Origin: Candidatus Daviesbacteria bacterium
Lineage (GTDB): Bacteria; Patescibacteriota; Microgenomatia; Daviesbacterales; UBA10151
Assembly (NCBI GenBank): GCA_028715175.1
Contig: JAQUSJ010000001.1
Span: 472,368-536,367 of the forward strand
Length of the DNA stretch: 64,000 nt
Reading direction: 5' to 3'
In this document: piece after piece, positions 1-64,000 of the stretch
Position numbering within the stretch: position 1 is the stretch's first letter
How the letters are laid out: every line of letters starts with the position of its first letter
Made by a program: the position numbers and the translations under genes
The notes under the pieces: model-generated
What the model saw: the letters and a program-made list of their open reading frames with translations, nothing else
Databases searched by the model: none
Told to the model about the DNA's origin: nothing

Positions 1-743
1 ATCCTATAGCTATAGCCTCCAAGGCGTCCCCCTGGAGGCTGCCGGATTACAGGGTAGAGTTAAAGAATATTAACAGCTTTAGATTTATAGTAGCAGCAAT
101 TGAGTATGAAATTAAACGGCAAATTGAAGCTTTGGAAAAGAGAGAGAAACTTACTCAGGAAACCAGAGGTTGGAATGAGGACAAAAAGTGTACGTTTTTG
201 CAAAGAAGCAAAGAAGAAGCTCATGATTACCGCTATTTTCCCGAACCGGACCTGCCGGAACTCCGAATTGAAGAGTCTAGAGTCAAAAGCCTGGAGTCAA
301 GTTTGCCAGAATTGCCTTGGGATAAACTAAAAAGATTTGCGGAGGAATATGGTATTAGTAAAAATGATGCCCAGATTCTTTCTGAGACAAAAGAACTGGC
401 CGAGTTTTTTGAAAGTGCTTTAGAACATGGTAAAAAACATGGTGTTTCTATCAAAGAAGTGGCAAATTATATAGTTAACAGAAAGCCCGACATAAGTTCT
501 GTACTGCCAACACAGATTATAGAGGAATTAAAGGGTAAAAAAGTGGGAATAATAGAGAGCGAGAAAGAACTTGAAAAACTCGCTGAACAAGCTGTCAAAG
601 AAAATGCGAACGCAGTTCTGGATTATAAGAAAGGTAAAGAGGCAGCGCTGCAAGTTTTAATAGGCGGAGTAATGAAATTATCTTTAGGTAAAGCAGACAT
701 TGCTAAATTGAAGCCGATTCTGGAAAAATTACTTAAATCTTAA
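1..743 (+). CDS. gatB: Asp-tRNA(Asn)/Glu-tRNA(Gln) amidotransferase subunit B, C-terminal part (5' end lies upstream of window)
   Basis: Frame 3 is open from nt 3 with no stop; GatB signature YRYFPEPDLP and C-terminal GatB/YqeY helical domain; EYEIKRQIEALEK matches GatB. Confidence 0.85.
   Translation, partial: PIAIASKASPWRLPDYRVELKNINSFRFIVAAIEYEIKRQIEALEKREKLTQETRGWNEDKKCTFLQRSKEEAHDYRYFPEPDLPELRIEESRVKSLESSLPELPWDKLKRFAEEYGISKNDAQILSETKELAEFFESALEHGKKHGVSIKEVANYIVNRKPDISSVLPTQIIEELKGKKVGIIESEKELEKLAEQAVKENANAVLDYKKGKEAALQVLIGGVMKLSLGKADIAKLKPILEKLLKS
14..40. repeat. 27-bp GC-rich hairpin element, family A copy 1 (reverse orientation), in-frame inside gatB (encodes ASKASPWRL)
   Basis: agcctccaaggcgtccccctggaggct; stem AGCCTCCA/TGGAGGCT; reverse complement of the core seen at 4343, 39792 etc. 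Confidence 0.7.
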
Positions 744-780
744 ACTCCCTCTTGAAATAACATCCTAAGGTGCTGGTAAA

Positions 781-3700
781 ATGACAATCACAAAGACTAT
801 TATGCCTAAATTTGTTCACCTTCATGGCCACACCCAATATTCTCTTTTAGACGGACTGTCAAAAGTTCCGAAATTAATTAAGACTGTTAAAGATTTAGGT
901 ATGGAATCAATAGCCATTACGGATCATGGGGTAATGTATGGGGCAATCGAGTTCTACAAAGCTTGCCGGGAAGCCGGGGTAAAACCTATTGTCGGGGTAG
1001 AAATGTATGTTGCCAAAAGATCCCATAAAGACAAAGAAGGAAAACTTGACAGCGAACCGTTTCATTTAACAGTACTGGCTAAAAATTACCAGGGATATCT
1101 TAACTTGATGAAGCTGACAACTATTGCCCATTGTGACGGATACTACTACAGACCAAGGGTGGATAAAGCTTTATTGAAAGAGTTTCACGAAGGATTAATA
1201 GCTTTGTCAGGCTGTCCTGCAGGAGAATTTGTCAGGTCTTTAAATACGAGAGACCCCAAAAAGGCCGAGGAAGTAATCAAAAATTATTTAAGTATATTTG
1301 GCGAAGGTAACTTTTATCTGGAATTGCAAAGTCATCCATATCAGCAGTCTTTGGACGAAGCGGTGGACGATACAGTCAAAAAGGACTTGCAGGAGATACT
1401 GGATATACAAACCCAAACCTGGAGTACGGTAAAGCAGTTATCGAAAAAAATTGGCATACCAATAGTTGGAACCAACGATTACCACTATGTCGCAAAAGAA
1501 GATGCCCAGGCTCAAGATGCATTGCTTTGTGTCCAAACCGGAAAATTACTTAGCGATGTTGTAAGGCTTCGGATGATTGATACCCCGGATTATTTTGTGA
1601 AATCACCGGTTGAGATGGCGGAAAATTTTAAAGATATTCCGGAAGCTCTGGAAAATACTGTAAAAATTGCGAAACTGATTGATTTGGAAATTCCATTGGG
1701 GGTAGCCCGGTTTCCGGTATTTGAAACTCCAAACAAGGCTTCCTCAATGGAGTATTTGCGGGAGATAACATATCAAAAAGCAGCTGAAAAATTGGAATTG
1801 ACAAAAGAAATAAAAGAGCGTTTGGATTTTGAACTTAGCGTGATTGAGAAAAAGAAATATGCGGACTATTTTCTGGTAGTTGCGGATTTTATGGACTGGG
1901 CTCACCAGCGGGGGATTATTACCAACACCAGGGGTTCTGCGGCAGCTTCAATGGTTTTATATTGTTTAGGGGTAACTAACCTAAACCCTTTGGGTTATTT
2001 GCTGCCTTTTGAGCGTTTTTTAACAGTCTATCGGCCTTCTCTGCCGGATATTGATGTTGATATAGCTGATGACCGCCGTGATGAAGTGATAGATTATGTG
2101 ATGAAAAAATATGGTAAAGATCGGGTTGCTCACATTGTGACTTTTGGAACCATGATGGGCCGGGCTGCCATTAGGGATGTGGGCAGGGTTATGGGGATGT
2201 CTTACTCCGATGTAGACAGGATTGCCAAATTAGTTCCGCCCCCCCATCAGGGTTTTCACAAACCTTTAGGGTTGGCAGTTAAAGAAGTGCCGGATTTGCA
2301 GAATTTATATAGAAGCGATCCTCAAATTAAGAAACTTTTGGATTTGGCTGCCAGGATTGAAGGTACTGTGCGTCATGCTTCGGTGCATGCAGCGGGTATT
2401 GTTATTGCCCCGGATGAAATAACCAATTTTACCCCTTTGCAAAAAGAATCCAGCGGAGAAAGACTGGTATCCCAATATGACATGTTTGCGGTAGAAGATG
2501 CAGGTTTGGTGAAAATGGACCTTTTGGGTATCAGAAATTTATCAATTTTGGGTAAAGCCGTTGAATTTGTCAAAGAAAATAGAGGAATAAGCATTGACCT
2601 GGATAAAATCCCCCTGGATTACAAAAAGGCTTTTGAGCTTTTGGCCAAAGGCGAAACCATGGGAGTTTTTCAGCTGGAAGGTTCGGGTATGACCAGATAT
2701 GTAACAGAACTAAAACCAACCAGTATTACCGATATTCAGGCCATGGTGGCTTTATACCGCCCGGGGCCTTTGGGGGTAATCCCGGAATATATTGCCCGGA
2801 AGCATGACCCGAAAAAAGTGAAATTTTTTGACCCCCGGATGAAAGATTATACCGAAGCCTCCTTGGGTTTGCTGGTTTATCAGGACGATGTATTGCTTAC
2901 AGCTATTAACATTGCCGGTTATTCCTGGGAAGAGGCTGATAAGTTCAGGAAAGCCATGGGTAAAAAAATTCCCTCTGAAATGGCCAGGCAAAAAGACAAG
3001 TTTATTGAAGGGTGTATTAAAAACGGCATGAGAGCGGAAAAAGCGGAAGAGTTATTTGCCATGATTGCTCCCTTTGCAGCTTATGGATTTAATAAAGCTC
3101 ATGCGGCCAGTTATGCCATGATTGCTTATCAAACAGCTTACATGAAAGCAAGCTTCCCTGTTGAGTTTATGGCAGCGGTTATGACGGCCGAATCAGGAGA
3201 CAGCGATAAGATTGCTTCGGCGATTGAAGAATGTAAAAGACTTCAGATTGTAGTTTTGCCGCCTGATGTCAATAAATCGGGAATCGGTTTTTCTCTGGAG
3301 AAACTAAAAGAGCTTTCGCAGGCCGATCTGGAGCGAAGCTTGAGTGTTGGAGAAAGCGGTATAAAGCAGGGTATTAGGTTTGGCTTATCAGCTGTGAAAA
3401 ATGTCGGTATTTCTGCGATTGAATCAATCATTCTGGCAAGAGAAGATGGAGAGTTTGTGTCTTTGGCGGATCTTTGTTCACGGGTTGATACCCGTTTGGT
3501 GAATAGAAAAACCCTGGAAAGTTTAATTAAAGCAGGCGCCCTGGATCATTTGGGGAGCCGGGCCGGACAGCTTTTGGTTTTGGACTCTTGTTTGGAGCAG
3601 TCTCATAAGCAAAGTAGGGCAAGATTGTCGGGACAGGTGCTGCTGTTTGACAGCGAAGAGGATCAGGGAGTATTTGCTGTGAAACTGCCGGATGTTGCCG

Positions 3701-4344
3701 AGTTGCCTCTTGAACAATTGCTGGTTTTCGAAAAAGATCTTTTGGGTTTTTACCTGCATGAACCCCCTTTTCTTGCAGCACTTCAAAAATTAACCAGGTT
3801 TGTATCTATCAAACTTTCCGATTTGAGCGAGGAAAGTATCGGGAAAACTTTGAAACTGGGAGGAGTTATTGTTGCGGTTAAAAAAGTATTAACCAAAAAA
3901 GCAAGCAAGGAAATGGCATTTGTTAAAATTTCCGATGGGATTTTTAGTTTAGAAGTGGTAGTTTTTCCCAAAATATTTGAAACAAGCAAAGAATTTTTGG
4001 TTTCGGATCAGGTTGTTTTAATCTCCGGACGTGTTGAGAAAAGAGAAGAGGAGCTTTCTTTAATTGTTGAAAAAATTGCCCCGTTTGATCCGGAGAGCGC
4101 GGGTGATCTGCAGCAAAATAGCTTAATGGTTGAGATTTATATTCCGGCAGGGGCAGATATATCGGTATTACAAAATATAAACAGAACTCTGCGGGGATTT
4201 CCGGGAGGCACGCCGGTTGCGTTATTTTTAAATAGCGACAAGGGTGTAAGACGTATGGATTTGCCGTTTTCTGTTGATCCGCAACCTTTACTCGAGGAAA
4301 AAGTTAAAGAGATTCTAGGCAAAGAGGCTTTTAAAATAGTCTAG
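781..4344 (+). CDS. dnaE: DNA polymerase III alpha subunit
   Basis: 1187 aa; N-terminal PHP domain (FVHLHGHTQYSLLDG), polymerase core and C-terminal OB fold; typical DnaE length. Confidence 0.95.
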   Translation: MTITKTIMPKFVHLHGHTQYSLLDGLSKVPKLIKTVKDLGMESIAITDHGVMYGAIEFYKACREAGVKPIVGVEMYVAKRSHKDKEGKLDSEPFHLTVLAKNYQGYLNLMKLTTIAHCDGYYYRPRVDKALLKEFHEGLIALSGCPAGEFVRSLNTRDPKKAEEVIKNYLSIFGEGNFYLELQSHPYQQSLDEAVDDTVKKDLQEILDIQTQTWSTVKQLSKKIGIPIVGTNDYHYVAKEDAQAQDALLCVQTGKLLSDVVRLRMIDTPDYFVKSPVEMAENFKDIPEALENTVKIAKLIDLEIPLGVARFPVFETPNKASSMEYLREITYQKAAEKLELTKEIKERLDFELSVIEKKKYADYFLVVADFMDWAHQRGIITNTRGSAAASMVLYCLGVTNLNPLGYLLPFERFLTVYRPSLPDIDVDIADDRRDEVIDYVMKKYGKDRVAHIVTFGTMMGRAAIRDVGRVMGMSYSDVDRIAKLVPPPHQGFHKPLGLAVKEVPDLQNLYRSDPQIKKLLDLAARIEGTVRHASVHAAGIVIAPDEITNFTPLQKESSGERLVSQYDMFAVEDAGLVKMDLLGIRNLSILGKAVEFVKENRGISIDLDKIPLDYKKAFELLAKGETMGVFQLEGSGMTRYVTELKPTSITDIQAMVALYRPGPLGVIPEYIARKHDPKKVKFFDPRMKDYTEASLGLLVYQDDVLLTAINIAGYSWEEADKFRKAMGKKIPSEMARQKDKFIEGCIKNGMRAEKAEELFAMIAPFAAYGFNKAHAASYAMIAYQTAYMKASFPVEFMAAVMTAESGDSDKIASAIEECKRLQIVVLPPDVNKSGIGFSLEKLKELSQADLERSLSVGESGIKQGIRFGLSAVKNVGISAIESIILAREDGEFVSLADLCSRVDTRLVNRKTLESLIKAGALDHLGSRAGQLLVLDSCLEQSHKQSRARLSGQVLLFDSEEDQGVFAVKLPDVAELPLEQLLVFEKDLLGFYLHEPPFLAALQKLTRFVSIKLSDLSEESIGKTLKLGGVIVAVKKVLTKKASKEMAFVKISDGIFSLEVVVFPKIFETSKEFLVSDQVVLISGRVEKREEELSLIVEKIAPFDPESAGDLQQNSLMVEIYIPAGADISVLQNINRTLRGFPGGTPVALFLNSDKGVRRMDLPFSVDPQPLLEEKVKEILGKEAFKIV

Positions 4345-4370
4345 CCTCCAGGGGGACGCCTTGCAAGGCT
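4343..4370. repeat. family A hairpin element copy 2, overlapping the dnaE stop codon
   Basis: agcctccagggggacgccttgcaaggct; dnaE TAG at 4342-4344. Confidence 0.7.
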
Positions 4371-4418
4371 AAGCGGGTGCAGGTTGCCAGCAGGCTTAGA
4401 TTATGTTAGTATTCCTTA

Positions 4419-4733
4419 ATGATTTCAGTGAAAGTTGACGAGCAAAACATACATATTGGAGATACTGTAAGAGTACATAGTAAGGTGGTAGAAGGAACAA
4501 AAAGCAGAGTGCAGATTTTCGAAGGAATTTTAATCAGGCTTCGGGGCCGGGATGTTAATAAAACTTTCACTGTCCGTAAAATTGGAGCAGGAGGGATTGG
4601 GATTGAAAGAACCTGGCCACTGGATTCAAATTCTATTGTTAAAATTGAAGTTAAAAAAAAGGCCGGAAAAGTTAGAAGATCAAAGCTTTATTTTTTAAGA
4701 GGATTGACCGGTAAAAGCGCTGTAAGAGTTTAA
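4419..4733 (+). CDS. rplS: 50S ribosomal protein L19
   Basis: 104 aa; conserved [28 protein letters not shown]...GKVRR.KLY.LR pattern of L19. Confidence 0.9.
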
Positions 4734-4752
4734 TCATTCTTCCAATAATTCA

Positions 4753-5112
4753 ATGTCCAATACCGATATCGGAAATAAAGGAGAAGAACTGGCGTGCAAG
4801 TATCTTAAGAAACTGGGGTATAGAATTCTTGAAAGGAACTTTCGGATCAGGGGTGGGGAAATAGATATTGTAGCCAAAGATAGGGATACTTTGGTGTTTG
4901 CGGAGGTAAAAACCCGATACTCTCATGAGTTTGGTTTACCTTGTGAGTCCATGACGCCATGGAAAATTCGCTCACTTTTAAAAACTGCCAGATTTTATAT
5001 CCAAAAAATCAGCTGGGGTAATAGGGAATACAGGTTGGATTTTGTGGGGGTGGATTTTGCTGAGTCCGGGGATAATCCCAAAATAGAACTAATTAAGAAT
5101 ATCATCTTATAG
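4753..5112 (+). CDS. YraN/UPF0102 family endonuclease
   Basis: 119 aa; GGEIDIVAKD..LVFAEVKTR motif typical of UPF0102; common neighbour of rplS/rnhB. Confidence 0.7.
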   Translation: MSNTDIGNKGEELACKYLKKLGYRILERNFRIRGGEIDIVAKDRDTLVFAEVKTRYSHEFGLPCESMTPWKIRSLLKTARFYIQKISWGNREYRLDFVGVDFAESGDNPKIELIKNIIL

Positions 5113-5117
5113 TATTA

Positions 5118-5145
5118 CGCTCCAGGGAAACGCCTTGCGAAGCTG
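5118..5145. repeat. family A hairpin element copy 3 (degenerate) between convergent genes
   Basis: cgctccagggaaacgccttgcgaagctg, directly after the yraN stop (5110-5112). Confidence 0.6.
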
Positions 5146-5149
5146 CTCC

Positions 5150-6031
5150 TTATTTTTCCGCTACCACAAAGGGGATTTCTTCCCAGTCTTTAACTTTTCT
5201 AATTTTTTTATTAATTTCCCAAACTGTTTCCAAAAGTTTTGGATCAAGTTTTAAACTCTTAGCCCGGCCAATTAAGGCAACGATATCTTTAGGAAAACAT
5301 TTCCCCCCAAACCCTTTGGATGTAGTTACATCCAGGTGTGAGTTAAAAATCCGGCGGTCTGCCACAACAATGCTTTTAACTTCTTCATATTTAATACCTA
5401 AAGCCTGGCATAAATCATACATCTGATTGGCAAAAATTACCTTGGTGGCCAAAAAAGCATTAGCCATATATTTGACCATTTCGGCAGTTGTAGTATCTGT
5501 TTGGAAAACCTTGGTTTTCGGGAATCTTTGTCTGTATAAAGAGATCAATCTTCGGGAAACCGTATCGTTATTCGCTCCTACAACATTGCGGTCTGATTTT
5601 ATAAAATCCTCTAAATAATTTGCCTCTGTTAAAAATTCCGGGTTCATGGCAAAGTTGCTTTTTGGGTATTTTTTTTCTAAAGCAACAGTGGTGCCCGGTA
5701 CAACAGTTGATTTAATCACAATGATTTTGTCGGTATTGTCGGTATATTGGGTAATCTCTTTAATGTTTTCTTCGATGATGGAAAGGTCAATCCCCGACTC
5801 GTCTTCTTTCATCGGCGTGGGTAAACAAATAAAAATAAACTCGCTTGATGCAACTACGCTTTCTAAAGACTCGGTGTTTTTGTATTTGTCATAAAATCTA
5901 ATTTCATATTTATCTTTTATCTCCGGTTGGGAAAAGCCGTATGCCAGGGCCTGACCGACTATTCCGTAACCGATAATTCCAAGTTTGGCGGGGTTGATTA
6001 GTTCTGCGGAGTCCTCTTGTTGCTTATTCAT
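5150..6031 (-). CDS. UDP-glucose/GDP-mannose dehydrogenase family protein, short form lacking the C-terminal UDP-binding domain
   Basis: Start moved to ATG at 6031 (MNKQQ...). Rossmann GIIGYGIVG and catalytic GGKCFPKD motif present. 294 aa is shorter than canonical ~400 aa, so possibly truncated. Confidence 0.65.
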   Translation of the reverse strand: MNKQQEDSAELINPAKLGIIGYGIVGQALAYGFSQPEIKDKYEIRFYDKYKNTESLESVVASSEFIFICLPTPMKEDESGIDLSIIEENIKEITQYTDNTDKIIVIKSTVVPGTTVALEKKYPKSNFAMNPEFLTEANYLEDFIKSDRNVVGANNDTVSRRLISLYRQRFPKTKVFQTDTTTAEMVKYMANAFLATKVIFANQMYDLCQALGIKYEEVKSIVVADRRIFNSHLDVTTSKGFGGKCFPKDIVALIGRAKSLKLDPKLLETVWEINKKIRKVKDWEEIPFVVAEK

Positions 6032-6061
6032 GCAAAAAAAGTATAGCATAAAGAGTAAAGC

Positions 6062-6466
6062 ATGGGTATTATTAAAAAGGTAGCTTTGGCAGCGTTCAAA
6101 GACAAGAAGCTGCTGCAGGTAAGAACACACAAAGAAAGTCATGTGTTCTTTACGCTTGGCGGTAAACCGGAAAAGGGTGAGTGTGAAATTGAATGTTTAA
6201 AAAGAGAGGTTAAAGAAGAAATCGGGTGTGGGTTGGATGAGTCGTCAATAAAGTTTTTGACAGAATTTGAAGATGTGGCACACGGTAAAGATGGCGTTTT
6301 TGTAAACATCAAAATGTATGAAGGGAATTTAATCGGCAGTCCTAAACCCTCCTCAGAGGTGGTGGAAATTGGCTATTTTGATACCCGCTCGGATAAGAAA
6401 AATCTTTCAACAATTGCCCAACGAACAATTTTCCCCTGGCTCAAGGCTCATGGGTATATAAACTAG
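6062..6466 (+). CDS. NUDIX hydrolase
   Basis: Nudix box GGKPEKGECEIECLKREVKEEIG (GX5EX7REUXEEXGU). Confidence 0.8.
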   Translation: MGIIKKVALAAFKDKKLLQVRTHKESHVFFTLGGKPEKGECEIECLKREVKEEIGCGLDESSIKFLTEFEDVAHGKDGVFVNIKMYEGNLIGSPKPSSEVVEIGYFDTRSDKKNLSTIAQRTIFPWLKAHGYIN

Positions 6467-6469
6467 GCA

Positions 6470-6498
6470 TTGACAGGCACGAAATCTTATAATAATAT
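6470..6498 (+). promoter_or_regulatory. sigma70-like promoter TTGACA-N17-TAATAT for the 6505 ORF
   Basis: ttgaca at 6470-6475, 17-nt spacer, taatat at 6493-6498; 6 nt upstream of the ATG region. Confidence 0.5.
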
Positions 6499-6504
6499 CT
6501 GGAC

Positions 6505-6897
6505 ATGAGTAGCAGAGGTGAAGTCTATAGAGCTTTAGTTGAATCAACTGTAGCCCAGTTAATGGGAGCCCGTGTTCCTGATGTTACTGTTGTGGAGCAA
6601 CAAATAGAACGAGGTCATGTGGTTTCTGGAAATTGGTTAGGAGGAGTTACTAGGAACACACCTATGCCAGAAAGCTTGGTGAGGCGACTTGTTACTCAAA
6701 TAGAACCAAGAGTAAAAGCGGCTTTTGCAGATATGTCTGAGTGTACTCTCTCTATTCGTATATCGGAAGGATGGAAACCTCCTATAATTGATTCAGTAGT
6801 TCCTGATTTGCGGATAAGATGGCGCTTGCGACGTCTAAAGGAGCCTACTTTGTATCAACATGTAACTGGTCGATATGCAACTCAGCCGCTTGACTAA
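6505..6897 (+). CDS. hypothetical protein (lysine-poor, compositionally atypical)
   Basis: 130-aa ORF with consensus promoter; no recognisable motif; composition unlike neighbouring K-rich proteins. Confidence 0.4.
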   Translation: MSSRGEVYRALVESTVAQLMGARVPDVTVVEQQIERGHVVSGNWLGGVTRNTPMPESLVRRLVTQIEPRVKAAFADMSECTLSIRISEGWKPPIIDSVVPDLRIRWRLRRLKEPTLYQHVTGRYATQPLD

Positions 6898-6949
6898 GCA
6901 GTATTACACTTGAGAGTAATATTCAATTCCAGTATAATCTAAACAGTTT

Positions 6950-7023
6950 GCCGCGTTCGTCTAGTGGCCTAGGACGTTGGGTTTTCATCCCAGAAATCAC
7001 GGGTTCGACTCCCGTACGCGGTA
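6950..7023 (+). tRNA. tRNA-Glu (anticodon TTC)
   Basis: Hand-folded cloverleaf: acceptor GCCGCGT/ACGCGGT, D loop with GG, anticodon stem TTGGG/CCCAG, loop TTTTCAT, T loop TTCGACT; no encoded CCA. Confidence 0.8.
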
Positions 7024-7135
7024 CTAGCTCCAAAATTTAATCCTTGCGATTAAATTTCTGGAGATACTACTTCGTTAGAGTGAATCCTAGCTCGAAGAGC
7101 GGTTCGCCATCCGCCTTTGGCGGATGATCTGCGTT

Positions 7136-7151
7136 CTCCCGTACGCGGTAC
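7136..7151 (+). repeat. direct repeat of the tRNA-Glu 3' end (ctcccgtacgcggtac) followed by CCA; attL/attR-like scar
   Basis: Identical 16-mer at 7009-7024 (inside tRNA) and 7136-7151. The second copy continues with cca, while the intact gene continues with cta. Confidence 0.6.
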
Positions 7152-7163
7152 CAGAATTACAGA

Positions 7164-7742
7164 TTAGATTGTTATACCAAGCTTTTTAAGCTTTTCTTTT
7201 AAATCTTGTGGGTTATTAAACAGAATACCCTTCATACCTACGTTTACAGCGCCTGTGATATTGCTTTCTCTGTCATCGATAAATACTGCCTCTTGTGGTT
7301 TAACTCCCAACATCTCAGCTATTAATTGATACATTTTTGGATCAGGCTTTATCATCTTGTGTTCTGTAGAGACAATCATTGCATCAAAAACTTCTTTTAT
7401 ATTAAATTTTTTTAAAAGAATCTTAAGCCACTCTGATATAAAGTTTGATAAAAGACCAATCTTGTAATTCCTCTTTAATTTTTTCATTAACTTATAAACT
7501 TCTTTATTTAAAACAAAAGTGCTAAGAATTTCTTTTTTCACTTGTTTTGCTTCCTTGCCTGATTCTTTTGCAAGGTAATTTAAAAATTGATCGGGAGAAA
7601 TACTGCTGCTGTCAACTTTATAGGAAATATCATGGAAGAAATCTCTCCTTTTTTCAAGATTAGGGATATTTTTATGCAACCAAAGCCAATATGCCTCTGT
7701 CATAATAACTCCTGCGTTATCAAAAATAATGGCTTTAATCAT
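7164..7742 (-). CDS. HAD-superfamily hydrolase
   Basis: 192 aa; motif I FDNAGV (DxD-type) and motif IV FIDDR. Confidence 0.75.
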   Translation of the reverse strand: MIKAIIFDNAGVIMTEAYWLWLHKNIPNLEKRRDFFHDISYKVDSSSISPDQFLNYLAKESGKEAKQVKKEILSTFVLNKEVYKLMKKLKRNYKIGLLSNFISEWLKILLKKFNIKEVFDAMIVSTEHKMIKPDPKMYQLIAEMLGVKPQEAVFIDDRESNITGAVNVGMKGILFNNPQDLKEKLKKLGITI

Positions 7743-7845
7743 TGGGGTAAATATATCACGATTCTAATCCCTAATGGTAGTTATATGCTAGATTTGAAGT
7801 GAAGCTGTACTTGAGTAAAGCATCCCATGCCTGAAGTGTACCTAG

Positions 7846-7880
7846 AAGCTGGTTCTCCTTCGACAAGCTCAGGACTATAG
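7846..7880. repeat. solo copy of the cttcgacaagctcaggac motif (related to the family B TIR region in uvrA)
   Basis: ccttcgacaagctcaggactatag here vs ctttcgacaagctcaggacaagag at 35117-35140. Confidence 0.45.
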
Positions 7881-7955
7881 CAATTCTGAAACACTTGGGG
7901 TACTTATGAGCCCTATAGTTTGCAATTATTTTTCCATTTATAGTATAATTCCTTA

Positions 7956-8645
7956 ATGGCAAATTGCGAACAACAAACAGGCTTTTATGGGTTGGTTTCC
8001 AGAGTTAAAAGCGTGAATTGTAGATGTGGGCCAGGGATAAAATTTAATGATGTTAATCTAGCTAGATGGTATCCTCTAGATGTGCTTTGGAAAATGTTGA
8101 AATCAACAGGCAGGGGTGGAGATATGAGGGATATAGGTGGAACTGCTGTTCATCATGTGATTTATGATGATCAAATTAATGAGGGGGATATCAAATGGTT
8201 AAGTTCCCAATCAAAGTTTGGTTTGGAAAGATTTTTCAATAATTTAATTATTGCAGATGAAACAAGAGTTTTAGAAGTCATAAGGAATGATAGTTTTGCA
8301 TTAGAAAAGCCAGAGAATAAATTACACACATTAACTAGACGTTTGTCAGATTTGTTAGAAGTATTACCACATGGTTTATCAGCTGGATTACTGCTGGCAG
8401 TTGCAAACCCTTATTTTAGGAAGGTAGAGACAATGGATATTTCACAAGCACAGAAGACTCTAAATTATGCTAGAGATGCATTTGTTTTTCTTCCACCAGA
8501 CGCAAGACTTGATATTTTTGGCGAAATGGTTCAACTTTCCCCAGGTCCAAATGGTACTGCACGAAAGTTCTTGAGGTCAGTTGCTTTGAGTAATGGAGAT
8601 GCAGCAATTCCTTATAATGAACTGTTGCAATTAGTAGGAACTTAA
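7956..8645 (+). CDS. hypothetical protein (lysine-poor)
   Basis: 229-aa ORF preceded by a tataat-like box; no motif recognised; lies between tRNA scars. Confidence 0.45.
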   Translation: MANCEQQTGFYGLVSRVKSVNCRCGPGIKFNDVNLARWYPLDVLWKMLKSTGRGGDMRDIGGTAVHHVIYDDQINEGDIKWLSSQSKFGLERFFNNLIIADETRVLEVIRNDSFALEKPENKLHTLTRRLSDLLEVLPHGLSAGLLLAVANPYFRKVETMDISQAQKTLNYARDAFVFLPPDARLDIFGEMVQLSPGPNGTARKFLRSVALSNGDAAIPYNELLQLVGT

Positions 8646-8710
8646 ATGGCGAAAAAGCCTCTTAAGAAAAATTGAAGAAGTTAATGGCACGGAGCCACTA
8701 TTTCTTTTTG

Positions 8711-8782
8711 TGATCCGGCAGGGATTCGAACCCTGGACCAAGAGCTTAAAAGGCTCCTGCTCTACCGCTGAGCTACCGGACC
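8711..8782 (-). tRNA. tRNA-Lys (anticodon TTT)
   Basis: Reverse complement GGTCCGGTAGCTCAGCGGTAGAGCAGGAGCCTTTTAAGCTCTTGGTCCAGGGTTCGAATCCCTGCCGGATCA; anticodon loop CTTTTAA; T loop TTCGAAT. Confidence 0.8.
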
Positions 8783-9030
8783 AAGATATTTTTTAACCAA
8801 TCTCGACCTATATGTGACTTTAGGTACTTTTCTCTTTTTAATGCTTCTTGTCTCGTATTGTACTCTTCCTTATAAACTACATTCCATGGGCCCTTATTTA
8901 TTTTAGTATAGCTTTTAATTTTACTAGGTAACAAACCATTATGTCTTGCTAGTCTACTTTCTAAATTCCCTGTTTGCCCAATGTATATTTTACCAGTTGT
9001 TTTACTCTTAATTACATAAACACTGTACAT
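8773..9030 (-). CDS. GIY-YIG nuclease family protein (YhbQ/UPF0213-like, 85 aa)
   Basis: YVIKS..GKIYIGQTGNLESRLARHN matches the GIY-YIG core; 3' end overlaps the tRNA-Lys 5' end by 10 nt. Confidence 0.8.
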   Translation of the reverse strand: MYSVYVIKSKTTGKIYIGQTGNLESRLARHNGLLPSKIKSYTKINKGPWNVVYKEEYNTRQEALKREKYLKSHIGRDWLKNILVR

Positions 9031-9072
9031 AAACTAATAGAACCAATAGCTTAAAAGTCCGGCTGCGCCGGA

Positions 9073-9094
9073 TCTACCGCTGAGCTACCGGACC
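9073..9094 (-). repeat. 22-bp duplicate of tRNA-Lys(TTT) nt 1-22, followed by a CCGGC/GCCGG hairpin
   Basis: tctaccgctgagctaccggacc is identical at 8761-8782 and 9073-9094; the two copies flank the GIY-YIG gene. Confidence 0.65.
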
Positions 9095-9141
9095 TCGAAT
9101 GTATTGTACTAAATTTAAGCTGGATTTGCTATGATTTATCT

Positions 9142-10104
9142 ATGTTCTTCGGTCTGAACTGGGTTGATTTAGTGATTATCGGAATACTTCTCCTTTTTGC
9201 CCTGGAGGCTTTGGGCCGCCCTTTAATTTTAGAACTATTGGATTTTGCCAGCTTCCTTTTGGCAGGTATCTTATCCTTTAGTTACTACAATCTTCCTGCC
9301 AAATTTTTTGAAAGCCAGTTTCATATTCCCCATGGACTTACCCTGGTGCTGGGTTTTATGACTGTCTGGTTTTTATCTGAAATTGTTTTTTATTTGTTGG
9401 TTAGGTTCATTTTACCAAAGATCCCTAAGTTTAGGATCCTTCGGTCTAAAGTTTTATCTGCAGTTCCGGCAATGCTTAGGAGCTTGATTTTTATTGCCTT
9501 AGTTTTAGTGATGGTGGCAACTTTCCCTATCCAGCCTGCTATTAAAAAAAGCGTTCTGGATTCCAAAATTGGCAGCCGGATATTAAAAGCTGCATACGGA
9601 TTGGAATCTCCTGTCAAGAAAGTTTTTGGAGGAGTGGCTAATGATTCCCTGACTTTTTTGACTATAGAACCCAGGACAAATGAAAAAGTTAACTTGGGTT
9701 TTCAAACTACTCAGGTATCCCTTGATAGCGCTTCGGAAGATAAAATGATTGAGATGGTAAATAAAGAAAGGGTCAGCAGGGGAATCAGGGCCTTAGTGTT
9801 TGACGTTAAGCTTCGGGATATCGCCCGATCTCACAGCGAGGATATGTTTAAAAGAGGTTATTTTTCCCATTATTCACCTGAAGGTCAAACTGTAGCTGAT
9901 CGGGCTTTGAATGCGGGAGTGGATTTTTTGGTAATCGGTGAGAATTTGGCATATGCCCCAAGCGTGGAATTGGCCGGGCAAGGGTTGATGAACTCCCCGG
10001 GCCACAGGGCAAATATACTGTCTGCTGATTATGGAAGAATTGGGATAGGCGTAATGGACGGGGGAGTTTACGGTAAGATGTTTACCCAGGTATTTACAAA
10101 CTAG
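9142..10104 (+). CDS. fusion protein: CvpA-like membrane domain plus CAP/SCP (YkwD-like) domain
   Basis: N-terminal multi-TM region; C-terminal GHRANILSADYGRIGIGV motif of SCP/CAP. Confidence 0.6.
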   Translation: MFFGLNWVDLVIIGILLLFALEALGRPLILELLDFASFLLAGILSFSYYNLPAKFFESQFHIPHGLTLVLGFMTVWFLSEIVFYLLVRFILPKIPKFRILRSKVLSAVPAMLRSLIFIALVLVMVATFPIQPAIKKSVLDSKIGSRILKAAYGLESPVKKVFGGVANDSLTFLTIEPRTNEKVNLGFQTTQVSLDSASEDKMIEMVNKERVSRGIRALVFDVKLRDIARSHSEDMFKRGYFSHYSPEGQTVADRALNAGVDFLVIGENLAYAPSVELAGQGLMNSPGHRANILSADYGRIGIGVMDGGVYGKMFTQVFTN

Positions 10105-10129
10105 TAGCTGGTAGTACGTAGAACGTATT

Positions 10130-10705
10130 ATGGAGAAGCGCGTATTTGCAGGAATTTCGTTGCTCATTATTGGTTTTGGGATTTTGTGGTTTGGGTGGAA
10201 CCAGACAGCCAAAATCCAACCTGTTTCAGACAGTAGCCCTATACCTGTTGTTCAAGCACCCGAACTGGCTACAAGTTCTGCAACACAGGGTGTAGAAGGG
10301 GAAAGGGTGTTGGTGACCAGGGTGGTGGATGGAGATACCATAGTGTTGGATAATGGTAAAACAGTCCGTTTCATAGGCATAGATACTCCGGAAACCGTTG
10401 ATCCCCGCCGACCTGTAGGTTGTTTTGGTAAAGAAGCCAGCAGCGAAACTAAAAAGTTATTGACGGACAAAGTTGTGATTTTGCAAAAAGATACCTCCGA
10501 CACTGATAAATATGGCCGGTTATTGCGGTTAATCTTTCTTCCTTTGGAGAATGGAGAGATACTTTTTGTTAATGATTATTTGGTCAGGGAAGGTTTTGCC
10601 AGAGTCAAAACTTATATTCCTGATGTAAAATTTGAAAGCCGTTTATACGAGGCGGAAAGACAAGCAAAAGAAGCTAAAAAAGGACTTTGGGGTAAATGTA
10701 TTTAG
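10130..10705 (+). CDS. membrane-anchored thermonuclease (staphylococcal nuclease homologue)
   Basis: N-terminal TM; VVDGDTIVL...RFIGIDTPE...YGRLL..........NDYLVREGFA matches the SNase fold motifs. Confidence 0.8.
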   Translation: MEKRVFAGISLLIIGFGILWFGWNQTAKIQPVSDSSPIPVVQAPELATSSATQGVEGERVLVTRVVDGDTIVLDNGKTVRFIGIDTPETVDPRRPVGCFGKEASSETKKLLTDKVVILQKDTSDTDKYGRLLRLIFLPLENGEILFVNDYLVREGFARVKTYIPDVKFESRLYEAERQAKEAKKGLWGKCI

Positions 10706-10791
10706 TGTGGTAAACTAAACCGTAGGACTATAATTTGAAGAATTACAGTCTTTCGTAGAAAGTATATTTTCCTGCGGAAAAGAAAATTAAG

Positions 10792-11274
10792 GTGAAAAAA
10801 TTTGTTATTCAGATCATACTTTTACTTGTATTTATTGTTGGGGGAGTATATTTATATAAATCAAGCGGACAAATTTCCGGTTTGCCTTTTATACCTTCCG
10901 GGCCTGTATTTAAGCAAATACAAATTAACGGATCAAAATTTAATGTTGAAATAGCGGATACGCAGGAAAAAAGAGCTAAAGGTTTGGCCGGAAGAAGTAG
11001 TTTGGCATCGGATTCGGGAATGCTGTTTATTTTTTCCGAGCCGTCTAAACATTCATTTTGGATGAAAGGTCTTTTATTCCCGCTGGATTTTATATGGATT
11101 AGCGGGGATAAAGTAGTAGGTATTTTACAAAATGTTCCGCCGCCTGCTCAGGGTCAACCGGATTCGTCTTTGCCGATTTACCAGTCAAGCGTAGAGGTGG
11201 ATAAGGTTTTGGAAGTTAATGCCGGAGTAGTCCAGCGTTTAAACATTAAAGTAGGGGACATCCTGACTCAATGA
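10792..11274 (+). CDS. DUF192 domain protein
   Basis: N-terminal TM; KGLAGR..L....GMLFIF......FWMKGLLFPLDFIW pattern of DUF192/COG1430. Confidence 0.65.
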   Translation: MKKFVIQIILLLVFIVGGVYLYKSSGQISGLPFIPSGPVFKQIQINGSKFNVEIADTQEKRAKGLAGRSSLASDSGMLFIFSEPSKHSFWMKGLLFPLDFIWISGDKVVGILQNVPPPAQGQPDSSLPIYQSSVEVDKVLEVNAGVVQRLNIKVGDILTQ

Positions 11275-12767
11275 TTGAAGTTCTGCCAATTAGATTACTA
11301 ACAGATGAGGATGCGCCGATTTTCGGCAGCTTAAATTTGAATTTGGCAAAGCTGTTTCGGTCCGGAGTTCCTGTCGGGTCCGGGTTAGTTGTCACGCCGC
11401 CGCAGTTTAAACTCAAAACAGTTTTGGAAAATTATGATTTTGGCACCAAGGAGGTTTTTCAACAGTCTCTGACCCTGGTTAAAAGAGAAATACGTTCAAT
11501 TCCTGTCCCGGATGTTTTAATTAACGGTGTCAACCCAACCCACAGAAATTTTTTGCTTAATGGAGAAAAGATTAGCTCAATTAAAAATCTTTGGTTGAAA
11601 TTATTATCAATTTGGATAGAGCAAATTGAAAACAAGTTATGGAATAACGGATTTTATCCGGGTATTACCAGGGACTTGGATCCGCAGATTGTGATTTTTG
11701 TGAAAAAAATGGAATCCTCAGGAAACGCTTATTATGACCAGTTGCAGGATGATGTAGAAGTTCAAGTAAAAACAGGGAAACTATATCCGAACGATCTCAA
11801 AAAGATTATAGAAATAGTCCAGATAGCCGATAAAAAACTTTTTATCCCTCACGAATATGAATGGGTACTGGATGGAGGGGTAAAATTAGTTGGTCTAAAA
11901 CAATATACTCCTTCTGTTACCATTGAGCCTACCCCTATAGTTGCAGGCTCCAGGGGAACGCCTTGCGAGGCTAGAAACGCCGTTAAAGTATTTCTCGACT
12001 TATCCGCCGGATTGACCTTTGAAAAAGAAGTTGACGGGATATATATCGCATCGGAAAAAATATTTGACCTGGATAACCCTTCGGAATCATTTGAAAATTT
12101 GGTTTCCAGATTAGTAGAAGGAGCTATGACTTTTCCAAACTCCCCTATTTTTTTAAAATTGGCAGATAAGTCAGAAGGTATGGGTAAAGTGCGCGGAACC
12201 TTGCGCTTGCTTCACCAGAAAAGTCTATTTGATCCGTTAGCGAAAGTTTTGGATTTTGCCCGACATAAAAAAGGCTTAACAAATGTTCATATAGTTGTGC
12301 CGTTTGTGAGGGGTGTAACTGAACTGCTGAAAATGAAAAGGGAGCTGGCTGTCCGGAAGCTCTCCAGGAAAAATTCCCTGCAGCTTTGGATGGAAGTGGC
12401 CGTGCCGGAGAATATTGTTAATCTGGAAGATTATCTGGTTGCCGGCATTGATGGGGTGGTTTTAAACCTGGATGAGCTTGTATCTTACTTAAATGGTGTT
12501 GATTGTTCGGAGGAAGATTTAGTATTTTACAAGAGTGAAGTTTCGGGGTTACTTAAGTTTCTGGAAGATGGGATTAAGCTTTTGCATAAGTCAAAAGTCC
12601 CTTTCATGGTCTATGGCAGCTTGGTTCTTACCCCAAAAGTGCTGGAATTTTTGGTGGAAAAAGGGGTTTATGGAGTGGTAGTGGAAAAATATGAAGCTCA
12701 CTCAGCTAAGGATTTACTACATCAAGCAGAAAAAAGGATGATTCTAAAAAGAGTGGATAGAATATGA
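11271..12767 (+). CDS. PEP-utilising enzyme family protein (PPDK_N-like ATP-grasp plus C-terminal TIM-barrel domain, no central phosphohistidine domain)
   Basis: N-terminal FGSLNLNLAKLFRSGVPVGSGLVVT resembles G.K.aNL..l...GvpVP.GF; C-terminal VVLNLDELVSYL resembles fSIGTNDLTQ; no GGxTSHAAI motif. Confidence 0.45.
   Translation: MIEVLPIRLLTDEDAPIFGSLNLNLAKLFRSGVPVGSGLVVTPPQFKLKTVLENYDFGTKEVFQQSLTLVKREIRSIPVPDVLINGVNPTHRNFLLNGEKISSIKNLWLKLLSIWIEQIENKLWNNGFYPGITRDLDPQIVIFVKKMESSGNAYYDQLQDDVEVQVKTGKLYPNDLKKIIEIVQIADKKLFIPHEYEWVLDGGVKLVGLKQYTPSVTIEPTPIVAGSRGTPCEARNAVKVFLDLSAGLTFEKEVDGIYIASEKIFDLDNPSESFENLVSRLVEGAMTFPNSPIFLKLADKSEGMGKVRGTLRLLHQKSLFDPLAKVLDFARHKKGLTNVHIVVPFVRGVTELLKMKRELAVRKLSRKNSLQLWMEVAVPENIVNLEDYLVAGIDGVVLNLDELVSYLNGVDCSEEDLVFYKSEVSGLLKFLEDGIKLLHKSKVPFMVYGSLVLTPKVLEFLVEKGVYGVVVEKYEAHSAKDLLHQAEKRMILKRVDRI
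11946..11972. repeat. family A hairpin element copy 4, in-frame inside the PEP-enzyme-like CDS (encodes GSRGTPCEA)
   Basis: ggctccaggggaacgccttgcgaggct. Confidence 0.65.
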
Positions 12768-13303
12768 CAGAAGGCGAAATAAATCCAGAGGCGCCAGTAC
12801 ATGATTTAGCGCGCCGTAATGAGTGGTTAAGGAGAGAAGGACCCAACCATGGAATTGACCCTGAAAAATTTTTTCTGGGAGAGACGTTAGATACTGTTTT
12901 GGTTAGAATTTTAGATGATAGAAATTGCTTTTCTTGGCATAGACCACAGGATGATTTAGAAAACCCCGAGCGATTTCCAAGCGAGGCTCCTGGCGCGCGT
13001 ATGGACTACCTGGGACGTTTAGATGGAGAAATTGATACGTTAGATAGAGAGATTAATATTGTAGCGCCACTTTCAGAAATAAGTGCGGAGTTGAAAGGAA
13101 TAAGAGAGGATGTAAGATTAGCTGATTGGACAGTCAGAGACCAATTCTCCAGTGCTTATGGAAGATGGCAAAAATTAAGTGATCGGGTGGGAGAAATAAT
13201 TAAAGAAAATCCCGAACTTCAGGAAGCATCCGAATACTATATCAACAATATGGATAAGATTGCCAAATTATATTCAGCTTCATCCGGGCAAACGGAAGAT
13301 TAA
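12764..13303 (+). CDS. hypothetical acidic protein
   Basis: 179 aa; start overlaps the upstream stop (ATGA); 3' end overlaps convergent rsmI by 24 nt; K-poor and R/E-rich, unlike neighbours. Confidence 0.4.
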   Translation: MTEGEINPEAPVHDLARRNEWLRREGPNHGIDPEKFFLGETLDTVLVRILDDRNCFSWHRPQDDLENPERFPSEAPGARMDYLGRLDGEIDTLDREINIVAPLSEISAELKGIREDVRLADWTVRDQFSSAYGRWQKLSDRVGEIIKENPELQEASEYYINNMDKIAKLYSASSGQTED

Positions 13304-13972
13304 AACATATTCTCCCTTGGGTCCGCCAGCTGCCGGATTTTTTAGTTCTTCCAGCCATTCGCTAATTTTTTGCCCTTTCACGCTTTGGTGGATTTTGGTT
13401 AGTTCTTTTGCTAAAATTATTTCCATGTCCCCAAAAACTTCCTGCATATCCTGTAAAATTTTAACCAGCTTATGAGGTGAAACAAACAAAATATAGGTCA
13501 CTTTCATATAATCATTTTGTTCACGGTCGTGAACATTTTGAAATAATTTTAATCTGTGGCTTTCTTTTTCTGGAGGATATCCTAAGAACATAAATTTATC
13601 AGGCGGTAAACCGGAAAGGGTCAGTGCAGGCAGGATGGAAGATGGGCCGGGCAGAGAATCAACCGCAATTCCTTGCTGTAAGCATTCCCGGATCAGTTTA
13701 TACCCGGGGTCAGAAACGAGCGGTGTGCCGGCATCAGAAACTAAGGCCAGATTTTCTCCGGATTTTAACCTGTCAACAATCTCCAGGAAAATCCTTCCCT
13801 CATTATAGTCATTTAAAACAATCAGAGGTTTTTTAATTTGGTAATGGGAAAGCAGCAAACCAGTTCTTCTGGTATCTTCACAAATAATCGTATCCACAAA
13901 GCGGAGGACCTCTAGAGCCCTTAAAGTGATATCCTTTAAATTGCCGATTGGCGTTGGAATGATGTAAAGCAC
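13280..13972 (-). CDS. rsmI: 16S rRNA (cytidine1402-2'-O)-methyltransferase
   Basis: 230 aa; tetrapyrrole-methylase fold; N-terminal LYIIPTPIGNL..ITLRA...L and LVSDAGTP motifs typical of RsmI. Confidence 0.85.
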   Translation of the reverse strand: MLYIIPTPIGNLKDITLRALEVLRFVDTIICEDTRRTGLLLSHYQIKKPLIVLNDYNEGRIFLEIVDRLKSGENLALVSDAGTPLVSDPGYKLIRECLQQGIAVDSLPGPSSILPALTLSGLPPDKFMFLGYPPEKESHRLKLFQNVHDREQNDYMKVTYILFVSPHKLVKILQDMQEVFGDMEIILAKELTKIHQSVKGQKISEWLEELKNPAAGGPKGEYVLIFRLPG

Positions 13973-14196
13973 TGAATGAGTAGTATACTGTAAACACCTT
14001 TATTCTTTCAATTGCTTTTTCTTGAGATGACAAGGTTTCCAAAAATATAATCCAGAAAACTTTCCCTTGAGTTAATCTTATATGATTCTTCTTTGATGGA
14101 TTTAATAGCCGGAGCATCGGTAGGAGCATCCCAAAGTATCACAAAATCCCACAGAAATGTTTTCATCAGAAATTTTTTGATTTTTAACATAAGGTT

Positions 14197-14316
14197 TTAT
14201 TCAGCTGAAGGGTAGGCTTAAGAATTGTTGAGAAAGAACGTTTTACATAAATGTAGCTTTCCCGATATTCTTAGATATTTAACTTTTAAGTTAATTCCTA
14301 CCCCCAGCCTGAATAA
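14197..14316. repeat. 120-bp element with nested inverted repeats (20-bp arms) in the rsmI-receiver intergenic region; MITE-like or structured RNA
   Basis: ttattcagctgaagggtagg (14197-14216) vs cctacccccagcctgaataa (14297-14316); inner IR cttaagaat/attcttag. Confidence 0.4.
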
Positions 14317-14386
14317 GTTAAACATATCATTAGATGAAATAATAATCTGTAATTTAAATAACAATCCGAAGTTTTGAGTAGAAAGT

Positions 14387-14767
14387 CTAATGATCTTCTG
14401 GCTGTAATACTTCACTAACTTGTTTAACAATATCAGCAAGTTTGACTTCGCTTTTAACTAAAAAGTCATAAACTCCAATCTCTATTGCTTCAGATACTTT
14501 CTTTTGGTCGCTTAAATTCGACAGAATAATTACAGGTACTGTTTCTCCCCATGGATCTTGGCGAAGTTTTTTCAACATGGTCAGACCGTTCATTTTGGGC
14601 AATAGAATATCGAGTAAAATTAAATCCGGTAAGTTTTGTAAAGCCTTTTTTATGCCATCTTCCGCACTGGTGGCCTCACTAACAATAAAGCCGGAATCTT
14701 TAAATTTGTCAGACAACAGTTCCAAAAGTACCTGTTCGTCTTCAATGATTAGAATTTGTTTTTTCAT
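14387..14767 (-). CDS. stand-alone response regulator receiver domain (CheY-like)
   Basis: 126 aa; ILIIEDE, phospho-acceptor D in LILLDILLP, and conserved K in KSEV; no output domain. Confidence 0.85.
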   Translation of the reverse strand: MKKQILIIEDEQVLLELLSDKFKDSGFIVSEATSAEDGIKKALQNLPDLILLDILLPKMNGLTMLKKLRQDPWGETVPVIILSNLSDQKKVSEAIEIGVYDFLVKSEVKLADIVKQVSEVLQPEDH

Positions 14768-16674
14768 ACTGCGAAAGGAAGCATCACCATAAAAGTACTT
14801 CCTTTATTTACCTTCGATTCCACAATAATATTTCCCTTTAGATAATTTACCATAGCTTTGGTGATATACAAGCCCAGCCCGGTGCCTTCAACTCGATTTT
14901 TAACATTATTAGCCCGATATATTTTTTGGAATATCTTTTCTTGGGCTGATCTTGGAATACCAATGCCAGAGTCGGTAACTTGTAAAATAAGTTTATCATC
15001 TAATTTCTGTATTTTTAAGCGGATCCAACCACCGCTTGATGTAAATTTGACAGCATTAGACAGCAGGTTTCTTAAAATTATATAGATGGCGTTTGAATAA
15101 GTTTTGTATGGTTTAATATCTTTGTCAAAGAAAAAGTTAAATTTTATTTTTTTATCCTTAATTCTGTCTTTTAAGTTTTCAATAACATTTGAAGCAATCT
15201 CGATAGGATCAATTTTTTCGTGTGTGTATGAATGCACACCCAGTTCGATTTTGGTGGTGGTTAATAGGTTGCTGGTTAGTTCAATCATGTTTTGGGTTTG
15301 TTTATATATTTTATCTAAACTTTTCTTTTGTGAGTTAGAATAGAGATTTTGGTCTTCGAAAAGGCGTTCCAAAGACCAGGCTACAGCAGAGAGTGGAGTC
15401 CGCAGTTCGTGCGAAGCCAGGGAAACAAATTCGTCTTTAGCCTGGTTAATTGCCAGTTGCTGGCTATAATCACGATAAACGCTAATAGCTCCTACTATGG
15501 CATTATCCAAAATCACCGGTGAAGAAGTAATAAGTAGAGGGAATTTATCTTTTTTAACCAGGAAATAAACTCCGCGAACTACTTGAGCGGTATTCAGCGC
15601 TAGTAATGTAGGATGCAATTCAGAAGGTATTAAATTATCTTGTTCGTCTTCCAGCTCCACTTGTTTAAAAATCGATTTGCCTAATATCTTTTGTACATTC
15701 CAGCCAAATAAGTCTTCGGTTTTTCTATTTGCCTTAATGATCACTCCATATTTATCAACAACTATTATTCCATCCCCGATACTTTCAAATAAAGCTTCTT
15801 GTTTGGCAAGCATTTCCTCTAAGGAATTATTTAAAAGTTCTAGTTTTTGGGCATAGTTAGTAAGCTGTTCTTCAGCTTTTTTAAGCTCGGTGATATCATG
15901 GGTCATGCCTATGGATTTAATAACCGTACCTGATTTATTTTTAATATGCTCGCATTTTTCGTGTACAATTCGGATTTCACTGGTATTTTTTCTAATAATC
16001 CGGTGAATTATTTCGTAGCCATCTAATTTTTTACGAAGGGATTCAGTATATGCAAGGTTTACTTTTTCCCGGTCATCAGGGTGGACTGTTTTAAGAAAAG
16101 CTTCATAAGTGGCTTTAAATTCTTGAGGTTTTAGACCAAATATCCGGTAGGCCTCATCCGACCAAGTTAATTTATTATTTAAAAGATCAAGTTCCCAACT
16201 GCCTAACTGAGCAATTTCCTGAGATCTTTTAAGTAGCCTTTCGTTCTCACGCAAGGCCTCCTCGGCCTGTTTGAGTTCGGTGATGTCCTGATTCATGCCA
16301 ATCCATTCCAAAACTTTGCCATTCCCGTCAAAAATCGGTACAGCGGTACTTTTAATAATTCGGTATTCTCCTTTGGCATTTAATTGTCTAAATTCAACGC
16401 GAGAAGGGGTTTTTGTCTTTAAACGGTGGCGCCAGACTTTTTTAAGGAGGTTTCTATCGTCCGCATGGACGGCAGAGAGCCAATTCCAACCAAGAAAATC
16501 CTTGTATTTTCTGCCGGTAAAAATTCGCCAAGATAGTGAGTCTTCGATAATACCTCCGGAAGCATCAGTCACCCAGATCGCCTCGCTCGAGACTTCGATC
16601 AGCCGCCTGAATCTCTCTTCGCTTCTTCTCAAAGCCTCTTCGGACTTAGTTAGTTTAGTATTTAAGCTTTTCAT
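14764..16674 (-). CDS. cytoplasmic multi-PAS sensor histidine kinase
   Basis: 636 aa; three PAS-like repeats; HisKA H-box HELRTPLSAV; HATPase_c N/G1/G2 boxes (LLSNAVKFT, DSGIGIP, GTGLGLYI); no TM segments. Confidence 0.9.
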   Translation of the reverse strand: MKSLNTKLTKSEEALRRSEERFRRLIEVSSEAIWVTDASGGIIEDSLSWRIFTGRKYKDFLGWNWLSAVHADDRNLLKKVWRHRLKTKTPSRVEFRQLNAKGEYRIIKSTAVPIFDGNGKVLEWIGMNQDITELKQAEEALRENERLLKRSQEIAQLGSWELDLLNNKLTWSDEAYRIFGLKPQEFKATYEAFLKTVHPDDREKVNLAYTESLRKKLDGYEIIHRIIRKNTSEIRIVHEKCEHIKNKSGTVIKSIGMTHDITELKKAEEQLTNYAQKLELLNNSLEEMLAKQEALFESIGDGIIVVDKYGVIIKANRKTEDLFGWNVQKILGKSIFKQVELEDEQDNLIPSELHPTLLALNTAQVVRGVYFLVKKDKFPLLITSSPVILDNAIVGAISVYRDYSQQLAINQAKDEFVSLASHELRTPLSAVAWSLERLFEDQNLYSNSQKKSLDKIYKQTQNMIELTSNLLTTTKIELGVHSYTHEKIDPIEIASNVIENLKDRIKDKKIKFNFFFDKDIKPYKTYSNAIYIILRNLLSNAVKFTSSGGWIRLKIQKLDDKLILQVTDSGIGIPRSAQEKIFQKIYRANNVKNRVEGTGLGLYITKAMVNYLKGNIIVESKVNKGSTFMVMLPFAV

Positions 16675-17984
16675 ACTTTCATCTCTTGATATATCCTAGA
16701 CTCTTTTCCTTCGTGATGAAGAAGAGTTCTGAATCCGCCGTCACCAAAGATATGGCGAAATCTTAAGTGGTTAAGAATATACCTTTGCGAAACCACAAAT
16801 GGTTCTAACTCCTCAAGTTTAATCAGTCCTGCTTCTATAGTTTCACTACCTTCCGGTAGAAAAAAGTAAGTCTGTAAAACTGGTATTTTAGCTTGAGCTC
16901 CTTTCCTTTCAAGAACTTCTGATATTCTTACACCAAAATTCATTGAGGCAATGTCTTCGTCTGAAAAGCCCACTGCTCTCATTGCTGCGGAACGGGTAGC
17001 TCTGCCTTCTGGAGTTAGGAATTGACTTATTAGCTTGTTGTAATCACCTGTTTTAGCAATCCCAATCTCCGCAATGTGACCGGGTCGAATGATGCCACCA
17101 AAAAGATCAGCGGTGTATTTAGGAGGATTATTAGTAACTGTATTTCCGTAACAGATATTCACTACTCCCGGCTGTTCTGCTAGTTGTTTATATCTGTTTT
17201 TATCTGGTAAATTTTTCAATTCTTCAAACTTTTTATGTATACGTACAATTTCAACGTTATCACCAAAAGCCGCTTTTAGATTTTTAGAAGACTCCCTAAG
17301 CATGTCCATACTACAGTCAATTATCACTACAGTCACCTTTCGCCCGCTTTCCACGACTGCTCTCAAACGTTCAATTTCTTTCTGACAATCACCTGGGCCA
17401 TAAATACAGTAAACAGTTGGATTTCTACCAAGATATTGAGCTAGATCTCCGTTCGCGTCTTTAACGCCAAGCGCTTTGGCTTGGTCTTTTTCGTCCGCAT
17501 TGCTTTTTTGGCGATTAGCTGATGCTAAGAATTGAAGCATAAGCCGTCCGGAATCTTTAGCCCTAGTCAACGCCCAAGAAGGTATGTTGCCATTGCAAGC
17601 GTAGAATAAAAATGCCGGACTCTTCAAGGATCTGCCAATTTTCCGAGCCCGTTTATACTCTAATAATCTACCAAACATACCTTCAGGCGAGAAATGCATT
17701 TCTCTTCTTTCTTCTGGTATTTTATTTATATAGTACTGAATCATATCCAAATATGGTCTACGAACATTTGGATGTAGTTTGACGAAAGTAAGTTCACATA
17801 ACTGCGATAGAATAGTATTATCCCGCAAAAATGGTGCCCATATCTCACGAAGGCGAGGATAATTAGGATCAGCTTCTAAAATCGGTCTAGCTTTCTTCGC
17901 CTGATCACTTATGGGTAATAGTTCGACAGGTTTTTTAAATAGGACAGGTCTTTCGGGACTTCCACCAAAATTTACTGCATACAT
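16671..17984 (-). CDS. Methyltransf_33 (EgtD-like) SAM-dependent methyltransferase homologue with a ~190-aa N-terminal extension of unknown function
   Basis: CIYGPGDCQKEIERL....VTVVIIDCSMDML resembles ELGSGsseKtr.LL....YvPvDIS; ICYGNTVTNNPP resembles FLGSTIGNLtP; recalled from memory, not searched. Confidence 0.4.
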   Translation of the reverse strand: MYAVNFGGSPERPVLFKKPVELLPISDQAKKARPILEADPNYPRLREIWAPFLRDNTILSQLCELTFVKLHPNVRRPYLDMIQYYINKIPEERREMHFSPEGMFGRLLEYKRARKIGRSLKSPAFLFYACNGNIPSWALTRAKDSGRLMLQFLASANRQKSNADEKDQAKALGVKDANGDLAQYLGRNPTVYCIYGPGDCQKEIERLRAVVESGRKVTVVIIDCSMDMLRESSKNLKAAFGDNVEIVRIHKKFEELKNLPDKNRYKQLAEQPGVVNICYGNTVTNNPPKYTADLFGGIIRPGHIAEIGIAKTGDYNKLISQFLTPEGRATRSAAMRAVGFSDEDIASMNFGVRISEVLERKGAQAKIPVLQTYFFLPEGSETIEAGLIKLEELEPFVVSQRYILNHLRFRHIFGDGGFRTLLHHEGKESRIYQEMKV

Positions 17985-17986
17985 TT

Positions 17987-18628
17987 CTACTGATACTCCT
18001 TTTTTAATAATTCAAAGTTTGGAATAGTGATAAAACGGTTGTGGTAAATAATCAGCTTTTTGTTTATGAGATTATTAATTTCAATGGTAACCCGCTCGCG
18101 CGACAATCCAGCCAAAGTGGCAATGTCCCGATGGGTAAACCAGTACGAAATTACTATGCTTCTTTTGTCCTTTTTTCCAAAATATTTAGCCAGATCCAAA
18201 ATAGTGGCTATCACTTGTTTCCGGGCATCACCAAAAATTTTGGTTTCCAACTTTTTCATAAGTTCTAAAGAAAGCGAGGTTAATTGTTGGGTTATTTCTG
18301 ATCTAGCTGCCGGATTTTTGGTTAAAAATTGATATAGCTTATTTTTTTCGCATGAATAAACTTCAACCGGTGTTAAGGACTCAAAGTAATAACCATTAAA
18401 GTCCCCATTATTCTCTAACCAAAGAGGGAATAGGGAAGAAGGAGCAAATATGTGAAGCGTCAATTCGTTTCCTTCTTGCGATAAGGTATAAAGTCTGACA
18501 TAACCCTGATTTAGATAAAAAACTGTATTTGTAGAAGTTTCCAATCGACCTACCTCCTGTTTTCTTCTGAAAAGCATAGGTTTAAATTGTTTCAAGAAAC
18601 TTTCCAGTTTAGGATACGCTGTATTCAT
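17987..18628 (-). CDS. Crp/Fnr family transcriptional regulator
   Basis: 213 aa; N-terminal cNMP-binding beta-roll; C-terminal HTH (RDIATLAGLSRERVTIEINNL). Confidence 0.8.
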   Translation of the reverse strand: MNTAYPKLESFLKQFKPMLFRRKQEVGRLETSTNTVFYLNQGYVRLYTLSQEGNELTLHIFAPSSLFPLWLENNGDFNGYYFESLTPVEVYSCEKNKLYQFLTKNPAARSEITQQLTSLSLELMKKLETKIFGDARKQVIATILDLAKYFGKKDKRSIVISYWFTHRDIATLAGLSRERVTIEINNLINKKLIIYHNRFITIPNFELLKKEYQ

Positions 18629-18764
18629 CTATAGAGAGATTACAAGAGAAAGTGTCAGGGCGAGTATAACACTTTAAGCGTTTAGCCTACAACCTAAAAG
18701 TCTTCCTCTATTTTCTGCTATATTTATTTTTAAATTTAATCTATACTGGTGACAATGTTATTTC

Positions 18765-18780
18765 TGTAATCTAGATCACA
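18765..18780. promoter_or_regulatory. CRP-consensus-like site TGTAATCTAGATCACA (TGTGA-N6-TCACA, 1 mismatch)
   Basis: Lies in the divergent crp/dedA intergenic region, about 140 bp upstream of the crp start. Confidence 0.5.
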
Positions 18781-18784
18781 AATT

Positions 18785-19393
18785 ATGCTGGAAATTGTGG
18801 CAGGGTGGATCATTGATGTTATCTCAACTCTCGGATATCCGGGCATTGTTATTACCATGGCTATTGAATCAGCTTTGATTCCGTTGCCTTCAGAAATTAT
18901 CATGCCATTTTCTGGCTATCTGGTATCTACAGGCAGGTTTGATCTTAACCTGGTGGCTTTGGCAGGAGCTTTCGGCAATGTTTTAGGGTCGTTAATTGCT
19001 TATGCTATCGGTTTTTATGGACATGAAAAATTAGTCAGAAGATTTATCAGAAAATTCGGCAAATGGATTTTAATTAGCGAAAAAGAGTTGGATGAAACCG
19101 AAGTTTTGCTTCATAGATTTAAGGATTTGGTAGTTTTGGGAAGCAGGGTGATACCGGGGATTAGGACAGTTATTTCCCTGCCTTGCGGGTTTGCAAAGCT
19201 GCCTTTGGGGAGGTTTATAGCATTAACTTTTATCGGGTCGCTTGTCTGGTCATATTTCCTGGCCTGGATTGGGTTTGTTTTAGGGCAAAACTGGAGAACA
19301 ATTGGCCCATATTTCCACAAAGCAGATGTAGTGATAGTGGTACTAATTATTGGAGTAGTTACCTTTTACATTTATCACAAAGTTAAAAAATAA
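18785..19393 (+). CDS. DedA/SNARE-associated (TVP38) family membrane protein
   Basis: 202 aa; GYPGIV...IES..IPLPSE..MPFSGYL DedA signature; multiple TM segments. Confidence 0.85.
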   Translation: MLEIVAGWIIDVISTLGYPGIVITMAIESALIPLPSEIIMPFSGYLVSTGRFDLNLVALAGAFGNVLGSLIAYAIGFYGHEKLVRRFIRKFGKWILISEKELDETEVLLHRFKDLVVLGSRVIPGIRTVISLPCGFAKLPLGRFIALTFIGSLVWSYFLAWIGFVLGQNWRTIGPYFHKADVVIVVLIIGVVTFYIYHKVKK

Positions 19394-19421
19394 ATTCTCA
19401 AAGGTTTCTCAATCAGGGTAA

Positions 19422-20786
19422 TCAGGGGATTTCTTGATCTGAATCCCTCCTCTCTCGATTCTCCCTCTCTCGCAGTTCAAGTAACTCCTGCATCGCTTTA
19501 CGATTACTCTCTCGCATTCGATTTCTCCACGACGTCTTATTATGTGCAGTTTTTGTATTTTGTTTTGTACCCTCTCTATGGGCTTTGTAAAATGGATAGT
19601 CATTTTTTATATCTCCATCTCCTGCAGTTTTTGTTCCTGGTGCTTGCAAACTACTTAAGACATTGGCCAAAAAATCCGGATTACTAAAGGCATTATGAAG
19701 ATTAACTAAATCTGTGCTGCGTTGATGCTTTCCGTGACCTAAATATGGCCATGCATCAACCTCTTCCATATATCCTGTATGGAATTTAGTTACCTCTACC
19801 ACCACAGCTATTCTTGGTTTACTATCACCGGTTGTTTGCCTAACTGCTATTGTTAGATATAAATTATCTTTTGTCTCTTCTGGCGTAAAACATTTTCCCA
19901 ATCTCATGCTTTCGCTTTTTTGATCGCATTGCCTCGCAAATTCAGCAAGATCAAATCCTGCAAATTTTAACTCAATTTCCCCATTCTGCAATAATCTAAT
20001 ATCAACCGGAATCCAAGTTCCTTCGAGAGGGAAAACTGCTCTTCTAGTCTCCTCACCTGCCGCCATTTCATTGCGTACAGGGCGTACAGGATAAGTTTGA
20101 ATCCTATCCCGCAATTCATCAAGAACTGCTTGGGGAGTATCCACAGTCGTTTTTGGAGTTTCTTGAGTGTTTGTTTCCTTCATCAGGTCTGCTGGGTTGA
20201 CTAGTCTGCCATTACTGACTACCTCTCTCCATCTGGCCGGCAGACTGAGTGGTCCAATGTATAAGCACTTATTTTTTGGATCATCAACCATCAGTAGTAC
20301 ATCATTTGATCCTAGACGTATTGCATCTATAGGCGGTGAGTTACTAGTTCTAATGCTAATTCCTGGTGGATTTCTTAATTCTGACTCAGATATTCCAGGC
20401 AACAGAAATAGTTTATTGGAATCTTCTACTTCTTCTGGAATAGGTAAAATAACAGAACTATTCCAATTAGGCAATACTTGCCTTATATTTAAAAAAAGAC
20501 TTTTATTGGTATCCCAAACAGAGTGATATCTAACTTTGGCTATTACTAAGCCACTAACAGATTCTGGGCAATCAGTAACAATTATTACTGGTAAACCCCC
20601 TAATCCTTCCATTTTCTGTAAAGCTGGAGTTGTCTCAGTACCTTGTTCCATAACGACTGTGGGAAAAAGAATCTGTTTAGGATCGATGTTCTTCACAAAA
20701 GGCCTACCTCGGAGTACTGCAGCTTCTCCTCGTATTCTCCTTGTAACTATATCAAGCAGACTAGCGTTTGATGATGTTTCTACCAT
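19422..20786 (-). CDS. hypothetical protein (454 aa, lysine-poor, Arg/Glu-rich C-terminal tail)
   Basis: Long ORF with non-native composition; no motif recognised; sits between the dedA 3' end and its diverged duplicate. Confidence 0.5.
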   Translation of the reverse strand: MVETSSNASLLDIVTRRIRGEAAVLRGRPFVKNIDPKQILFPTVVMEQGTETTPALQKMEGLGGLPVIIVTDCPESVSGLVIAKVRYHSVWDTNKSLFLNIRQVLPNWNSSVILPIPEEVEDSNKLFLLPGISESELRNPPGISIRTSNSPPIDAIRLGSNDVLLMVDDPKNKCLYIGPLSLPARWREVVSNGRLVNPADLMKETNTQETPKTTVDTPQAVLDELRDRIQTYPVRPVRNEMAAGEETRRAVFPLEGTWIPVDIRLLQNGEIELKFAGFDLAEFARQCDQKSESMRLGKCFTPEETKDNLYLTIAVRQTTGDSKPRIAVVVEVTKFHTGYMEEVDAWPYLGHGKHQRSTDLVNLHNAFSNPDFLANVLSSLQAPGTKTAGDGDIKNDYPFYKAHREGTKQNTKTAHNKTSWRNRMRESNRKAMQELLELRERENRERRDSDQEIP

Positions 20787-20832
20787 AATAATTTAAGATA
20801 AGATCGGATGATATCTTATAAGGTGAATTTAG

Positions 20833-20918
20833 TCAACATTTCTACAAAGCAGATGCAGCAATAGTGATTTTAATAATCGGAGCAATCATTTTCTATATCT
20901 ACCACAAGATTAAAAACT
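20833..20918 (+). repeat. diverged duplicate of the dedA 3' end (encodes FYKADAAIVILIIGAIIFYIYHKIKN*)
   Basis: About 73 percent nt identity to 19310-19393 (FHKADVVIVVLIIGVVTFYIYHKVKK*); same orientation. Confidence 0.7.
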
Positions 20919-20976
20919 AGGGATAATCCACAGTTTCTACCATCAGTTTCTGTCACTACGTTCAGGATGACAGTCT

Positions 20977-21594
20977 TTAGTTAAATCTTCTAATCACTGC
21001 AGAGCATTTACCTTGGATTTTAACATCTGTTGCATAAATAGGAGCCATAGAAGAATTGGCCGGTTCCAAACGGATCCGGTCAGCTTCCTTAAAGAATCTT
21101 TTTAAAGTGGCCAGGCCATTATCTAACAGGGCTACCACAATATCCCCGTCTGTGGCTGTTGCTTGTTCTTCAATAATAACGTAATCCCCGTCCAAAATCC
21201 CATCTTCGATCATCGAATCACCTTTGACTTGCAAAACATACGAACGTTTTTTGCCTGAAACCATATTGGGAGCAACTTTAATAGTGGCATCGGGATCAGT
21301 ATAGGTCATAATAGGTTGACCCGCGGCAATAAATCCCAAAACCGGAAGTTCAATTCCTTTTAGAGCGGAAGAAATTTGCTGGTCCAAAACCTCAATTCCT
21401 CTGACAGCCCCTTCAAATTTTTTAATGACGCCTTTTAGAACCAGAGCTTGGAGGTGTTCGTGTATTGTAGCCAGGGAAGAAACGCCGATCGCCTCGGCAA
21501 TCTCACCCAAAGTCGGTGAATAACCGTATTTGTCTATATATTGTTTTATGAAATCTAAAATTTGCTTTTGTCGGCGGTATAAAGTTATCGGCAT
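20977..21594 (-). CDS. lexA: LexA repressor
   Basis: 205 aa; N-terminal wHTH; S24 peptidase domain with catalytic S in GDSM and K in TLKRF; AG cleavage site in FIAAGQP. Confidence 0.9.
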   Translation of the reverse strand: MPITLYRRQKQILDFIKQYIDKYGYSPTLGEIAEAIGVSSLATIHEHLQALVLKGVIKKFEGAVRGIEVLDQQISSALKGIELPVLGFIAAGQPIMTYTDPDATIKVAPNMVSGKKRSYVLQVKGDSMIEDGILDGDYVIIEEQATATDGDIVVALLDNGLATLKRFFKEADRIRLEPANSSMAPIYATDVKIQGKCSAVIRRFN

Positions 21595-21638
21595 AGTATT
21601 TCTACATTACCAAAGATTACCCGAACTTGTCAACTAGG

Positions 21639-21657
21639 TTAAACTGTATCAGTTTAA
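21639..21657. promoter_or_regulatory. 19-bp perfect palindrome TTAAACTGTATCAGTTTAA between divergent lexA and the ECF sigma gene; candidate operator
   Basis: ttaaactg-tat-cagtttaa; the only strong palindrome in this 89-bp intergenic region. Confidence 0.35.
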
Positions 21658-21791
21658 GGTATTGAAATTTAAAGACTCATAGTTTGTATTTAGAGCTTAT
21701 TTTTGGTATGATCGCATTGCTAACTTTTCTAATGAAGGTTCATAAGCCTCAAAGTAGTCAAGAGAAAAATGACTATTCTTCGAAAGAAGAA

Positions 21792-22310
21792 ATGAGCCAC
21801 TTGGTTGCTTTAGCAAAAGCTGGAGATGTACAGGCTTTTGGCAAAGTTTATGACCGGTTAGTAAAAAGGGTCTATCGTTTTGTTCAGTTTAGGGTAGGCA
21901 TAAGGGAAGAGGTAGAGGATTTAACCGAAGAGATTTTTTTAAAAGCCTATGAGAAACTTGAAAGTTTTGATGAAAGCAAGCATGTTCCTTTTGAAGCTTG
22001 GCTCTTCAGAATTGCCAGGAATCATATAATCGATTACTATCGGACTGAAAAAAAGAGATTAATGATTGATCAGCGGGAAATCGCAGATGATTGTATTTCT
22101 ACCGAGGAGGCACTAGAAAAACAACTTTTGTTAAAGGATGTGATGGAAGCCTTAAAGAAACTACCTTTAAGCTATCAGGAAATTGTGATTTTGAAATTTA
22201 TAGAGGATCGGGACAATAAAGATATTGCCCATATTTTAAATAAACGTTGTGATCAGGTAAGAGTCTTGCAAAGCAGGGCCCTTAAAGCCTTAAAAAAGAT
22301 ATTAAAATGA
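21792..22310 (+). CDS. ECF-type RNA polymerase sigma factor (sigma-70 regions 2 and 4)
   Basis: Start set at ATG 21792 (MSHLVALAKAGDVQAF...) giving a typical 172-aa ECF sigma; the ORF track starts at 21684; region 2 FLKAYEKL...ARNHIIDYYR and region 4 HTH present. Confidence 0.8.
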   Translation: MSHLVALAKAGDVQAFGKVYDRLVKRVYRFVQFRVGIREEVEDLTEEIFLKAYEKLESFDESKHVPFEAWLFRIARNHIIDYYRTEKKRLMIDQREIADDCISTEEALEKQLLLKDVMEALKKLPLSYQEIVILKFIEDRDNKDIAHILNKRCDQVRVLQSRALKALKKILK

Positions 22311-23071
22311 AAAGAAAAATAACTAATAAAAATTTAATAGTTTTGCTGGGTTTACTGCGCCGTTTTAATAAAGATCCGGAACCACGTTTCTGCCGGCAGG
22401 CGAGAGAAAGATTGTTGGAGAAGATCTCTCCGCGTAAAAGGTTTTGGCTTTTGCCATCCATAAACTCTCATCCTTTAATATGGAGGCGGTTAACTGCTGC
22501 ATCTTTTAAATATGGTTTGAGTATATTTTTATGTTTTGTGTTGCTGGGAGCAAGCACAGCTTTAGCTGCCCAATCCAGCTTACCCGCTTCACCGCTTTAT
22601 CCTATTAAAAAAGCTACAGAACAGGTTTTTTTAACTGTTAGTAAAGTGTTTTCACAACAAACCCAAATAGAGCAAAAAATTACTAATGAGCGTTTTAAAG
22701 AAGTTCAGAAATTAGAAGAACTGATAGAAGAGACTGCTAAGGAATATCACAACAATGTAGAAAAGTTTGAGAGAATAGATCCACAGTTTAAGAAAGAAGC
22801 CCGTGAGCAGGTTGTCCGACAAAAGGCAATTTTGGAAAAGAATAGCGCTAAAAAAGAAGAGCAAAATGAAACTAAACTGAATAACCAGGATAATATTTTA
22901 AACAACGCAACGGAGGTTCAACCAGTCAAAGAAGAAAGAGTAGTAACTAAGGAAAAAGAAGCACCTGTCTCGAATGATACTAAACAACAAAAAAATAGTG
23001 AAGAAAAGAAACAGGATAATCCTCAGCCGCAAAAGAATGAAGATAAATCTTCTAAAGATCATAAAAAATAA
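22307..23071 (+). CDS. putative anti-sigma factor (single TM, DUF5667-like extracytoplasmic domain, K/E-rich tail)
   Basis: Overlaps the sigma gene stop by 4 nt; N-terminal cytoplasmic segment, one TM (LSIFLCFVLLGASTALAA), coiled-coil ectodomain. Confidence 0.5.
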   Translation: MKRKITNKNLIVLLGLLRRFNKDPEPRFCRQARERLLEKISPRKRFWLLPSINSHPLIWRRLTAASFKYGLSIFLCFVLLGASTALAAQSSLPASPLYPIKKATEQVFLTVSKVFSQQTQIEQKITNERFKEVQKLEELIEETAKEYHNNVEKFERIDPQFKKEAREQVVRQKAILEKNSAKKEEQNETKLNNQDNILNNATEVQPVKEERVVTKEKEAPVSNDTKQQKNSEEKKQDNPQPQKNEDKSSKDHKK

Positions 23072-23140
23072 GCCTCTTTTTTAAAAAAGTGTAACGTTTT
23101 TTAACTTTCATCGTATTAACAAGAAAGACTGACTATTCTT

Positions 23141-26100
23141 GTGATTAAAAAGTTAAAAAGCGCAAGCCAAGCTTTATTTAAAACTATTTGTTTTTTTACA
23201 ACACTTCTTATTATCTTTCAACCTGCGATGGTTTACCCTCTTTTGGCTCAGGAAGCTACTTTATCTGCAGAGTCTGTGGTTTCTGAAACTCCTAATCCTA
23301 CGCCTGCCCCTACTGATCAGCCGGCAGAAACTCCAACTCCGCAGCCAAGTGAGCCGACAATCACCCCTGAACCATCTCCTTCCGTTACCCCGATACTGGA
23401 ACCAATACCTTCCCCGACTGTTGAACCAACTATAACTTCGGAGGCTTCACCTGTGCTGACTCCCTCACCAAGTCCTTCGATTGAATCTTTACCAACCGAT
23501 CAAGTTGAAAGTAGTAGTACATCTGAACCAACTGTAGGACAACCCAACGCTCCGCCTGAAATTCCGGTTCCTTCTGATGCTCCAACACCCAGCCCCAGTC
23601 CAACCATAACTCCAGTTCCAAACATTCAGGGGCACCTGGCAGCAACAATTGTAGAAAGTTCCGCGCTAAATTCTCTAAACCTAGATCTTAACCCGGCAAA
23701 TACCAATACCAGTGCCAGTTTAACAACCGACAAGCCTGATTATGCCCCTACCGAGATGGTAATTATTTCCGGGACTGATTTTTTGCCGAACACAACTTAT
23801 ACGCTAAGGATTGCTTCTTCAGATCCGCCTCCGGTTGACTTCCAGGCTGAAGTTACCACTAATGATAAAGGTACATTTATATATAGTTATCAATTAGATG
23901 GTAATTACAGGCCAAATTATTTAGTAGAAGCCAAAGATTCCAGTGGAAATATTGTTGCAACAGTCACATTTACTGACTCTCCGGCGCCAAGCAACACAAA
24001 ATTATATCAATGGGAAACCATACCATCAGGAAATTGGATAACAGGTGCTCTAAATTCAAGTAATTCAAATTATTTAGAAGGTGAAACCGTTCCTTTTGAG
24101 CTAGACCTAGGAAAAATTTCAACATCAGGAAATCCCTATACTTTTTCTATCTGTAGAGATTATCAGAGCGGATCGCACTTTGGATATATCTCTTTGCAAC
24201 TGTTCAATACTAGCAGAGCTGCTGTTCCAGATGGTGCAATATCTACTACAAATAACCCGTTTAGCGGATCAAATATCTCAAGTATTAATTTTACAGAGGT
24301 TGGCGGGCAAGGCGCTTGTAGTTCTGGACAAAGAGAAACACAGCTATCGATTAATGTTACAAGCGAAAGCGTAAACACATACCTTTTATGGGGAGGAAGA
24401 TTAGCATCCCCATCAGACTTGGGTGTTGGAGCAGGTAACGGTTCTTCTTCCTATCCAGGCGGAAGTCTTCATATGCATTTATTATCCCCGAACAAAGATG
24501 TTGGAATACAAACAAATGCAATCATACAACTTGCCCAAATAACTGTTACAAAAGTAGTTGATAGCGGTTCTGCAAATACTAACCAATGGTGTTTTAACAT
24601 TTCTCCTGATCCAAACGGACAATCGGGCACTATATGTGGGCCTTCCGGTATTTTTACAGGATTACCAACAGGCAGTTATACCATTACCGAGAGTTCTGTA
24701 AGTGGATATTCATTTGCTTCAGGGATAGGAACGAATTGTACTTTTTCCGGTTCTACTGCCACTGCTAGTGTTACTGCTGCCACAACTGCTGTGAATGCCT
24801 CATGTACTTTTCATAACACCTTAAGTCAAGGAACGTTAAGAGTTATTAAGTCTGTCACTAATAATAGTGGAGGTACAGCTGTTCCTGGTAATTTCAACCT
24901 TCATGTTAAAAGTGGGGGTGTTGATGTTTCCGGCAGTCCTGCGGCAGGGTCAGTAACCGGTACAGTTTATACTTTGCCTGTTGGTACTTATGCGGTTAGT
25001 GAAGACGCGCCGCCTGCCGGTTATACTCAAACAGGCTTTAGCGGTGATTGTGATAGTCAAGGTTCGATAACGGTTGTTGCAGGTGTTGAAAAAACCTGCA
25101 CAATTACTAATGATGATCAGCAGGGAACATTAATTGTCAAAAAAATAATAGTTAACGATAATGGTGGAGTTAAAACTGCTTCGGACTTTTCTTTCTCAGT
25201 TAATAGTGCAACCGCTGTCAACTTTGAAGCCGATGGTCAGAATGATTTGACTGTAAATGCCGGAACTTACAACATAGTTGAACCAGCTGTTTCCGGCTAC
25301 GATACAACCTACGATAATTGCTCAAATGTCCAAATCCCTAATGGTGGTTCTGCCACTTGTACGATCACTAATAATGACAAAGTCGCGCATTTGGTAGTTA
25401 TTAAGCATGTTGTTAATAATAACGGTGGGACTGCTTCAGCTTCCGCATTCACGATGACAATTAATAATGTAGTTACATCAGGTGGTAATTCATTTGCCGG
25501 CAATGAGGGTGGAGTTAATAAGACTTTGACCAGCGTAGGTTTCTACAGCGTGATTGAAACAGGTCTTTCCGGTTATGCGCAGTCCGATTCCGCAGATTGT
25601 TCTGGTACTATTGCTTTGGGTGAAACTAAGACTTGCACAATCACCAATGATGATATTGCTCCCTCCTTGACCTTGAACAAAATCACTAACTACACCCACG
25701 GTGGCACGGCTCCTGAGTCTTCTTGGACTTTAACTGCTAGCGGTCCAACATCAATTTCAGGTCCTGGTGCAGCAGGTTCCGCCGACGTAGTTAGCGACGG
25801 AACTTTCTCTGCCGGTACTTATACCTTATCTGAAAGTACAGCCCCAACCGGCTACACCAACGGTACCTCATACAGTTGTGTGAAGAATGAAAGCGCACCG
25901 GTCTCTGGTAACAGCATAATACTCGCTATCGGTGACACCGCGGTTTGCTCCATCACCAACACTGACGTGCAGGCGAAATTGACTGTTACAAAGATCGTTA
26001 ACAATCACGGCGGCAGCAAAGTAATCTCTGATTTTCCGCTCTTTGTCGGGGCGACCGGTGTGACAAGTGGTGTGCAAAATGGATTCGATGCTGGTTCGTA

Positions 26101-28063
26101 TACCGTTTCTGAAACCGGCGACTCGAACTATACAGAAACGATCACAGGAGACTGTGCAGCAAATGGCAATGTGATGCTCGCCGTCGGCGATGTGAAATCC
26201 TGCACCATTACAAATGAAGAGAAGCCGGCCAAGTTGGTCGTAACCAAAGTTGTTGTAAATGATAATGGTGGTACTGCATCCGAGTCTGCCTTTCCGCTTT
26301 TTGTTGATCAGACCGGCGTAACTTCCGGTGCGATGAATACATTTAATTCCGGTTCGTATATTGTCTCTGAGACTAATCAGCCTGGTTACTCTGGTACGGT
26401 TAGTGGGGACTGCGATGCAAACGGGAATGTGATCCTGGTTCCAGGACAAACAAAATCTTGTACAATTACAAATGATGACCAGCCTGGAAGAATTAGCGGA
26501 AAGAAATTTAACGATATAGATGGTGATCATTTGTATACTGATGGTACGACAGATCCAAATTTATCAGGTTGGACTATCACACTAGATAAGCAGAACGACA
26601 TTAATCCCCCTGTTTGTACGAGTGGAACCATAGTTGGTGAACTTTGTGTCGAAATGACTAATTCTTTCGGTAATTATGCTTTTTATGGTCTTGAACCCGG
26701 GACTTATATTGTCAGCGAAGTTTTGCAAAATGGATGGTTCCAGACTAGACCTGAGGCTAATGGAACATATATTCTAACAATTGGATTGGGTGATGATATA
26801 GATGGCCGTGATTTTGGTAATCAAGGTAGAGGAACAATTAAAATTAATAAGATAGTTAATCCAGCTGATGATTCTCAGTGGGATTTTAGGGTAACAGGAA
26901 GTGTGGGAGGATATGATCAAAGCAGGACTTTAGGAAATGGAGGGACCAGTACTTTAACAAATGTTCCTGCTGCTAATTACACCATAACTGAGGTTACCAG
27001 TTCCGCTTACACTACTACGATTGATTGTGGAAGCAACGGCAGTGTTACAAATAATGCAATAGATTTCACTGTTGATCCTGGTGAGAATGTTGAGTGTACT
27101 TTTACCAACACCAGAAATACTGGCGTAATTATAGTTCATAAAGCTGTTGATCAAGGAAATGGTTACCAGGAAGATGATGTTGAAGCAAATAGGCTAGGTT
27201 TTAGATGGATTCTTGATGGAGGCAGTGAATATGAAATGGGTGCAAGCGCCAGTGCTGCCACATCTGATAATCATGATATTAATGAAAATTCTATCCCGGG
27301 TTATCAATTCACCGGCTGGTATGAGACCGGGAACGAACAATTCAGTTGTGCTGAACCCGAATCAACCAGTTTGCCGGTTTCTCTGACAGTGACAAAGAAT
27401 CAGACCAGGGGCATAACTTTGTGCAACCAGCTGAAAAATCCAGTTTTGACCATTACTAAATCCAATGATAAAACCGGAGTTGATTTAACAGCCGGCAGCA
27501 GTGTTTTATATACCATTACTGTTGAAGCCACGCAGGCTGCTGCTTCAAATGTGGTAGTTAAAGATTTATTGCCTGATGGGTTTAAATACAGGGGTGGTTC
27601 CTGGGCTGTAAATTCCAGTACCAGAGGGAATATCACCAGTTTAATTATTGAGCCAGTTTATGCCTCTCCGGGCACCTGGAGTTTGGGTGACATGGCTAAA
27701 GACGAAAAAATAACTCTTACTTTGACAGCAGATATTGATGGTTCCAAGCAGCCCGGTCTTTATAAAGATTTGGCTTGGGCCAAGGGAGAATCCTTTGCCT
27801 CAACTCAAGTTTTGGCTAATGCGGAGGATCCCGGCTTTGTGGATAGTAACTTTGTGGGTACAGAGGTTAATATTGTTAAAAACCCGGACGGAACAGCTGC
27901 CAATATTGAAAATGAAGAATTAAGGGGTGAGGTGTTGGGCGCCTCAATAGCCTTGCCGTCAACCGGAGCCAATGCTTTATGGATAATTCTGGCTATTCTG
28001 CTTTTGGTAGGCGGTAGCGGATCTATTGTCCTGGGGCGAACTTTAAGGAGGGAAAATGGTTAA
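23141..28063 (+). CDS. giant LPXTG-anchored cell-surface protein (1640 aa) with a Pro/Thr/Ser-rich stalk and many ~100-aa repeat domains
   Basis: Signal peptide; PTPAPT/PSPS linker; repeated GTL.V.K.V.N..GGTA....F motif (SdrD-B/DUF11-like); C-terminal LPSTGA + hydrophobic segment + RTLRREN sortase sorting signal. Confidence 0.85.
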   Translation: MIKKLKSASQALFKTICFFTTLLIIFQPAMVYPLLAQEATLSAESVVSETPNPTPAPTDQPAETPTPQPSEPTITPEPSPSVTPILEPIPSPTVEPTITSEASPVLTPSPSPSIESLPTDQVESSSTSEPTVGQPNAPPEIPVPSDAPTPSPSPTITPVPNIQGHLAATIVESSALNSLNLDLNPANTNTSASLTTDKPDYAPTEMVIISGTDFLPNTTYTLRIASSDPPPVDFQAEVTTNDKGTFIYSYQLDGNYRPNYLVEAKDSSGNIVATVTFTDSPAPSNTKLYQWETIPSGNWITGALNSSNSNYLEGETVPFELDLGKISTSGNPYTFSICRDYQSGSHFGYISLQLFNTSRAAVPDGAISTTNNPFSGSNISSINFTEVGGQGACSSGQRETQLSINVTSESVNTYLLWGGRLASPSDLGVGAGNGSSSYPGGSLHMHLLSPNKDVGIQTNAIIQLAQITVTKVVDSGSANTNQWCFNISPDPNGQSGTICGPSGIFTGLPTGSYTITESSVSGYSFASGIGTNCTFSGSTATASVTAATTAVNASCTFHNTLSQGTLRVIKSVTNNSGGTAVPGNFNLHVKSGGVDVSGSPAAGSVTGTVYTLPVGTYAVSEDAPPAGYTQTGFSGDCDSQGSITVVAGVEKTCTITNDDQQGTLIVKKIIVNDNGGVKTASDFSFSVNSATAVNFEADGQNDLTVNAGTYNIVEPAVSGYDTTYDNCSNVQIPNGGSATCTITNNDKVAHLVVIKHVVNNNGGTASASAFTMTINNVVTSGGNSFAGNEGGVNKTLTSVGFYSVIETGLSGYAQSDSADCSGTIALGETKTCTITNDDIAPSLTLNKITNYTHGGTAPESSWTLTASGPTSISGPGAAGSADVVSDGTFSAGTYTLSESTAPTGYTNGTSYSCVKNESAPVSGNSIILAIGDTAVCSITNTDVQAKLTVTKIVNNHGGSKVISDFPLFVGATGVTSGVQNGFDAGSYTVSETGDSNYTETITGDCAANGNVMLAVGDVKSCTITNEEKPAKLVVTKVVVNDNGGTASESAFPLFVDQTGVTSGAMNTFNSGSYIVSETNQPGYSGTVSGDCDANGNVILVPGQTKSCTITNDDQPGRISGKKFNDIDGDHLYTDGTTDPNLSGWTITLDKQNDINPPVCTSGTIVGELCVEMTNSFGNYAFYGLEPGTYIVSEVLQNGWFQTRPEANGTYILTIGLGDDIDGRDFGNQGRGTIKINKIVNPADDSQWDFRVTGSVGGYDQSRTLGNGGTSTLTNVPAANYTITEVTSSAYTTTIDCGSNGSVTNNAIDFTVDPGENVECTFTNTRNTGVIIVHKAVDQGNGYQEDDVEANRLGFRWILDGGSEYEMGASASAATSDNHDINENSIPGYQFTGWYETGNEQFSCAEPESTSLPVSLTVTKNQTRGITLCNQLKNPVLTITKSNDKTGVDLTAGSSVLYTITVEATQAAASNVVVKDLLPDGFKYRGGSWAVNSSTRGNITSLIIEPVYASPGTWSLGDMAKDEKITLTLTADIDGSKQPGLYKDLAWAKGESFASTQVLANAEDPGFVDSNFVGTEVNIVKNPDGTAANIENEELRGEVLGASIALPSTGANALWIILAILLLVGGSGSIVLGRTLRRENG

Positions 28064-29039
28064 AACTCTGTTTGCGACAGCTACTATGTTTATTTTGACT
28101 CTCTTGCTGACAACCGTTGTTTATGCTGCCAATTTATCTGTGAGAATTGAGGTTCCCAAAACACCTACTAACCAGAACGCTTTTAAAATAAATTTTGTTA
28201 CCATGGATATCTTGGGAAGATCCGTGGATGTTCAATGCTTTAAAAAAGGACCCGGGGATTCTTCATCTTCCCAATTTGGATCTACTCTTAATTTATCCGC
28301 CGGAGGGAACAGTGGAAATTGTGAAGTGACGTCGTCTATTGTCTCTGCCGAGGGAACTTACGAATTTTATGTGATAGCTACAGCAGGTTCAGATACGGCA
28401 ACCAGTTCTACTGTCAATGTGGAATATAAAACTTCTGCTCCCTCTACCCCCGGAAATTATAACAAGGAACTTCTTGGCAGTTGCCAATATAAAATAACTT
28501 TTAAAACTGCTGATGACGGAGGCAGAACCTCTAGGGTAGAAGTTTACAGGTCAGATCAGACCAGTTTTACAGCTGACAGCGGTACCAGGGTAGGGACAGT
28601 TTGGATTGGTTCTAATTTAGAGGGCAGTTTTATTGATAATGTGCCTGATTGTGGTAAAGGCTATTATTATGTTATCCGGGCCTTTGACGGGGCAGGAAAC
28701 GGTTCCGGTATTGCAGGCGATAGTGTGACCAAAGTTACTATAACTTCCACTACTACAACGACGACGCAAACTTCTCCTGCACCTACCGCAGCAGCAGGAG
28801 CTATTCTTGCTGTTACTTCTCAAGTTGGACAGGGAGATATTCTGGGAGTTAACGGAGAAGAGGCAACTTCAGAAGGAGATATTTTAGGAGAAGGAACGCC
28901 TTCTTCAGAGGAAGCCGGACCATCTGAAACCGTAACCCCGGAGAAGAAACTACTTACACCTAAAAACATTTTTCTTGCAACTCTTGTCCTGATTATTTTA
29001 GGTGGTGGCTATTATTACTACAGATCCAGACAAAAATAA
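28056..29039 (+). CDS. secreted surface protein with two FN3-like domains and a C-terminal TM anchor
   Basis: Signal peptide; YYYVIRAFDGAGNGS FN3-like ending; Thr-rich linker; C-terminal LATLVLIILGGGYYYYRSRQK. Confidence 0.5.
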   Translation: MVKTLFATATMFILTLLLTTVVYAANLSVRIEVPKTPTNQNAFKINFVTMDILGRSVDVQCFKKGPGDSSSSQFGSTLNLSAGGNSGNCEVTSSIVSAEGTYEFYVIATAGSDTATSSTVNVEYKTSAPSTPGNYNKELLGSCQYKITFKTADDGGRTSRVEVYRSDQTSFTADSGTRVGTVWIGSNLEGSFIDNVPDCGKGYYYVIRAFDGAGNGSGIAGDSVTKVTITSTTTTTTQTSPAPTAAAGAILAVTSQVGQGDILGVNGEEATSEGDILGEGTPSSEEAGPSETVTPEKKLLTPKNIFLATLVLIILGGGYYYYRSRQK

Positions 29040-29048
29040 TTTTCCCGA

Positions 29049-29645
29049 ATGAAAATATCATCTATCCTGATATTTATAGGATTTTTATGCATAATTTTAG
29101 GCATTGCTATTTTTGTAAAAACTTATTTTCCGGTGATTTCGCTTGAGCTTAATTATCAAGTTAATGCAGCTCAGGGACAGTTAGCGATTAAAAGGGAAAT
29201 CAAACCCCAGGATAGTCAGTTTGGAATAGTTATTCCTAAAATTGATGCAAATGCCAAAATTATTCCCAATGTGGATCCGTATAATGCCAGGCAGTACCAG
29301 GTGGCATTAACAAAAGGCATAGCTCATGCCCTGGGAACAGCTTTCCCGGGCAACGAGGGTGATGTTTTTTTATTTTCCCACTCCTCTGTCAATTTTTATG
29401 AAGCTCAAAAATATAATTCTATTTTTTACCTTTTAAATAAAATGGAAAAGGGAGACGAGATAGACCTTTATTATAACAACGGGAAATTTAAATACTTAGT
29501 CACTGATAAAAAAACTGTGGCTGCAGAACAGGTGAAATATTTATCAGGAAATGGATCAAAAAAAACTGTCACTCTGATGACCTGCTGGCCGCCGGGTACA
29601 ACCTGGGAGAGGCTGCTTGTGACAGGAGAGTTAGTGAAAGATTAA
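29049..29645 (+). CDS. sortase (class A/E-like transpeptidase)
   Basis: N-terminal TM; catalytic TLMTCWP (TLxTC) and LFSHSS His motif. Confidence 0.85.
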   Translation: MKISSILIFIGFLCIILGIAIFVKTYFPVISLELNYQVNAAQGQLAIKREIKPQDSQFGIVIPKIDANAKIIPNVDPYNARQYQVALTKGIAHALGTAFPGNEGDVFLFSHSSVNFYEAQKYNSIFYLLNKMEKGDEIDLYYNNGKFKYLVTDKKTVAAEQVKYLSGNGSKKTVTLMTCWPPGTTWERLLVTGELVKD

Positions 29646-29687
29646 AACTTGATAACTATAAATTATAAATAGAAGGGGGGTGAAAAA

Positions 29688-30428
29688 ATGAATATTAAAA
29701 AAATGTTAATTGGTACAGCAGCAGGTGCTCTAATGCTTGGAAGTATTACAGCAATAGCATTAGCTGTAGGAAGCAATGGAAGTCTTGAAACTGGTACTAA
29801 TCCTGGTGTATTTATAACGCTTACATCGCCTAACACCTCCGATATTACGGATTGGTCGGTTGATTCTGGAAGCGTTGATTACATCGGCAGCTATTGGGTA
29901 GCATCTAATGGGTCACGGAGTATCGATCTTAACGGTCTTGCAGCAGGATCTGTTAGTCAAGCATTAACAACAGTAACTGGAGCTACTTATAATGTTACCT
30001 TTGATTTGTCCGGAAATCCGGATAGTCGGCCAGCTGAGGATCCTCTCTTCAGTCCGAGCAATAAAGTGTTAAGAGCTAGCGCAACCGGTGCAGTTTCTCA
30101 AGACTTTAGTTATGATACAAGTTCTAAAGGTAATAGCCTCTCTGATATGAAATGGGAAAGCCAGTCTTATTCCTTCGTTGCAACGGGGATAAGTACTGTC
30201 TTGACTTTTGCCAGTCAGATTCCAGGTGCTTTTGGTCCTGCATTGGATAATGTAGCAATTGCAGAAATTTTACCAACTCCATCTCCGTCACCGACTCCTA
30301 TTGGTCTACCGACCAACAAGGATCAGTGCAAAAAAGGTAAGTGGGAGGACTTTGGTGTGTTTAAAAACCAGGGGGATTGTGTTTCATTCGTAGCAACAGG
30401 CGGTAAAAATTTACCAGCAAATCCATAA
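29688..30428 (+). CDS. secreted beta-rich protein (DUF642/choice-of-anchor-like, tentative)
   Basis: Signal peptide with RBS aagggggg; Ser/Thr/Gly-rich; C-terminal Cys pair. Confidence 0.45.
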   Translation: MNIKKMLIGTAAGALMLGSITAIALAVGSNGSLETGTNPGVFITLTSPNTSDITDWSVDSGSVDYIGSYWVASNGSRSIDLNGLAAGSVSQALTTVTGATYNVTFDLSGNPDSRPAEDPLFSPSNKVLRASATGAVSQDFSYDTSSKGNSLSDMKWESQSYSFVATGISTVLTFASQIPGAFGPALDNVAIAEILPTPSPSPTPIGLPTNKDQCKKGKWEDFGVFKNQGDCVSFVATGGKNLPANP

Positions 30429-30446
30429 GCTGCGATTTTTTTAAGC

Positions 30447-30507
30447 AACCCATCGGGATGGCCCTTCGATATCGCTCAGGGTTATAACTTGGTGGGTTGT
30501 TTTTTTA
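30447..30507 (+). terminator. putative intrinsic terminator or structured element (caaccca...tgggttg stem followed by T8)
   Basis: 7-bp stem arms at 30447-30453 and 30493-30499 with a 39-nt interior (includes an inner ccc-atc-ggg hairpin), then tttttttt. Confidence 0.35.
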
Positions 30508-30508
30508 G

Positions 30509-30539
30509 TTGACAGCCTTTTTGACAAATAGCCTATAAT
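30509..30539 (+). promoter_or_regulatory. sigma70-like promoter (TTGACA ... TATAAT) upstream of the 30560 ORF
   Basis: ttgaca at 30509-30514 and again at 30521-30526; tataat at 30534-30539. Confidence 0.45.
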
Positions 30540-30559
30540 CTGGTAGTATTTCCTCTAAT

Positions 30560-31228
30560 ATGGTAATTGAATCAGGGAGTTCTCACCTCAGACAAGCAAT
30601 AATTGCCTATGATGCCTGTAGAGATAGATTGACACCACAGTTAGTCACTGCATATTGGCGGACAAAATTCAGAGTTAATGGAGCAAAAGTAGGACTTGAT
30701 ATAGTTGTACCAGACTGTGATTGGACAGAAGAGGAAATTAGAAGACCGATGATGAGTATATCAGGTGAAGGAGTTCTTGGAATGATGGTATATAGACCAC
30801 CAGAAATTACTCTCCCGCTTTTAAACAGGTTGTATCCTTTAATGGGGATGGCGACTGATTTTGTTGAAGAAGACTCTCTCGTAATCGATACTCATGGTAC
30901 CACTGGATGGATAAAAGTTGAAGCAACTATTGATGCTCCAAATTGTAATACTTTCCAAAAAGATCTGAAGAGTTTTATTGAAAGGAGTGGATATTTTGGA
31001 CAAAGACTGATTGTTTATATTTTAGCTTCTCAAGCTAGTAAAGATTTAACTGGTCGATATTTTGATCAAGAACTTATTTATTGTAGACTGTTTGGGTCTC
31101 ATCTGGATGGAGGCGGGATTATATCCGCTGGCTTTGATCCGAGTGGCTATCTGGGGTTCGACTGGCGCCTCAATCCCAACTTTCGCGACCGATTCCTAGG
31201 TGCTCGTTTTGAGGAGATAAAAAGATAA
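30560..31228 (+). CDS. hypothetical protein (222 aa, lysine-poor)
   Basis: ORF with its own consensus promoter; no motif recognised; composition atypical for this genome. Confidence 0.45.
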   Translation: MVIESGSSHLRQAIIAYDACRDRLTPQLVTAYWRTKFRVNGAKVGLDIVVPDCDWTEEEIRRPMMSISGEGVLGMMVYRPPEITLPLLNRLYPLMGMATDFVEEDSLVIDTHGTTGWIKVEATIDAPNCNTFQKDLKSFIERSGYFGQRLIVYILASQASKDLTGRYFDQELIYCRLFGSHLDGGGIISAGFDPSGYLGFDWRLNPNFRDRFLGARFEEIKR

Positions 31229-31240
31229 ATATTTTCAAAA

Positions 31241-31268
31241 TTGACATTTATCAGTTATAGGGTAAAAT
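31241..31268 (+). promoter_or_regulatory. sigma70-like promoter TTGACA-N16-TAAAAT
   Basis: ttgaca 31241-31246; taaaat 31263-31268; followed by a weak hairpin plus T5 (31279-31303) and RBS aaggaggtg. Confidence 0.45.
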
Positions 31269-31324
31269 ATAGTTAGTACCATGACTCAAAGGTCGTGGTT
31301 TTTGTTAAAAAAGGAGGTGAAAAT

Positions 31325-31564
31325 ATGCCAGAAAGAATGAGAGAAGTATTAGAAATGGTTATTGGGAGAGCAGGTATGAGAATGAGGAGGAGTGGATATC
31401 CATACGGTGGGATTACTCGTAGTAATGATGTTGTTTACGGCTTATCGTTCAAAAAAGGGGGAAAACCTAGGGAGGATCCGCGTAACGGACCTGTGATTAT
31501 TTTAAGAGCTGCTGGTAAGCAAGATCATCCTCCTTTAGAAAAAAACCAAGACAATTCAAAATAG
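31325..31564 (+). CDS. hypothetical small protein (79 aa)
   Basis: Start moved to ATG 31325 (MPERMREV...), 6 nt after the strong RBS aaggaggtg; ORF track start 31295 lacks an RBS. Confidence 0.4.
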   Translation: MPERMREVLEMVIGRAGMRMRRSGYPYGGITRSNDVVYGLSFKKGGKPREDPRNGPVIILRAAGKQDHPPLEKNQDNSK

Positions 31565-31605
31565 CTTTTTTAGCCTTTTCGTCTTTTATTTGGTAGATGG
31601 TATAA

Positions 31606-33636
31606 TTGGCTGTTATGCCGAAATTCCAAATTGTTTCTGATTTTAAGCCAACCGGTGATCAGCCACAAGCCATTGGAAAACTTGCGACAGGTCTCAAAAA
31701 TGGGTCCAAACACCAGGTCCTTTTAGGGGTAACCGGCTCCGGTAAAACTTTCACCATAGCCAATGTTATTGAAAAAGTCCAAAAGCCAACTTTGGTTATT
31801 TCCCACAATAAGACTTTGGCAGGTCAGCTAGCCCAGGAATTTAAATCCCTTTTTCCCCGAAACGCCATTGAGTATTTTGTTTCCTACTACGATTATTATC
31901 AACCCGAAGCTTATATTCCCCAATCCGACACCTATATAGAAAAAGATGCCTCGATTAATGAGGAAATCGAAAAACTCAGGTTATCCACGACTGCCTCGCT
32001 TTTAACGCGCAAAGACACCGTGGTGGTGGCTTCTGTTTCCTGCATTTATAACCTGGGTTCTCCGGTTGAATACGGTCAGGCGATATTGGAAATTGGCAGC
32101 GGTATGAAAGCCGGAAGGCAAGCAGTGATGAAAATCCTGCAGAAAATGTATTACGAGAGAAACGATATTGATTTCCAAAGAGGTGCATACCGGGTGCGCG
32201 GTGATACTTTGGATATTTTCCCGCCGTATTTGGATCAAGGTTACAGGCTACAATTTTTAGGGGACAGGGTAGAGAAAGTAAGTCAACTCGAAGTTGTGAC
32301 AGGTCATGCCACAAAAATGCAAGGAGTACAAATTATTTATCCGGCAAAACACTACATTACTCCGGCACAGCGGATTGTCCCCGGAATAAAACAAATAGAG
32401 AAGGATTTAGAATCTAGAGTCAAGAGTCTAGAGTCTGGTGGAAAGCTGGTAGAAGCTCAAAGACTCTTACAAAGAACCCATTACGACTTGGAGATGATAA
32501 AAGAGTTTGGATATTGTAACGGGATTGAGAATTACTCCCGTTATTTTGATGGGAGAGAGCCGGGTGAGCCCCCTTTTACTTTGATGGATTATTTTCCCAA
32601 GGACTTTTTAACTATTATTGATGAATCCCATATTACTATTCCGCAAATCAGGGGGATGTATAACGGGGACCGTTCCAGAAAAGAAACTTTAATTGATTTT
32701 GGGTTTAGATTACCTTCTGCGCTGGATAACAGGCCTCTTAAATTTGATGAATTCCAGAGAAGGGTTAATCAGGTAATTTATGCTTCAGCCACACCTGATG
32801 ATTATGAAGTGTCTTTGGCGCAAACCTACAATCCCGGTTTGTCAAGCCAAATTCAAACCGGGATTGAAAACGTAAATGGTATAGCAGAGCAATTGGTTAG
32901 GCCTACAGGAATTCTGGATCCGGAAATCAGTATAAGACCCACTCAAGGGCAGATAGAAGATTTAATACGGGAAATCAAATTGCGGGTAGTGAAACATGAA
33001 CGTACCCTGGTAACAACACTGACAAAACGTATGGCTGAAGACTTAACAGATTATCTGGCTGAAAAAGGAATTAAGGTACAGTATTTGCACTCTGACGTGG
33101 CTACGCTTGAACGTTCTGATGTGCTGCAATCCTTAAGACTTGGTGAATATGATGTGATTGTAGGTATAAATTTGCTCAGAGAAGGGTTGGATTTGCCGGA
33201 AGTTTCGCTGGTAGCTATTTTGGACGCTGATAAAGAAGGGTTCTTAAGATCTAAAACTTCCCTTATTCAGACCATGGGACGGGCTGCAAGACACGTTAAG
33301 GGTAAGGTAATCATGTACGCGGAGGCGGTAACCGGTTCAATAAAAGCTGCAATTGAGGAGGTAGAGAGGAGAAGAAAGTACCAGGAAGCATATAACAAAA
33401 AGCACCATATTATTCCCAAAAGTATTGAAAAAGCTTTGAGGGAAAGACTGGTTGAAAAAGTAGAGGAATTGGAAGAAAAGTTGGGTAAAAGGGATCTGAC
33501 AATTGATGACATTCCTCCCAACGAGCGGAAAAAGATGGTTAGAAATCTGGAGGCCCAGATGAGGGAAGCAGCAGAGCTTTTAGACTTCGAAGAAGCAGCC
33601 AAACTTCGGGATCAGATTAAGGAATTGAGCATGTAG
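31606..33636 (+). CDS. uvrB: excinuclease ABC subunit B
   Basis: 676 aa; Walker A GVTGSGKT, DEAD-like helicase motifs, beta-hairpin region, C-terminal UVR domain. Confidence 0.95.
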   Translation: MAVMPKFQIVSDFKPTGDQPQAIGKLATGLKNGSKHQVLLGVTGSGKTFTIANVIEKVQKPTLVISHNKTLAGQLAQEFKSLFPRNAIEYFVSYYDYYQPEAYIPQSDTYIEKDASINEEIEKLRLSTTASLLTRKDTVVVASVSCIYNLGSPVEYGQAILEIGSGMKAGRQAVMKILQKMYYERNDIDFQRGAYRVRGDTLDIFPPYLDQGYRLQFLGDRVEKVSQLEVVTGHATKMQGVQIIYPAKHYITPAQRIVPGIKQIEKDLESRVKSLESGGKLVEAQRLLQRTHYDLEMIKEFGYCNGIENYSRYFDGREPGEPPFTLMDYFPKDFLTIIDESHITIPQIRGMYNGDRSRKETLIDFGFRLPSALDNRPLKFDEFQRRVNQVIYASATPDDYEVSLAQTYNPGLSSQIQTGIENVNGIAEQLVRPTGILDPEISIRPTQGQIEDLIREIKLRVVKHERTLVTTLTKRMAEDLTDYLAEKGIKVQYLHSDVATLERSDVLQSLRLGEYDVIVGINLLREGLDLPEVSLVAILDADKEGFLRSKTSLIQTMGRAARHVKGKVIMYAEAVTGSIKAAIEEVERRRKYQEAYNKKHHIIPKSIEKALRERLVEKVEELEEKLGKRDLTIDDIPPNERKKMVRNLEAQMREAAELLDFEEAAKLRDQIKELSM

Positions 33637-33659
33637 ACAGGTATGTTATAATAATAATT

Positions 33660-33947
33660 ATGGCAGGACCAGGAAAAGAAAGAACAGGGGAAAAACATCC
33701 TTCTAGGACTAGAAGATGTCTGAACTTAATAGAGAGAATAGAAATACTAACAATGGAATTGCCAGGCAGGCCCGCAATTACAGCAAGCCCTTTTGATGGC
33801 TGTGGTATTAAGACTCCTGAACAAGTTGAATCAGAAAGAAGACGGACGAGTGATGTAGAACGAATAAGAGTCCAAAGAAGAGCCCTAACTGAGTCACTAA
33901 AAACTAACGCAATAGATATATTAGGTGTTCCTTTTAGATTACCCTAG
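33660..33947 (+). CDS. hypothetical small ORF (95 aa), possibly non-coding
   Basis: ORF only; R/E-rich, atypical composition; lies in the 700-bp uvrB-uvrA spacer. Confidence 0.2.
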   Translation: MAGPGKERTGEKHPSRTRRCLNLIERIEILTMELPGRPAITASPFDGCGIKTPEQVESERRRTSDVERIRVQRRALTESLKTNAIDILGVPFRLP

Positions 33948-33989
33948 ATAAGCTTCTTTAAAATTTCAATTTATGATATTTATATTAAT

Positions 33990-34193
33990 ATGAATATAGG
34001 AGTAGAATCGAGCATAGAATACAGGAGAAATGGACTTATTGATGCTAGTGTATTTTCTAGTAAACAACCTGGTTTAAATTCAACGGGTTCAACAGTAATA
34101 GATAGAATAGGTGGATTTAGTGGTCCTTCGTGTCGGGATATGATTAAGAGAATTATAAAGGAAGATCCTGAATTTCATAAACGACTCCATTAA
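33990..34193 (+). CDS. hypothetical small ORF (67 aa), possibly non-coding
   Basis: ORF only; no motif. Confidence 0.2.
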   Translation: MNIGVESSIEYRRNGLIDASVFSSKQPGLNSTGSTVIDRIGGFSGPSCRDMIKRIIKEDPEFHKRLH

Positions 34194-34284
34194 AATTTAA
34201 TTTTTTTGGGATAAATACCCCTTTTCAAATCTTGCAAAATGGTGTAAAATAAATCATTCATTTTCGGGAAAAATTCGTCCTTCC

Positions 34285-34347
34285 TGTCATTCTGAGGCGA
34301 AGCCGAAGAATATAATTATATCCTTCACTAATCGCTCAGGATGACAA
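34285..34347. repeat. 63-bp element with terminal inverted repeats, family B copy 1, immediately upstream of the uvrA start
   Basis: tgtcattctgag...ctcaggatgacaa; TIR tgtcattctgag/ctcaggatgaca (1 mismatch). Confidence 0.7.
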
Positions 34348-34351
34348 TAAT

Positions 34352-37300
34352 ATGGCTATAGACAAGATAGTTATCAAAGGAGCTAGAGAACATAACCTTA
34401 AAAACGTTGACCTGGAAATTCCCAAAAACAAGCTGGTAGTTTTAACAGGAATTTCCGGTTCAGGCAAGTCTTCTTTGGCTTTTGATACCCTTTATGCCGA
34501 AGGTCAAAGAAGGTATGTAGAATCACTTTCTTCCTATGCCAGGCAGTTTTTGGGGGTAATGGATAAACCTGATGTGGATTTGATTGAAGGGCTTTCTCCG
34601 GCCATTTCTATTGACCAAAAAGGTGTTTCACATAATCCCCGTTCAACTGTCGGTACGACCACCGAAATCTATGATTATTTGCGGCTGCTTTTTGCCCGGG
34701 TTGGCCATCCACATTGTCCTGTCTGCGGCAGAGAAGTTGCCAAGATGAGCGTGGAACAGATAGTGGAGAAAGTAATAAGTGACAAGAAACAAGTAACAAG
34801 TAAGGGGAAAAGAATTATGATTTTGGCGCCGGTGGTTAAAGATAGGAAAGGGGAATATTCCCAGCTTTTTGAAGACTTTAGAAAAAAAGGATTTTCTAAA
34901 GTTAGAGTTGATGGACAAGTAAGAGATCTTGATGACTCGCCTCGCTCCGCGGGCGGAGCGGGAGATCTGGTGTTAATTAAAACTAACAAACACACGATTG
35001 ATTTGGTAGTAGACAGATTAGTGTTAGATAAAACTGTCATTCTGAGCGAAGCGAAGAATATAAAGTTATATCCTTCGGCTACGCCTCAGGATGACAAGAG
35101 TAAAAATAGTGTTCATCTTTCGACAAGCTCAGGACAAGAGAACAATATGTACTCAAGATTGTCACAAAGTATTGAGACAGCGCTTAAATTAGGCGAAGGA
35201 TCAGTGATTATCTCGCAAGTTCTGGATGCTTCTTTAGAATTTCCACAGTACCCTAAAAAAATGGATGACCGTCTTTATTCGGAAAGGTTTGCCTGTCCGT
35301 TGGACAGCATTTCTCTTCCGGAAGTTGAGCCAAGACTTTTATCTTTCAATTCGCCTCATGGAGCTTGTTCCGTCTGCGCCGGACTGGGTAGTCTTTTGGA
35401 GATAGATGAGACAGCGGTTTTAAATCCAATTCTTTCTATTGCGGAAGGCGGAATACTTCCCTGGTCAAGACTTGCTTCAAGTGATACCTGGTTTAGCAGG
35501 TTGATTGAAGCTGTTGGGAAAAAATACGGTTTTGATTTAAATACCAGACTGGGAAATTTAACAACTGAGGCTAAAAAGATTTTGCTTTTCGGCAGCGGAC
35601 AAGATCAATTTAAAGTGGAAGGTAGAAACAGACAAGGCAGATGGACCCATTTTTATTCGGAGTTTCAGGGCTTGGTAGCTTATCTTAAGCAAAGATATCA
35701 GGAATCGGAATCAGACTTTGTTAAGGCCGAAATTGAAAAATATATGGTGAAGGAAGTTTGTCCGAAATGTAAGGGTGCAAGATTAAAGGATGAGGCTCTT
35801 TCAATCACCATAGACGGATTAAATATTGCTGAAGTCACCAGCCAATCAATAGTGCAAGTGCTGGAATGGATATCACACCTCGGAGGTGTGATATCGGAAC
35901 GCGAAGCGCAAATTGCCACACCGATCGTAAAGGAAATTATATTACGCTTAAGTTTTTTAATTGATGTTGGTTTGGATTATTTAACGCTTGACCGTCCTGC
36001 TTCGACTTTGGCCGGGGGGGAATCACAACGGATCAGGCTGGCTTCTCAAATTGGTTCAGGGCTCTCCGGGGTACTGTATGTCTTAGATGAACCATCCATT
36101 GGTTTGCACCAGCGGGATAACCGTCGCTTGATTGAGACTTTAAAAAAGCTGAGAGATTTGGGTAATACGGTTATTGTTAATGAACATGATGCTGAAACAA
36201 TGGAGGCTGCGGATTTGCTCATAGAGATTGGTCCGGGAGCTGGTGAACACGGAGGCAACATTATCTTTATAGGAACTCCGGAGCAAATGAAAAAAAATCC
36301 GAATTCTTTGACAGGGCAATATTTATCCGGCAAGAAAAAAGTGACTCCGATATTTCATCGGAGTCATCCTGATCCGGCTTTACCGGAGAAGGATCTCTCG
36401 AATAACAGGGCTTTAACCGTATTTGGAGCCACAGAGCACAATTTAAAAAATATCAACGTTTCCTTCCCTTTGGGGCAATTTATTGCTGTGACAGGTGTTT
36501 CCGGTTCAGGTAAATCAACTTTAATTCATGATATTTTGTACAAAGCTTTAGCGCAAAAAATATACAGGTCAAGAGAAAAATCCGGAGGACACAAAGGGAT
36601 GGAAGGAGTAGAAAATATAGATAAAGTTGTTTTGGTGGATCAGTCGCCGATTGGCCGTACCCCCCGCAGCAATCCAGCCACTTATACCGGCGCATTCACT
36701 TTTATCAGAGATTTATTTGCACAGTCTCCTGAAGCGAAAATAAGGGGATATGGACCGGGCAGGTTTTCATTCAATGTCAAAGGAGGAAGATGTGAGGTTT
36801 GCGAAGGCGAAGGTACTCTTAAAATCGAAATGCAATTTTTGCCGGATGTTTATGTTACTTGTGAGTCGTGTAACGGCGCAAGGTATAACAGGGAGGCTTT
36901 GGAAATTAATTTTAAGGATAAAAACATAGCGGAAGTGTTGGATATGACGGTAGAAGAGGCCTTGAGGTTTTTTGAGAATATTCCTCATATTAAAAACAAG
37001 CTGCAGGTTTTATTTGATGTCGGGCTTGGCTATATTAAACTGGGGCAACCGGCCCCCACACTGTCAGGAGGAGAGGCTCAACGGATTAAACTGTCTTCGG
37101 AGCTCTCCAAACGGCCCACAGGGCACACCATGTATATTTTAGATGAACCAACCACCGGACTCCATTTTGCAGACATTGAAAGACTCTTGACGATTTTGCG
37201 AAAACTGGTAAATTACGGCAATACTGTGATCATTATTGAGCACAATTTAGATGTCATTAAAAATACGGATTGGATTGTAGACCTTGGGCCGGAGGGCGGA

Positions 37301-37396
37301 GACAAAGGCGGTAAAGTTGTAGCGGAAGGTACCCCCCGGCAGCTTGCCAAAATAAAATCTTCCTACACAGGCCAGTATTTAGCTAGGATAATTTAA
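34352..37396 (+). CDS. uvrA: excinuclease ABC subunit A
   Basis: 1014 aa; two ABC ATPase modules ([20 protein letters not shown]), LSGGE signatures, zinc-finger cysteines; carries in-frame repeat insertions. Confidence 0.95.
34937..34963. repeat. 27-bp GC-rich palindromic in-frame insertion in uvrA (encodes SPRSAGGAG)
   Basis: tcgcctcgctccgcgggcggagcggga; stem CGCTCCGC/GCGGAGCG; flanked by AGATCT on both sides; 9 aa extra relative to my recollection of E. coli UvrA. Confidence 0.5.
35035..35097. repeat. family B 63-bp TIR element copy 2, inserted in-frame inside uvrA (encodes [21 protein letters not shown])
   Basis: tgtcattctgagcgaagcgaagaatataaagttatatccttcggctacgcctcaggatgacaa; about 85 percent identical to copy 1; 63 bp = 21 codons. 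Confidence 0.7.
35107..35134. repeat. partial TIR-like repeat adjacent to B2 (ctttcgacaagctcaggacaagag)
   Basis: Repeats ctcagga(tga)caagag of the B2 right end; shares an 18-mer with 7850-7868. Confidence 0.45.
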
Positions 37397-37419
37397 AGGT
37401 ATTTTGCTACAATAATCAG

Positions 37420-39312
37420 ATGATTAAAAAGATTTCTGTTTTAATTATTTTCTTAATTCTTTTGGTTTTGCCACAGACTGTTTTTGCAGAAGGGGAATTT
37501 GCCACATCTTATGATGTTTTGTATGACGTTTCGGAGGCTGGAGTGACTACAGTCACAGAAAAAATTACCCTCAAAAATCTGACCTCACAATACTATGCCA
37601 ACCAGTTCAAATTAACTATTGGGGCAACCCAAATTTCCGATATTAAGGCTGCAGACCCCGGAGGAGCATTGGATGTAACCTCAGAGCAAAAAGATACAAC
37701 CACCACGATTAGTGTTAAATTTAACCAGCAGGTGGCGGGTTTGGGTAAGAGCTTGCCGTGGACTCTTTCTTTTAAGTCAAAAGATTTTGCTGAAAAAGTC
37801 GGTAAGGTTTGGGAGGTTAGGGTTCCAAGAATTTCTTCAACCACGAATTTGGAAGCCTATAACCTGACTCTTTCGGTACCGCAGAGTTTCGGCCAACCTT
37901 CTTTGATTAGTCCGAACCCCAAAAACCAGACTGTTTCCTCCGGAAGAATATTTTTGACTTTTGATAAAAGCCAGCTTACATCATCCGGTATTTCTGCAAA
38001 TTTCGGCAGCATGCAGATTTTTGATTTTGATTTGAGTTACCATCTGGAAAATAAAAACCTGGTGCCGATATTAACAAACATCGCGCTTCCTCCGGACACA
38101 TCTTTCCAGGATGTCATTTTTCAGCGCATAGACCCAAAGCCGCTTAACGTGACAGTAGACAGCGATGGTAACTACCTGGCCTGGTATAGATTAAACCGCG
38201 GACAAAAAATCGATGTTAAAGTTTTTGGCTCGGCAAAACTTTATACAAACTCTAAGGTAAAGCTCCCTGTGCTGGATGAGGCCTTAAGAAAAAAATATAC
38301 CGAATCTCAAAAATACTGGGAAAAAGATAACCCCCAAATTATGAGTAAGCTGGATGAAATTTTGGGTGACAGTCCCCCGGGCGATTTTGAAGGTAAAGCT
38401 AAGCTCATTTTTCAATACGTAGTGAATTCCCTGAAATATGATTCCGGCCGGTTAAAAAATAGTGATATTGAACGGCTTGGAGCTGTTACGGTTTTAGATA
38501 ACTCCAATTCTGCTGTTTGCATGGAATTTACCGATTTATTTCTGGCTTTATCCAGAGCGGCCGGCATTCCGGCCAGGGAATTAAACGGGTATGCGTACAC
38601 CGAGAATACAACGCTGCGGCCGCTATCTTTAACAAAAGATGTTTTACATGCATGGCCGGAGTATTGGAACGAACGGCGCGGATGGGTTATGGTTGATCCT
38701 ACCTGGGAAAATACCACCGGCGGCGTGGATTATTTTAATAAGCTGGATCTTAATCATTTTGTTTTTGCGGTTAAGGGTTCATCTTCACAGGAGCCAATTC
38801 CTGCCGGTTCGTATAAATATGCGGGTCAGGACAGTCATGATGTAAAAGTAACCTTATCGGAAAATGATTTTCTTGGTAAACCGCAGATTGATGTTGTGAT
38901 TGATGCTTTAAGCCCGATCTTGTCCGGTTTCCCCGGGGTTATCAAGGTGAAAGTTACAAATACAGGCAATGCTGTTTATCCCTCTGCGCCTCTTCAGATT
39001 TCCGCTGATAAACTCACAGCGCTTAACGGAGAGAATCAAAAAACAGGCCCTATACCCCCCTTTGGAAACGGCGAATTCAATTTTAATATCCGGACCAAAT
39101 CGCTTTTTGATTCTTATAAGGATCAAATTGTGATTAATATAGGCAGCCAGAAGTTTACTAAGGATGTGGTAGTAAAACCCTTTATCGTATTCCAACCTGT
39201 TTCTCTTTTGATAGCCGGAATATCTGTTGCTATGGTACTAATCTATTTTGTAGTGCTGGGCGGCCATATTTACCGTAAAAGAATTAAGAATGAACCTGTC
39301 AAAAAATCATGA
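37420..39312 (+). CDS. secreted transglutaminase-like domain protein with a C-terminal TM anchor
   Basis: Signal peptide; transglutaminase core Cys in AVCMEFTDLFLALSRAAGIPARELNGY, His in DVLHAWPEYW, Asp in VDPTW. Confidence 0.7.
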   Translation: MIKKISVLIIFLILLVLPQTVFAEGEFATSYDVLYDVSEAGVTTVTEKITLKNLTSQYYANQFKLTIGATQISDIKAADPGGALDVTSEQKDTTTTISVKFNQQVAGLGKSLPWTLSFKSKDFAEKVGKVWEVRVPRISSTTNLEAYNLTLSVPQSFGQPSLISPNPKNQTVSSGRIFLTFDKSQLTSSGISANFGSMQIFDFDLSYHLENKNLVPILTNIALPPDTSFQDVIFQRIDPKPLNVTVDSDGNYLAWYRLNRGQKIDVKVFGSAKLYTNSKVKLPVLDEALRKKYTESQKYWEKDNPQIMSKLDEILGDSPPGDFEGKAKLIFQYVVNSLKYDSGRLKNSDIERLGAVTVLDNSNSAVCMEFTDLFLALSRAAGIPARELNGYAYTENTTLRPLSLTKDVLHAWPEYWNERRGWVMVDPTWENTTGGVDYFNKLDLNHFVFAVKGSSSQEPIPAGSYKYAGQDSHDVKVTLSENDFLGKPQIDVVIDALSPILSGFPGVIKVKVTNTGNAVYPSAPLQISADKLTALNGENQKTGPIPPFGNGEFNFNIRTKSLFDSYKDQIVINIGSQKFTKDVVVKPFIVFQPVSLLIAGISVAMVLIYFVVLGGHIYRKRIKNEPVKKS

Positions 39313-40628
39313 GTTGGCTCCGCTTTAAATCCGAAATTCCGCGAAGACCAGGTGTCTATATATTTAAAGATAAAGACGGGAAGATTTTATATGTCGGAAA
39401 GGCTGTTGATCTTTATCAGCGCGTTACTTCATACGGTGTCAACCTAACCCACACCAGGGGTGGGATACGCATACACCGTGATAATACTAAAGTAGCAACT
39501 CTTGTTGAACATATCGCCAAAGTGGAAACAATTACAGTTGAATCGGAGCTTGAAGCTTTGATCCTGGAAGCCAATCTTATTAAAAAATATTTGCCTCCGT
39601 TTAATGTCAGACTCACAGATGACAAGGATTATTTGTACATTGCAGTCAGTAAAGAAGCTTTCCCAAAAATTGTGACTGCCAGGAAAAAAGATCTCCAGAT
39701 AATGAAAAAACATTGGGGTCCATTCCCTTCAAGCAGAACTGTCAGGGAAACATTAAAATCATTAAGAAAAGTCTTCCCCTGGTGCGCTGCAGCTTCGCAA
39801 GGGGACGCCTTGCGAAGCAAAACACGATTCCGTCCATGTTTTTATTATCACCTGAAACTATGTCCAGGAGCGTGCATTGGCTTAATAAGTAAAGAAGAAT
39901 ACAACAAAATTATTAACAGGTTTTCCAAATTTATGGACGGAAAAAAGGAGCAACTGATTACCGAACTGACTGCCGAAATGAAGCAAGCAGGGCAAAAACA
40001 AAAATTTGAGGAAGCAGCTAAGATCAAAAAAACAATCGAGGGTATTTTCTATTTAACCCAAACCAACAGGACCGGGCTTTATTTAGAAAATCCTAATTTT
40101 TTACAGGATGAAGGAAGCCTTGCCCTTGAGCAATTAAAAAAAGATTTAAACCTGGGGAAACTACCTGAAAGGATAGAAGGGTATGATATTTCAAATATCC
40201 AGGGCTATGAGGCCACCGGTTCAATGGTTGTTTTAACTAAAGGGGAAATTGATAAATCGCAGTACAGGAAATTTAAGATTAGCTCGTCAGCCGGCGGATT
40301 CAGTCGTCCAAACGATGTGGCTATGATACGTGAGGTGCTGCGGCGCAGATTAAAGCATACCGAGTGGCCTTTGCCTGATTTAATATTAGTAGACGGCGGT
40401 AGAGGACAAGCTAGAGCTGTTCAGGTAACAATTCAACAATTTAGCAATGCAGCAATTCCCGTATTTGGTCTGGCAAAACGGATGGAATGGCTTTATCCGC
40501 CTAAAGGTGAAATTCTAAAGCTTCCAAGAAAAAGTCTTTCTTTGAAATTGTTGCAAAAGCTGCGTGATGAGGCTCACAGGTTTGCCATTAGCTATCACAG
40601 GAAACTTCGTGATAGGATTATAGTATAA
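39309..40628 (+). CDS. uvrC: excinuclease ABC subunit C, short form lacking the C-terminal (HhH)2 domain
   Basis: 439 aa; N-terminal GIY-YIG (GVYIFKDKDGKILYVGKA, ELEALILEANLIKKY), UvrBC motif (KFEEAAKIKKTIEGI), RNase H-like endonuclease domain (EGYDISN); no HhH at the C-terminus. Confidence 0.8.
   Translation: MSWLRFKSEIPRRPGVYIFKDKDGKILYVGKAVDLYQRVTSYGVNLTHTRGGIRIHRDNTKVATLVEHIAKVETITVESELEALILEANLIKKYLPPFNVRLTDDKDYLYIAVSKEAFPKIVTARKKDLQIMKKHWGPFPSSRTVRETLKSLRKVFPWCAAASQGDALRSKTRFRPCFYYHLKLCPGACIGLISKEEYNKIINRFSKFMDGKKEQLITELTAEMKQAGQKQKFEEAAKIKKTIEGIFYLTQTNRTGLYLENPNFLQDEGSLALEQLKKDLNLGKLPERIEGYDISNIQGYEATGSMVVLTKGEIDKSQYRKFKISSSAGGFSRPNDVAMIREVLRRRLKHTEWPLPDLILVDGGRGQARAVQVTIQQFSNAAIPVFGLAKRMEWLYPPKGEILKLPRKSLSLKLLQKLRDEAHRFAISYHRKLRDRIIV
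39792..39818. repeat. family A hairpin element copy 5, a perfect 11-bp stem, in-frame inside uvrC (encodes ASQGDALRS)
   Basis: gcttcgcaagg-ggacg-ccttgcgaagc. Confidence 0.75.
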
Positions 40629-40694
40629 GAGTAGCTAGTGATGAGTCAAAATAAAAAGACTCATCACTCTTATCTTAGTTACTCGTATCCTAAT

Positions 40695-41096
40695 ATGAAA
40701 ACTTTGCTCCGCTATTTCCTGATCAATACAGTTTCCCTTTGGATGGTTACAAGAGCGGTCCCCGGTTTGACTTATTCAGGCGGGGTAAAGAGTTTGTTTC
40801 TTGGGGGATTGGCATTTATGCTGATAAATTTTCTCCTGGTTCCCATACTTAAAATATTGTTTCTGCCGCTAAATCTTTTGACGCTGGGATTTTTTGCCTG
40901 GGTTACAAATGTTTTGGCCCTTTATGCCCTGACTACAATTGTTTCCGATTTTCAATTAGTTCCTTATACTTTTCCCGGATATAGCTACAACGGATTTAAC
41001 CTTCCCCCTTATGATTTATCTCCTTTTTTGGTGGCAGTCGTAGTCTCTTTTTTAATCGGGGTAATTACCCATTTTCTGCAGTGGCTTACTCATTAA
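40695..41096 (+). CDS. YvlD/DUF360 (phage_holin_4_2 superfamily) small membrane protein
   Basis: Start moved to ATG 40695 (MKTLLRYF...); four predicted TM helices with the pattern LINFLLVPIL...N.L..Y.LT. Confidence 0.5.
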   Translation: MKTLLRYFLINTVSLWMVTRAVPGLTYSGGVKSLFLGGLAFMLINFLLVPILKILFLPLNLLTLGFFAWVTNVLALYALTTIVSDFQLVPYTFPGYSYNGFNLPPYDLSPFLVAVVVSFLIGVITHFLQWLTH

Positions 41097-41121
41097 AGTT
41101 TGGTGTATAATCTAACCGATT

Positions 41122-41337
41122 ATGAAAGCTGCAATCTCGCTAATTCAAATAATACTGGGTATTCTTTTGATTTTGATAATTATTATTCAACAAAAAGGTT
41201 CAGGTTTAGGTACCAGCTTTGGCGGCGATATGTCTTTTTACCGCACAAAAAGGGGAGCGGAGAAACTCCTTTTCTATGCAACTATTGCTGTAGCCTTAGC
41301 CTTTGTTTTATTTTCCTTAATCGGTTTAATGGTTTAG
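41122..41337 (+). CDS. secG: preprotein translocase subunit SecG
   Basis: 71 aa, two TM segments, central GSGLGTSFGG motif. Confidence 0.75.
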   Translation: MKAAISLIQIILGILLILIIIIQQKGSGLGTSFGGDMSFYRTKRGAEKLLFYATIAVALAFVLFSLIGLMV

Positions 41338-41343
41338 TAAATT

Positions 41344-42717
41344 ATGAATCTTAGATCCGTGAGGCTTTTTCTTTTGATTACCCGGGAATACCTGAAAAGA
41401 AATGCAATCCGGGTTATAGGCGGCATAGTTTTGATCATGCTTCTGGTGATTTTTCAGACCAGGCTAAAGCTTTTCTATTCACCGGACATTATCAGGGTAG
41501 GTTTAATCGGGACTTATCAGGAACATGATCTGCCTATTGAGGTAACAAGACTGTTATCTTCCGGCTTGATTGAAGCAAGCAGCGACGGAAAAATTAAACC
41601 AAACCTGGTAAGCGGCTGGGAAACCAATAATGATGCCACAAGTTTTAAGTTTAAATTGAAGGATTTAAAATGGGTTGATAAAGAAACTGTAAAAGCATCC
41701 GATCTGGAATTTTCTATCCCAAATACAAACGTTTCCTTTCCGGATGATAAAATAATTCAATTCGACCTGAAGGAATCATATTCTCCTTTGCCCTCGCTTC
41801 TAACGAAACCTATTTTTAAAAAAGGTACTCTGATTGGGACAGGTCCGTATAAGATAAAAAAGATTGAAAAAAGCAGGATTTTTATTACGAAACTTATTCT
41901 GGAACCGCAGGATGGTAAATCTCCAGGTATAGTTGTAAGATTTTACCCGAACGAGAAGATAGCCGTTACAGGTTTTAATTTGGGAGAGGTACAGGTTTTA
42001 ATGGGTTTAAGCAATCCAAAGCTGGTTGGTTCAAGTCCCTTAATCGGTGCAGTGCAAACTATTGATTACTCAAAAATTGTCACAATTTTATTCCAGACAA
42101 CGGATTCGCTTTTGCATAACCGTTCACTCCGTCAGTCATTAGCTTTCCAGACTCCTAAAATAGAAAATGAAGAAGTTGCTAATAATCCTTATCCTCCGCA
42201 ATCCTGGGCCCGCGACAGCGATTCCAAAAAATATCTGTCTAATCCTGAGGAAGCAGCAGCAGCTCTGGAGCGGGCAAAGTCGACTCTACCGGATGATCAG
42301 CTGCGTTCGGGGTTAATTCTAACAGCGACTCCGAATTTGGAGGAGGTGGGAAAAGTTGTTGTAGAATCCTGGAAAAAGTTGGGATTTGACAGTAAGCTCC
42401 GGATAGAATCAGGTATCCCTCAAAATTTTCAAGCGCTTTTAATCACCCAAAGCATACCGGTTGATCCTGACCAGTATTTTCTGTGGCACGCAACTCAAGC
42501 AAAAACCAATTTAACAAGATACGATTCCAAAAGAGTAGATAAGGATTTAGAGGACGGAAGGAAGATAATTTCAGAGGAAGATAGAAAGGTAAAATATTTT
42601 GATTTTCAAAAAACCCTGCTGGAAGATGCTCCTGCAGTATTTTTATATTTCCCGAAACATAATGTTATTTACCTTAAAAAGTTGGAGCCGTTTTTGAATA
42701 AAATATTAATTCCTTAA
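41344..42717 (+). CDS. family-5 solute-binding protein-like (peptide/nickel ABC substrate-binding fold), membrane-anchored
   Basis: N-terminal TM; loose SBP_bac_5 similarity (IGTGPYKIKKIE..., LRSGLILTATPN...). Confidence 0.4.
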   Translation: MNLRSVRLFLLITREYLKRNAIRVIGGIVLIMLLVIFQTRLKLFYSPDIIRVGLIGTYQEHDLPIEVTRLLSSGLIEASSDGKIKPNLVSGWETNNDATSFKFKLKDLKWVDKETVKASDLEFSIPNTNVSFPDDKIIQFDLKESYSPLPSLLTKPIFKKGTLIGTGPYKIKKIEKSRIFITKLILEPQDGKSPGIVVRFYPNEKIAVTGFNLGEVQVLMGLSNPKLVGSSPLIGAVQTIDYSKIVTILFQTTDSLLHNRSLRQSLAFQTPKIENEEVANNPYPPQSWARDSDSKKYLSNPEEAAAALERAKSTLPDDQLRSGLILTATPNLEEVGKVVVESWKKLGFDSKLRIESGIPQNFQALLITQSIPVDPDQYFLWHATQAKTNLTRYDSKRVDKDLEDGRKIISEEDRKVKYFDFQKTLLEDAPAVFLYFPKHNVIYLKKLEPFLNKILIP

Positions 42718-43083
42718 TTTAGGAAGATGGTTGCCGGTAGACTTTAAAATGCTGCCTCTTTTTAAGGCATTAAGCTCGTGTTGCATTGCTTTTATCTGAT
42801 GTCCGGTATAAATTAAGCCGTTGTAGGTTTTTTCTTCACCTTCCTGGAGTTCTTCTATATGTTTTTTTACCTCATCCAGACCTTTGGTGTTTTTGTTAAC
42901 AGATATCTGAATCAGGGTTGTAAGGTAAAGTACCTCCAAAAATACTGCCATAACTAAAATAAACTGAATTAAACCCGTTGTCAGCCCAAGCAGTCCGAGA
43001 ACAAAAATTCCACCAAAAAGCAGGAGATTTATTATTAAAGGCAGAAAAATTTTTTTAGATGAAAATAATTCTTTCAAAATCAT
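42706..43083 (-). CDS. small membrane protein (two TM segments + coiled-coil tail), uncharacterised
   Basis: 125-aa ORF, hydrophobic N-terminal half. Confidence 0.35.
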   Translation of the reverse strand: MILKELFSSKKIFLPLIINLLLFGGIFVLGLLGLTTGLIQFILVMAVFLEVLYLTTLIQISVNKNTKGLDEVKKHIEELQEGEEKTYNGLIYTGHQIKAMQHELNALKRGSILKSTGNHLPKLRN

Positions 43084-43196
43084 GCTTCCCCCTAAATCAC
43101 TAAAAAAATCTCTTAACCTGCTCTTTTAACGGTTTTAGAGATTTCTAAATTAATTGTCTACCTGTTGGTTTAATATGTCAACACCCCAAATTAGCT

Positions 43197-44288
43197 TTAA
43201 AACCAACCTCTTTTTTTAAAATAAAGGCTCATTAAAAGAGCAGGAATTGTACCCGTGATCAGGATAATTATAAATGTGGTGTATTTTCCTAAAAAGGTCC
43301 AGGATCCGGCTTCTATTCCTCCCGGGAGTAAAACATTCATCCCAAAAAATGTTCCGATAACTGTAGCCGGAAGGGTGAAGGTAAAAAGAATAGTCAAAAC
43401 AGCCAAAGTTTTGTTGGTTTTTTCTGAACTGATAGTAAAATCCGCATCTTTATAAATATCAACCGTTTCCCGCGCTTCTTCTAAAGTTTCCCAGGCTTTG
43501 TCAATCGAATCGGCAATATTCTCAAAATAAATGGATAAATTAGTTGAACTGAATTTGTTTATTTTAGTGGTCATCTCTGCCATTAATGATTTTAAAGGTC
43601 TGATTACCCGCCTTGAGGAAAGTATCTTGTGTCTTAATTGACCGATTTTATAAACTCCGGATACCTTATCGTCAAACACAATATCCTCTGTTTCATCTAC
43701 CTCTTTTAAGATTATTTGCAATAGTTGAGTTAAGTCATCGGTTAGCTGGTTAATAATGGTGTACAACAAGTTGGCAGAAGAATTATCAATGTACACCTTT
43801 CGTTGTTCTTTGCTTTCTTTACACTCATTAAATATCCTGGAAACCGTATCTTTAGAGCTGTCATGGACGGTAACGAGGTAATTTTTACCTAAAAAGAAGC
43901 ATATTTGATTAATAGTGATACTTTCTTCATTGGCATTAAGCGCGGGAAAACGAAGCAGTAAAAATAAATATTTATCCTCTGAATTTTGCTCAATTTTAGG
44001 GAAATGTCCTTTAGACATACAATCTTCAAGGTGTAAAGGATGGAAAGGATATTTTTGGACCAGTTCGCTAATTTCCTTTCGGCTGGGATTTCTGACATCT
44101 ACCCAAAGGATCTTGCCGTTGCGGATTGATTGTATTTTATCATTTTTTTGGTCTGAATCTATTTCTTGCTTTCCATCTTCTTTGATATTGAGGAAGCTTA
44201 AATAGTATTTAAGAGCCCCGACCAGTTTTCTAGGTTTACCCAGTAAAATTTGTATATCTTTTAGTGTTCCGGTTAAAGTTTTGGTCAT
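43197..44288 (-). CDS. corA: magnesium/cobalt transporter CorA
   Basis: 363 aa; C-terminal two TM segments with the GMN motif (FFGMNVLLPGG). Confidence 0.9.
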   Translation of the reverse strand: MTKTLTGTLKDIQILLGKPRKLVGALKYYLSFLNIKEDGKQEIDSDQKNDKIQSIRNGKILWVDVRNPSRKEISELVQKYPFHPLHLEDCMSKGHFPKIEQNSEDKYLFLLLRFPALNANEESITINQICFFLGKNYLVTVHDSSKDTVSRIFNECKESKEQRKVYIDNSSANLLYTIINQLTDDLTQLLQIILKEVDETEDIVFDDKVSGVYKIGQLRHKILSSRRVIRPLKSLMAEMTTKINKFSSTNLSIYFENIADSIDKAWETLEEARETVDIYKDADFTISSEKTNKTLAVLTILFTFTLPATVIGTFFGMNVLLPGGIEAGSWTFLGKYTTFIIILITGTIPALLMSLYFKKRGWF

Positions 44289-44303
44289 AATTTTTCCCCT
44301 TTT

Positions 44304-44343
44304 AAAAAAGCGTAGGAAGAAAAGATACTTGCTTCTTCTACGC
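44304..44343 (-). terminator. intrinsic terminator/attenuator in the corA 5' leader (12-bp stem, then U6, then RBS and ATG)
   Basis: Minus strand reads gcgtagaagaagcaagtatcttttcttcctacgc + tttttt + aaaagggg + N9 + ATG. Confidence 0.6.
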
Positions 44344-44517
44344 TCAACAAGTTAAGTTTAGTCCCCTGCTTTGAGGCTTGTCAAGACTGCAAATTGGCTT
44401 CATTAAACTTAGGTTTCTCCAATAGTACAAGAAGTTCTAGCACCTGTTAACTAGAGTAACTCTTGCTCAATTTTAGGGAGTTGTGAATCATGTAGTTTTT
44501 GAATTACAGGATATCTT

Positions 44518-44988
44518 TTGATATTATTATCTGCTATGGCAGGCAAAGAAGCTCCTTGGTTAATAGACCTAAGAAAAACTCTTAAGACAATGAGGGATAC
44601 AAATGCCGATTACTTGGTAGCTGATGATGGTTACAATAAGACTGTTATCAGACGGCGTAGCCATACCTCTGTTCCTAAAGGATTTTCTCCAGAAGAAGAC
44701 CTTCCCAATTATGAAAATGAGACAAGATATTCACAAATAAAGGCTCCTTTTACTGGTGTTTTATACCGAAGACCTGAACCAGAAAAACCATATTATGTAA
44801 ATGAAGGTGATTTCGTTGAAGAGGGCCAAATTGTGGCTATGATCGAAGCCATGAAACTTGTTAATGTAATCGAGGCAACAAGGTCGGGACAAGTAATTAA
44901 AATTTTTTGCCAAGATGGAACAACCGTCAATAAAGACGATATCTTAATGGTTTTAAACCTTACCAAAATTCCAATGCAAAACCACTAG
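44518..44988 (+). CDS. biotinyl/lipoyl-domain protein (BCCP-like), orphan
   Basis: C-terminal EGQIVAMIEAMKLVNVIEA resembles the biotinyl domain with an AMK motif. Confidence 0.55.
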   Translation: MILLSAMAGKEAPWLIDLRKTLKTMRDTNADYLVADDGYNKTVIRRRSHTSVPKGFSPEEDLPNYENETRYSQIKAPFTGVLYRRPEPEKPYYVNEGDFVEEGQIVAMIEAMKLVNVIEATRSGQVIKIFCQDGTTVNKDDILMVLNLTKIPMQNH

Positions 44989-45044
44989 ACTACTTGGAAG
45001 GTGATTAGCTTGAATCATGCGATATTTCTTGTTACTATTCCAGA

Positions 45045-45527
45045 ATGAAAAGATTGTCTGGTGTTGCGGATCAGGCTAGGTTGAGTGATGCTAAATCGAT
45101 CCAAAAGCTAGTCAATCATTTTGCCGACCAGGATAGAATGCTTCACCGTAAGTTAAAGGATATCCGCAAAGACATCGGTGATTTCATCGTCTACAGAATG
45201 GACGGTGAAGTTGTGGGATGTGCTGCTCTTCATAGGCTCTCAGACAATTTGGCTGAAATTAGAGCAGTGGCAGTCCGGGAAAAAGATCAAAAACATGGTA
45301 TTGGGAGAAAGCTGGTTGAAGCTTGTCTGGAAAAAGCCCAAACTTCAGGAATCCCTGATGTACTTTTACTCACATATGAACCTGGTTATTTCGGACGTTT
45401 TGGCTTCGAGAAGACCAAAATCAAAATAGAGAATTTTCATCACAAATTGTACGGTGAATGCTTAAATCGTCCTAAAGGTCCACCAGGTAAATGCGGCGAA
45501 ATTGCCATGGTTTACCATTTATCCTAA
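45045..45527 (+). CDS. GNAT family N-acetyltransferase
   Basis: AVREKDQKHGIGRKLVEACLEKA acetyl-CoA binding motif (Q/RxxGxG/A). Confidence 0.75.
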   Translation: MKRLSGVADQARLSDAKSIQKLVNHFADQDRMLHRKLKDIRKDIGDFIVYRMDGEVVGCAALHRLSDNLAEIRAVAVREKDQKHGIGRKLVEACLEKAQTSGIPDVLLLTYEPGYFGRFGFEKTKIKIENFHHKLYGECLNRPKGPPGKCGEIAMVYHLS

Positions 45528-45598
45528 TACTGGTGCTGGCAGACTGTTAGTAGGTAAGTTTCCCTAAGTACTTTTTCTACAGCTTGCCAGCTTTTTCT

Positions 45599-46015
45599 TT
45601 AATCTGTTTTAACTTCTATCCTTTTAGGCTTTGGTGCAGGAACTTTTTCAAATATTGCATGCATCATGCCATTTTTATAAGTCACCTTTGGCTCCTTTTT
45701 GCTATCCAGGCTTTCTGGAACAACTACAGAGTAAGCAAATTGACTGGTTGCTTTTCTGTAAAACTTTTTTCCTTTCTCTTCTTCTTTTCCTTCTCCTCGA
45801 ATATGTAATATCCCTCTATCAAAAGTTACCTCTATATCTTTAGGACCTAGACCAGGAAAGGCTGCATCTACGTAATAGCTCTTTTCATCCTCGGAAACTG
45901 ACAATCCGCTCGGAATAGTATCTAGCCTAGTTTCGCTCATCAGATCTTCCCAAATAGATGGCAACATGGTTTTAGGAAAGGTCCAAAAATCTCGTAACAT
46001 TAAGCCGTTTGGCAT
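45599..46015 (-). CDS. Hsp20/alpha-crystallin family small heat-shock protein
   Basis: 138 aa; alpha-crystallin domain (DAAFPGLGPKDIEV...GILHIRGE). Confidence 0.85.
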   Translation of the reverse strand: MPNGLMLRDFWTFPKTMLPSIWEDLMSETRLDTIPSGLSVSEDEKSYYVDAAFPGLGPKDIEVTFDRGILHIRGEGKEEEKGKKFYRKATSQFAYSVVVPESLDSKKEPKVTYKNGMMHAIFEKVPAPKPKRIEVKTD

Positions 46016-46050
46016 TATTTTTCACCTCCAATCTGCCTCTAGATGAGGAG

Positions 46051-46395
46051 TTAATAACCCAATCTTGTCCTGGGTTCTCCTTGAAACAGCTTGATCCCTG
46101 CCAGAATTACCGTTATCCCTCCGATGATCATTAATGTCCATACCGCCGCAGTTACGGTAGTAAAGTTTAAAACAAATGGAGCTAAAATGGTTCCTATGCC
46201 GGCAATGCCAACAATCCAGTATTCCCAGGTATCTTTACCTTTAGCAAAACCTGCTAAAGTTGATGCCACAATTAAAACTGCTCCAAAGATAAAGCTAGTC
46301 CACAGTGCGCTAGGATTATCACTGTAATTCAATAAGTAAGGAGTAATAATTGAAACAAAACCTAATAAACCTGTAAACCAGTGCATACTTTTCAC
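46051..46395 (-). CDS. SPW-repeat-like small membrane protein
   Basis: 114 aa, four TM segments with repeated ITPY/LAPF motifs. Confidence 0.4.
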   Translation of the reverse strand: MKSMHWFTGLLGFVSIITPYLLNYSDNPSALWTSFIFGAVLIVASTLAGFAKGKDTWEYWIVGIAGIGTILAPFVLNFTTVTAAVWTLMIIGGITVILAGIKLFQGEPRTRLGY

Positions 46396-46452
46396 CTCCT
46401 CTCTTGTAAAGATTTTATATTTTCAACTATAAAACGAGATACAAGTTTTTGC

Positions 46453-46468
46453 AGTGATCTAGATCACG
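46453..46468. promoter_or_regulatory. CRP-consensus-like perfect palindrome aGTGATCTAGATCACg
   Basis: GTGATCTAGATCAC; about 60 bp upstream of the 46395 start of the SPW membrane-protein gene. Confidence 0.5.
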
Positions 46469-46510
46469 GGAGAATTAAAAGTTACTACAAAGCAAGAGTG
46501 AGTTGCTTGT

Positions 46511-46540
46511 GACCCCGGAGCGATTTGAACGCTCGACCCA
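46511..46540 (-). other. tRNA 3'-half-like fragment (T arm GAGCG-TTCAAAT-CGCTC + acceptor 3' strand CGGGGTCA) next to a GC hairpin; no matching 5' half
   Basis: Minus-strand sequence gtcgagcgttcaaatcgctccggggtca. The adjacent ccccgcctctggcgggg hairpin (46551-46567) is part of the same observation. No complementary GACCCCG 5' acceptor was found. Confidence 0.4.
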
Positions 46541-46589
46541 TGGATAATACACTCCCCGCCAGAGGCGGGGCAAGAGTCCATAGATGCTG

Positions 46590-46661
46590 TGAGCCGGGTG
46601 GGATTCGAACCCACGGCCAATGGATTAAGAGTCCATTGCTCTACCGCTGAGCTACCGGCCC
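46590..46661 (-). tRNA. tRNA-Lys (anticodon CTT)
   Basis: GGGCCGGTAGCTCAGCGGTAGAGCAATGGACTCTTAATCCATTGGCCGTGGGTTCGAATCCCACCCGGCTCA; anticodon loop CTCTTAA. Confidence 0.8.
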
Positions 46662-46728
46662 ATTGTTGTATATTCTAACAAATTGAGAGATCCTTGCGCC
46701 ACCGCTAAAGCTACGGCGGCACGCGGTC

Positions 46729-46747
46729 GCTACGCTTCAGAATGACA
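46729..46747. repeat. partial family B element (right TIR portion gctacgcttcagaatgaca), overlapping the annotated start of the downstream ORF
   Basis: Matches the B2 right end ggctacgcctcaggatgacaa. Confidence 0.45.
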
Positions 46748-47461
46748 GTAGTGAGAAGTGTTGTTATACTAATTCTAATGTTCTATTTTATTACTTTTCT
46801 GTTTGAACTTATTTTACTTTTCTTTTTATCCAGGAAATTAATCAATTCTTTAGTTAAATTAATCTACAAATTAACCAGAAGCCATAGGGTTGTAGTGCAT
46901 ATTTTAGCCCTTATATTCTTACCCGGTACAATAATACACGAACTGGCACATCTTTTATTTGCCGGAGTAGTGCTGGTTCCGGTCGGAGAAATGAATGTAT
47001 TACCGGAGATTGAAGAAAAAGGAGTTAAACTGGGCAGCGTACAGATTGGTTATACAGATCCGTTGCGCAGGATGATCGTAGGGGTGGCTCCGGTCCTTTT
47101 AGGTATGATTTTAATTTTTTCAATTTTTCTTCTGGTCAAAATAGGAACCTCTCCCTGGTGGCAGGTGATTTTAGCCATTTACCTGCTTTTTGAAATCGGC
47201 AACACCATGTTTTCTTCAAGAAAAGATATTGAAGGCAGTATTCTTTTTGTAATTTTAATCCTAGCTGTTGCTGCAGCAATTTTAGTAGTTTTATATTTTC
47301 TAAATCCGGCCCTTATTCAAAAAATTTGGCTTTGGTCGAATGGTTTGAATTTGGAGGGAGCTTCAAATTTTTTTGAAACGGCATCAATCTATCTTATTGT
47401 GCCTGTTGTGTTGGATTTTTCAGCCATATTTTTAACAAAACCTTTTGCAGGTAGAAGCTAG
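46742..47461 (+). CDS. polytopic membrane protein with an HExxH motif (putative intramembrane metalloprotease)
   Basis: HELAHLLFAG within a TM helix; six or more TM segments; true start may be a downstream Met. Confidence 0.45.
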   Translation: MTVVRSVVILILMFYFITFLFELILLFFLSRKLINSLVKLIYKLTRSHRVVVHILALIFLPGTIIHELAHLLFAGVVLVPVGEMNVLPEIEEKGVKLGSVQIGYTDPLRRMIVGVAPVLLGMILIFSIFLLVKIGTSPWWQVILAIYLLFEIGNTMFSSRKDIEGSILFVILILAVAAAILVVLYFLNPALIQKIWLWSNGLNLEGASNFFETASIYLIVPVVLDFSAIFLTKPFAGRS

Positions 47462-47504
47462 GTTATAGTTTTTGTGGTATAATAAGCATACTGCTGAAAT
47501 GGAA

Positions 47505-47526
47505 CCCCGCCATGGCGGGGTTTTTT
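47505..47526 (+). terminator. rho-independent terminator (ccccgc-catg-gcgggg + T6)
   Basis: GC stem then tttttt; 44 nt after the upstream stop. Confidence 0.7.
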
Positions 47527-47540
47527 AATGGCAGATCATT

Positions 47541-49328
47541 ATGACAAACATACGAAATGTAGCTATCATTGCCCATGTTGATCATGGCAAAACTACCTTA
47601 GTGGATGCTTTACTTCGTCAATCCAAAACTAAGCTTGGAAAGCAATTTACAGACACTTCAGAGCTAATTATGGATTCCAATGACCTGGAAAAAGAGCGGG
47701 GGATTACCATTTTTTCCAAAAATGCCTCAGTGAACTGGAAAAATACCAAAATCAATATTATTGATACTCCGGGGCATGCTGATTTTGGCGGGGAAGTGGA
47801 ACGGGTTTTAAAAATGGCTGACGGAGTTTTACTTTTAATTGATGCCAAAGAGGGACCAATGCCGCAAACCAGGTTTGTTTTGAAAAAAGCACTGGAGTTG
47901 GGCCACAAAATAATTGTGGTTATTAACAAAATAGACAAACCTGATGCCAGAATAGAATATGTTATTAATAAAACTTTTGATCTCTTTTTAGAATTGGGGG
48001 CTGATGAAGAAACTGCGTATTTTCCCACCATTTATTCCTCAGGTAAGCACGGCAAAGCCGGACTTAAAACAAATCTTTCCAAAATGGATGATATTTCACC
48101 TGTTTTTGATGCCATATTAGAGCATATTCCGGCACCTCATGATGATATAAGCAAACCTTTGCAAATTTTAATTACCAATACTATTTATGACAATTTCAAA
48201 GGCAGGATTGCTACAGGCAGGGTTTACAATGGTACCATTAAAGCCGGTCAGGAAGCAGCCTACATAAACAGGGATGGGGTTATCAAAAAATTCAGGCTGA
48301 CTTCTTTAATGGGTTTTGAAGGGTTAGACAGAGTTGATATTAAAGAGGCTCATGCCGGTGATATTGTGGCTCTTTCCGGTATTCCTGATATTACTATTGG
48401 TGAAACCATTGCAGATTCCAGCAGTCCCGTTGCTTTACCTGTTTTGGATATTGAAGAGTCTACTGTCAGAATGAATTTTGGGGTCAATACTTCTCCTTTT
48501 GCCGGACTGGAGGGTGAATTTAAAACTGCCAGACAAATCCGGGAAAGGCTTTTCAAAGCAGCAGAGGCAGATGTAGCTTTAACGGTTGAAGATGGTTCTT
48601 CCGGTGACTTGATTGTTAACGGCAGGGGAGAACTGCATCTGGCTATTTTAATTGAGCGGTTGCGAAGGGAAGGCTATGAATTTCAGGTCGGCAAGCCTCA
48701 GGTTATTGAGAAAACAATAAACGGAAAACTCATGACCCCATATGAAAAAGTAGCTATCGAGGTTCCGGAAGCTATGTCAGGGACAGTTATGCAAAAAATG
48801 GGTCTTAGACATGCCGAGTTATTAGATATGAATACCGAGAACGGTATTGTATACCTGCTGTTTTGTATTGCCACCAAGGAGTTTTTTGGCTATAGAAGTC
48901 AGTTCATGACCGATACAAAGGGTTTGGGAATAATCAGCAGTTCATTTTTGGAATACAGGGAGGATAAAGGAGGAAAGTTTGAAAGAATGCAGGGGTCTTT
49001 GGTAGTACATGAATCGGGAACTACCAAGCTATATGCCCTGGTAGGTGCTCAAGATAGAGGAATTCTGTTTGTAGGGCCCGGTATCAGTGTTTATAAAGGG
49101 CAGGTTATTGGTATGAATTCCAGAGGGGATGATATTAAAATAAATGTTTGTAAGGAAAAACAGCAAACAAATCACAGATCCAGCGGGGAAGGAACCAGCG
49201 AGCATTTTAATACTCCGAAAATCATGAGTTTGGAGCAGGCTATCGAATATATTGATGAGACGGAACTGGTAGAAGTTACCCCCAAAAACATCAGAATCAG
49301 AAAAATTGACTTAAACTCTAAATTCTAA
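47541..49328 (+). CDS. typA: translational GTPase TypA/BipA
   Basis: 595 aa; G1 AHVDHGKTT, G3 DTPGHADF, G4 NKID; EF-G-like domains III-V. Confidence 0.95.
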   Translation: MTNIRNVAIIAHVDHGKTTLVDALLRQSKTKLGKQFTDTSELIMDSNDLEKERGITIFSKNASVNWKNTKINIIDTPGHADFGGEVERVLKMADGVLLLIDAKEGPMPQTRFVLKKALELGHKIIVVINKIDKPDARIEYVINKTFDLFLELGADEETAYFPTIYSSGKHGKAGLKTNLSKMDDISPVFDAILEHIPAPHDDISKPLQILITNTIYDNFKGRIATGRVYNGTIKAGQEAAYINRDGVIKKFRLTSLMGFEGLDRVDIKEAHAGDIVALSGIPDITIGETIADSSSPVALPVLDIEESTVRMNFGVNTSPFAGLEGEFKTARQIRERLFKAAEADVALTVEDGSSGDLIVNGRGELHLAILIERLRREGYEFQVGKPQVIEKTINGKLMTPYEKVAIEVPEAMSGTVMQKMGLRHAELLDMNTENGIVYLLFCIATKEFFGYRSQFMTDTKGLGIISSSFLEYREDKGGKFERMQGSLVVHESGTTKLYALVGAQDRGILFVGPGISVYKGQVIGMNSRGDDIKINVCKEKQQTNHRSSGEGTSEHFNTPKIMSLEQAIEYIDETELVEVTPKNIRIRKIDLNSKF

Positions 49329-49330
49329 TT

Positions 49331-49717
49331 TTATCGTCTCTCAGGACACGCAGCTCTATTATATGCAGCTAATTCTGCCTTACCATGATCCCAAGGACCA
49401 TTATATCTTGCCCGCCTTAATTGGCTTTCCAGTTCATCAAGGGACATTTCTCCGTTGCAGGTTTTAACTTTTGTTCCACAAGCTGCATTATTGTAGGCTC
49501 TGAGTTCTTCACCAAGATTTTCTCGGCCCAGAGGACCATTATACCTTGCCAGATTTAATTCTTTTTCCATCTGACCAACAGTAATCTCTTCTCCTTTACA
49601 GGTTTCAATCATATTCTTTCTGTAAGCCCCACTATCTGCACAAGCTGAAAGCAGAGACGCAGCAAGAGCAATTCCAACTCCTCTTAATAATCCTCTTCGA
49701 AGATCAACATAACGCAT
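49331..49717 (-). CDS. lipoprotein with two ~40-aa tandem repeats (TC.GE...ARYNGP....AAC)
   Basis: Signal peptide with lipobox LLSAC; internal repeat visible by eye. Confidence 0.45.
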   Translation of the reverse strand: MRYVDLRRGLLRGVGIALAASLLSACADSGAYRKNMIETCKGEEITVGQMEKELNLARYNGPLGRENLGEELRAYNNAACGTKVKTCNGEMSLDELESQLRRARYNGPWDHGKAELAAYNRAACPERR

Positions 49718-49771
49718 AATTTTGGAATAGTAGCATTGTTCTTACCATAAATCAACTCTTCTAGCGCTTTG

Positions 49772-49844
49772 CGCCCCTGGAAGGAATTGCACCCTCGACC
49801 CTTTCGTCCGAAGCGAAATGCTCTATCTGCTGAGCTACAGGGGC
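49772..49844 (-). tRNA. tRNA-Arg (anticodon TCG) with an unusual T loop (TGCAATT)
   Basis: GCCCCTGTAGCTCAGCAGATAGAGCATTTCGCTTCGGACGAAAGGGTCGAGGGTGCAATTCCTTCCAGGGGCG; acceptor GCCCCTG/CAGGGGC. Confidence 0.7.
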
Positions 49845-49893
49845 ATATATTCACTAATATTAACAAATTATATACTCAATGTATAATTCTCAT

Positions 49894-49931
49894 TTGACAA
49901 ATATCTAACGATCGTCAATAATTTGTCAACA
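49894..49931. promoter_or_regulatory. 38-bp nested palindrome R1 (TTGACAAA-TATCTA-ACGATCGT-CAATAA-TTTGTCAA) overlapping the -35/-10 of the PaaX-like gene
   Basis: Outer IR ttgacaaa/tttgtcaa, inner acgatcgt; contains a TTGACA -35 box. Confidence 0.55.
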
Positions 49932-49937
49932 TACATT

Positions 49938-50465
49938 ATGGTTAGAAAAAGATCAAAATTAGTTAATGCTGCACTTTTTGCTTTGGAGAAATCTGTTTGG
50001 GTTGGAGCGACGATTTACGATTTTGCAACTTACATGCACCAATATTCTCATGGAAACCCGCAAGGAGCTGACCGTTATGAATTCTACCAACTTATATGGA
50101 GGTTAAGAAAAGAAGGTTTTATCGAAAGAACAAAGGATTTAAATGATGATAAAATAATTCTCAAATTAACGGCAAAAGGGGAAAATTACTTAAAGATAGA
50201 GAATGCTTTAAGGGATGAGAAATGGGATGGTAAATGGAGACTGGTTGTGTTCGACATTCCGGAAAGCAAAAGAAGATTGCGAAATACCCTAAGACAAAAG
50301 CTGAAAGAATGGGGGTTTAAATACTGGCAAAAAAGTTTGTGGGCCAGCAAAAAAGACGTTGCAGAACCCTTAAGGGAATTTATACAAGAATTGAGTCTTT
50401 CAGATTTTGTGCTCGTAGTAGTATCAAATGATCTCGGTACTTTCAGCAAGTTGACAAAAATCTAA
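49938..50465 (+). CDS. PaaX-family-like transcriptional regulator (wHTH + PaaX_C-like domain)
   Basis: Start moved to ATG 49938 (ORF track uses TTG 49923); C-terminal W.GKWRLVVFDIPE..R..R..LR..L...GF...Q.S.W motif. Confidence 0.5.
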   Translation: MVRKRSKLVNAALFALEKSVWVGATIYDFATYMHQYSHGNPQGADRYEFYQLIWRLRKEGFIERTKDLNDDKIILKLTAKGENYLKIENALRDEKWDGKWRLVVFDIPESKRRLRNTLRQKLKEWGFKYWQKSLWASKKDVAEPLREFIQELSLSDFVLVVVSNDLGTFSKLTKI

Positions 50466-50488
50466 CGATCGTCAATTGTTTGTCAACA
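50451..50488. promoter_or_regulatory. 38-bp nested palindrome R2 (35/38 identical to R1), overlapping the stop codons of the convergent PaaX-like and glucokinase genes
   Basis: ttgacaaaaatctaacgatcgtcaattgtttgtcaaca. Confidence 0.55.
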
Positions 50489-51296
50489 AATAGAGTGCTC
50501 CGTATAAGCCTGCGTCATGACCTAATGTAGCTTTAACTACTTCCGGAGCTTGGGGGAAAATTGTCAGAAACTCACTAAGATAGGTTTTGACTTTTTCCAA
50601 AGGAATACTTTTGGAAACGCCGCCTCCTAGGATAATAATATCCGGAGTCCAATGAACAGTTGTATTGACCAAACTGATTGCCAGATATCTTGATATTTCA
50701 TCCCAGATTTTTGGATCAGTAATATCTTCCCCTTTTTGTCCGTACATTTTTTCAAAATATGATCCGGAAACATACGCTTCCATATGGCCTTTGCCTCCGC
50801 AATTACAAAGATTTCCATCAGGTACGATAATTTGATGCCCGGGTTCAAAATTAAAACTGTCGTTGGAAATTTTTCCGTTAACAATCCTTTTTCCGCCTAC
50901 CCCTGTGCCAATAGCTATATATCCCACTATCTCCTTGCCTATTCCCGCTCCTTTTACAGCTTCACCTATGCCACCCGTGGCAGTATCATTTTCCAAAATT
51001 ACCTTGCAGTCAAAAACTGTTTCTAATTCGGTTTTTAAAGGTTTATTAATCCATCCAGGAATGTGAGGACTGGTAACCAGCATAGTTTTTTCCTTATCAA
51101 GAGGGCCGGCAACACCTCCGGCAATCCCAATAATTTTTTCGCCATGCGATAGCTCGTCTGCAGTTTGCTTTAAGGTTTTCATTCCTTCATTAAAATCTTT
51201 CGGAGTAGGAATAATTTTTGATCCGGCAAAAGTTTCACCGTCAGAAGAAGTGGCTAGACGCATATTTGTTCCGCCAATATCAAAACTTAAGTACAT
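50472..51296 (-). CDS. ROK family glucokinase
   Basis: 274 aa; N-terminal DIGGTNMR ATP motif; ROK Cys/His zinc motif (CNCGGKGHMEAY). Confidence 0.85.
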   Translation of the reverse strand: MYLSFDIGGTNMRLATSSDGETFAGSKIIPTPKDFNEGMKTLKQTADELSHGEKIIGIAGGVAGPLDKEKTMLVTSPHIPGWINKPLKTELETVFDCKVILENDTATGGIGEAVKGAGIGKEIVGYIAIGTGVGGKRIVNGKISNDSFNFEPGHQIIVPDGNLCNCGGKGHMEAYVSGSYFEKMYGQKGEDITDPKIWDEISRYLAISLVNTTVHWTPDIIILGGGVSKSIPLEKVKTYLSEFLTIFPQAPEVVKATLGHDAGLYGALYLLTNN

Positions 51297-51310
51297 GATA
51301 TAATTCTACC

Positions 51311-52273
51311 ATGAAAATTGGGTTTATTGGACTGGGCAGAATGGGCAAAAATATGGTTTTGCATCTTTTGGAAAAAGGGGTCGAGGTAGTAGCTTGGAAC
51401 AGGTCTCCTGAGCCTCGCGAAGAATTAAAAAAGGAAGCTAATACGCTTGCAAGGGGACGCCTTGCGAGGCTAACGGCTGCAGAAGACTTGGATGGGTTGA
51501 TTGGTAAACTTGATGCCCCTAGAATCATATGGTTAATGGTGACTGCTGGACCGGCAGTTGATGAACTTCTAGCCCAACTTGCCAATAAGTTAAATCCAGG
51601 GGATTTGGTAATTGATGGCGGTAATTCTTTCTACAAAGATACGATTAGAAGGGCAAATGAGTTAAAAAGCCATGGTATCCATTTTATGGATGCGGGTACC
51701 TCGGGCGGTATAGAAGGAGCAAGAAACGGTGCATGTATTATGGTGGGGGGTTCACAGGAGGATTTTAAGAGGGTTGAACCTGTTTTAAAGGTGGCTGCCG
51801 TCCCTGAAGGCTATGCTCATCTGGGTCCAGCGGGTAGCGGACACTTTGCCAAAACCGTTCATAATGGTATTGAATATGGCATGATGGAAGCAATTGGAGA
51901 AGGAGCAGCCATCCTGAAATATTCACCGTTTAACTATGACCTGCGGGAAGTATTTAGAATTTATAATAACGGATCAATCATTGAATCACGTCTGGTAGGC
52001 TGGTCTTTGGCAGAATTTAGGAGTGATCCTGATTTATCCAATATATCCTCTGTAATTGGATCAGGTGGAGGTGCTGGAAAAATCAAGGGGGAAGCACACT
52101 GGACACTAAAGTTGGCACAAAAGCTGGGGATAGATACACCGGTAATTGAGGCTTCAGTCAAAGTCAGAGATAACTCAGACAAAGATAAAGAAAATTCTCC
52201 AAACAGTTTCCGTAACAAAGTAGTTGCTGCCATGCGTTGGCAATTCGGCCGCCATCCTGTTAAAAAATCTTAA
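51311..52273 (+). CDS. gnd: 6-phosphogluconate dehydrogenase (decarboxylating), short-form Gnd
   Basis: 320 aa; Rossmann IGFIGLGRMGKNM; 6PGDH catalytic region; contains an in-frame family A element. Confidence 0.8.
   Translation: MKIGFIGLGRMGKNMVLHLLEKGVEVVAWNRSPEPREELKKEANTLARGRLARLTAAEDLDGLIGKLDAPRIIWLMVTAGPAVDELLAQLANKLNPGDLVIDGGNSFYKDTIRRANELKSHGIHFMDAGTSGGIEGARNGACIMVGGSQEDFKRVEPVLKVAAVPEGYAHLGPAGSGHFAKTVHNGIEYGMMEAIGEGAAILKYSPFNYDLREVFRIYNNGSIIESRLVGWSLAEFRSDPDLSNISSVIGSGGGAGKIKGEAHWTLKLAQKLGIDTPVIEASVKVRDNSDKDKENSPNSFRNKVVAAMRWQFGRHPVKKS
51445..51471. repeat. family A hairpin element copy 6, in-frame inside gnd (encodes LARGRLARL)
   Basis: gcttgcaaggggacgccttgcgaggct. Confidence 0.7.
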
Positions 52274-52775
52274 AAGGGAATTCTCCTACAATTTGCCAAT
52301 CGTCCACCTCTCCACCTTTGATCAGGGTAACTTTATTTACTTCCCATTGAGCTGATTGATCTCTGCCGATTTCTTTTATAATCTTCTCTTTGAGTTCAAC
52401 TGGAAAAGTTCCGTATAAGAGGCTCAAATGTGCCATATATTGTGGAATATTAGTCATATTAAAAATTTGTTTAGCCCTGTCATGCAGAGCTTGTAGTTCT
52501 TCGGTGATTTTAGCTTTGACGAAAAGTGTCCTGAAGAAAAAATCCTCATAATAAATTTGTCCAAGTTCCAAAGTGAATGACTTTTGACCTTTTACTAATT
52601 CTTTAGTTTTCTCAATACATTCTTCTTCCGTCTGCAAAAATTCACCCAATAAGGTAACATGGGGGCGAAATACTGGAGCATAGTACTGCTTGGACAGCCT
52701 TTGTATTAAATTGTTAAATTTCTCAAAAGCCTCGCCTGTCGGTACTAACCAGAGTGTGTAACCTTTTAATTTCAT
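52260..52775 (-). CDS. 2H phosphoesterase superfamily protein (LigT/2'-5' RNA ligase-like)
   Basis: Two H-x-T/S-x motifs (PHVTLLG, AHLSLLYG). Confidence 0.65.
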   Translation of the reverse strand: MKLKGYTLWLVPTGEAFEKFNNLIQRLSKQYYAPVFRPHVTLLGEFLQTEEECIEKTKELVKGQKSFTLELGQIYYEDFFFRTLFVKAKITEELQALHDRAKQIFNMTNIPQYMAHLSLLYGTFPVELKEKIIKEIGRDQSAQWEVNKVTLIKGGEVDDWQIVGEFPFKIF

Positions 52776-52777
52776 GG

Positions 52778-53578
52778 TTATTTATTTAATAAATTCAGTA
52801 TAGCAGTATGCAAAATCCCATTAGAAGCCAGCATTTCTGGATTAAAAACATTCCATTTGTCGCCGTTGGGAGTAGTGATTTTACCGCCGGCTTTTTCAAT
52901 TAATAAAGAAGATGCTGCTGTATCCCAGGGTTTTAAGCCAGAATGTAAATAAATGTCTATACTGCCATCTGCCAAACTGGCCAGATCTGCTACAGCAGAA
53001 CCCATGCATTTAATTTGTCTGACAAAGGCATTTACTTTTTCCAACCATTTAACAACTGTGATCCTTGTTTCTAAATTCCAACCCCAATCACAACAAAACA
53101 CAACCTCTTTTAAATCACCAGTAGTAGAAACTTTAATCGGTTTGCCGTTAAGAAATGCTTCATTCCGGTCAGCCTGCGCCCAATATAACTTATTTTCTAT
53201 AGGAAGATAGACTACGCTAAGTTGTGGTACGCCCTTGTTAACTAAACCGACCGATATGGCAAAATGCGGATGATGCCTTGAAAAATTAACTGTTCCGTCA
53301 AGCGGATCAATAATCCATAAATTATCTGCATTTTTTAATGATGAATAGTCTTCAGGTGCAGTTTCTTCTGTTAACAGTTTAGATTTAGGATATTGTTTTT
53401 GAATATTTTCCCTTAAAAACTGATCTACTTCCTCATCAGCCTCAGTTAAAAGATCTACACCACCTTTTGATCTTGAAGTAAATTTACCGGACTCAAAGTA
53501 TTTTTTTAAAATCTTGCCTGCCTGTAAAACTAATTCAGTTATATATTGTCGTACCTCTGTTAAATCTATGTCTTTCAT
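52778..53578 (-). CDS. inositol monophosphatase family protein (SuhB-like)
   Basis: Start moved to ATG 53578 (ORF track uses GTG 53590); IMPase motifs WIIDPLDGT and WDTAA. Confidence 0.85.
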   Translation of the reverse strand: MKDIDLTEVRQYITELVLQAGKILKKYFESGKFTSRSKGGVDLLTEADEEVDQFLRENIQKQYPKSKLLTEETAPEDYSSLKNADNLWIIDPLDGTVNFSRHHPHFAISVGLVNKGVPQLSVVYLPIENKLYWAQADRNEAFLNGKPIKVSTTGDLKEVVFCCDWGWNLETRITVVKWLEKVNAFVRQIKCMGSAVADLASLADGSIDIYLHSGLKPWDTAASSLLIEKAGGKITTPNGDKWNVFNPEMLASNGILHTAILNLLNK

Positions 53579-53585
53579 ATAGTTA

Positions 53586-53613
53586 CGCACCCAAGGGGAC
53601 GCCTTGCGAGGCT
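53586..53613. repeat. family A hairpin element copy 7, between the zwf stop and the IMPase start
   Basis: cgcacccaaggggacgccttgcgaggct; overlaps the zwf stop codon at 53612-53614. Confidence 0.65.
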
Positions 53614-55036
53614 AAATTCTGCAAAAATCCATTGAAGGTTCAAGCCAAATCCTTCCGTCTTTTTCTATTAACTCATCAGCTTCTTTTGGCCCCCAGGACC
53701 CGGGTTCGTAAATTGCGGGTTTCCCGCGGACTGCAATTAAGGGATCTATAAAGGCCCATTGTGCTTCCACTTCCTCCGCATCATTAAAGAATGTCTGATC
53801 GCCTCTGATTGTATCGATCAGCAAACGTTCATACGGGTCGGGAATCTTGTGCGTATATGGATTGGGTCTGTAGCAATACTGCATATATTCCGGTTGCAAT
53901 TTTGCATCATAGCCCGGTACTTTGGTTAAAATCTTAAGCACAATTCCCTCATTCGGCTGAATACGGTAGATTAAAACATTTGGTTCATCCCCGCTATCTG
54001 CGCTTTTGAATAGTCTGTTAACATGATTTTTAAAGACAATAGAGATTTCCGTCACTGTTTGCTTTAACTTTTTCCCGGCTCTGATATAAATCGGGACATC
54101 CTTAAAACGTTCGTTGTTAATATAAGTTTTTAAGGCATAGAATGTATCTGTATTGGACTGCAGAGAAACATTTTCTTCTTTTCGATAACCCTCATATTGA
54201 CCGTAAACTACCTTGTCAGGCATAGGTATCAGGTTTTTGAGAATCTTGATCCTCTCTTTGGTGACTGCCTCATTAGAGAATTCACTTGGTGCATCCATGG
54301 CGGCAAAAGCCAGCATCTGCAGTTGATGATTTTGACCAACATCTTTTAACGCCCCTACCTGATCATAATACCCGCCCCGTTTGCCAATGCCGAAATCCTC
54401 GGCAGCAGCAATTTGGATGTGGTCAATATAATCTTTATTGATAAGGGGTTCAAAAATATCATTGGCAAATCTAAAGGTAAGAATATTTTGCAGAGTTTCC
54501 TTGCCTAAATAATGATCCAGCCGGAAAATTTGATCCTCTGTAAAATATTTTAAAAGCAGCTTGTTTAGCTTCTTAGCTGAGGGAAGATTACAACCAATAG
54601 GTTTTTCAATCATTAACCTGATCCAACCCTTGTTTTGTTTGTTCAAATTATTTTTTTGTAAATTCTCGAAAATTTGATGATAGAGTTCAGGGTAGGTAGC
54701 CAGATAAAAAATTCTATTGCCATGTTTTAAGATATTACTTAGCTTTTCATATAAATTTTGGTCTTGAATTTGACCGCTTAGATATGTAAATTTCTTACAA
54801 AGTCTTTTAAAAACTTCTTCTTTAATTTCATGTTTATGATGGATATTTTCCAGATGCAAAACGGTGTGAACATAATGCTTTAATTCCTCATCAGACATTT
54901 CTTTTCTGGCAATACCGACAATAGTCATATCAGATGGCAAAAGGTCTTTTTCCTCCATATCATAAAGAGCCGGAATCAATTTGATCTGGGCGAGATTTCC
55001 GGTAATGCCAAAAATAATTAAGGTAAAAGAGTCCAT
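53612..55036 (-). CDS. zwf: glucose-6-phosphate 1-dehydrogenase
   Basis: 474 aa; N-terminal GDLA-type NADP site; RLDHYLGKE signature. Confidence 0.9.
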   Translation of the reverse strand: MDSFTLIIFGITGNLAQIKLIPALYDMEEKDLLPSDMTIVGIARKEMSDEELKHYVHTVLHLENIHHKHEIKEEVFKRLCKKFTYLSGQIQDQNLYEKLSNILKHGNRIFYLATYPELYHQIFENLQKNNLNKQNKGWIRLMIEKPIGCNLPSAKKLNKLLLKYFTEDQIFRLDHYLGKETLQNILTFRFANDIFEPLINKDYIDHIQIAAAEDFGIGKRGGYYDQVGALKDVGQNHQLQMLAFAAMDAPSEFSNEAVTKERIKILKNLIPMPDKVVYGQYEGYRKEENVSLQSNTDTFYALKTYINNERFKDVPIYIRAGKKLKQTVTEISIVFKNHVNRLFKSADSGDEPNVLIYRIQPNEGIVLKILTKVPGYDAKLQPEYMQYCYRPNPYTHKIPDPYERLLIDTIRGDQTFFNDAEEVEAQWAFIDPLIAVRGKPAIYEPGSWGPKEADELIEKDGRIWLEPSMDFCRI

Positions 55037-55068
55037 GTTATAATGGATTATATACTATACCTTAATTT

Positions 55069-55677
55069 ATGTTAAAGCCCTATGCTCCCAGATTGCATGA
55101 AATGATGAAGGAAGTGTTGATGAAACCGGATGCGTCTGGTCCGGAAATTCACTATTACATGGTCCGGGGCGGCAAAGACAAGACAAACATAACGGTTTGG
55201 GAAACAGGTACGGTGGGTGGTGAATATATTAAGACCTACGGACATTATCATGTTGGTCAGCTTGATGAAACATATCATGTAGCCGCCGGTGAAGGAATAG
55301 TTCTGCTGCAAGAGAGGAAGCTAGATTCCAAGGGCAATCCGATTGATGATGAAATAGAAACTTTTTATGCAATACCTGTAAAACCCGGGGACAGCATATT
55401 TATTCCTTCGGGTACCGGACATTTAATTGCAAATACCGGAAAGACTTGGCTGGTGATGGTTGATAATTCTCCTGTGAACTTTGAGGAAGTTGATCCGGTA
55501 TCTTTACCCGGTCATGCAGATTATGAACCGGTCAAAAAAATGCAGGGGTTTGCTTATTATGTGATTGAAGAGGATGGAAAACCAAAATTAGTGAAGAATC
55601 TCAAGTATAAAGTTGTTCCGGAACCAGTTTGGTTTACCCCTGAAGAATACGCCCAAAAAATTGCCTCAAAACCCTAG
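55069..55677 (+). CDS. cupin-type (archaeal-like) glucose-6-phosphate isomerase
   Basis: TYGHYH metal-binding motif and GTGHLIANTG cupin motif; about 200 aa as in cPGI. Confidence 0.55.
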   Translation: MLKPYAPRLHEMMKEVLMKPDASGPEIHYYMVRGGKDKTNITVWETGTVGGEYIKTYGHYHVGQLDETYHVAAGEGIVLLQERKLDSKGNPIDDEIETFYAIPVKPGDSIFIPSGTGHLIANTGKTWLVMVDNSPVNFEEVDPVSLPGHADYEPVKKMQGFAYYVIEEDGKPKLVKNLKYKVVPEPVWFTPEEYAQKIASKP

Positions 55678-55718
55678 GTGTAGCTTCACTCCTACCTCCG
55701 AGGTGGGATACAAATTGC

Positions 55719-56909
55719 TTATTCATATCTTAATGCCTGGATGGGATCTAAGCGGGCAGCACGGATAGCCGGAGCAACTCCAAAGATTATTCCCACCAGA
55801 GTAGAGAATCCAAAAGAGAGTAATACCGACCACCAGGGTACTGTGGTAGTAAAAAATCTGCCGACAATCAAAGATATTCCTACTCCTAAAACAATACCGA
55901 TAATTCCTCCAAAGCCGGATAAAATAATTGCCTCAACCAAAAATTGATTCCGAATATCGGAAGGTCTTGCTCCAACCGCCTTTCGCAACCCAATCTCCCG
56001 GGTTCTTTCCGTAACCGATACCAGCATGATATTCATGATTCCGATGCCTCCTACCAATAGCGATATTGCCGCAATTCCCCCCAATGCCGCTGTTAAAACT
56101 CCCGTAATTTGAGAAATGGTAGATAAGGTTTGCTCTTGGCTTTGTACAGTAAAATCATCTTCAGTTAAGCGTTTTTTCAAAATCGCTATAGCCTTTTTTT
56201 GAACGCTAGCAACATTACTGGAATTATTGGCCCCGATGTAAATGGTATTTAATCTGTCAATGCCGAATTGCCTTTGTGCTGTAGTAATCGGCATATAGAT
56301 TGAATTATCCTGGTCAATTCCAAAAATCGAACCTCTTGGTTCCAAAATACCTATTACGGTATACTTTTGGCCTGCCACATCAATTGACTGGTTTAATGGT
56401 TGGCCCTGGGCAAACAAATTATTCTTTACTGTTTGGCCGATCACGGCAACACGCCTCGCAGCTTGTTGATCAACTTCCCTGAAAAATCTTCCGCCGGATA
56501 GCTTAATGGAGATAATTTTGGGATAAGTTGCCTCGACTCCAAAAACAGCTGCTCCTTTATCATTTTTATTTTTGAATTGTAATGTTGCATTCTTTTGGAC
56601 AGCACCGGATATTTCTGCTTCACCTGCCAATTTCATTTTAAGATTTAGGGCATCTTGATATACCAGTTTGTTTTCCTGAATACCTCCTGGAGACCTTGCC
56701 CCTCCGACCCTGCCCGGAATAACAAACAACAAATTTGACCCTAAACCTTGAATTTGAGTTGTAATAAAGGTTTGAAGACCGGAAACAACAGCTATCAGTA
56801 AAATTACTGAAGTTACTCCAATAACTATGCCGAGGGTTGTTAAAAATGACCGCACTTTGTTAGCTAAAATTGCAGTAAAAGCTGATTTTATAGTTTGAAC
56901 AATTTCCAT
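55719..56909 (-). CDS. ABC transporter permease, MacB/FtsX family
   Basis: 396 aa; N-terminal TM + periplasmic MacB_PCD + C-terminal FtsX 3-TM domain. Confidence 0.85.
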   Translation of the reverse strand: MEIVQTIKSAFTAILANKVRSFLTTLGIVIGVTSVILLIAVVSGLQTFITTQIQGLGSNLLFVIPGRVGGARSPGGIQENKLVYQDALNLKMKLAGEAEISGAVQKNATLQFKNKNDKGAAVFGVEATYPKIISIKLSGGRFFREVDQQAARRVAVIGQTVKNNLFAQGQPLNQSIDVAGQKYTVIGILEPRGSIFGIDQDNSIYMPITTAQRQFGIDRLNTIYIGANNSSNVASVQKKAIAILKKRLTEDDFTVQSQEQTLSTISQITGVLTAALGGIAAISLLVGGIGIMNIMLVSVTERTREIGLRKAVGARPSDIRNQFLVEAIILSGFGGIIGIVLGVGISLIVGRFFTTTVPWWSVLLSFGFSTLVGIIFGVAPAIRAARLDPIQALRYE

Positions 56910-56910
56910 A

Positions 56911-57576
56911 TTAAGTTATTTCTCCATCCTTGATTTTGATAACTCTTCTGGCATTCTTAGCTATATCGGCTTCGTGGGTAATCATGACAATGGTTTTGCC
57001 TTGATTGTGTAGCTCCTGGAAAATTTTCATGATTTCCTGGCCAGATTTGGAATCCAGATTTCCTGTGGGTTCATCTGCCAAAATAATTTCCGGGTTATTC
57101 ACCAGTGCCCGGGCAATTGCTACCCTTTGCTGTTGGCCTCCGGAAAGCTGGCTTGGGCGGGAGTTAAGTTTATCGTCAAGCCCTACCTGCTCCAGGGCTT
57201 TTTTTGCCATATCTTTTCGCTTATCTTCCGAAACCCCTGCATAAATTAAAGGTATGGCTACATTATCCAAAGCAGATGTTCTTGGAAGTAGATTAAATGA
57301 TTGAAAAACAAAGCCTATTTTTTTATTTCTGATCCTTGCCGAGTTATCTTCTTTCAAACGAGAGGTATCTTGTCCGTCAAGTTCATATAATCCTGTTGTG
57401 GGTTTATCCAGCAAACCAATGATATTCATAAGTGTTGATTTTCCCGAACCTGAAGCCCCGATAATTGCTACGAATTCGCCTTTTTTAATATCCAGGTTGA
57501 TATTTTTCAAAGCCTGGAATTTTACTTCTCCTGAATTGTAGATTTTATTGATCTTTAAAAGTTTTACTAGAGTCAT
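56911..57576 (-). CDS. ABC transporter ATP-binding protein (MacB/LolD-like)
   Basis: Walker [10 protein letters not shown], signature [15 protein letters not shown], Walker B ILADEPT. Confidence 0.9.
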
Positions 57577-58622
57577 TTTACATTTGTTGGTAATTTGGCG
57601 CCCGGAGCAGGGGGGTTTAGTAAAACGGTTTCTCCCTCACTCAGTCCATCTTTAATTTCTACATCTGTATCCGAACTGATTCCCGGAGTGACTTTTTGTA
57701 CGCTTAATGTATTGCCTTTTTTCAAAACAACACTATTGTCGTCACGTAAAGCTTCTTGCGAGATAGTCAGGACACTGCCTTCTTCTTTCGTTATAATTGA
57801 TACTTGTCCTGTTAAACCGTTTACTAAAGATAAATTCTGATCATTCAGTTTAATTCTGACAGTTACCACATTGGCTCCCTGCGTGGTAGTCTTTGTCTGG
57901 GGAATTATTCGGTCAACAATGCCTGTTAGTGTTTTATCCGGGTACGCATCTAAAGTTAGATCTGCTTTCATGCCCAAAGCAATGCTGCCGTAATCCGCTT
58001 CATCAATATCAGCATCAAAAAAAATGGCCGAAGTATCAACAACTTGAGCGATTAAGTCGGATTGAGAAACTATTTGGCCGGAAACTTCAATTGCCTGCGT
58101 CACTATTCCATTAATAGGTGAGATGATTACAGCATCCTGGAAAGCTCTTTGGGCAGCCTTCACAGCGTCAAATGCAGAGTCTCTGGCAGCTTGGGCAGTA
58201 GTTCTGGTTACTTTTTGGGCGAATGATTCATCGCTTGAGTGATCTTTAACATCATCTTCGGCTTTCTGCGCAATTGCCTGTTTGTCTCTTAAAGTATTTT
58301 GTGCTTGCTGAAGGGCAATAGCAAGATCCTGAGTATCCAGTCCGGCAATAACTTGACCGGCATAAACTTTATCTCCGGCTTTAACATTTGAGTAACTCAA
58401 TTTTCCTGATGATTTAAACTTCAAATTGACAGTATTTTTACCTGTTAACGTACCGGAGGATGAAACAGTAGCTTTGATATCCTGTTTTTTAACATTTGCA
58501 AATTGTAATGGGGTTTCTTTCTTTTGGCCGAAAAAATAAAAGCCTGTTATTGCTGCTATGATTAAAAGACCCAGTATAAAGATTTTCTTTTTACCGGGTT
58601 TTAAGATATCCGGAATTCGCAT
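57573..58622 (-). CDS. HlyD/MacA family periplasmic adaptor
   Basis: N-terminal TM; coiled-coil hairpin and beta-barrel/lipoyl-like segments; translationally coupled to the ABC genes. Confidence 0.8.
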   Translation of the reverse strand: MRIPDILKPGKKKIFILGLLIIAAITGFYFFGQKKETPLQFANVKKQDIKATVSSSGTLTGKNTVNLKFKSSGKLSYSNVKAGDKVYAGQVIAGLDTQDLAIALQQAQNTLRDKQAIAQKAEDDVKDHSSDESFAQKVTRTTAQAARDSAFDAVKAAQRAFQDAVIISPINGIVTQAIEVSGQIVSQSDLIAQVVDTSAIFFDADIDEADYGSIALGMKADLTLDAYPDKTLTGIVDRIIPQTKTTTQGANVVTVRIKLNDQNLSLVNGLTGQVSIITKEEGSVLTISQEALRDDNSVVLKKGNTLSVQKVTPGISSDTDVEIKDGLSEGETVLLNPPAPGAKLPTNVK

Positions 58623-58638
58623 GATCCGTGTATTTTAA

Positions 58639-59232
58639 TCATTTCCTGATTAAGTTGCAAACGCGGCTTACAGCTTCATCCAGTTTACCGGGGATATTTT
58701 CAACAACAAAATCATAGCTATCTTTAAACTCTTGCCAAAATTTGGCATCTTCACTCATTCTTTTGGCAATTTCTTCTTCCCTTAAACCGCGCTTTTTTAA
58801 CCTTGTTAAAACAACATCATCATTGACAGTTAAATAGATTACCTTGACTTTTTTTAACAAATCTTCAGCCAAGTTAGGTTCAAAAGAGTCTTTTATAAAT
58901 TTTCTAATTTGGCCGGCTCTAGATGGATCTATCCTCCAGATTAAATTTTTATGCAAATTGTTGGTAATTTGAGATTTCTCAGTGCCATATAAATTCCCTC
59001 CGTACTCCACATATTCAATGAAGTCACCCTTGTCTATTTTTTCTCTAAAATCCGGCTCAGAGATAAAATTGTAGTCCACGCCATTTTTCTCTCCAGGTCT
59101 TAGATGTCTTGAAGTAGTGGTAATTACTCTTTCAAAACCAGGGAATCTAGAAAGAAGCTTAGCCATTACAGTATCCTTACCCGAAGCTGTTTTTCCGGTG
59201 AGAACTACCAGAAGTTTAGAAGATTGTTCCAC
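58639..59232 (-). CDS. gmk: guanylate kinase
   Basis: TTTSR..RPGE..GVDY.F.S...F...I....F.E.....GN.YGT pattern. Confidence 0.8.
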   Translation of the reverse strand: MEQSSKLLVVLTGKTASGKDTVMAKLLSRFPGFERVITTTSRHLRPGEKNGVDYNFISEPDFREKIDKGDFIEYVEYGGNLYGTEKSQITNNLHKNLIWRIDPSRAGQIRKFIKDSFEPNLAEDLLKKVKVIYLTVNDDVVLTRLKKRGLREEEIAKRMSEDAKFWQEFKDSYDFVVENIPGKLDEAVSRVCNLIRK

Positions 59233-59235
59233 TTC

Positions 59236-59595
59236 TTAATTATGGTCAATGGAGATTAATTTTTCAATAGTATGATCTTTATAGATAATCTTGCGGTGCT
59301 CTTTGGGCAAAGTCAATCCGTGGATGATTCCGCCCAAAAGAATGCCTTTGGTAACAATGTAATCGACTACGCCGAGGGACACGAAAAATGAAACCAGGAG
59401 AATTACAGAAAAATATATCCAGTGATGAAAATGTATCACTCTGCCAAATATTTTAACTCTTAGCACAGGAAAAACCTGGACTCTTTTTGTCTTAATGCTT
59501 GGCATTTTCCTTCTGATTCGTGAAGTCGGGTGAGTTACTGTTCTGGATGCTAAATAACCTAGTGCCGTAGCTGGTATTAATGATAAATATTCCAT
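59236..59595 (-). CDS. hypothetical membrane protein
   Basis: 119-aa ORF with two hydrophobic segments. Confidence 0.3.
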   Translation of the reverse strand: MEYLSLIPATALGYLASRTVTHPTSRIRRKMPSIKTKRVQVFPVLRVKIFGRVIHFHHWIYFSVILLVSFFVSLGVVDYIVTKGILLGGIIHGLTLPKEHRKIIYKDHTIEKLISIDHN

Positions 59596-59635
59596 AAACT
59601 AACCATGTATATATGGTACTAAAAACAGCTTCCCT

Positions 59636-59911
59636 ATGCAAATTCTAAAGCGTGGTATAATAACTTCCGTGAACACGACGCAAGACTTTTTAAACATTAT
59701 ATTGACTTTAGGACTTCTTGTTATAACAGTCTGTATAGTTTATGTTTCCTATTATTTGGTGAAGGCTCTAAAATCGGTTACCAATCTTTCGGATTCTCTG
59801 GAAGATACGGCTCAGGGCATAAAAGATAAAATTCAAATTAAGGCATTGGCTGCAATTCCTGCTCTTTTAGTAGCTATTGCCGGAAAAATAATCAAAAAGA
59901 AAAGGGGGTGA
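59636..59911 (+). CDS. small membrane protein (DUF948-like, tentative)
   Basis: 91 aa, single TM then an amphipathic helix. Confidence 0.3.
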   Translation: MQILKRGIITSVNTTQDFLNIILTLGLLVITVCIVYVSYYLVKALKSVTNLSDSLEDTAQGIKDKIQIKALAAIPALLVAIAGKIIKKKRG

Positions 59912-59915
59912 GTTT

Positions 59916-60176
59916 ATGACAGAAGAAAATAAAGGTCCAAATCCGCTGGCAACCGGTGTGGCTGGCGCAATTATTGGCGCCGCAGCCGCAGCCGCAGCTA
60001 TCGCTCTTTCGGATGAGAAAAATAGGAAAAAAGCAGAAAAAGTTTTAGAGGGTTTACAAAAAGAAGGCAATAAAGTCTTAAAAGAAATCAGTAAAAAGGC
60101 GATGGAGATAAAAGATTCAGTCAGCCGGACTCAAGAAGTGAAAGAAACCAAAAAATTAAAAGCTAAAGGAAAGTAG
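59916..60176 (+). CDS. YtxH-like small protein (Gly/Ala-rich TM + coiled-coil)
   Basis: GVAGAIIGAAAAAAAIAL segment followed by a K/E-rich helix; RBS aaaagggggtg 6 nt upstream. Confidence 0.4.
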   Translation: MTEENKGPNPLATGVAGAIIGAAAAAAAIALSDEKNRKKAEKVLEGLQKEGNKVLKEISKKAMEIKDSVSRTQEVKETKKLKAKGK

Positions 60177-60590
60177 GATTATTTGGTATACTTAAAAATA
60201 TATGTTTATTCAAAGTCGGCCTAATGCTTTTTTCGTGGTAATTTTCCTGTCAATTATAGTTATTTTTCTTTATAGTTTGGGTTTGCTTCATTTTCTTGCC
60301 TGCAGCAGCCAAAACCCAACTCTTTTCTCTGTTTTGGGCTTCATTGAGAGTGTTTTAGGTATTTCGTATCCGCTGGGTACAAGAGTCATTAGCACCTATA
60401 TGCCCTTAACAAATTGCAGTTTCTAATTTCTGGTGAAAATTATGCCCACTGTCTTTTATAGAGAGGGTGTGCTATACTTAATAATAGTTGATTTAGAATT
60501 TTAAGCTACAGAGATCATTTTTTCCTCTAAGGACTGACTTTTCAAGTAGCTCCTGATATTTTTAAATATTAGTTTTCTTTTTCATACCTT

Positions 60591-61880
60591 ATGTACAACA
60601 GTAATCGATATAAGCATAGCTTGAAATCTTCGCTACGCTCAAATTATAGAAACAGAGTATCAATCCGCCATAGCGGTTCAGGTAATGGATTTTCCGGATC
60701 CTCTCGCAGAGGCAGGTTTGGTAATCCCGGATTCTCTTCAAATAACAGACAAAACACCCAAAGAAAGAGCCAGCTTGAAGGGGCAGACATTAACATGTTT
60801 ATCCGTAAATCCTGCCAAAATACTTTTGAACCGGAACAAAATACTGCTCAAACCTTTCAGAATTTTAACCTTAATCCAATTTTAAAACAAAATATAGCGG
60901 ATAAAGGCTACCTGCAACCCACCCCAATTCAACTTCAAGCGATAAACCCTATTTTAGAAGGCCGTGATGTAATTGGTCTTGCTTCCACAGGCACAGGAAA
61001 AACAGCTGCTTTCCTTATCCCTCTTATTCATAAAATCTATCTTAATGAAAGTCAAAAGGTATTAATTGTTGTTCCAACCAGGGAATTGGCCCTGCAAATT
61101 CAGGAGGAATTTAAGAATTTAAGCCGGAATATGAATTTGTATTCGGCATTTATAATCGGCGGAACCAATATGCGAAGACAAATTCAGGACCTGAGAAGAA
61201 ATCCGCACCTGGTAATCGCAACACCCGGACGCTTGAAAGATCTGATAGAGCGGAAAGCCATATTCCTGGATGATTTTCCCAATATTGTTTTAGATGAAGT
61301 AGATTTGATGGTAGATATAGGGTTTATCAGGGATGTTAAATTTTTTATCTCACTCATGCCAAAGGCGCGCCAGTCACTTTTTTTCTCTGCAACAATTCCA
61401 CCAAAAGTACAGGATATTCTTCAATCCTTTGTTACCAATCCAATAACTATTTCAATAAAGAAACAGGATACGCCGGAAAATGTTACGCAGGATGTTGTAA
61501 GGGTAGAGAAAATGGAAAAAAAGATAGACCAGCTTCATGATATATTAATTAAAGACGGTTTTGACAAAGTGCTGATCTTCGGCAGAACTAAACACGGGAT
61601 TGAAAAACTCAATAGGGAGTTGGAATCCCGGGGTTTTAAAGTGGGGGCAATTCACGGAAATAAAAGACAAAGTCAAAGACAAAGGGTCTTGCAGAGTTTT
61701 AAAGCTTCAGAAATACAAATCCTTTTAGCCACAGACTTAGCCTCCCGTGGTTTAGATATAGATAATGTTACACACGTTATAAACTATGATCTTCCTCAAA
61801 CTTATGATGATTATATTCACAGAATTGGAAGAACAGGCAGAGCCGGAAAAACAGGTTTTGCTCTGACATTTGTCAGTTAA
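60591..61880 (+). CDS. DEAD-box ATP-dependent RNA helicase with an RG/S-rich N-terminal extension
   Basis: Q motif, ASTGTGKTAAF, PTRELALQ, DEVD, SAT, HRIGRTGRAG; alternative start at ATG 60795 with an AGGGG RBS. Confidence 0.9.
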   Translation: MYNSNRYKHSLKSSLRSNYRNRVSIRHSGSGNGFSGSSRRGRFGNPGFSSNNRQNTQRKSQLEGADINMFIRKSCQNTFEPEQNTAQTFQNFNLNPILKQNIADKGYLQPTPIQLQAINPILEGRDVIGLASTGTGKTAAFLIPLIHKIYLNESQKVLIVVPTRELALQIQEEFKNLSRNMNLYSAFIIGGTNMRRQIQDLRRNPHLVIATPGRLKDLIERKAIFLDDFPNIVLDEVDLMVDIGFIRDVKFFISLMPKARQSLFFSATIPPKVQDILQSFVTNPITISIKKQDTPENVTQDVVRVEKMEKKIDQLHDILIKDGFDKVLIFGRTKHGIEKLNRELESRGFKVGAIHGNKRQSQRQRVLQSFKASEIQILLATDLASRGLDIDNVTHVINYDLPQTYDDYIHRIGRTGRAGKTGFALTFVS

Positions 61881-61898
61881 TAGTGTTATACTAAGTCA

Positions 61899-62348
61899 GT
61901 GCAAACCTCCTTTTATGCAAGCGGATTCCTTTACAGCCTCAAAACCCACCAGATTCTTTTGTTAAAATCCCAACAGAAAGACAGCACGGATTTTTTATGG
62001 TCTACCCTGGGAGGGGAAAGCAGCGATGGGGAAGAGGCTCAAACCGCTTTTCAACGGATTATAAATGAGTCATTGAACTTGAATCTTAAAACAAAAGATA
62101 TTTATCCGGTCTATGATTACTTTTACGACGCAAGGGATAAAATTAATTATGTGTTTTATGCTGAAGTACAAAGTCCCAAAGAATTCGATTCTTTTAAAGG
62201 AGATGCTTTTTCGTGGGTGGCCTTTGGTGAAATAGCCAAACTTCCATTTACCACCCGTACCAAACAGGATGTTATAGTTGGCGAGCGTGTTATTAGTGCT
62301 AAATGGAGAGAAGATGAGGCTAAAAAGAATGGACCAAGCCTCATTTGA
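61899..62348 (+). CDS. NUDIX-like protein with a degenerate Nudix box
   Basis: GGESSDGEEAQTAFQRIINESLNL approximates GX5EX7REUXEEXGU with substitutions. Confidence 0.35.
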   Translation: MQTSFYASGFLYSLKTHQILLLKSQQKDSTDFLWSTLGGESSDGEEAQTAFQRIINESLNLNLKTKDIYPVYDYFYDARDKINYVFYAEVQSPKEFDSFKGDAFSWVAFGEIAKLPFTTRTKQDVIVGERVISAKWREDEAKKNGPSLI

Positions 62349-62358
62349 CAGATAAGGG

Positions 62359-63105
62359 TTATTTAACTGCTGAAAAAGTAATACTTGATGCATATTCCGG
62401 TAAAAAGGCTGGAATTTCTTTGTGAATGGTGAGATTTGAAAATCCGGCACTTACAAGAAGTCTTAGATAATCTTGTTTCAAAATCGCACCGCTGACACAA
62501 CCTATTAGCAAGTCTTTATCATCTTTTAACTCATCAGGTAAGGGTTTTATTAAGACAACATCAGAAACCATCAATCTTCCACCAGTTTTTAATACTCTGT
62601 ATGCTTCTTTAAACACTTTTTCTTTATTGGGAGCTAAATTTATAACGCAGTTTGAGATAACTACATTGACTGAGCTATCTTCAACCGGCAGGTGCTCAAT
62701 ATCTCCTTTCCTAAACTCAACATTTGTAAAACCGCCCTTTTTAGCATTTTCCCTGGCTTTTTCCAGCATCTCATCTGTCATATCAACTCCAATCACCTTA
62801 CCGGTATTACCAACTCTTGAGGCAGCTAAAAAGGCATCAAAACCAGCTCCGGAGCCTAAATCCAAAACCACCTCACCTGGCTTTAATGAGGCAATCGCAA
62901 CAGGATTACCACAACCTAACCCTAAGTTTGAACCATCAGGAGCTTGTTTCATTTCATCTTGCGAATAACCCATCTGTCCTGACTGTAATTGAGCTGTTTG
63001 GTTAGCATTGGAGCAGCAACTTTTGCTTCCACAACACCCTGAAGTCTTGGCAATATTACCATACGACTGTTTAACTATTTTTTTAATATCCCGGGGACTA
63101 CTCAT
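62359..63105 (-). CDS. arsM: arsenite S-adenosylmethionine methyltransferase
   Basis: [23 protein letters not shown] motif plus conserved Cys pairs (CCGS, CC) typical of ArsM. Confidence 0.8.
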
Positions 63106-63587
63106 ATGTTGATTTTAGATAAAGAGTATAACCATTTGCTGTTTAAAAATAAATAGGTGGTATTAAAATTAAAGCTAATAAGCTCTTATAGCTATTACCC
63201 TGGTATAGCCCTAAAGTCTAAATCAGATGGTGAAAAACCAACACCAACTTCTAGTACTCTGGCTACTCCAGCTTTATTTAGAGCTTCAGCTAAATTATCA
63301 GTTCCCATAAAACTTGTTATATCTCTAAGGTCAGCTCTAATAGGAATTTCTTTTCTCATAATAGTAGAAATTATAAAGAATTCGAGGAAATAATGCAACC
63401 TATAGTTGATGGGTGGCTGGGCAGATTATAATTCTGAGTGAAGAATTTACTTCGTACCCAGATAAAGGAATTTCAGCCTGTTTATATGATTACAGATTAT
63501 TCATATAAATATGAAAAATGAATGTTTAAATGCTTGATATAGATAATCTATCTTGTCTTTTCGAAGTTTTGGAGTTAACATAAATTT

Positions 63588-63878
63588 ATGGATGAGAATA
63601 AGTTAAAAACAATAGTTGAGGAAGTTGTAAATAAAGCTGTAGATCCTATAAAAGAGGATTTAGCTGGAGTTAAACAAGACTTGAGTGGAGTTAAGGAAAC
63701 ACTAGAGGACCATACTAGGAAATTAGAAGCTTTGTCAGGAGATATGGAACAGGTTCTTTCGGAAGTAAAAGCCACACATGATGAAATAGGCCTTTGGCAT
63801 CAAAGAGACAAAAGAGAAATTGATCAAATCAAAAAACACCTGGATTTACCTCTCATACCAGATATACCCCAAGCTTAA
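63588..63878 (+). CDS. hypothetical coiled-coil protein
   Basis: 96-aa ORF, heptad-like K/E-rich sequence. Confidence 0.3.
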   Translation: MDENKLKTIVEEVVNKAVDPIKEDLAGVKQDLSGVKETLEDHTRKLEALSGDMEQVLSEVKATHDEIGLWHQRDKREIDQIKKHLDLPLIPDIPQA

Positions 63879-64000
63879 GACAATTAGACTTACTTCATAC
63901 CAACTACAAGAATTTAAGCCTATTTATAGGATTCCAGATTATCGCTTAGGATATGAGTGATTTGCATTGATTTATAGCTTGCAGTAAAATCCCAGCATAT

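Follow-up and report, generated by a model that had tools for sequence, protein, structure and literature searches.

A terminally TAG-tagged palindromic repeat at gene ends and within genes of Candidatus Daviesbacteria, probably of the REP/RAYT type

The window analyzed here is a single stretch of 64,000 nucleotides from a Candidatus Daviesbacteria genome (GCA_028715175.1, JAQUSJ010000001.1:472368-536367; positions are counted from its first letter), 94-97% identical to Candidatus Daviesbacteria STB_119 (locus L017). Copies of a short imperfect palindrome, designated family A, lie at three of its gene junctions, where Pfam confirms dnaE, rplS, yraN (UPF0102), a UDP-glucose dehydrogenase-family gene, zwf and an inositol monophosphatase (IMPase) gene. 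An earlier note on this DNA had assigned the three gene-end copies to one family, and an nhmmer profile built on six copies recovers a family of seven in the 64-kb window, all at E <= 2e-5, that includes them. The first (c1, 4342..4371, plus strand; TAGCCTCCAGGGGGACGCCTTGCAAGGCTA) begins with the dnaE stop codon itself, TAG 4342-4344, which the note, placing the copy at 4343-4370, had described as straddled. The second (c2, 5115..5146, plus strand; degenerate, TTACGCTCCAGGGAAACGCCTTGCGAAGCTGC) lies between the convergent yraN and UDP-glucose dehydrogenase-family genes, where it starts 2 nt past the yraN TAG (5110-5112), ends 3 nt short of the convergent stop (5150-5152) and takes up 32 bases of the 37-base interval that separates the two stops; the distance of 6 nt from the yraN stop given previously for a copy at 5118-5145 is true of the conserved core. 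The third (c6, 53583..53615, plus strand; TTACGCACCCAAGGGGACGCCTTGCGAGGCTAA) is antisense relative to the neighboring genes, its minus-strand TAG (53612-53614) being the zwf stop, and it covers the 33-nt zwf/IMPase gap except for 4 nt before the IMPase ATG (53578), in agreement with the earlier interval of 53586-53613 said to cover the zwf stop and the gap. Preference for this ATG over a GTG start inside the copy is borne out by orthologues that begin MNDQINL or MTKEIDL, like MKDIDL, and the extra VRNY that the GTG start adds would be element-encoded. Intrinsic terminators at the gene-end copies were ruled out: as the note had stated of U-tracts, no hairpin with a T-run was called in 4200-5400 or 53300-53900.

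Although the description of these copies as sitting on gene ends fits the three above, four of the seven in the window lie in frame inside genes (gatB, a gene for a PEP-utilising enzyme, uvrC and gnd). Copy c3 (11943..11974, plus strand) is read within the PEP-utilising-enzyme gene (11271-12767) as ..AGSRGTPCEA.., and c4 (39790..39821, plus strand), with a perfect 11-bp stem (39792-39818), is read within uvrC (39309-40628) as ..ASQGDALRSK.. at a loop site between FPWC and RPCFYYH of the product. The gnd-like 6-phosphogluconate dehydrogenase gene (51311-52273) contains c5 (51442..51473, plus strand; peptide TLARGRLARL), and c7 (12..40, minus strand; AGCCTCCAGGGGGACGCCTTGGAGGCTAT, with a perfect stem) is in frame in gatB, which runs off the window start. 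The GGACG loop is on the plus strand in c1-c6 and on the minus strand in c7; the closest copies are 774 nt apart, in the same orientation, and c2, c3 and c6 are degenerate. STB_119 has all four of the window copies that can be compared, including c2 at the same place, and the orthologue of c7 lies at L017 2843-2872, within gatB 2180-3574; the orthologous copy of c3 in locus L008 differs by 4-5 bases. The hexamer TATAGT recurs upstream of c2, c3 and c6. It was rejected as a promoter, as no promoter was called there and it also occurs within a gene (c3).

Copies from the window and its relatives give the consensus T-TAGCCTCGCAAGG-GGACG-CCTTGCGAGGCTA-A, a unit of ~31 nt (30-33) with a 13-bp stem and an asymmetric 5-nt loop, GGACG. 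Both termini of the palindrome carry a TAG, one on each strand, with TAA or TAG after the far end; the terminal TAG is conserved and is usually preceded by T, in a few copies by G (e.g., GTAGCC in L008, and L016). Chance does not account for these sites: the 22-nt consensus with <=3 mismatches finds 5 in the window against 0.00 expected, and the 18-nt degenerate core finds 8 against 0.30. The stem itself is maintained, 77% of its cells being paired across 31 distinct copies compared with 32-59% when the partners are slid; pair 9-27 is UA in 13, CG in 9 and UG in 8, and in c7 one base is deleted from each arm, a compensating change that leaves the stem perfect. A protein motif was ruled out, as the 22-30 nt that the copies have in common are read in three different phases within the window, and all six frames are represented in the full set, yielding unrelated peptides (ASQGDALRG, SLARGRLARL, PRGTPCEA, ASQGVPLQG, SLARRPLARL and ASKASPWRL); because the peptides differ from frame to frame, the conserved entity is the DNA. 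A known RNA family was likewise set aside, Rfam 15 at the gathering score reporting only four tRNAs in the window.

The exact 22-mer of family A was found in 25 genome stretches (Daviesbacteria, Blackburnbacteria, Levybacteria and unclassified MAGs) and in 50 stretches of metagenomes, many of them groundwater metagenomes; it was absent from the viral contigs searched, and a phage origin was dropped on that ground. Among the 38 copies of the window and genome loci, 22 lie in long open frames, 7 contain the stop codon of the host gene and 4 lie <=12 nt from a stop. The independent metagenome sample of 58 copies is similar, at 28, 9 and 5, so that in the pooled set of 96 copies ~52% are intragenic, ~17% supply the host stop codon and 9% are <=12 nt from a stop. 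The family is thus not predominantly extragenic, as REPs are, with 22/38 and 28/58 copies inside genes, and the genes concerned are genuine housekeeping genes, including, in relatives, fmt, dprA, a pseudouridine synthase gene, murT, glyA, topA and folA. Fifteen copies have the same orientation as the host gene and eight the opposite one, a difference that is not significant.

That the repeats are additions to the surrounding sequence is indicated by relatives in which the same sites are shorter. The zwf and IMPase genes, 33 nt apart in the window, are separated by 3 nt in L027 and overlap by 4 nt in L028, relatives with 72-77% protein identity that share the junction and lack the element. Comparison of orthologous junctions had been proposed earlier, with identical spacing in relatives that lack the element counting against the idea; the element is indeed missing there, but the spacing is 30 nt shorter rather than identical. 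The gnd product of the window is longer than its 310-aa orthologues by exactly 10 residues (TLARGRLARL), and a large class of 319-aa gnd products has at the same place a diverged 9-residue segment, QLKSGSENL, that is possibly an old family A copy. Many Daviesbacteria orthologues of uvrC have family A peptides in the loop FPWC...RxCFYYH, and both loop orientations are represented; other repeat-like peptides occur there too, and the shortest forms of the loop have only SGGRRA. The net insert is ~27-30 nt, as measured by 10 additional residues in gnd, 9-10 in the transposase described below and 30 additional nucleotides in the zwf/IMPase spacer. A TA target duplication would fit c6 but yields 29 nt, which is impossible for the in-frame copies. 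No filled and empty pair was found among near-identical genomes, and a search of metagenomes with degenerate flanks set 1-30 nt apart identified no empty zwf/IMPase site. On these comparisons, the gene-end copies appear to have been rightly taken for inserted repeat DNA. The accompanying suggestion, that insertion prefers gene ends, does not hold, given that about half of the 96 copies are intragenic.

The position of the gene-end copies is better explained by tolerance of the insert, combined with the terminal TAG that the element carries on both strands. dnaE and zwf end exactly on the element because its termini read TAG on either strand, and one of three frames per strand terminates at once, so that a copy read in that frame can be retained nowhere but at the extreme 3' end of a gene. 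The dnaE product of the window, L002 and L029 ends ...FKIV* or ...FKII* directly on the repeat, and in L020, L002 and L029 a single copy gives stops to both of two convergent genes. The C-terminus of the zwf product, ...FCRI*, is the same with the element (window) and without it (two relatives), which indicates that the TAG of the element replaced the native zwf stop and left the protein unchanged.

A role of the hairpins in RNA, for processing or stability within operons, was the other proposal of the earlier note. Blocking of exonucleases and similar RNA roles have been reported for some enterobacterial REPs, and like those stabilizers, and like rho-independent terminators, family A can place a GC-rich hairpin right after a stop codon. 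In favor of such a role, copies c1 and c2 are on the sense strand directly after the upstream genes, and stem pair 13-23 is GU in 7 copies on the strand that carries the GGACG loop. REPs elsewhere lie mostly downstream of ORFs, and many are argued to be transcribed (Di Nocera et al. 2013, PMC3733652). Against this, the gene-end copies fold no better than shuffled sequences (z -0.88 for c1, +0.12 for c2 and -0.53 for c6, or -0.02 for c6 on the strand transcribed with zwf), the hairpin of c2 is weak (-8.8 kcal/mol), and the best folds belong to intragenic copies, c4 (-21 kcal/mol, z -4.5) and c5. Unlike terminators and stabilizers, these copies lack a T-run, two of the three have degraded stems, one is antisense to its flanking genes, and the element is missing from orthologous junctions, the zwf/IMPase junction of relatives being free of any hairpin. 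Furthermore, about half of all copies are in coding sequence, in all six frames, and there is no Rfam match. We therefore consider it unlikely that the gene-end copies serve as functional RNA hairpins, be it by blocking 3'-5' exonucleases, directing operon processing or terminating transcription independently of a U-tract, and the proposal draws no support from the sequence. In view of the shuffle-level folding of c1, c2 and c6, the antisense position of c6 and the hairpin-free junction of the relatives, any effect on mRNA, such as 3' end protection or an influence on translation, would be a by-product and not the reason for the placement.

A candidate agent for the spread of the repeats was found in the relatives. 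A Y1_Tnp gene beside gnd in L026 led to homologues in L002, L004 and L006, loci that had been retrieved by the family A element alone. Y1_Tnp genes above the Pfam cut-off are present at family A copies in 3 of the 25 genome loci and 4 of the 50 metagenome loci, with scores of 32-46 bits against a cut-off of 23; the 64-kb window itself contains none. The sole NCBIfam match of these transposases is the REP-associated tyrosine transposase (NF047646), at 35-56 bits, which is short of the equivalog cut-off of 80. No variation was seen at H95, H97 and Y155, residues in the PNHFH and RYIH motifs, and searches with Foldseek of a predicted structure (pLDDT 74) gave a probability of ~1.0 to the TnpA proteins of IS608, IS200 and ISDra2 and 0.96 to the E. 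coli RAYT (4ER8), a similarity of fold that cannot separate RAYT from IS200-type TnpA. Sequence and profile searches against PDB sequences yielded only marginal matches (E 0.06 to ISDra2 TnpA). The subfamily is large, with 7499 matches at E <= 1e-10, the best 120 of which are 64-100% identical.

In every locus examined, the transposase gene has a hairpin on both sides, an arrangement that corresponds to the REPtron, defined as a RAYT gene flanked by REPs (PMC3733652; Bertels et al. 2017, PMC5581495). It was seen in L002, L004, L006, L029-L032, L038, L056 and L068, and the relatives with REP-transposase-REP units include Daviesbacteria, Levybacteria and other Microgenomates. The transposase gene takes its stop codon from the TAG or TAA of the downstream REP, and a further family A copy lies in frame within the gene, just past the catalytic RYIH motif, where the segment that it encodes, the lowest-confidence loop of the structural model, is kept in 118 of the 120 best homologues (of 7499). 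Flanking and internal copies share features specific to a genome: an identical 21-mer with the loop CGAGG is present at both flanking copies and the internal copy of L029, and L031 has a 25-mer, with the stem CCTTCCAAGG, that is identical between its upstream and internal copies. In L006, the flanking copies have a GGTGG/CCACC loop and the internal copy has the family loop. By analogy with characterized HUH enzymes, we infer that the transposase acts on the family A hairpin.

The linkage also bears on copy c1. Three Daviesbacteria genomes (L002, L029 and L030) have rplS on one side of the transposase gene and dnaE on the other. The dnaE end and the left half of c1 align with the dnaE-side REP of L029 and L002, and the right half of c1 and the region upstream of rplS align with the rplS-side REP (alignment A3); precisely the ~760 bp between the two REPs of L029 and L002 is missing from the window. 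By this alignment, c1 is a solo REP at the spot where relatives carry REP-transposase-REP. Because the flanking REPs of L029 are direct repeats, loss of the gene through recombination between them would be the simplest reading; gain of the transposase in the other lineage is an alternative that could also produce this pattern.

The same loci allow two other accounts of the family to be weighed. The REP-transposase-REP unit might be an ordinary insertion sequence of the IS200/IS605 type and not a domesticated RAYT with REPs, the solitary hairpins being miniatures derived from its ends, as suggested by the nearest folds (IS608, IS200 and ISDra2 TnpA), the scores under the NCBIfam RAYT cut-off and the different gene contexts of the transposase in L031 and L032. 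As in IS608 and ISDra2, which give the best fold matches and whose transposases have subterminal hairpins as substrates, a Y1 HUH transposase is found beside imperfect DNA hairpins. The hairpins of those insertion sequences, however, are two distinct ends of a multi-copy unit that moves with the gene, whereas family A hairpins are scattered alone and the gene is syntenic in three genomes, with the order rplS-gene-dnaE conserved. The subfamily is also very well conserved (65-88% identity), and the flanking copies, direct repeats in L029 and inverted in L006, do not resemble the left and right ends of an insertion sequence, which are fixed. We regard the insertion-sequence account as quite improbable, and it differs from the reading of family A as REPs more in name than in mechanism.

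Alternatively, family A could be a DNA recognition site under host selection, such as a signal for DNA uptake or a site bound by gyrase or a nucleoid protein, and owe its closeness to the consensus to that selection and not to transposition. All six window copies on the plus strand have the ~9-base core ACGCCTTGC unchanged, several lineages of Microgenomates conserve the sequence, and the hosts include genes of genome maintenance (uvrC, dprA, topA, and the position beside dnaE). Six of the seven window copies share one orientation, on the strand of mostly positive GC skew, but with n = 7 this bias is not significant. The density is low (7 per 64 kb), copies decay, as c2, c3 and c6 have, and a REP/RAYT system, but not an uptake or binding site, predicts the specific and repeated linkage to a Y1 transposase, with flanking and internal copies that co-vary from genome to genome. 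A host-selected recognition site thus seems very improbable.

The closest known counterparts are the GTAG-tagged REPs, whose termini provide TAG stops to flanking ORFs, which lie <=20 bp from both ORF ends when between convergent genes, and a minority of which are intragenic, occurring in uvr and dnaE genes (PMC3733652). Like them, family A is an imperfect palindrome of 20-40 nt, present in many copies, with a terminal TAG that gives ORFs their stops; it lies close to both ORF ends between convergent genes, and some copies are in frame, notably in replication and repair genes. The likeness extends to REPtrons, in that a Y1/HUH gene is flanked by, and overlaps, the repeats and in that the REPtron is deleted in some strains, as would have happened at c1. 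Further work on REPs and REPtrons is reportedly that of Nunvar (2010), Ton-Hoang (2012) and Messing (2012). Family A differs in its occurrence in CPR/Microgenomates, a phylum not listed in PMC3733652, in a tag that is mostly TTAG and sometimes GTAG, and in the absence of doublets and clusters: the copies are singletons, and no pair of inverted REPs at a short fixed spacing, as in a REPIN, occurs in the window. It is also distinguished by the share of copies within genes, about half, by a transposase ORF with a conserved in-frame copy and by a RAYT score below the cut-off.

In-frame palindromes are not peculiar to REPs. The Rickettsia palindromic elements (RPE), reportedly described by Ogata et al. 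in 2000, likewise interrupt functional housekeeping genes without breaking the frame, in a bacterium with a small genome, and add short peptides in loops. RPE-1, however, is 100-150 bp, and the short RPEs have a CGTC tag and no transposase (summarized in PMC3733652). Identity of family A with RPEs was ruled out by its length of ~31 nt, its TAG tag, its link to a transposase and the absence of any sequence similarity, the in-frame habit alone being common to both.

Taken together, these results lead us to conclude, with a probability of roughly 0.8, that family A is the REP-type repeat of a REP/RAYT system in Microgenomates (CPR), selfish DNA and not an RNA signal in its own right. If E. coli TnpA-REP and the IS200/IS605 transposases are a guide, the Y1 (HUH) tyrosine transposase would recognize the hairpin in single-stranded DNA and spread or renew copies. 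Copies survive where they are harmless: at stop codons, as in zwf and dnaE, with the TAG of the element replacing the native one; between convergent genes, as in yraN/udg; and in frame in protein loops as 9-10 extra codons, as in gatB, uvrC and gnd. To our knowledge, REP/RAYT systems have been studied almost solely in Proteobacteria, and a literature search combining RAYT or REPIN with the names of CPR taxa returned nothing relevant, the lone co-occurrence concerning an archaeal rbcL neighborhood. The donation of stop codons and the copies in repair genes are already known for GTAG REPs; the occurrence in CPR appears to be new.

More tentatively, the Microgenomates system may have largely moved into coding sequence, with copies renewed at the same sites by homing to old copies or by gene conversion, a possibility to which we give rather less credence than to its negation. 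If so, the uvrC loop and the site in the gnd N-terminal domain, occupied across deep divergences by copies in varied states of decay and in both loop orientations, would reflect repeated renewal, and the transposase gene may serve as the master copy or use its internal hairpin to regulate itself. In the literature covered, we found neither repeated renewal nor the behavior of a transposase-internal copy described for REPs, and the coding-sequence habit and that internal copy are the parts worth following.

Recognition of these repeats as REPs would remove the need for a new RNA signal at the gene ends. It also matters for annotation, as the repeats set stops (dnaE and zwf), create false starts (the GTG of IMPase) and add ~10 residues to conserved proteins; gene callers and alignments for CPR should mask or model them. 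The Microgenomates family would offer a compact case in which to study how REPs copy themselves and how selfish DNA reshapes the proteins of a minimal genome.

Family-A palindromes vary in both loop and arm. The gnd copy of the related stretch L026 (2154-2185) is orthologous to the window copy c5 (51442-51473), the host proteins being 86% identical, and carries the loop CCAGG in place of GGACG, which lengthens the palindrome and leaves it nearly loop-less (GCTTGCAAGGCC A GGCCTTGCAAGGC). The family-A loop changes as one block, like the genome-specific variants beside the transposase genes. Another related stretch, L018, holds a copy (693-735) in which the end of the 3' arm is tandemly duplicated (..CCTTGCGAGGCT TGCGAGGCT ATC), a duplication that shows slippage inside the palindrome.

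Five of the seven window copies have ATAG(T) 0-4 nt 5' of the palindrome, namely c1 (dnaE stop), c2 (between yraN and the UDP-glucose dehydrogenase-family gene), c3 (PEP-utilising-enzyme gene), c6 (zwf/IMPase junction) and c7 (gatB, minus strand). The flank reads TATAGT at c2 (5108-5114), c3 (11936-11942) and c6 (53577-53583), and TATAGC, as a direct duplication, at c7. ATAG(T) also flanks the upstream REP of L029, a stretch with the family-A-linked transposase gene between rplS and dnaE, and none was seen at the family-A copies of other lineages. This flank could reflect a preferred target sequence, an element that extends further at this end, or a duplication.

In the uvrC orthologues (P0122-P0240), the loop from FPWC to RxCFYYH, equivalent to window positions 39780-39850, is hypervariable and contains, besides the family-A peptides, several other recurrent types (among them ..QSRFVGS.P.RDWK.., ..GNRQQATG.. 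and ..FLDN..IAKTRQRPC) that look like translated repeats of other families sharing one hot spot. Eight gnd orthologues (P0031, P0043, P0046, P0055, P0067, P0082, P0095 and P0113) have a second insertion site about 25 residues past that of c5, where 10-25 extra, repeat-like residues are present (for example, RKIATSPSAPRNDN and RNQDRHVADTLPLSGTIARDDN); the second-site insert is absent from the gnd gene of the window.

The element also occurs in several metagenome-assembled genomes (MAGs) titled "uncultured Gammaproteobacteria" (L004, L010, L011, L013, L015, L016, L020, L022 and L025). Three further stretches come from this MAG series: L027 and L028 encode gnd orthologues 73-77% identical to that of the window, and L030 has the transposase gene at the Daviesbacteria rplS-dnaE position. 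These titles are probably wrong, and the MAGs probably belong to Patescibacteria.

Other repeats were detected in the window. A 30-nt fragment (9065-9094), 312 nt from the tRNA-Lys gene (8710-8782, minus strand), matches the 5' portion of this tRNA at 90% identity and may be a leftover of integration or duplication at that gene; neither ARAGORN nor Rfam called a tRNA at the fragment. Two copies of a 38-nt repeat (49894-49931 and 50451-50488; 92% identical), with an internal dyad (TTGACAAA...TTTGTCAACA), bracket an ORF (49923-50465) and look like an operator or promoter that occurs twice, or like the two termini of a small cassette.

A second hairpin family, with the core CCTACCTCGGAGGTAGG / ACCTCGGAGGT, is distinct from family A and has at least two related copies in the window (55691-55707 and 35869-35895). 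In L026, hairpins of this family (2994-3010 and 3731-3747) lie on both sides of a Y1 transposase gene (3037-3687), which is a different gene, without the family-A segment. This arrangement suggests that these genomes harbor a second REP/transposase pair.

Follow-up and report, generated by a model that had tools for sequence, protein, structure and literature searches.

A conserved hairpin module behind a tRNA-Glu gene of Candidatus Daviesbacteria: a possible miniature integration cassette

Introduction

Genomic islands and prophages that integrate at tRNA genes split the gene, restore it and leave a displaced fragment behind as a general rule (PMC4383910). Since repeats of tRNA 3' ends are routine markers of integrated elements, such a repeat is in itself an ordinary observation. 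When an integrative element decays, keeping both attachment junctions while losing its genes for integration and transfer, the product is referred to as a CIME (PMC5704250). Other invaders of tRNA loci include phage T4 SegB, a known tRNA-cluster homing endonuclease of the GIY-YIG fold (PMC2330249), and group I introns, which are known in Patescibacteria tRNA genes at anticodon loop position 35/36 (PMC13011429).

Here, we examine a tRNA-Glu gene of Candidatus Daviesbacteria whose 3' end is repeated a short distance downstream, in a stretch of 64,000 nt (hereafter, the window); L-numbers denote the loci compared from other genomes. An earlier note on this DNA had attributed the repeat to a largely deleted element accompanied by imported genes. 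What we find unusual is that the intervening DNA is a gene-free, structured and conserved unit of about 0.1 kb that recurs at two tRNA species, each occurrence carrying a repeat specific to the adjacent tRNA.

Results and discussion

The tRNA-Glu gene and its repeated 3' end

The 16-mer CTCCCGTACGCGGTAC, which the earlier note had described as duplicated, indeed occurs exactly twice in the 64 kb (7009-7024 and 7136-7151), with no third copy even when two mismatches are allowed. Because A73 of the tRNA lies at 7023 and C74 at 7024, the repeat corresponds to tRNA-Glu positions 59-74; it can be extended to 19 nt with one mismatch (CTAG versus CCAG). The intact gene has a G1-U72 pair at its acceptor end and does not encode CCA, the sequence after C74 being TA. 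As had been claimed, the two copies continue differently, the distal one being followed by CA so that it reads A-C-C-A at 7150-7153. The gap between them measures 111 nt (7025-7135) rather than the 112 bp first given, with a start-to-start spacing of 127 nt (Table 1). That the repeat might be a chance match or an assembly artefact is barely credible: none of 100 shuffles gave any match to the 16-mer, the module recurs at eight other loci from different samples, and an assembly artefact is unlikely given that an independent short-read Logan contig of run SRR22315506 matches window positions 6993-8744 exactly and holds both copies.

Table 1 Features at and around the repeated tRNA-Glu 3' end (window coordinates).
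Feature	Coordinates	Strand	Basis or remark
ORF130 sigma-70-like promoter site, TTGACA-17-TAATAT	6470..6498	+	10/12 matches, consensus match only
ORF130, 130-aa orphan ORF	6505..6897	+	variable slot between NUDIX gene and tRNA-Glu, outside the repeat-bounded insert
tRNA-Glu promoter-like site, TTGAGA-17-TATAAT	6910..6938	+	11/12 consensus matches
tRNA-Glu(UUC), intact	6950..7024	+	ARAGORN; Rfam tRNA 59.3 bits (Rfam span 6950-7023)
Proximal 16-nt core, tRNA positions 59-74	7009..7024	+	element-supplied under the integration model
Hairpin H1, directly 3' of tRNA-Glu	7028..7063	+	minimum-free-energy folds
Linker, H1 to motif	7064..7077	+	variable among close relatives
Conserved motif GAGTGAATCCTAGCTCGAAGAGCGGTTCG(C), hairpin	7078..7107	+	pattern match and covariance model R1
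Hairpin H2, CAUCCGCC-UUU-GGCGGAUG	7108..7126	+	folds, alignment
Pre-tail AUCUGCGUU	7127..7135	+	minimum-free-energy structures
Distal 16-nt core (7136-7151) plus CA, reading ACCA	7136..7153	+	displaced native tRNA-Glu 3' end
Native tRNA 3' flank (…ACAGATTAGATTGTTA…)	7154..7175	+	overlaps 3' end of HAD gene, stop codon 7164-7166
HAD-family hydrolase gene, convergent with tRNA, outside insert	7164..7742	-	Pfam HAD_2 and Hydrolase
ORF229, all-alpha, small uncharacterised family, outside insert	7956..8645	+	structure model, homologues

Empty sites and a recombinase-bearing element in relatives

The synteny comparison proposed in the earlier note yielded both empty sites and a full-size element. 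In the syntenic loci L009, L022, L134-137 and L149, tRNA-Glu is followed directly by the native flank, the empty-site genes ending AC-T. The TTTAGATTG-type flank stands directly after the tRNA in the empty L022 and L134, and after the distal copy in the window, L123, L146 and L152. The claim of an insertion at tRNA-Glu is therefore borne out, with repeats bounding an insertion at the T loop / 3' end and with empty sites in syntenic relatives.

In the closest relative, whose NUDIX protein is 88% identical, tRNA-Glu abuts a large serine recombinase gene (L127; Resolvase, Recombinase and Zn_ribbon_recom domains), and the ORF of this recombinase extends across the tRNA on the opposite strand. About 16.3 kb past tRNA-Glu (L152), a distal GACTCCCGTACGCGGTACCA is followed by a flank homologous to the distal flank of the window, and ACCA marks this far boundary as it does the distal copy in the window. 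The identity block comprises tRNA positions 57-76 in the 16-kb element and 59-74 in the mini elements. A second recombinase, 27% identical to the first, occupies the same place beside tRNA-Glu in L131. Because the 16-kb recombinase element of the closest relative has the same core and the same native flank, the tRNA-Glu end is a genuine integration site, and the homology of core and flank to the far boundary of that element identifies the distal copy as the displaced native end. This part of the earlier claim stands, whereas the CCA on which it had leaned is not a family feature: it is found on the distal copy at two of nine element-bearing loci and is absent or varied in seven of the eight distinct sequences. 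Compared by eye with both ends of the L127/L152 element, the insert has no evident homology to either, which leaves descent from this element hypothetical.

Anatomy of the insert

No ORF (7025-7135) and, by consensus scan, no promoter-like site lies within the insert, and no inverted repeat joins its ends in the window copy. Rfam returned no match beyond the tRNA, neither in the window at gathering thresholds nor in 6900-7200 at E ≤ 10, where the best other value was E = 5. No recombinase or transposase was found among the 49 of 61 window ORFs (≥90 aa) with Pfam hits; the remaining 12 comprise six without a Pfam hit and six short ones (91-171 aa) that were not scanned.

H1 of the window consists of 15 base pairs with one bulge and is AT-rich without a T run. 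Together with the TAG that trails the proximal core, it is common to all five distinct members with an AT-rich H1. Its equivalent in L034, L124 and L146 is a GC stem with a T run, resembling a terminator, and compensatory changes in the alignment fold separate the H1 types. The motif folds into a hairpin with a 7-bp basal stem that includes two G-U pairs, a CUA bulge and an apical GCUC-GAA-GAGC. The exact motif pattern is also present in L034 and L123-L126, the hairpin of L034 showing one compensatory pair, and L128 has a 10-bp stem in place of the apical stem. At the H2 position, every member has a hairpin, the sequence of which differs among members; the same loop and stem type occurs in L124 and L146. 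In the window, pre-tail CUGCGU can pair with tail ACGCGG into an acceptor-stem-like helix of 6 bp; the helix appears in the minimum-free-energy structures of the window, L125 and L128, and has 4 base pairs in L123. Folding of the insert favours the tRNA-sense strand over the antisense strand by 4-10 kcal/mol in all four members tested (z of -3.7 to -5.2 for sense and -1.9 to -3.5 for antisense).

A module family at two tRNA species

We show that the same module is present at at least eight further loci, seven at tRNA-Glu and one at tRNA-Asp, in Daviesbacteria-like uncultured CPR genomes. The seven tRNA-Glu loci represent six distinct module sequences, one of them diverged. The order of parts is H1, the conserved 29-nt hairpin motif, the variable hairpin H2, and a 16-nt copy (the tail) of positions 59-74 of the adjacent tRNA; the part made up of H1, motif hairpin and H2 measures 108-153 nt. 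The insert is thus a member of a conserved three-hairpin module with eight other occurrences, including one at tRNA-Asp, and not an arbitrary remnant of a larger element. With the window counted, the tail is identical to the adjacent tRNA at 16 of 16 positions in six of nine element-bearing loci. The Asp-specific tail TTCCCGTCGGCCCCGC of L124 and the acceptor variant in L126 are both identical to their adjacent tRNA; L123 and L146 have the alternative acceptor allele in their distal copy, with two and four mismatches to the adjacent tRNA, respectively. The motif beside tRNA-Asp (L124) is identical at 28 of 29 nt, and L034 (Glu) and L124 (Asp) are homologous over H1, linker and motif (z = 8.4), which indicates that the small form predates its arrival at the second tRNA species. 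Across four genomes the 16-nt tail is unchanged, with H2 differing in two of them.

Covariance model R1 scored 68 bits in the window and 49-69 bits in seven other loci. Applied to the window plus 150 loci (1.07 Mb), R1 recovered no additional copy at E < 0.05, with three weak matches at E of 0.06-0.46. The motif pattern had no match in viral contigs, and a search of metagenome and viral collections for a full-size parent carrying the motif returned mini forms only.

In L034, L124 and L146, unlike in the window, the linker is complementary to the 16-nt tail. The predicted pairing amounts to -13.5 to -15.1 kcal/mol, versus -7 to -9 for shuffled linkers, and is significant or nearly so in these three loci and not in the window group. 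It co-varies between Glu and Asp tails, non-cognate pairs reaching about -8 kcal/mol. A closing helix in the window group is not conserved (z about 0).

Hairpin plus partial-tRNA units were also seen downstream of tRNA-Pro and tRNA-Glu in Balneolales, which suggests that the phenomenon could be wider.

A miniature integration cassette as the preferred reading

Our preferred reading, to which we would give an even chance, is that the insert is an integration cassette of miniature size that is not autonomous, akin to a cis-mobilizable element in extremely reduced form. The geometry of the insertion is that of site-specific integration into tRNA genes. What has been inserted between positions 58 and 59, in the T loop of the tRNA, is a 127-bp non-coding cassette (16 nt of tRNA 3' end plus 111 nt). 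Under this reading, its left end would supply replacement positions 59-74, followed directly by H1, so that the tRNA would stay functional, and the native positions 59-76 with CCA, together with the native flank, would be shifted 127 bp downstream. A recombinase encoded outside the cassette, such as the tRNA-Glu-targeting large serine recombinase of the sister genome, would have put it in place and may also move it. The insertion, the empty sites, the core in common with a full-size element, the membership of a family and the conserved hairpins of the sense strand are observed; the element-supplied origin of the proximal copy, the mobilisation in trans and the acting enzyme we infer. As no protein is encoded and the module forms a conserved family, we favour a mini-cassette over an accidental remnant.

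Several considerations count against the cassette. A recombinase model needs the element to have carried the cognate tRNA 3' end beforehand; a move from tRNA-Glu to tRNA-Asp needs a core swap, and none was observed; and the allele mismatch in L123 and L146 requires either that an allele was replaced afterwards or that the crossover fell close to the core's 3' end. In addition, the survival of hairpins while their sequences changed, the G-U pairs and the better folding of the sense strand indicate a constraint acting on RNA or single-stranded DNA (ssDNA), which an inert integration scar would not show. The lack of evident homology to the ends of the L127/L152 element also weighs against the cassette, as do the mini forms that alone matched the motif pattern in the metagenome and viral collections, and the single copy per locus, with none elsewhere in the 1.07 Mb searched.

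More tentatively, and with clearly less confidence, the modules may belong to a kind of miniature, tRNA-targeting element not yet described from CPR bacteria, namely hairpin cassettes of roughly 110-150 nt that enter the T loop of different tRNA genes at 58/59 and bring a replacement 3' end and a terminator-like hairpin. Their conserved sense-strand structure would then end in an acceptor-end mimic and be required, as RNA or ssDNA, either for their own spread or for a host function. If mobile in its present form, the module would rank among the smallest site-specific insertion cassettes known and would offer a handle on how the tRNA genes of streamlined CPR genomes tolerate repeated invasion. 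If it is an RNA that mimics the acceptor end of tRNA, it would be a new tRNA-linked non-coding RNA.

Alternative explanations

The latter possibility is the strongest competitor, although we consider it rather unlikely: the insert would be a functional structured RNA, made from the 3' trailer of tRNA-Glu or from its own start, and its insertion history would be secondary. The RNA would consist of two or three hairpins and end in an internally paired copy of the acceptor 3' strand that mimics the acceptor end. It might act as a processing signal, or it might decoy or regulate enzymes recognising the 3' ends of tRNAs. The better folding of the sense strand in four of four members fits this explanation, as do the two invariant G-U pairs in the motif stem (with further G-U pairs elsewhere) and the persistence of H2 and of the apical motif stem as hairpins despite varying sequence. 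Pairing at the 3' end is likewise consistent with it, whether as the co-varying linker-tail pairing of L034, L124 and L146 or as the 6-bp acceptor-like helix of the window group, and so is the constancy of the tail across four genomes, two of which have a differing H2. However, an ssDNA intermediate would fit the same features. Moreover, Rfam offers no family even at E ≤ 10, the insert holds no promoter-like site, and in L034, L124 and L146 the unit is separated from the tRNA by a strong, terminator-like H1. The closing helix lacks conservation in the window group, and the absence of the module from many close relatives means that it is dispensable.

A second alternative, which we regard as improbable, takes the insert for a decayed second tRNA-Glu left by an old tandem duplication, a copy whose anticodon arm was lost and whose T loop took up a palindrome (H2); the 16-nt repeat would then simply be its best-preserved part. 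The long form in L128 speaks for this, being collinear with tRNA-Glu positions 7-58 (z = 4.5, reached by 1 of 1000 shuffles, with other tRNAs scoring lower), whereas similarity to positions 1-58 is not significant in the short forms, the window included (z ≤ 0.6), with other tRNAs scoring equally well or better. GGTTCG at the motif end together with the tail resembles a T arm broken at 58/59. Other phyla (L026, L039, L077) have partial distal tRNA copies with palindromes inserted in the T loop, and Balneolales commonly carry tRNA-Glu genes in tandem. Nevertheless, a neutral pseudogene would not hold a 29-nt motif and a 16-nt tail while H2 turns over, and a local duplication of tRNA-Asp cannot explain L124, where the same motif (28 of 29 nt) stands with an Asp-specific tail.

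It is also conceivable, but very unlikely, that the insert is a hairpin-ended IS200/IS605-type palindrome-associated derivative, or a guide-RNA-like remnant, its 16-nt 3' tail being directed at the sequence beside the T-loop motif TTCGA. The insertion point lies directly 3' of TTCGA, the structure is biased to one strand, and hairpins lie inward of the boundaries, by about 19 nt on the left and by 8-13 nt on the right; we take this spacing and the 16-nt tail to resemble IS608 geometry and TnpB guide length. Yet no TnpA, TnpB or IscB-like gene is present among the 49 window ORFs with Pfam hits, four right-end bases are not conserved, and the element is single-copy. The 16-nt duplication is at odds with a family that makes no target duplication, and a Glu-specific 3' end brought into another tRNA would break that tRNA.

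Three further candidates were considered and rejected. The group I introns known from Patescibacteria tRNA genes occupy position 35/36 and greatly exceed the insert in length, and an intact tRNA and the lack of an Rfam match also speak against one; a target duplication of the casposon or transposon kind lacks its terminal inverted repeats; and readings of the motif as a known ribozyme or kink-turn, made by eye, found no consensus core and no Rfam match.

Neighbouring genes

The two orphan ORFs flanking the locus, which the earlier note had regarded as lysine-poor, unlike the host and probably imported as cargo at a tRNA hotspot, are present with the lengths and coordinates given there, and so is the promoter site ahead of ORF130. 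ORF130 is indeed the poorest in lysine of the 61 ORFs (2.3%), while ORF229 is so only weakly (4.8%, rank 13 of 61); the mean over the window is 8.0% (sd 2.9%). Synonymous codon usage is host-typical in both, ORF130 ranking 32 of 61 and ORF229 61 of 61, that is, the most host-typical in the window.

ORF130 has no Pfam match, matched only itself among 5.8 billion proteins and gave an AlphaFold2 model too poor to use (pLDDT 47). It occupies a slot, bordered by the NUDIX gene and tRNA-Glu, in which L009 and L125 have nothing and other relatives have orphan ORFs that are weakly related at best; residues 87-112 of ORF130 show a weak profile match to such slot ORFs (E = 0.014). ORF229, also without a Pfam match, has 13 distant homologues among 1.84 billion representatives, and the best of these (E = 8e-21) is at the syntenic position in the closest relative. 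Its all-alpha AlphaFold2 model (pLDDT 77.7) had no match in the PDB (best E = 0.1). Since both ORFs lie outside the repeats, have host-typical codons and occupy, respectively, a hypervariable slot and a position with a syntenic homologue, horizontally acquired cargo is not supported; we regard them as fast-evolving resident genes. For annotation, the case cautions that amino-acid composition alone is insufficient for calling nearby orphan ORFs cargo. The HAD gene on the other side of the distal copy also adjoins the element in L128.

Comparison with known systems

Like MITEs and repetitive extragenic palindromes, the module is small, non-coding, hairpin-rich and non-autonomous. Unlike MITEs, the window copy has no terminal inverted repeats and carries a 16-nt target-specific direct repeat rather than a short duplication, and the module is single-copy in the 64 kb and in all loci searched.

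GIY-YIG nuclease cassettes were found in tRNA-Lys of the window, in tRNA-Gly of L124 and beside tRNA-Glu fragments in L039 and L152. They resemble the insert in lying inside a tRNA gene, part of which is duplicated with one intact copy left, and in having their breakpoint in the T-loop or variable-loop region. They differ in containing an ORF of 80-107 aa, whereas the tRNA-Glu insert has none and shows no similarity to them, and in duplicating the 5' part of the tRNA in the window and L124. Neither the module itself nor small GIY-YIG cassettes within bacterial tRNA genes were described in the literature searched. The tRNA-Lys cassette is within the same 2.2-kb stretch as the tRNA-Glu insert, and in relatives serine-recombinase elements occupy tRNA-Glu.

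With CIMEs, the insert shares two attachment-like repeats, the lack of recombination genes, and a site used by functional elements in relatives. Described CIMEs are nevertheless kilobases long and recognisably derived from a parent, whereas the insert is about 0.1 kb, has no detected homology to the recombinase-bearing element and belongs to a module whose compact form is the same at both of its tRNA species.

Tested against tRNA-integrated islands and prophages (PMC4383910), the window insert departs in its length of 111 nt, in having no integrase or other gene, in an interior of conserved hairpins instead of decayed island DNA, and in a repeat that begins at 58/59 and does not cover the whole T loop. 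A recombinase inside the element, absent here, is present in relatives L127 and L131. In common with such islands are the intact tRNA, the insert and the direct repeat of the tRNA 3' end, a repeat that begins in the T loop, empty sites in relatives, and a core that also bounds the 16-kb element of the sister genome. The L127/L152 element is about 16 kb long and has no evident sequence in common with the insert; both it and the serine recombinase element of L131 share with the window the same tRNA-Glu gene, the native flank and the boundary region, where the repeat runs from G57 through CCA.

The duplicated tRNA-Glu 3' end

The host, a CPR/Patescibacteria genome with a G+C content of ~39%, encodes at this locus, in order, UDP-glucose dehydrogenase (-), a NUDIX protein (+), ORF130 (+), tRNA-Glu (+), a HAD hydrolase (-), ORF229 (+), tRNA-Lys (-), a GIY-YIG ORF (-) and a CvpA/CAP-domain protein (+). 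The earlier note's claim that the 16-nt 3' end of tRNA-Glu, CTCCCGTACGCGGTAC, is duplicated was borne out: the sequence occurs exactly twice in the window, with no third site even when two mismatches were allowed, window shuffles returned zero matches, and a Logan contig from run SRR22315506, identical to window 6993-8744, contains both copies. The repeat corresponds to tRNA positions 59-74 and can be extended to 19 nt with one mismatch; TA follows it at the tRNA gene and CA at the distal copy. Within the anticodon region of tRNA-Glu, the Logan assembly of the same run is broken, with one contig stopping at 6979 and the following one beginning at 6993; a sample in which several tRNA-Glu alleles or arrangements co-exist would fit this break. 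A run of the same series, SRR22315508, shows a sister genome with a 16-kb element.

Features of the window and of the comparison loci (L-numbers)
Feature	Sequence	Position	Strand	Remark
tRNA-Glu	window	6950-7024	+
16-nt repeat, tRNA copy	window	7009-7024		last two T-loop bases, 3' strand of T stem, 3' strand of acceptor stem, A73, C74
16-nt repeat, distal copy	window	7136-7151
Hairpin H1	window	7028-7063
Motif hairpin	window	7080-7107
Hairpin H2	window	7108-7126
NUDIX-tRNA-Glu interval	window	6467-6949
ORF130	window	6505-6897	+
ORF229	window	7956-8645	+
tRNA-Lys(UUU)	window	8710-8782	-	in region 8710-9094
85-aa GIY-YIG ORF	window	8773-9030	-	precedes tRNA-Lys(UUU); stop codon within tRNA 5' end
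Damaged tRNA-Lys copy	window	9042-9094		upstream of GIY-YIG ORF
Homologous small GIY-YIG ORFs at tRNA genes or fragments	L124	2880-3260	-
	L039	7035-7373
	L152	2914-3293
Large serine recombinase ORFs	L127	6005-7690	-
	L131	5816-6754	-
tRNA-Glu between relics	L140	3490-3690
	L141	770-970
Balneolales units	L017	6273-6507
	L024	4-228, 650-883
	L026	25-219, 601-824
Candidate surface locus	window	23141-30428
PaaX-domain protein and adjacent tRNA-Arg(UCG)	window	49771-50465

Integration at tRNA-Glu in related genomes

Syntenic loci were gathered through NUDIX homologues and a tRNA 3'-end scan, among the matches listed. No second copy is present in L009, L022, L134-137 and L149, where tRNA-Glu directly abuts an unrelated flank or tRNA-Lys. 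The flank motif TTTAGATTG lies immediately 3' of the tRNA in L022 and L134, and 3' of the distal copy instead in the window, L123, L146 and L152. In the closest relative, GCA_028712705.1 (loci L127 and L152), whose NUDIX protein is 88% identical to that of the window, a 561-aa ORF with Resolvase, Recombinase and Zn_ribbon_recom domains adjoins tRNA-Glu on the opposite strand, its frame running through the tRNA; ~16.3 kb away on the same contig, GACTCCCGTACGCGGTACCA is followed by TAATAAGAGTTTAGTTTGTTA, a flank homologous to the window's CAGAATTACAGATTAGATTGTTA. In L131, the same tRNA-Glu position is taken by another recombinase, with 27% identity to the first.

Given the empty sites, the shifted flank and the recombinase elements in relatives, the tRNA-Glu segment from the T loop to the 3' end genuinely serves this clade as an integration site, which upholds the earlier proposal of site-specific integration into a tRNA. 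The CCA-bearing distal copy, previously taken for a displaced native end, has its ortholog in the sister genome's displaced native end (L152). Both recombinase ORFs run through the tRNA-Glu gene on its opposite strand, so that tRNA-Glu and the DNA beyond it encode the final ~40 to 65 residues; the C-terminus of each enzyme would therefore depend on whether the element is integrated.

A conserved family of compact inserts

At L034, an identical tRNA-Glu is followed by a terminator-like hairpin, GAGAGAATCCTAGCCCGAAGGGCGGTTCG and a distal CTCCCGTACGCGGTACCA. A shared-motif scan of metagenomes recovered four loci of the same layout, at tRNA-Glu (L123, L125, L126) and tRNA-Asp(GUC) (L124), and synteny added L128/L129 together with a diverged variant, L146. 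Every member consists of the tRNA, H1, a short linker, the motif hairpin, a variable H2, 8-13 nt and a tail that repeats positions 59-74 of the tRNA next to it, with inserts of 108-153 nt. Six loci, including one with an Asp-specific tail (L124) and one with an acceptor variant (L126), have tails identical to the adjacent tRNA (16/16); the tail represents the other acceptor allele in L123 (two mismatches) and L146 (four mismatches). Among element-bearing loci, CCA at the distal copy is confined to the window and L034; L128 and the window are one C apart at this position.

The window insert folds into its three successive hairpins with z=-4.3, and a small helix joins CUGCGU, just before the tail, with ACGCGG of the tail. 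Across the alignment, the fold comprises 29 pairs, of which 9 show compensatory changes, mostly between two H1 types; the motif stem has one compensatory pair and two invariant G-U pairs, and in L128 a 10-bp stem replaces the apical part of the motif. The sense (tRNA) strand folds better than the antisense in all four members tested. H1 is terminator-like in L034, L124 and L146 and has no T run in the window. In the same three loci, the linker is complementary to the entire 16-nt tail, with pairing that tracks the tail's Glu/Asp identity; this does not apply to the window group. The insert has no match in Rfam, and a promoter scan found no promoter-like site within it. Given its structural constraints, the insert may alternatively be a functional RNA. 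A pseudo-tRNA origin is also conceivable: the long form in L128 aligns with tRNA-Glu positions 7-58 (z=4.5), but for the window the similarity to tRNA-Glu is not significant.

Homology between L034 (Glu) and L124 (Asp) spans H1, linker and motif (z=8.4), but L124 has an H2 of the type found in the window; the modules are therefore mosaic. The homology between Glu and Asp modules further implies that the compact form is older than its presence at two tRNA species. The insert, which the earlier note had considered the remnant of a largely deleted element, is instead a member of a conserved gene-free family with the same compact layout at other loci, and independent deletions of large elements are an unlikely source of these modules.

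Neighbouring orphan ORFs

Both orphan ORFs had been described as lysine-poor and unlike the host, suggesting acquired cargo. The first point holds for ORF130, an arginine-rich ORF with the lowest lysine content of 61 ORFs (2.3%), but only weakly for ORF229 (4.8%, rank 13), which is no compositional outlier. ORF130 is average in synonymous codon usage (rank 32 of 61) with a low, host-like GC3, and ORF229 has the most host-typical score. Structure prediction yielded a confident all-alpha model for ORF229, without a PDB match, but a poor one for ORF130. ORF130 also has no Pfam match, and a search of 5.8 billion proteins gave no homologue.

Between NUDIX and tRNA-Glu, ORF130 fills a slot that is vacant in L009 and L125 and in which relatives carry other orphan ORFs (60-197 aa); three of these are weakly related to one another, and their profile matches ORF130 residues 87-112 (E=0.014). 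Compared with L009, L125 and L127-L150, this interval is hypervariable, measuring 12-26 bp in two relatives. ORF229 has 13 distant homologues; the best of them is encoded at the syntenic position of the closest relative, flanked by the tRNA-Glu site and tRNA-Lys/CvpA-CAP. Both ORFs lie outside the repeat-bounded segment. They are resident genes that evolve fast, in a tRNA neighbourhood prone to rearrangement, and their acquisition as cargo is not supported.

GIY-YIG cassettes and other tRNA-associated loci

The damaged tRNA-Lys copy covers the first ~48 nt of the gene, with 22 identical nt followed by a palindrome inserted in the anticodon stem, and lies at the native promoter, with 47 nt separating it from the CvpA/CAP gene. 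L152 has an intact tRNA-Lys at this exact spot and no GIY-YIG ORF there; therefore, a ~312-bp cassette entered the tRNA-Lys gene, which it supplied with a replacement for the 5' part. In L124, the GIY-YIG ORF begins within a pseudo-tRNA-Gly, in its T loop, and extends 3 nt into an intact tRNA-Gly, and in L039 (Chitinophagales) and L152 (Daviesbacteria) it lies directly upstream of a partial tRNA-Glu 3' copy. Our literature searches found no description of small GIY-YIG ORFs abutting tRNA genes or fragments.

In another Daviesbacteria genome (L140, L141), one tRNA-Glu, whose acceptor stem differs (GACGCCA/TGGCGTC), is flanked by relics of the usual tRNA-Glu, with GCCGCGATCG ~85 nt before it and CGCGGTACCA 11 nt after it, as though a new allele had been inserted into the old gene. 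In Balneolales, one hairpin, TTGCGAAAGCAGTGCTT(T/C)CGC, occurs ~100 nt after both tRNA-Pro and tRNA-Glu, fused to GGTTC(A/G)AATCC and to the adjacent tRNA's 3' end, and these units may represent an analogous phenomenon in another phylum. Palindromes interrupt the T loop of partial tRNA copies in L026, L039 and L077.

Elsewhere in the window, a cluster encoding a 1640-aa protein with at least 6 SpaA-like prealbumin-fold repeats, a sortase and a DUF642 protein, with an ECF-type sigma factor and a DUF5667 protein upstream, looks like a pilus or surface-fibre locus. A 180-aa protein with a PaaX central (Cas2-like) domain adjoins tRNA-Arg(UCG).

Interpretation of the insert

The att-like repeat by itself is ordinary; the unusual part is the conserved, structured miniature insert, which we consider moderately interesting. 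The insertion, at position 58/59, comes with a 16-nt direct repeat and occupies a site that recombinase-bearing elements use; overall, it is best read as a miniature non-autonomous integration cassette. The cassette's left end would restore the tRNA and add a hairpin. The empty site would join tRNA position 58 to the native end and flank, with GGGTTCGA followed by CTCCCGTACGCGGTACCAGAATT, and a circular or tandem junction would read GATCTGCGTT, CTCCCGTACGCGGTAC and TAGCTCC in succession. As to the acting enzyme, whose identity we infer, none of the 49 window ORFs with Pfam hits is a recombinase, and no homology was seen between the insert and the ends of the 16-kb element. As a miniature integration cassette, the insert would resemble the cis-mobilizable elements, or CIMEs (PMC5704250), and share the general geometry of genomic islands (PMC4383910).

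Follow-up and report, generated by a model that had tools for sequence, protein, structure and literature searches.

The window, the whole stretch of 64,000 nucleotides analysed here, carries a tRNA-Lys(UUU) gene that overlaps a small GIY-YIG nuclease gene, and upstream of the nuclease gene lies a partial second copy of the same tRNA, interrupted by a conserved hairpin. In sequence alignment with two cassette-free relatives, the arrangement corresponds to a clean insertion/deletion polymorphism of about 312 bp. Judging from homologous loci, the same design is widespread at tRNA genes of ultra-small CPR/Patescibacteria. We interpret it as a small, selfish cassette of the homing type for which tRNA genes are the landing site, an explanation that we hold to be probable, if only just, and whose mechanism is inferred. 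Directly shown are the anatomy of the locus, the empty and filled sites, the conservation of the family, the covariation of the hairpin, the protein fold (as predicted) and the selection acting on both the ORF and the hairpin region. The following features were identified at the locus:

8710..8782, minus strand: intact tRNA-Lys(UUU) (ARAGORN; Rfam RF00005, 72.2 bits, full length)
8773..9030, minus strand: gene for a stand-alone GIY-YIG nuclease of 85 aa, UPF0213/Slx1-like clade (Pfam PF01541)
9031..9041, minus strand: short spacer or 5' UTR, from the partial tRNA copy to the ATG (sequence)
9042..9057, minus strand: right arm of the pseudo-tRNA, corresponding to tRNA nt 32-47 (repeat search)
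9058..9072, no strand assigned: conserved GC hairpin, on the minus strand TCCGGC-GCA-GCCGGA (sequence and covariation)
9073..9094, minus strand: left arm of the pseudo-tRNA, identical to tRNA nt 1-22 (repeat search and empty-site alignment)
9095..9141, minus strand: native tRNA leader with a putative promoter, TACAAT at 9103-9108 (conserved block)

The initial annotation had described a tRNA-Lys, an 85-aa GIY-YIG gene and a 10-nt overlap between the stop codon of the gene and the 5' end of the tRNA, and all three were borne out. ARAGORN and Rfam placed tRNA-Lys(TTT) on the minus strand, with the start at 8710 or 8711 and the end at 8782. The ORF at 8773-9030 (minus strand) is the sole GIY-YIG ORF within the whole 64-kb window, and it matched PF01541 over residues 1-74 with 63.8 bits (cutoff 22.6). 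Nucleotides 1-10 of the tRNA double as the final codons of the ORF (..V R stop), the stop codon TAG being nt 8-10 of the tRNA. In the spacer, an in-frame TAG lies two codons 5' of the ATG. When positions 8500-9300 were searched against Rfam at a permissive threshold (E<=1), the tRNA alone was matched, with no intron and no other RNA family; the hairpin-bearing pseudo-copy corresponded to no known family in Rfam.

The 22-mer TCTACCGCTGAGCTACCGGACC is present in exact form at 8761-8782 and at 9073-9094, and no match to the repeat was obtained in 100 shuffles. A copy with one mismatch is located at 46640-46661, within a second tRNA-Lys gene. The direct repeat of 22 nt had been recognised before with both coordinates right, but the duplication proved to be longer, about 46-53 nt. 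Its second block is 15/16 identical to positions 8737-8752 of the tRNA, with a local alignment score of 50 (shuffle maximum 24), and it consists of the anticodon loop CTTTTAA, the 3' strand of the anticodon stem and the variable region. Since nt 32-47 are also duplicated, the earlier statement that only the gene and a hairpin separate the two 22-mers does not hold: the insert also includes an anticodon loop together with the 3' strand of the anticodon stem. The CCGGC/GCCGG hairpin itself was found where it had been reported, at 9058-9072. It stands in for about 8 nt of the tRNA copy (nt ~24-31), and the D-stem 3' strand, nt 26 and the anticodon-stem 5' strand are lost to it. Because 15 nt of hairpin take the place of these ~8 nt, the offset of the second repeat block is shifted by 7 nt. 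One tRNA-Lys copy is broken by the hairpin, and the intact copy lies 312 bp away. Two further ideas about the pseudo-copy were rejected. Pairing of the acceptor 5' strand with the 3' arm of the hairpin, as an RNA fold in the 5' UTR, was dropped as a general feature because it is tied to the acceptor sequence GGTCCGG and is impossible at other loci, for example L009. A role as a decoy for anticodon nucleases was excluded by the Asn and Glu variants, whose partial copies are without the anticodon loop.

Two relatives, L082 and L083, share with the window the divergent CvpA-CAP neighbour (82% and 77% amino acid identity) and the leader containing AATTTAGTACAATA, which belongs to a block conserved in the window, L081, L082 and L083. 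In L082 and L083, the intact tRNA-Lys(UUU) follows the leader directly and no cassette is present. In the window, the leader runs into the partial copy, whose left arm occupies the position of the tRNA 5' end in the cassette-free relatives, and the intact tRNA-Lys is reached 312 bp beyond. Relatives with the same neighbour and the same leader but with an intact tRNA and no cassette thus define the ~312-bp insertion/deletion polymorphism. This comparison of tRNA-Lys loci, with the window filled and both relatives empty, supports the earlier proposal that a GIY-YIG cassette sits in a tRNA gene, with the 5' part of the gene regenerated and the original 5' fragment found upstream. A second set was observed at tRNA-Glu, where L127 is filled and L128 and L129 are empty. 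Presence and absence cannot tell a gain from a precise loss via the direct repeats.

Relics without an ORF were detected at 2/3 of the other tRNAs of the window:

7025..7155, plus strand: ORF-less relic, a 131-nt insert after tRNA-Glu(UUC) (sequence, alignment to L085)
46509..46579, minus strand: relic 3' of tRNA-Lys(CUU) (weak; alignment score 29, shuffle maximum 25)

The first relic ends in a hairpin-interrupted partial 3' copy of tRNA-Glu, in which GGTTCG (7101-7106), the hairpin TCCGCC-TTT-GGCGGA (7110-7124) and CTCCCGTACGCGGTAC (7136-7151) were distinguished, the last being 16/16 identical to the tRNA-Glu 3' end. L085 lacks the insert, and the same tRNA-Glu runs straight into the flank ..CAGAATT.. 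there. In the second relic, GGACTCTT is followed by the hairpin CCCCGCC-TCT-GGCGGGG (46554-46570) and by a diverged 3' part of the T-arm and acceptor, GGGTCGAGCGTTCAAATCGCTCCGGGGTCACA. An ORF-less insert of ~125 nt in L081 and L103 was also noted. It had no Rfam match, and its central hairpin was found in L081, L103 and L117 only.

The family was represented by 84 homologous ORFs at 80 loci from different species, which were located with the closer alignment A2. A co-oriented tRNA directly adjoins 72 of the 84 ORFs: 63 are followed by an intact tRNA and 9 are preceded by one. The other 12 include 5 in arrays and 5 at contig ends. The ORF and the tRNA overlap by exactly 10 nt (-10) in 31 cases. 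It had been asked in the initial annotation whether other small GIY-YIG genes are flanked by duplicated tRNA segments, and the answer was strongly positive, as a partial copy of the same tRNA stands before the ATG at 49 of the 63 loci where the ORF precedes an intact tRNA. Mirror layouts, tandem arrays and ORF-less units were observed as well (L050, L061, L074, L076, L079, L073, L019, L057, L071 and L053). Identity of the 5' arm is 97% with the host tRNA, as against 77% with the tRNAs at other loci, and for the variable 5 nt of the 3' arm the corresponding values are 90% and 60%.

Thirty-eight loci, chosen independently, carry the same hairpin at an identical position of the tRNA. All of its cells over these loci are paired (228/228), and double compensatory changes affect three of the six pairs (14 cells), a level of covariation reached by none of 500 shuffles. 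The segment from the hairpin to the ATG shows 0-6 differences where the synonymous rate in the ORF next to it would predict 10-24. Compared across loci, the upstream fragment is a conserved, hairpin-interrupted cis element under selection and no passive relic. The position of the hairpin is fixed relative to the tRNA within the partial copies, and the hairpin is unchanged across phyla.

The Pfam search revealed no domain besides GIY-YIG in the 85-aa protein. Residues Y5, Y16, G18, R26, H30, N31 and E67, catalytic residues among them, are invariant in 26 homologues. The top matches in a PDB profile search were 1YWL (EF2693; 4e-11) and 1ZG2 (BH0048; 4e-9), with SLX1 next. An AF2 model (pLDDT 92.4) consists of a three-stranded sheet and helices; its best Foldseek matches were Slx1 nuclease domains (TM 0.65-0.71, 35% identity), and UPF0213, I-TevI and UvrC-N were also matched. 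The predicted fold is nearest to the Slx1 nuclease domain and UPF0213 proteins. The catalytic residues expected in the GIY-YIG superfamily (Tyr of GIY, Tyr of YIG, Arg, His and Glu) and its alpha/beta fold are both present. Homing-endonuclease models of PHROG and NCBIfam matched weakly and below cutoff; the NCBIfam model for group I intron endonucleases reached 25.8 bits against a cutoff of 56. An exact-sequence look-up returned no identical record, and a scan of viral contigs gave no close relatives, its sole matches being distant ones to phage GIY-YIG genes in an N-terminal motif.

The dN/dS values across the ORF family, 0.05-0.17, indicate strong purifying selection on the compared sequences. 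Together with the occupation of the same tRNA-Lys site in the distant relatives L009 and L142 (CvpA 41-45% identical), this is accommodated equally well by a long-resident gene retained by the host. An ancient Slx1-like nuclease beneficial to the host would then have been inherited vertically within the tRNA-Lys transcription unit, the pseudo-tRNA would be its 5' UTR or regulatory leader, and the cassette-free relatives would be losses between the direct repeats, through which scar-free deletion is possible. We regard this explanation as unlikely without being able to dismiss it. The conservation of the hairpin-to-ATG segment well past the synonymous rate would suit it, and so would the absence of near-identical copies elsewhere. 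The sole identical pair of ORFs is a tandem duplicate in L019, and no recent movement was seen, the closest homologue of the window ORF among 5.8 billion clusters being 77% identical. The mobility proposed in the initial annotation is an inference from presence and absence, tandem arrays, ORF-less relics and switches of tRNA type, and no recent transposition event was found. Vertical inheritance is difficult to reconcile with the range of host tRNAs, which are mostly Lys (UUU, CUU) and also Asn, His, Glu, Cys, Pro and Arg, and with the finding that in 26 of 65 cases the nearest-neighbour ORF is located at another tRNA or anticodon. The two mirror-image layouts, the tandem arrays and the ORF-less hairpin relics at other tRNAs of the window also count against it. 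Within the closest clade (CvpA identity of 63% or more), the window is alone in having the ORF at the tRNA-Lys site, and the ORF is spread patchily over CPR, Nitrospirota, Ignavibacteria and Deltaproteobacteria, with tRNA-Asn as the site in Nitrospirota, Ignavibacteria and others.

The hairpin is the sole conserved non-coding sequence that accompanies the ORF, and it also occurs in hairpin-only units and arrays (L057, L071). A hairpin-directed transposable unit like REP/RAYT or IS200/IS605 was considered. Here the GIY-YIG protein would act at the hairpin, cutting there when the DNA is single-stranded or cruciform, and would move the DNA linked to it; duplications of the tRNA would arise incidentally as the unit inserts into the loop-folding DNA of tRNA genes. 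The stems would fit a structure at the DNA level: in 66 hairpin units counted by hand, all pairs are Watson-Crick save one terminal mismatch, and G-T is absent. These units were drawn from loose regex output with many random sites, and only recognisable hairpin entries were used. The fold nearest to the structure-selective nuclease Slx1 is in line with such a unit. So is the location of the hairpin, which varies by tRNA type but is always in or beside a loop (D-loop, D/anticodon junction or T-loop), and so is a 30-nt hairpin-only insertion in a non-tRNA leader (L098 compared with L086). We nevertheless find this origin quite unlikely, since neither an HUH nor another transposase is present and there are no defined element termini besides the ORF. 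An automatic flank test placed 96 of 120 hairpins in a tRNA-like context, and inspection of the remaining 24 suggests ~107, so the hairpin is no genome-wide repeat. In addition, the agreement between the arms and the host tRNA suggests events driven by homology.

Very improbable are a scar of an integrase island (attL/attR), a tRNA intron with a homing endonuclease gene, and a repeat that arose by chance or in assembly. Integration at tRNA genes is classic and leaves partial tRNA repeats behind, but the indel relative to the empty sites is merely 312 bp, holds only the GIY-YIG ORF without an integrase, and duplicates the 5' part (nt 1-47) and not the 3' part of the tRNA; the downstream tRNA is complete, and neither an intron nor another RNA family was matched in Rfam; and the repeat has zero chance expectation, while the design recurs in dozens of independent assemblies.

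In the case of the homing-type cassette, which we favour, the functional unit would be the stand-alone Slx1/UPF0213-like GIY-YIG gene with its pseudo-tRNA, that is, two arms matching the host tRNA and split by the conserved 15-16-nt GC hairpin. Following a nick or break made by the nuclease, or starting from a circular excision product, a tRNA-like arm may recombine with a chromosomal tRNA gene, where the unit would then lie as a partial direct duplication. The layout of the window (pseudo-copy, ORF, intact tRNA) would result if the crossover fell in the 5' arm, and its mirror image (intact tRNA, ORF, pseudo-copy) if it fell in the 3' arm, and only products retaining one intact tRNA would survive. 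The hairpin would inactivate the spare tRNA copy and split the direct repeat. Most likely, it is the DNA site recognised by the structure-selective nuclease, an inference, as neither activity nor target has been shown. Recombination between the 5' arms could remove the cassette precisely, and decay would leave tRNA fragments bearing hairpins. Against a cassette of this kind count the regeneration of an intact target beside the element, which suggests that classical immunity via target disruption does not apply, the lack of close relatives in viral contigs, the absence of a DNA-binding domain and the missing promoter call in the leader. The recombination route is inferred only.

We infer that the cassette and the tRNA may be read as one transcript from the tRNA promoter, since a separate promoter would not fit into the cassette. 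The promoter role of the leader is likewise inferred, because a promoter scan called no consensus sigma-70 promoter in 9095..9141. Three promoter-like matches inside the ORF are within chance (1.8 ± 1.6 expected), and the hairpin followed by CTTTT was not called as a terminator. As the ORF ends on U8-A9-G10 of the tRNA, processing by RNase P would remove the stop codon of the mRNA, and this loss would hold the nuclease level low; neither the co-transcription nor the stop-codon effect has been shown. A broader and more tentative interpretation, to which we give somewhat less than an even chance, is that the bare ~85-aa Slx1-like GIY-YIG protein and the 15-16-nt GC hairpin together represent an undescribed class of minimal mobile element. 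To the same extent, still short of probable, it would include the partial duplication, a pseudo-tRNA serving as homology arms and as nuclease target, and transcription from the tRNA promoter with expression limited by the U8-A9-G10 stop.

If this interpretation is true, a selfish nuclease gene would have a new lifestyle in an essential gene, based on partial duplication and a hairpin-marked spare copy, in contrast to splicing (introns, inteins) and to the att sites of integrases. It would account for many tRNA gene fragments and tRNA-overlapping ORFs in very small CPR genomes and for some contig breaks at tRNA genes; tRNA gene fragments have been reviewed (bioRxiv 10.1101/2022.07.05.498093). 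The conserved hairpin would offer a testable substrate for the large, uncharacterised group of Slx1-related UPF0213/YhbQ mini-nucleases, and the stop codon in the tRNA would be a compact coupling of mRNA fate with tRNA processing. A nuclease of 85 aa whose structural target is defined could also be of use in practice. No description of the arrangement was found in the literature searched on GIY-YIG with tRNA genes or Patescibacteria/CPR, on COG2827/UPF0213/YhbQ, on tRNA fragments, on the hairpin sequence itself or on tRNA-Lys.

Among known systems, SegB of phage T4 is a free-standing GIY-YIG homing endonuclease that promotes the inheritance of its own gene and of the flanking tRNA region (PMC2330249). 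The window locus resembles it in having a GIY-YIG gene among tRNA genes and outside introns and in presence/absence polymorphism between relatives. To our knowledge, the phage-encoded SegB exceeds the window protein in size, includes a DNA-binding part and is associated with no partial tRNA duplication, no hairpin and no overlap with a tRNA. The window protein differs from SegB as an 85-aa bare catalytic domain encoded in a bacterial chromosome. One criterion for a free-standing homing gene, presence or absence at one defined site, is fulfilled by the filled window and the empty L082 and L083. Another, a DNA-binding module that gives a long recognition site, is missing: the catalytic domain accounts for all 85 aa, and in this the protein differs from characterised GIY-YIG homing enzymes.

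In the best sequence and structure matches, in single-domain size and in catalytic residues, the protein is similar to UPF0213/YhbQ proteins and the Slx1 domain. The criteria for a UPF0213/YhbQ-like protein are met, namely a single domain in the ~80-110 aa class and UPF0213 proteins as top PDB relatives. Slx1 has an extra zinc-finger domain and requires Slx4, and we know of no described link of UPF0213/YhbQ or Slx1 proteins to tRNA genes or mobile cassettes.

Integrase islands and prophages also target tRNA genes, keep the gene functional through a replacement segment and leave a partial tRNA direct repeat. Such islands span kilobases, carry the gene for a tyrosine or serine recombinase and leave the 3' part of the tRNA in duplicate. 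In contrast, the cassette measures 312 bp, has no recombinase, duplicates the 5' part (3' in the mirror layout) and bears a hairpin in the spare copy, so that the two criteria for an island, a recombinase and a tRNA 3' duplication, are not met. REP/RAYT (REPIN) and IS200/IS605 elements combine a short conserved hairpin with one small nuclease gene and have non-autonomous, hairpin-only copies. Of their hallmarks, an HUH Y1 transposase with subterminal hairpins, the locus has a hairpin but no such transposase: the sole protein is GIY-YIG and not HUH, the hairpins are nearly confined to tRNA-like sequence, and there are no defined inverted termini.

Patescibacteria tRNA genes carry group I introns, some of them with homing endonuclease genes, and these share with the cassette the host group, the tRNA target and the logic of endonuclease-driven mobility (PMC13011429). 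A term search of the text of that paper found no mention of GIY-YIG, Lys, hairpins or duplications. The criteria for a group I intron, an interrupted tRNA and a ribozyme core, are not met by the window locus, where the tRNA is continuous (72.2 bits) and there is no ribozyme. The function of the tRNA is kept by duplication rather than by splicing.

All elements that the initial annotation had described at the tRNA-Lys(UUU) gene were located: an exact 22-nt copy of the tRNA 5′ end, a GIY-YIG ORF, a hairpin and an intact tRNA. Read 5′ to 3′ along the minus strand, they are arranged as follows.

From 9144, first in order: start of the divergent CvpA-CAP gene
Minus strand, next in order: leader of 47 nt, containing TACAAT (9103-9108)
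9094-9073, minus strand: 5′ arm, an exact copy of tRNA-Lys nt 1-22
9072-9058, minus strand: hairpin of 15 nt, TCCGGC-GCA-GCCGGA
9057-9042, minus strand: 3′ arm, a copy of tRNA nt 32-47, 15/16 identical
Between the 3′ arm and the ORF: spacer of 11 nt
9030-8773, minus strand: GIY-YIG ORF of 85 aa
8782-8710, minus strand: intact tRNA-Lys(UUU)

The 22-bp direct repeat reported initially exists as an exact 22-mer, for which the chance expectation is zero, but the duplication really extends over ~46-53 nt and is split by the hairpin. The ORF is the sole GIY-YIG gene within the window, and its final codons, GTC CGG TAG, are nt 2-10 of the tRNA. In this genome, GCCGGAC of the hairpin 3′ arm can also pair with GTCCGG, the 5′ strand of the tRNA acceptor, so RNA folding of positions 9028-9101 (minus strand) favours an alternative, longer helix (−24.5 kcal/mol, z = −2.96), which is impossible at most other loci.

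For synteny comparison, 80 metagenomic loci encoding the neighbouring CvpA-CAP protein were fetched; loci with either this neighbour or a homologous GIY-YIG ORF carry L numbers here. In L082 and L083 (82% and 77% amino acid identity), two of the three nearest relatives showing the tRNA side, the same leader as in the window (CATAG.TAAATCATAGCAAAT...AATTTAGTACAATA) is followed directly by intact tRNA-Lys(UUU), with neither GIY-YIG nor hairpin at this site. The initial annotation had proposed a cassette inserted into a tRNA gene, and empty sites behind the same leader do occur. Aligning the window with the empty site (alignment A4) gave a single clean gap of ~300 nt. In the window the leader runs into the partial copy, which means that the native tRNA 5′ end stayed put and that the functional tRNA is found 312 bp farther downstream. 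As judged from these alignments, the cassette is an insertion/deletion polymorphism. Among the fetched CvpA-CAP loci, none of the others that reach 63% CvpA identity has the ORF at the syntenic site; the distant L009 and L142 (41-45%) do have a GIY-YIG cassette at their syntenic tRNA-Lys. The flank downstream of tRNA-Lys is not conserved across relatives. In the window, a 229-aa ORF (7956-8645, plus strand) follows immediately; it has no match in Pfam, and none of the fetched syntenic loci encodes a homologue.

At the syntenic tRNA-Lys of the closest locus, L081 (CvpA 83%), and of L103 and L117, another kind of insert, ~130 nt long and without an ORF, is found (L081:697-891, L103:2750-2900). 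A copy of tRNA nt 1-18 opens it, and it holds three hairpins (GTTCTGCAC-GAA-GTGCGAAC; GGGAGTC-TAAAT-GACTCCC; TAGCCGC-GATA-GCGGCTA or ATCCGCC-GTA-GGCGGAT). The insert had no Rfam match, and its motif was seen in these three loci only. Distinct inserts at one tRNA-Lys indicate that the tRNA 5′ region is a recurrent insertion site. Compared with L086, L098:2840-2870 has a 30-nt insertion that is essentially a hairpin alone (GTCCGCC-CAT-GGCGGAC), placed in the otherwise alignable non-tRNA leader upstream of tRNA-Lys; this could be a mobile unit consisting of the hairpin only.

The protein search returned 94 homologues of the ORF, many with C-termini (..GR, ..VR, ..RP, ..VAQW) that are translated tRNA 5′ ends. 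A scan of the genome collection confirmed 273 relatives, and the best 80 loci, one per species, were used. An intact co-oriented tRNA immediately follows 63 of their 84 ORFs and precedes nine; five ORFs lie at contig ends and, of the last seven, five are within arrays. ORF and tRNA overlap by exactly 10 nt (−10) in 31 cases and by 38 nt (−38) in six; in the remaining ORF-then-tRNA cases a gap of 0-15 nt is found and the ORF itself supplies the stop codon. The tRNAs are Lys(UUU) (31), Lys(CUU) (27), Asn (8), His (2) and Glu, Cys, Pro and Arg (1 each), and nearest-neighbour ORFs differ in tRNA or anticodon in 26 of 65 cases. In 49/63 loci, the sequence just before the ATG is a partial copy of that tRNA, a positive outcome for the check on duplicated flanking tRNA segments that the initial annotation had proposed.

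The common design is tRNA nt 1-23, a GC hairpin (TCCGCC-AGCT-GGCGGA or TCCGGC-nnn-GCCGGA), the anticodon loop and anticodon-stem 3′ strand of the host tRNA, and the ATG. The hairpin can also occupy the D-loop, the T-loop (Asn and Glu variants) or, in one Pro variant, the place of the whole anticodon arm. A mirror layout was found in L050, L061 and L074: intact tRNA, ORF, and a pseudo-copy that starts somewhere within tRNA nt 8-15, runs up to nt 23 and, beyond the hairpin, resumes with nt 32-73. We infer that circular permutation of a single unit, an ORF followed by a hairpin-interrupted pseudo-tRNA, relates the two layouts. L019 contains tandem ORFs in two 100% identical copies. L057:2410-3074 is a tandem array of at least five ORF-less hairpin-interrupted pseudo-tRNA units with an 84-nt period, which surrounds a GIY-YIG ORF and extends into the contig end; tandem ORF-less hairpin units also occur in L071 and L053.

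ORF-less relics are present in the window at other tRNAs.

6950-7024, plus strand: tRNA-Glu(UUC)
7025-7155, plus strand: ORF-less insert of 131 nt after tRNA-Glu(UUC)
7101-7106, plus strand: relic piece GGTTCG
7110-7124, plus strand: relic hairpin TCCGCC-TTT-GGCGGA
7136-7151, plus strand: relic copy of the tRNA-Glu 3′ end, 16/16
46589-46661, minus strand: tRNA-Lys(CUU)
46509-46579, minus strand: downstream relic, GGACTCTT, hairpin CCCCGCC-TCT-GGCGGGG and diverged T-arm/acceptor 3′ part
46682-46714, minus strand: upstream weak tRNA 5′-like piece (nt 1-30-like)

At its end, the 131-nt insert carries GGTTCG-cca-[TCCGCCTTTGGCGGA]-tgatctgcgtt-CTCCCGTACGCGGTAC (7101-7151), a copy of the tRNA-Glu 3′ part with the hairpin inside it. 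In L085, tRNA-Glu is joined straight to the flank without this insert. Among more distant relatives, L127 has a distant GIY-YIG ORF and a short tRNA 3′ duplicate at tRNA-Glu, and L128 and L129 are empty. L154 has a partial tRNA-Glu 3′ copy without hairpin (GGGGTTCGACTCCCCATGGCGCTGC), ~60-110 nt downstream of tRNA-Glu (1606-1678). Its acceptor strand matches the tRNA-Glu type of other genomes (L127-like) and not the adjacent tRNA, which hints at arms brought in from a different host. At tRNA-Lys(CUU), alignment scores of the flanking pieces barely exceed shuffles. The stems of the T-arm/acceptor piece, including the T-stem, still pair and its sequence differs from the intact tRNA, which suggests an origin in another tRNA-Lys allele. 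No tRNA-like or hairpin neighbours were found at the tRNA-Arg of the window. The fetched DNA, 833 kb in total, has 120 hairpins of the cassette type; the flanks of 96 match a tRNA in their own locus, and those of ~11 others, at contig ends or in arrays, are tRNA-like.

Covariation was analyzed in 38 loci picked by their tRNA 5′-end match, not by the hairpin. All 228 pair cells are standard, and three of six hairpin pairs have changes on both sides (14 cells; one position with C-G, G-C and U-A). None of 500 shuffles reached the observed level, and slid registers dropped to 15-57% paired. A hand count gave 66 recognisable hairpin units with seven stem variants, Watson-Crick except for one terminal mismatch and with zero G-T, so a hairpin or cruciform in DNA fits no less well than one in RNA. 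Between the 5′ arm and its own tRNA, identity is 97%; with tRNAs at other loci it is 77%. For the five variable nt of the 3′ arm, the values are 90% and 60%. By these identities the arms track the host tRNA, unlike the hairpin, which is unchanged across Microgenomates, Parcubacteria and Saccharibacteria. Strong purifying selection acts on the ORF, with dN/dS of 0.05-0.17 (nine pairs) and invariant catalytic residues. Between hairpin and ATG, 0-6 differences stand against the 10-24 that the synonymous rate of the neighbouring ORF predicts; the partial copy is therefore a cis element with a function rather than a relic in decay.

The ORF product is a bare GIY-YIG domain, a superfamily member of the UPF0213/Slx1-like clade. 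A PDB profile search ranked the UPF0213 proteins EF2693 (4e-11) and BH0048 (4e-9) first, followed by SLX1 and I-TevI; curated homing-endonuclease models matched weakly. The confident AlphaFold model (pLDDT 92.4) was closest to the Slx1 nuclease domain (TM 0.65-0.71, rmsd 1.8-2.7 Å, 35% identity), with UPF0213, the I-TevI catalytic domain and UvrC-N ranked lower. Slx1 is, according to the PDB titles of the matches, a structure-selective nuclease acting on branched DNA, and by this analogy the conserved hairpin is regarded as the most likely site of action of the predicted nuclease, which has not been shown.

Our data slightly favour a homing-like selfish element that integrates into tRNA genes through homology between arms and gene. 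The tRNA-like arms would recombine with a chromosomal tRNA gene, leaving one tRNA intact and a spare copy marked by the hairpin. A crossover in the 5′ arm is inferred to give the pseudo-copy/ORF/intact tRNA layout, and one in the 3′ arm the mirror layout. The tRNA promoter would drive expression. Because the stop codon lies within the tRNA, RNase P cleavage would yield a non-stop mRNA and might limit nuclease expression, which is inference only. Recombination between the repeats would remove the cassette, and decay would leave hairpin relics. This reading is backed by filled and empty sites, two permuted layouts, arrays, relics, host-tracking arms and several tRNA identities with frequent switches. 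Its weak points are the missing binding domain, the intact target regenerated beside the element, and a gain that cannot be distinguished from precise loss; no recent transfer of the cassette was detected.

The main rival, in which the host has long retained a resident gene with a structured leader, is considered unlikely. Hairpin-directed transposition, rather improbable in our estimate, differs from homing-like integration chiefly in the target that the nuclease cuts. An integrase scar, an intron and a chance repeat are excluded by the zero chance expectation of the repeat, the clean gap and an Rfam search that gave no intron family at this site.

The literature search, which included the hairpin sequence, revealed no account of this arrangement. 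A recent survey of Patescibacteria tRNA introns (PMC13011429) does not mention GIY-YIG, and when its text was searched for terms, Lys, hairpins and duplications did not turn up either. The cassette has a substantial chance of being a new class of minimal mobile element. In its inferred mode of working it comes closest to free-standing homing endonuclease genes, for example segB in the tRNA cluster of T4 (PMC2330249). In contrast to homing endonuclease genes, it has no DNA-binding module in the 85-aa protein. As for the target, the hairpin interrupts one tRNA copy, but an intact one is restored 312 bp from it. The cassette resembles integrase islands, which regenerate the tRNA that they enter, but it has no recombinase; nor is it a tRNA intron. 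We rate it as a new form of selfish nuclease cassette.
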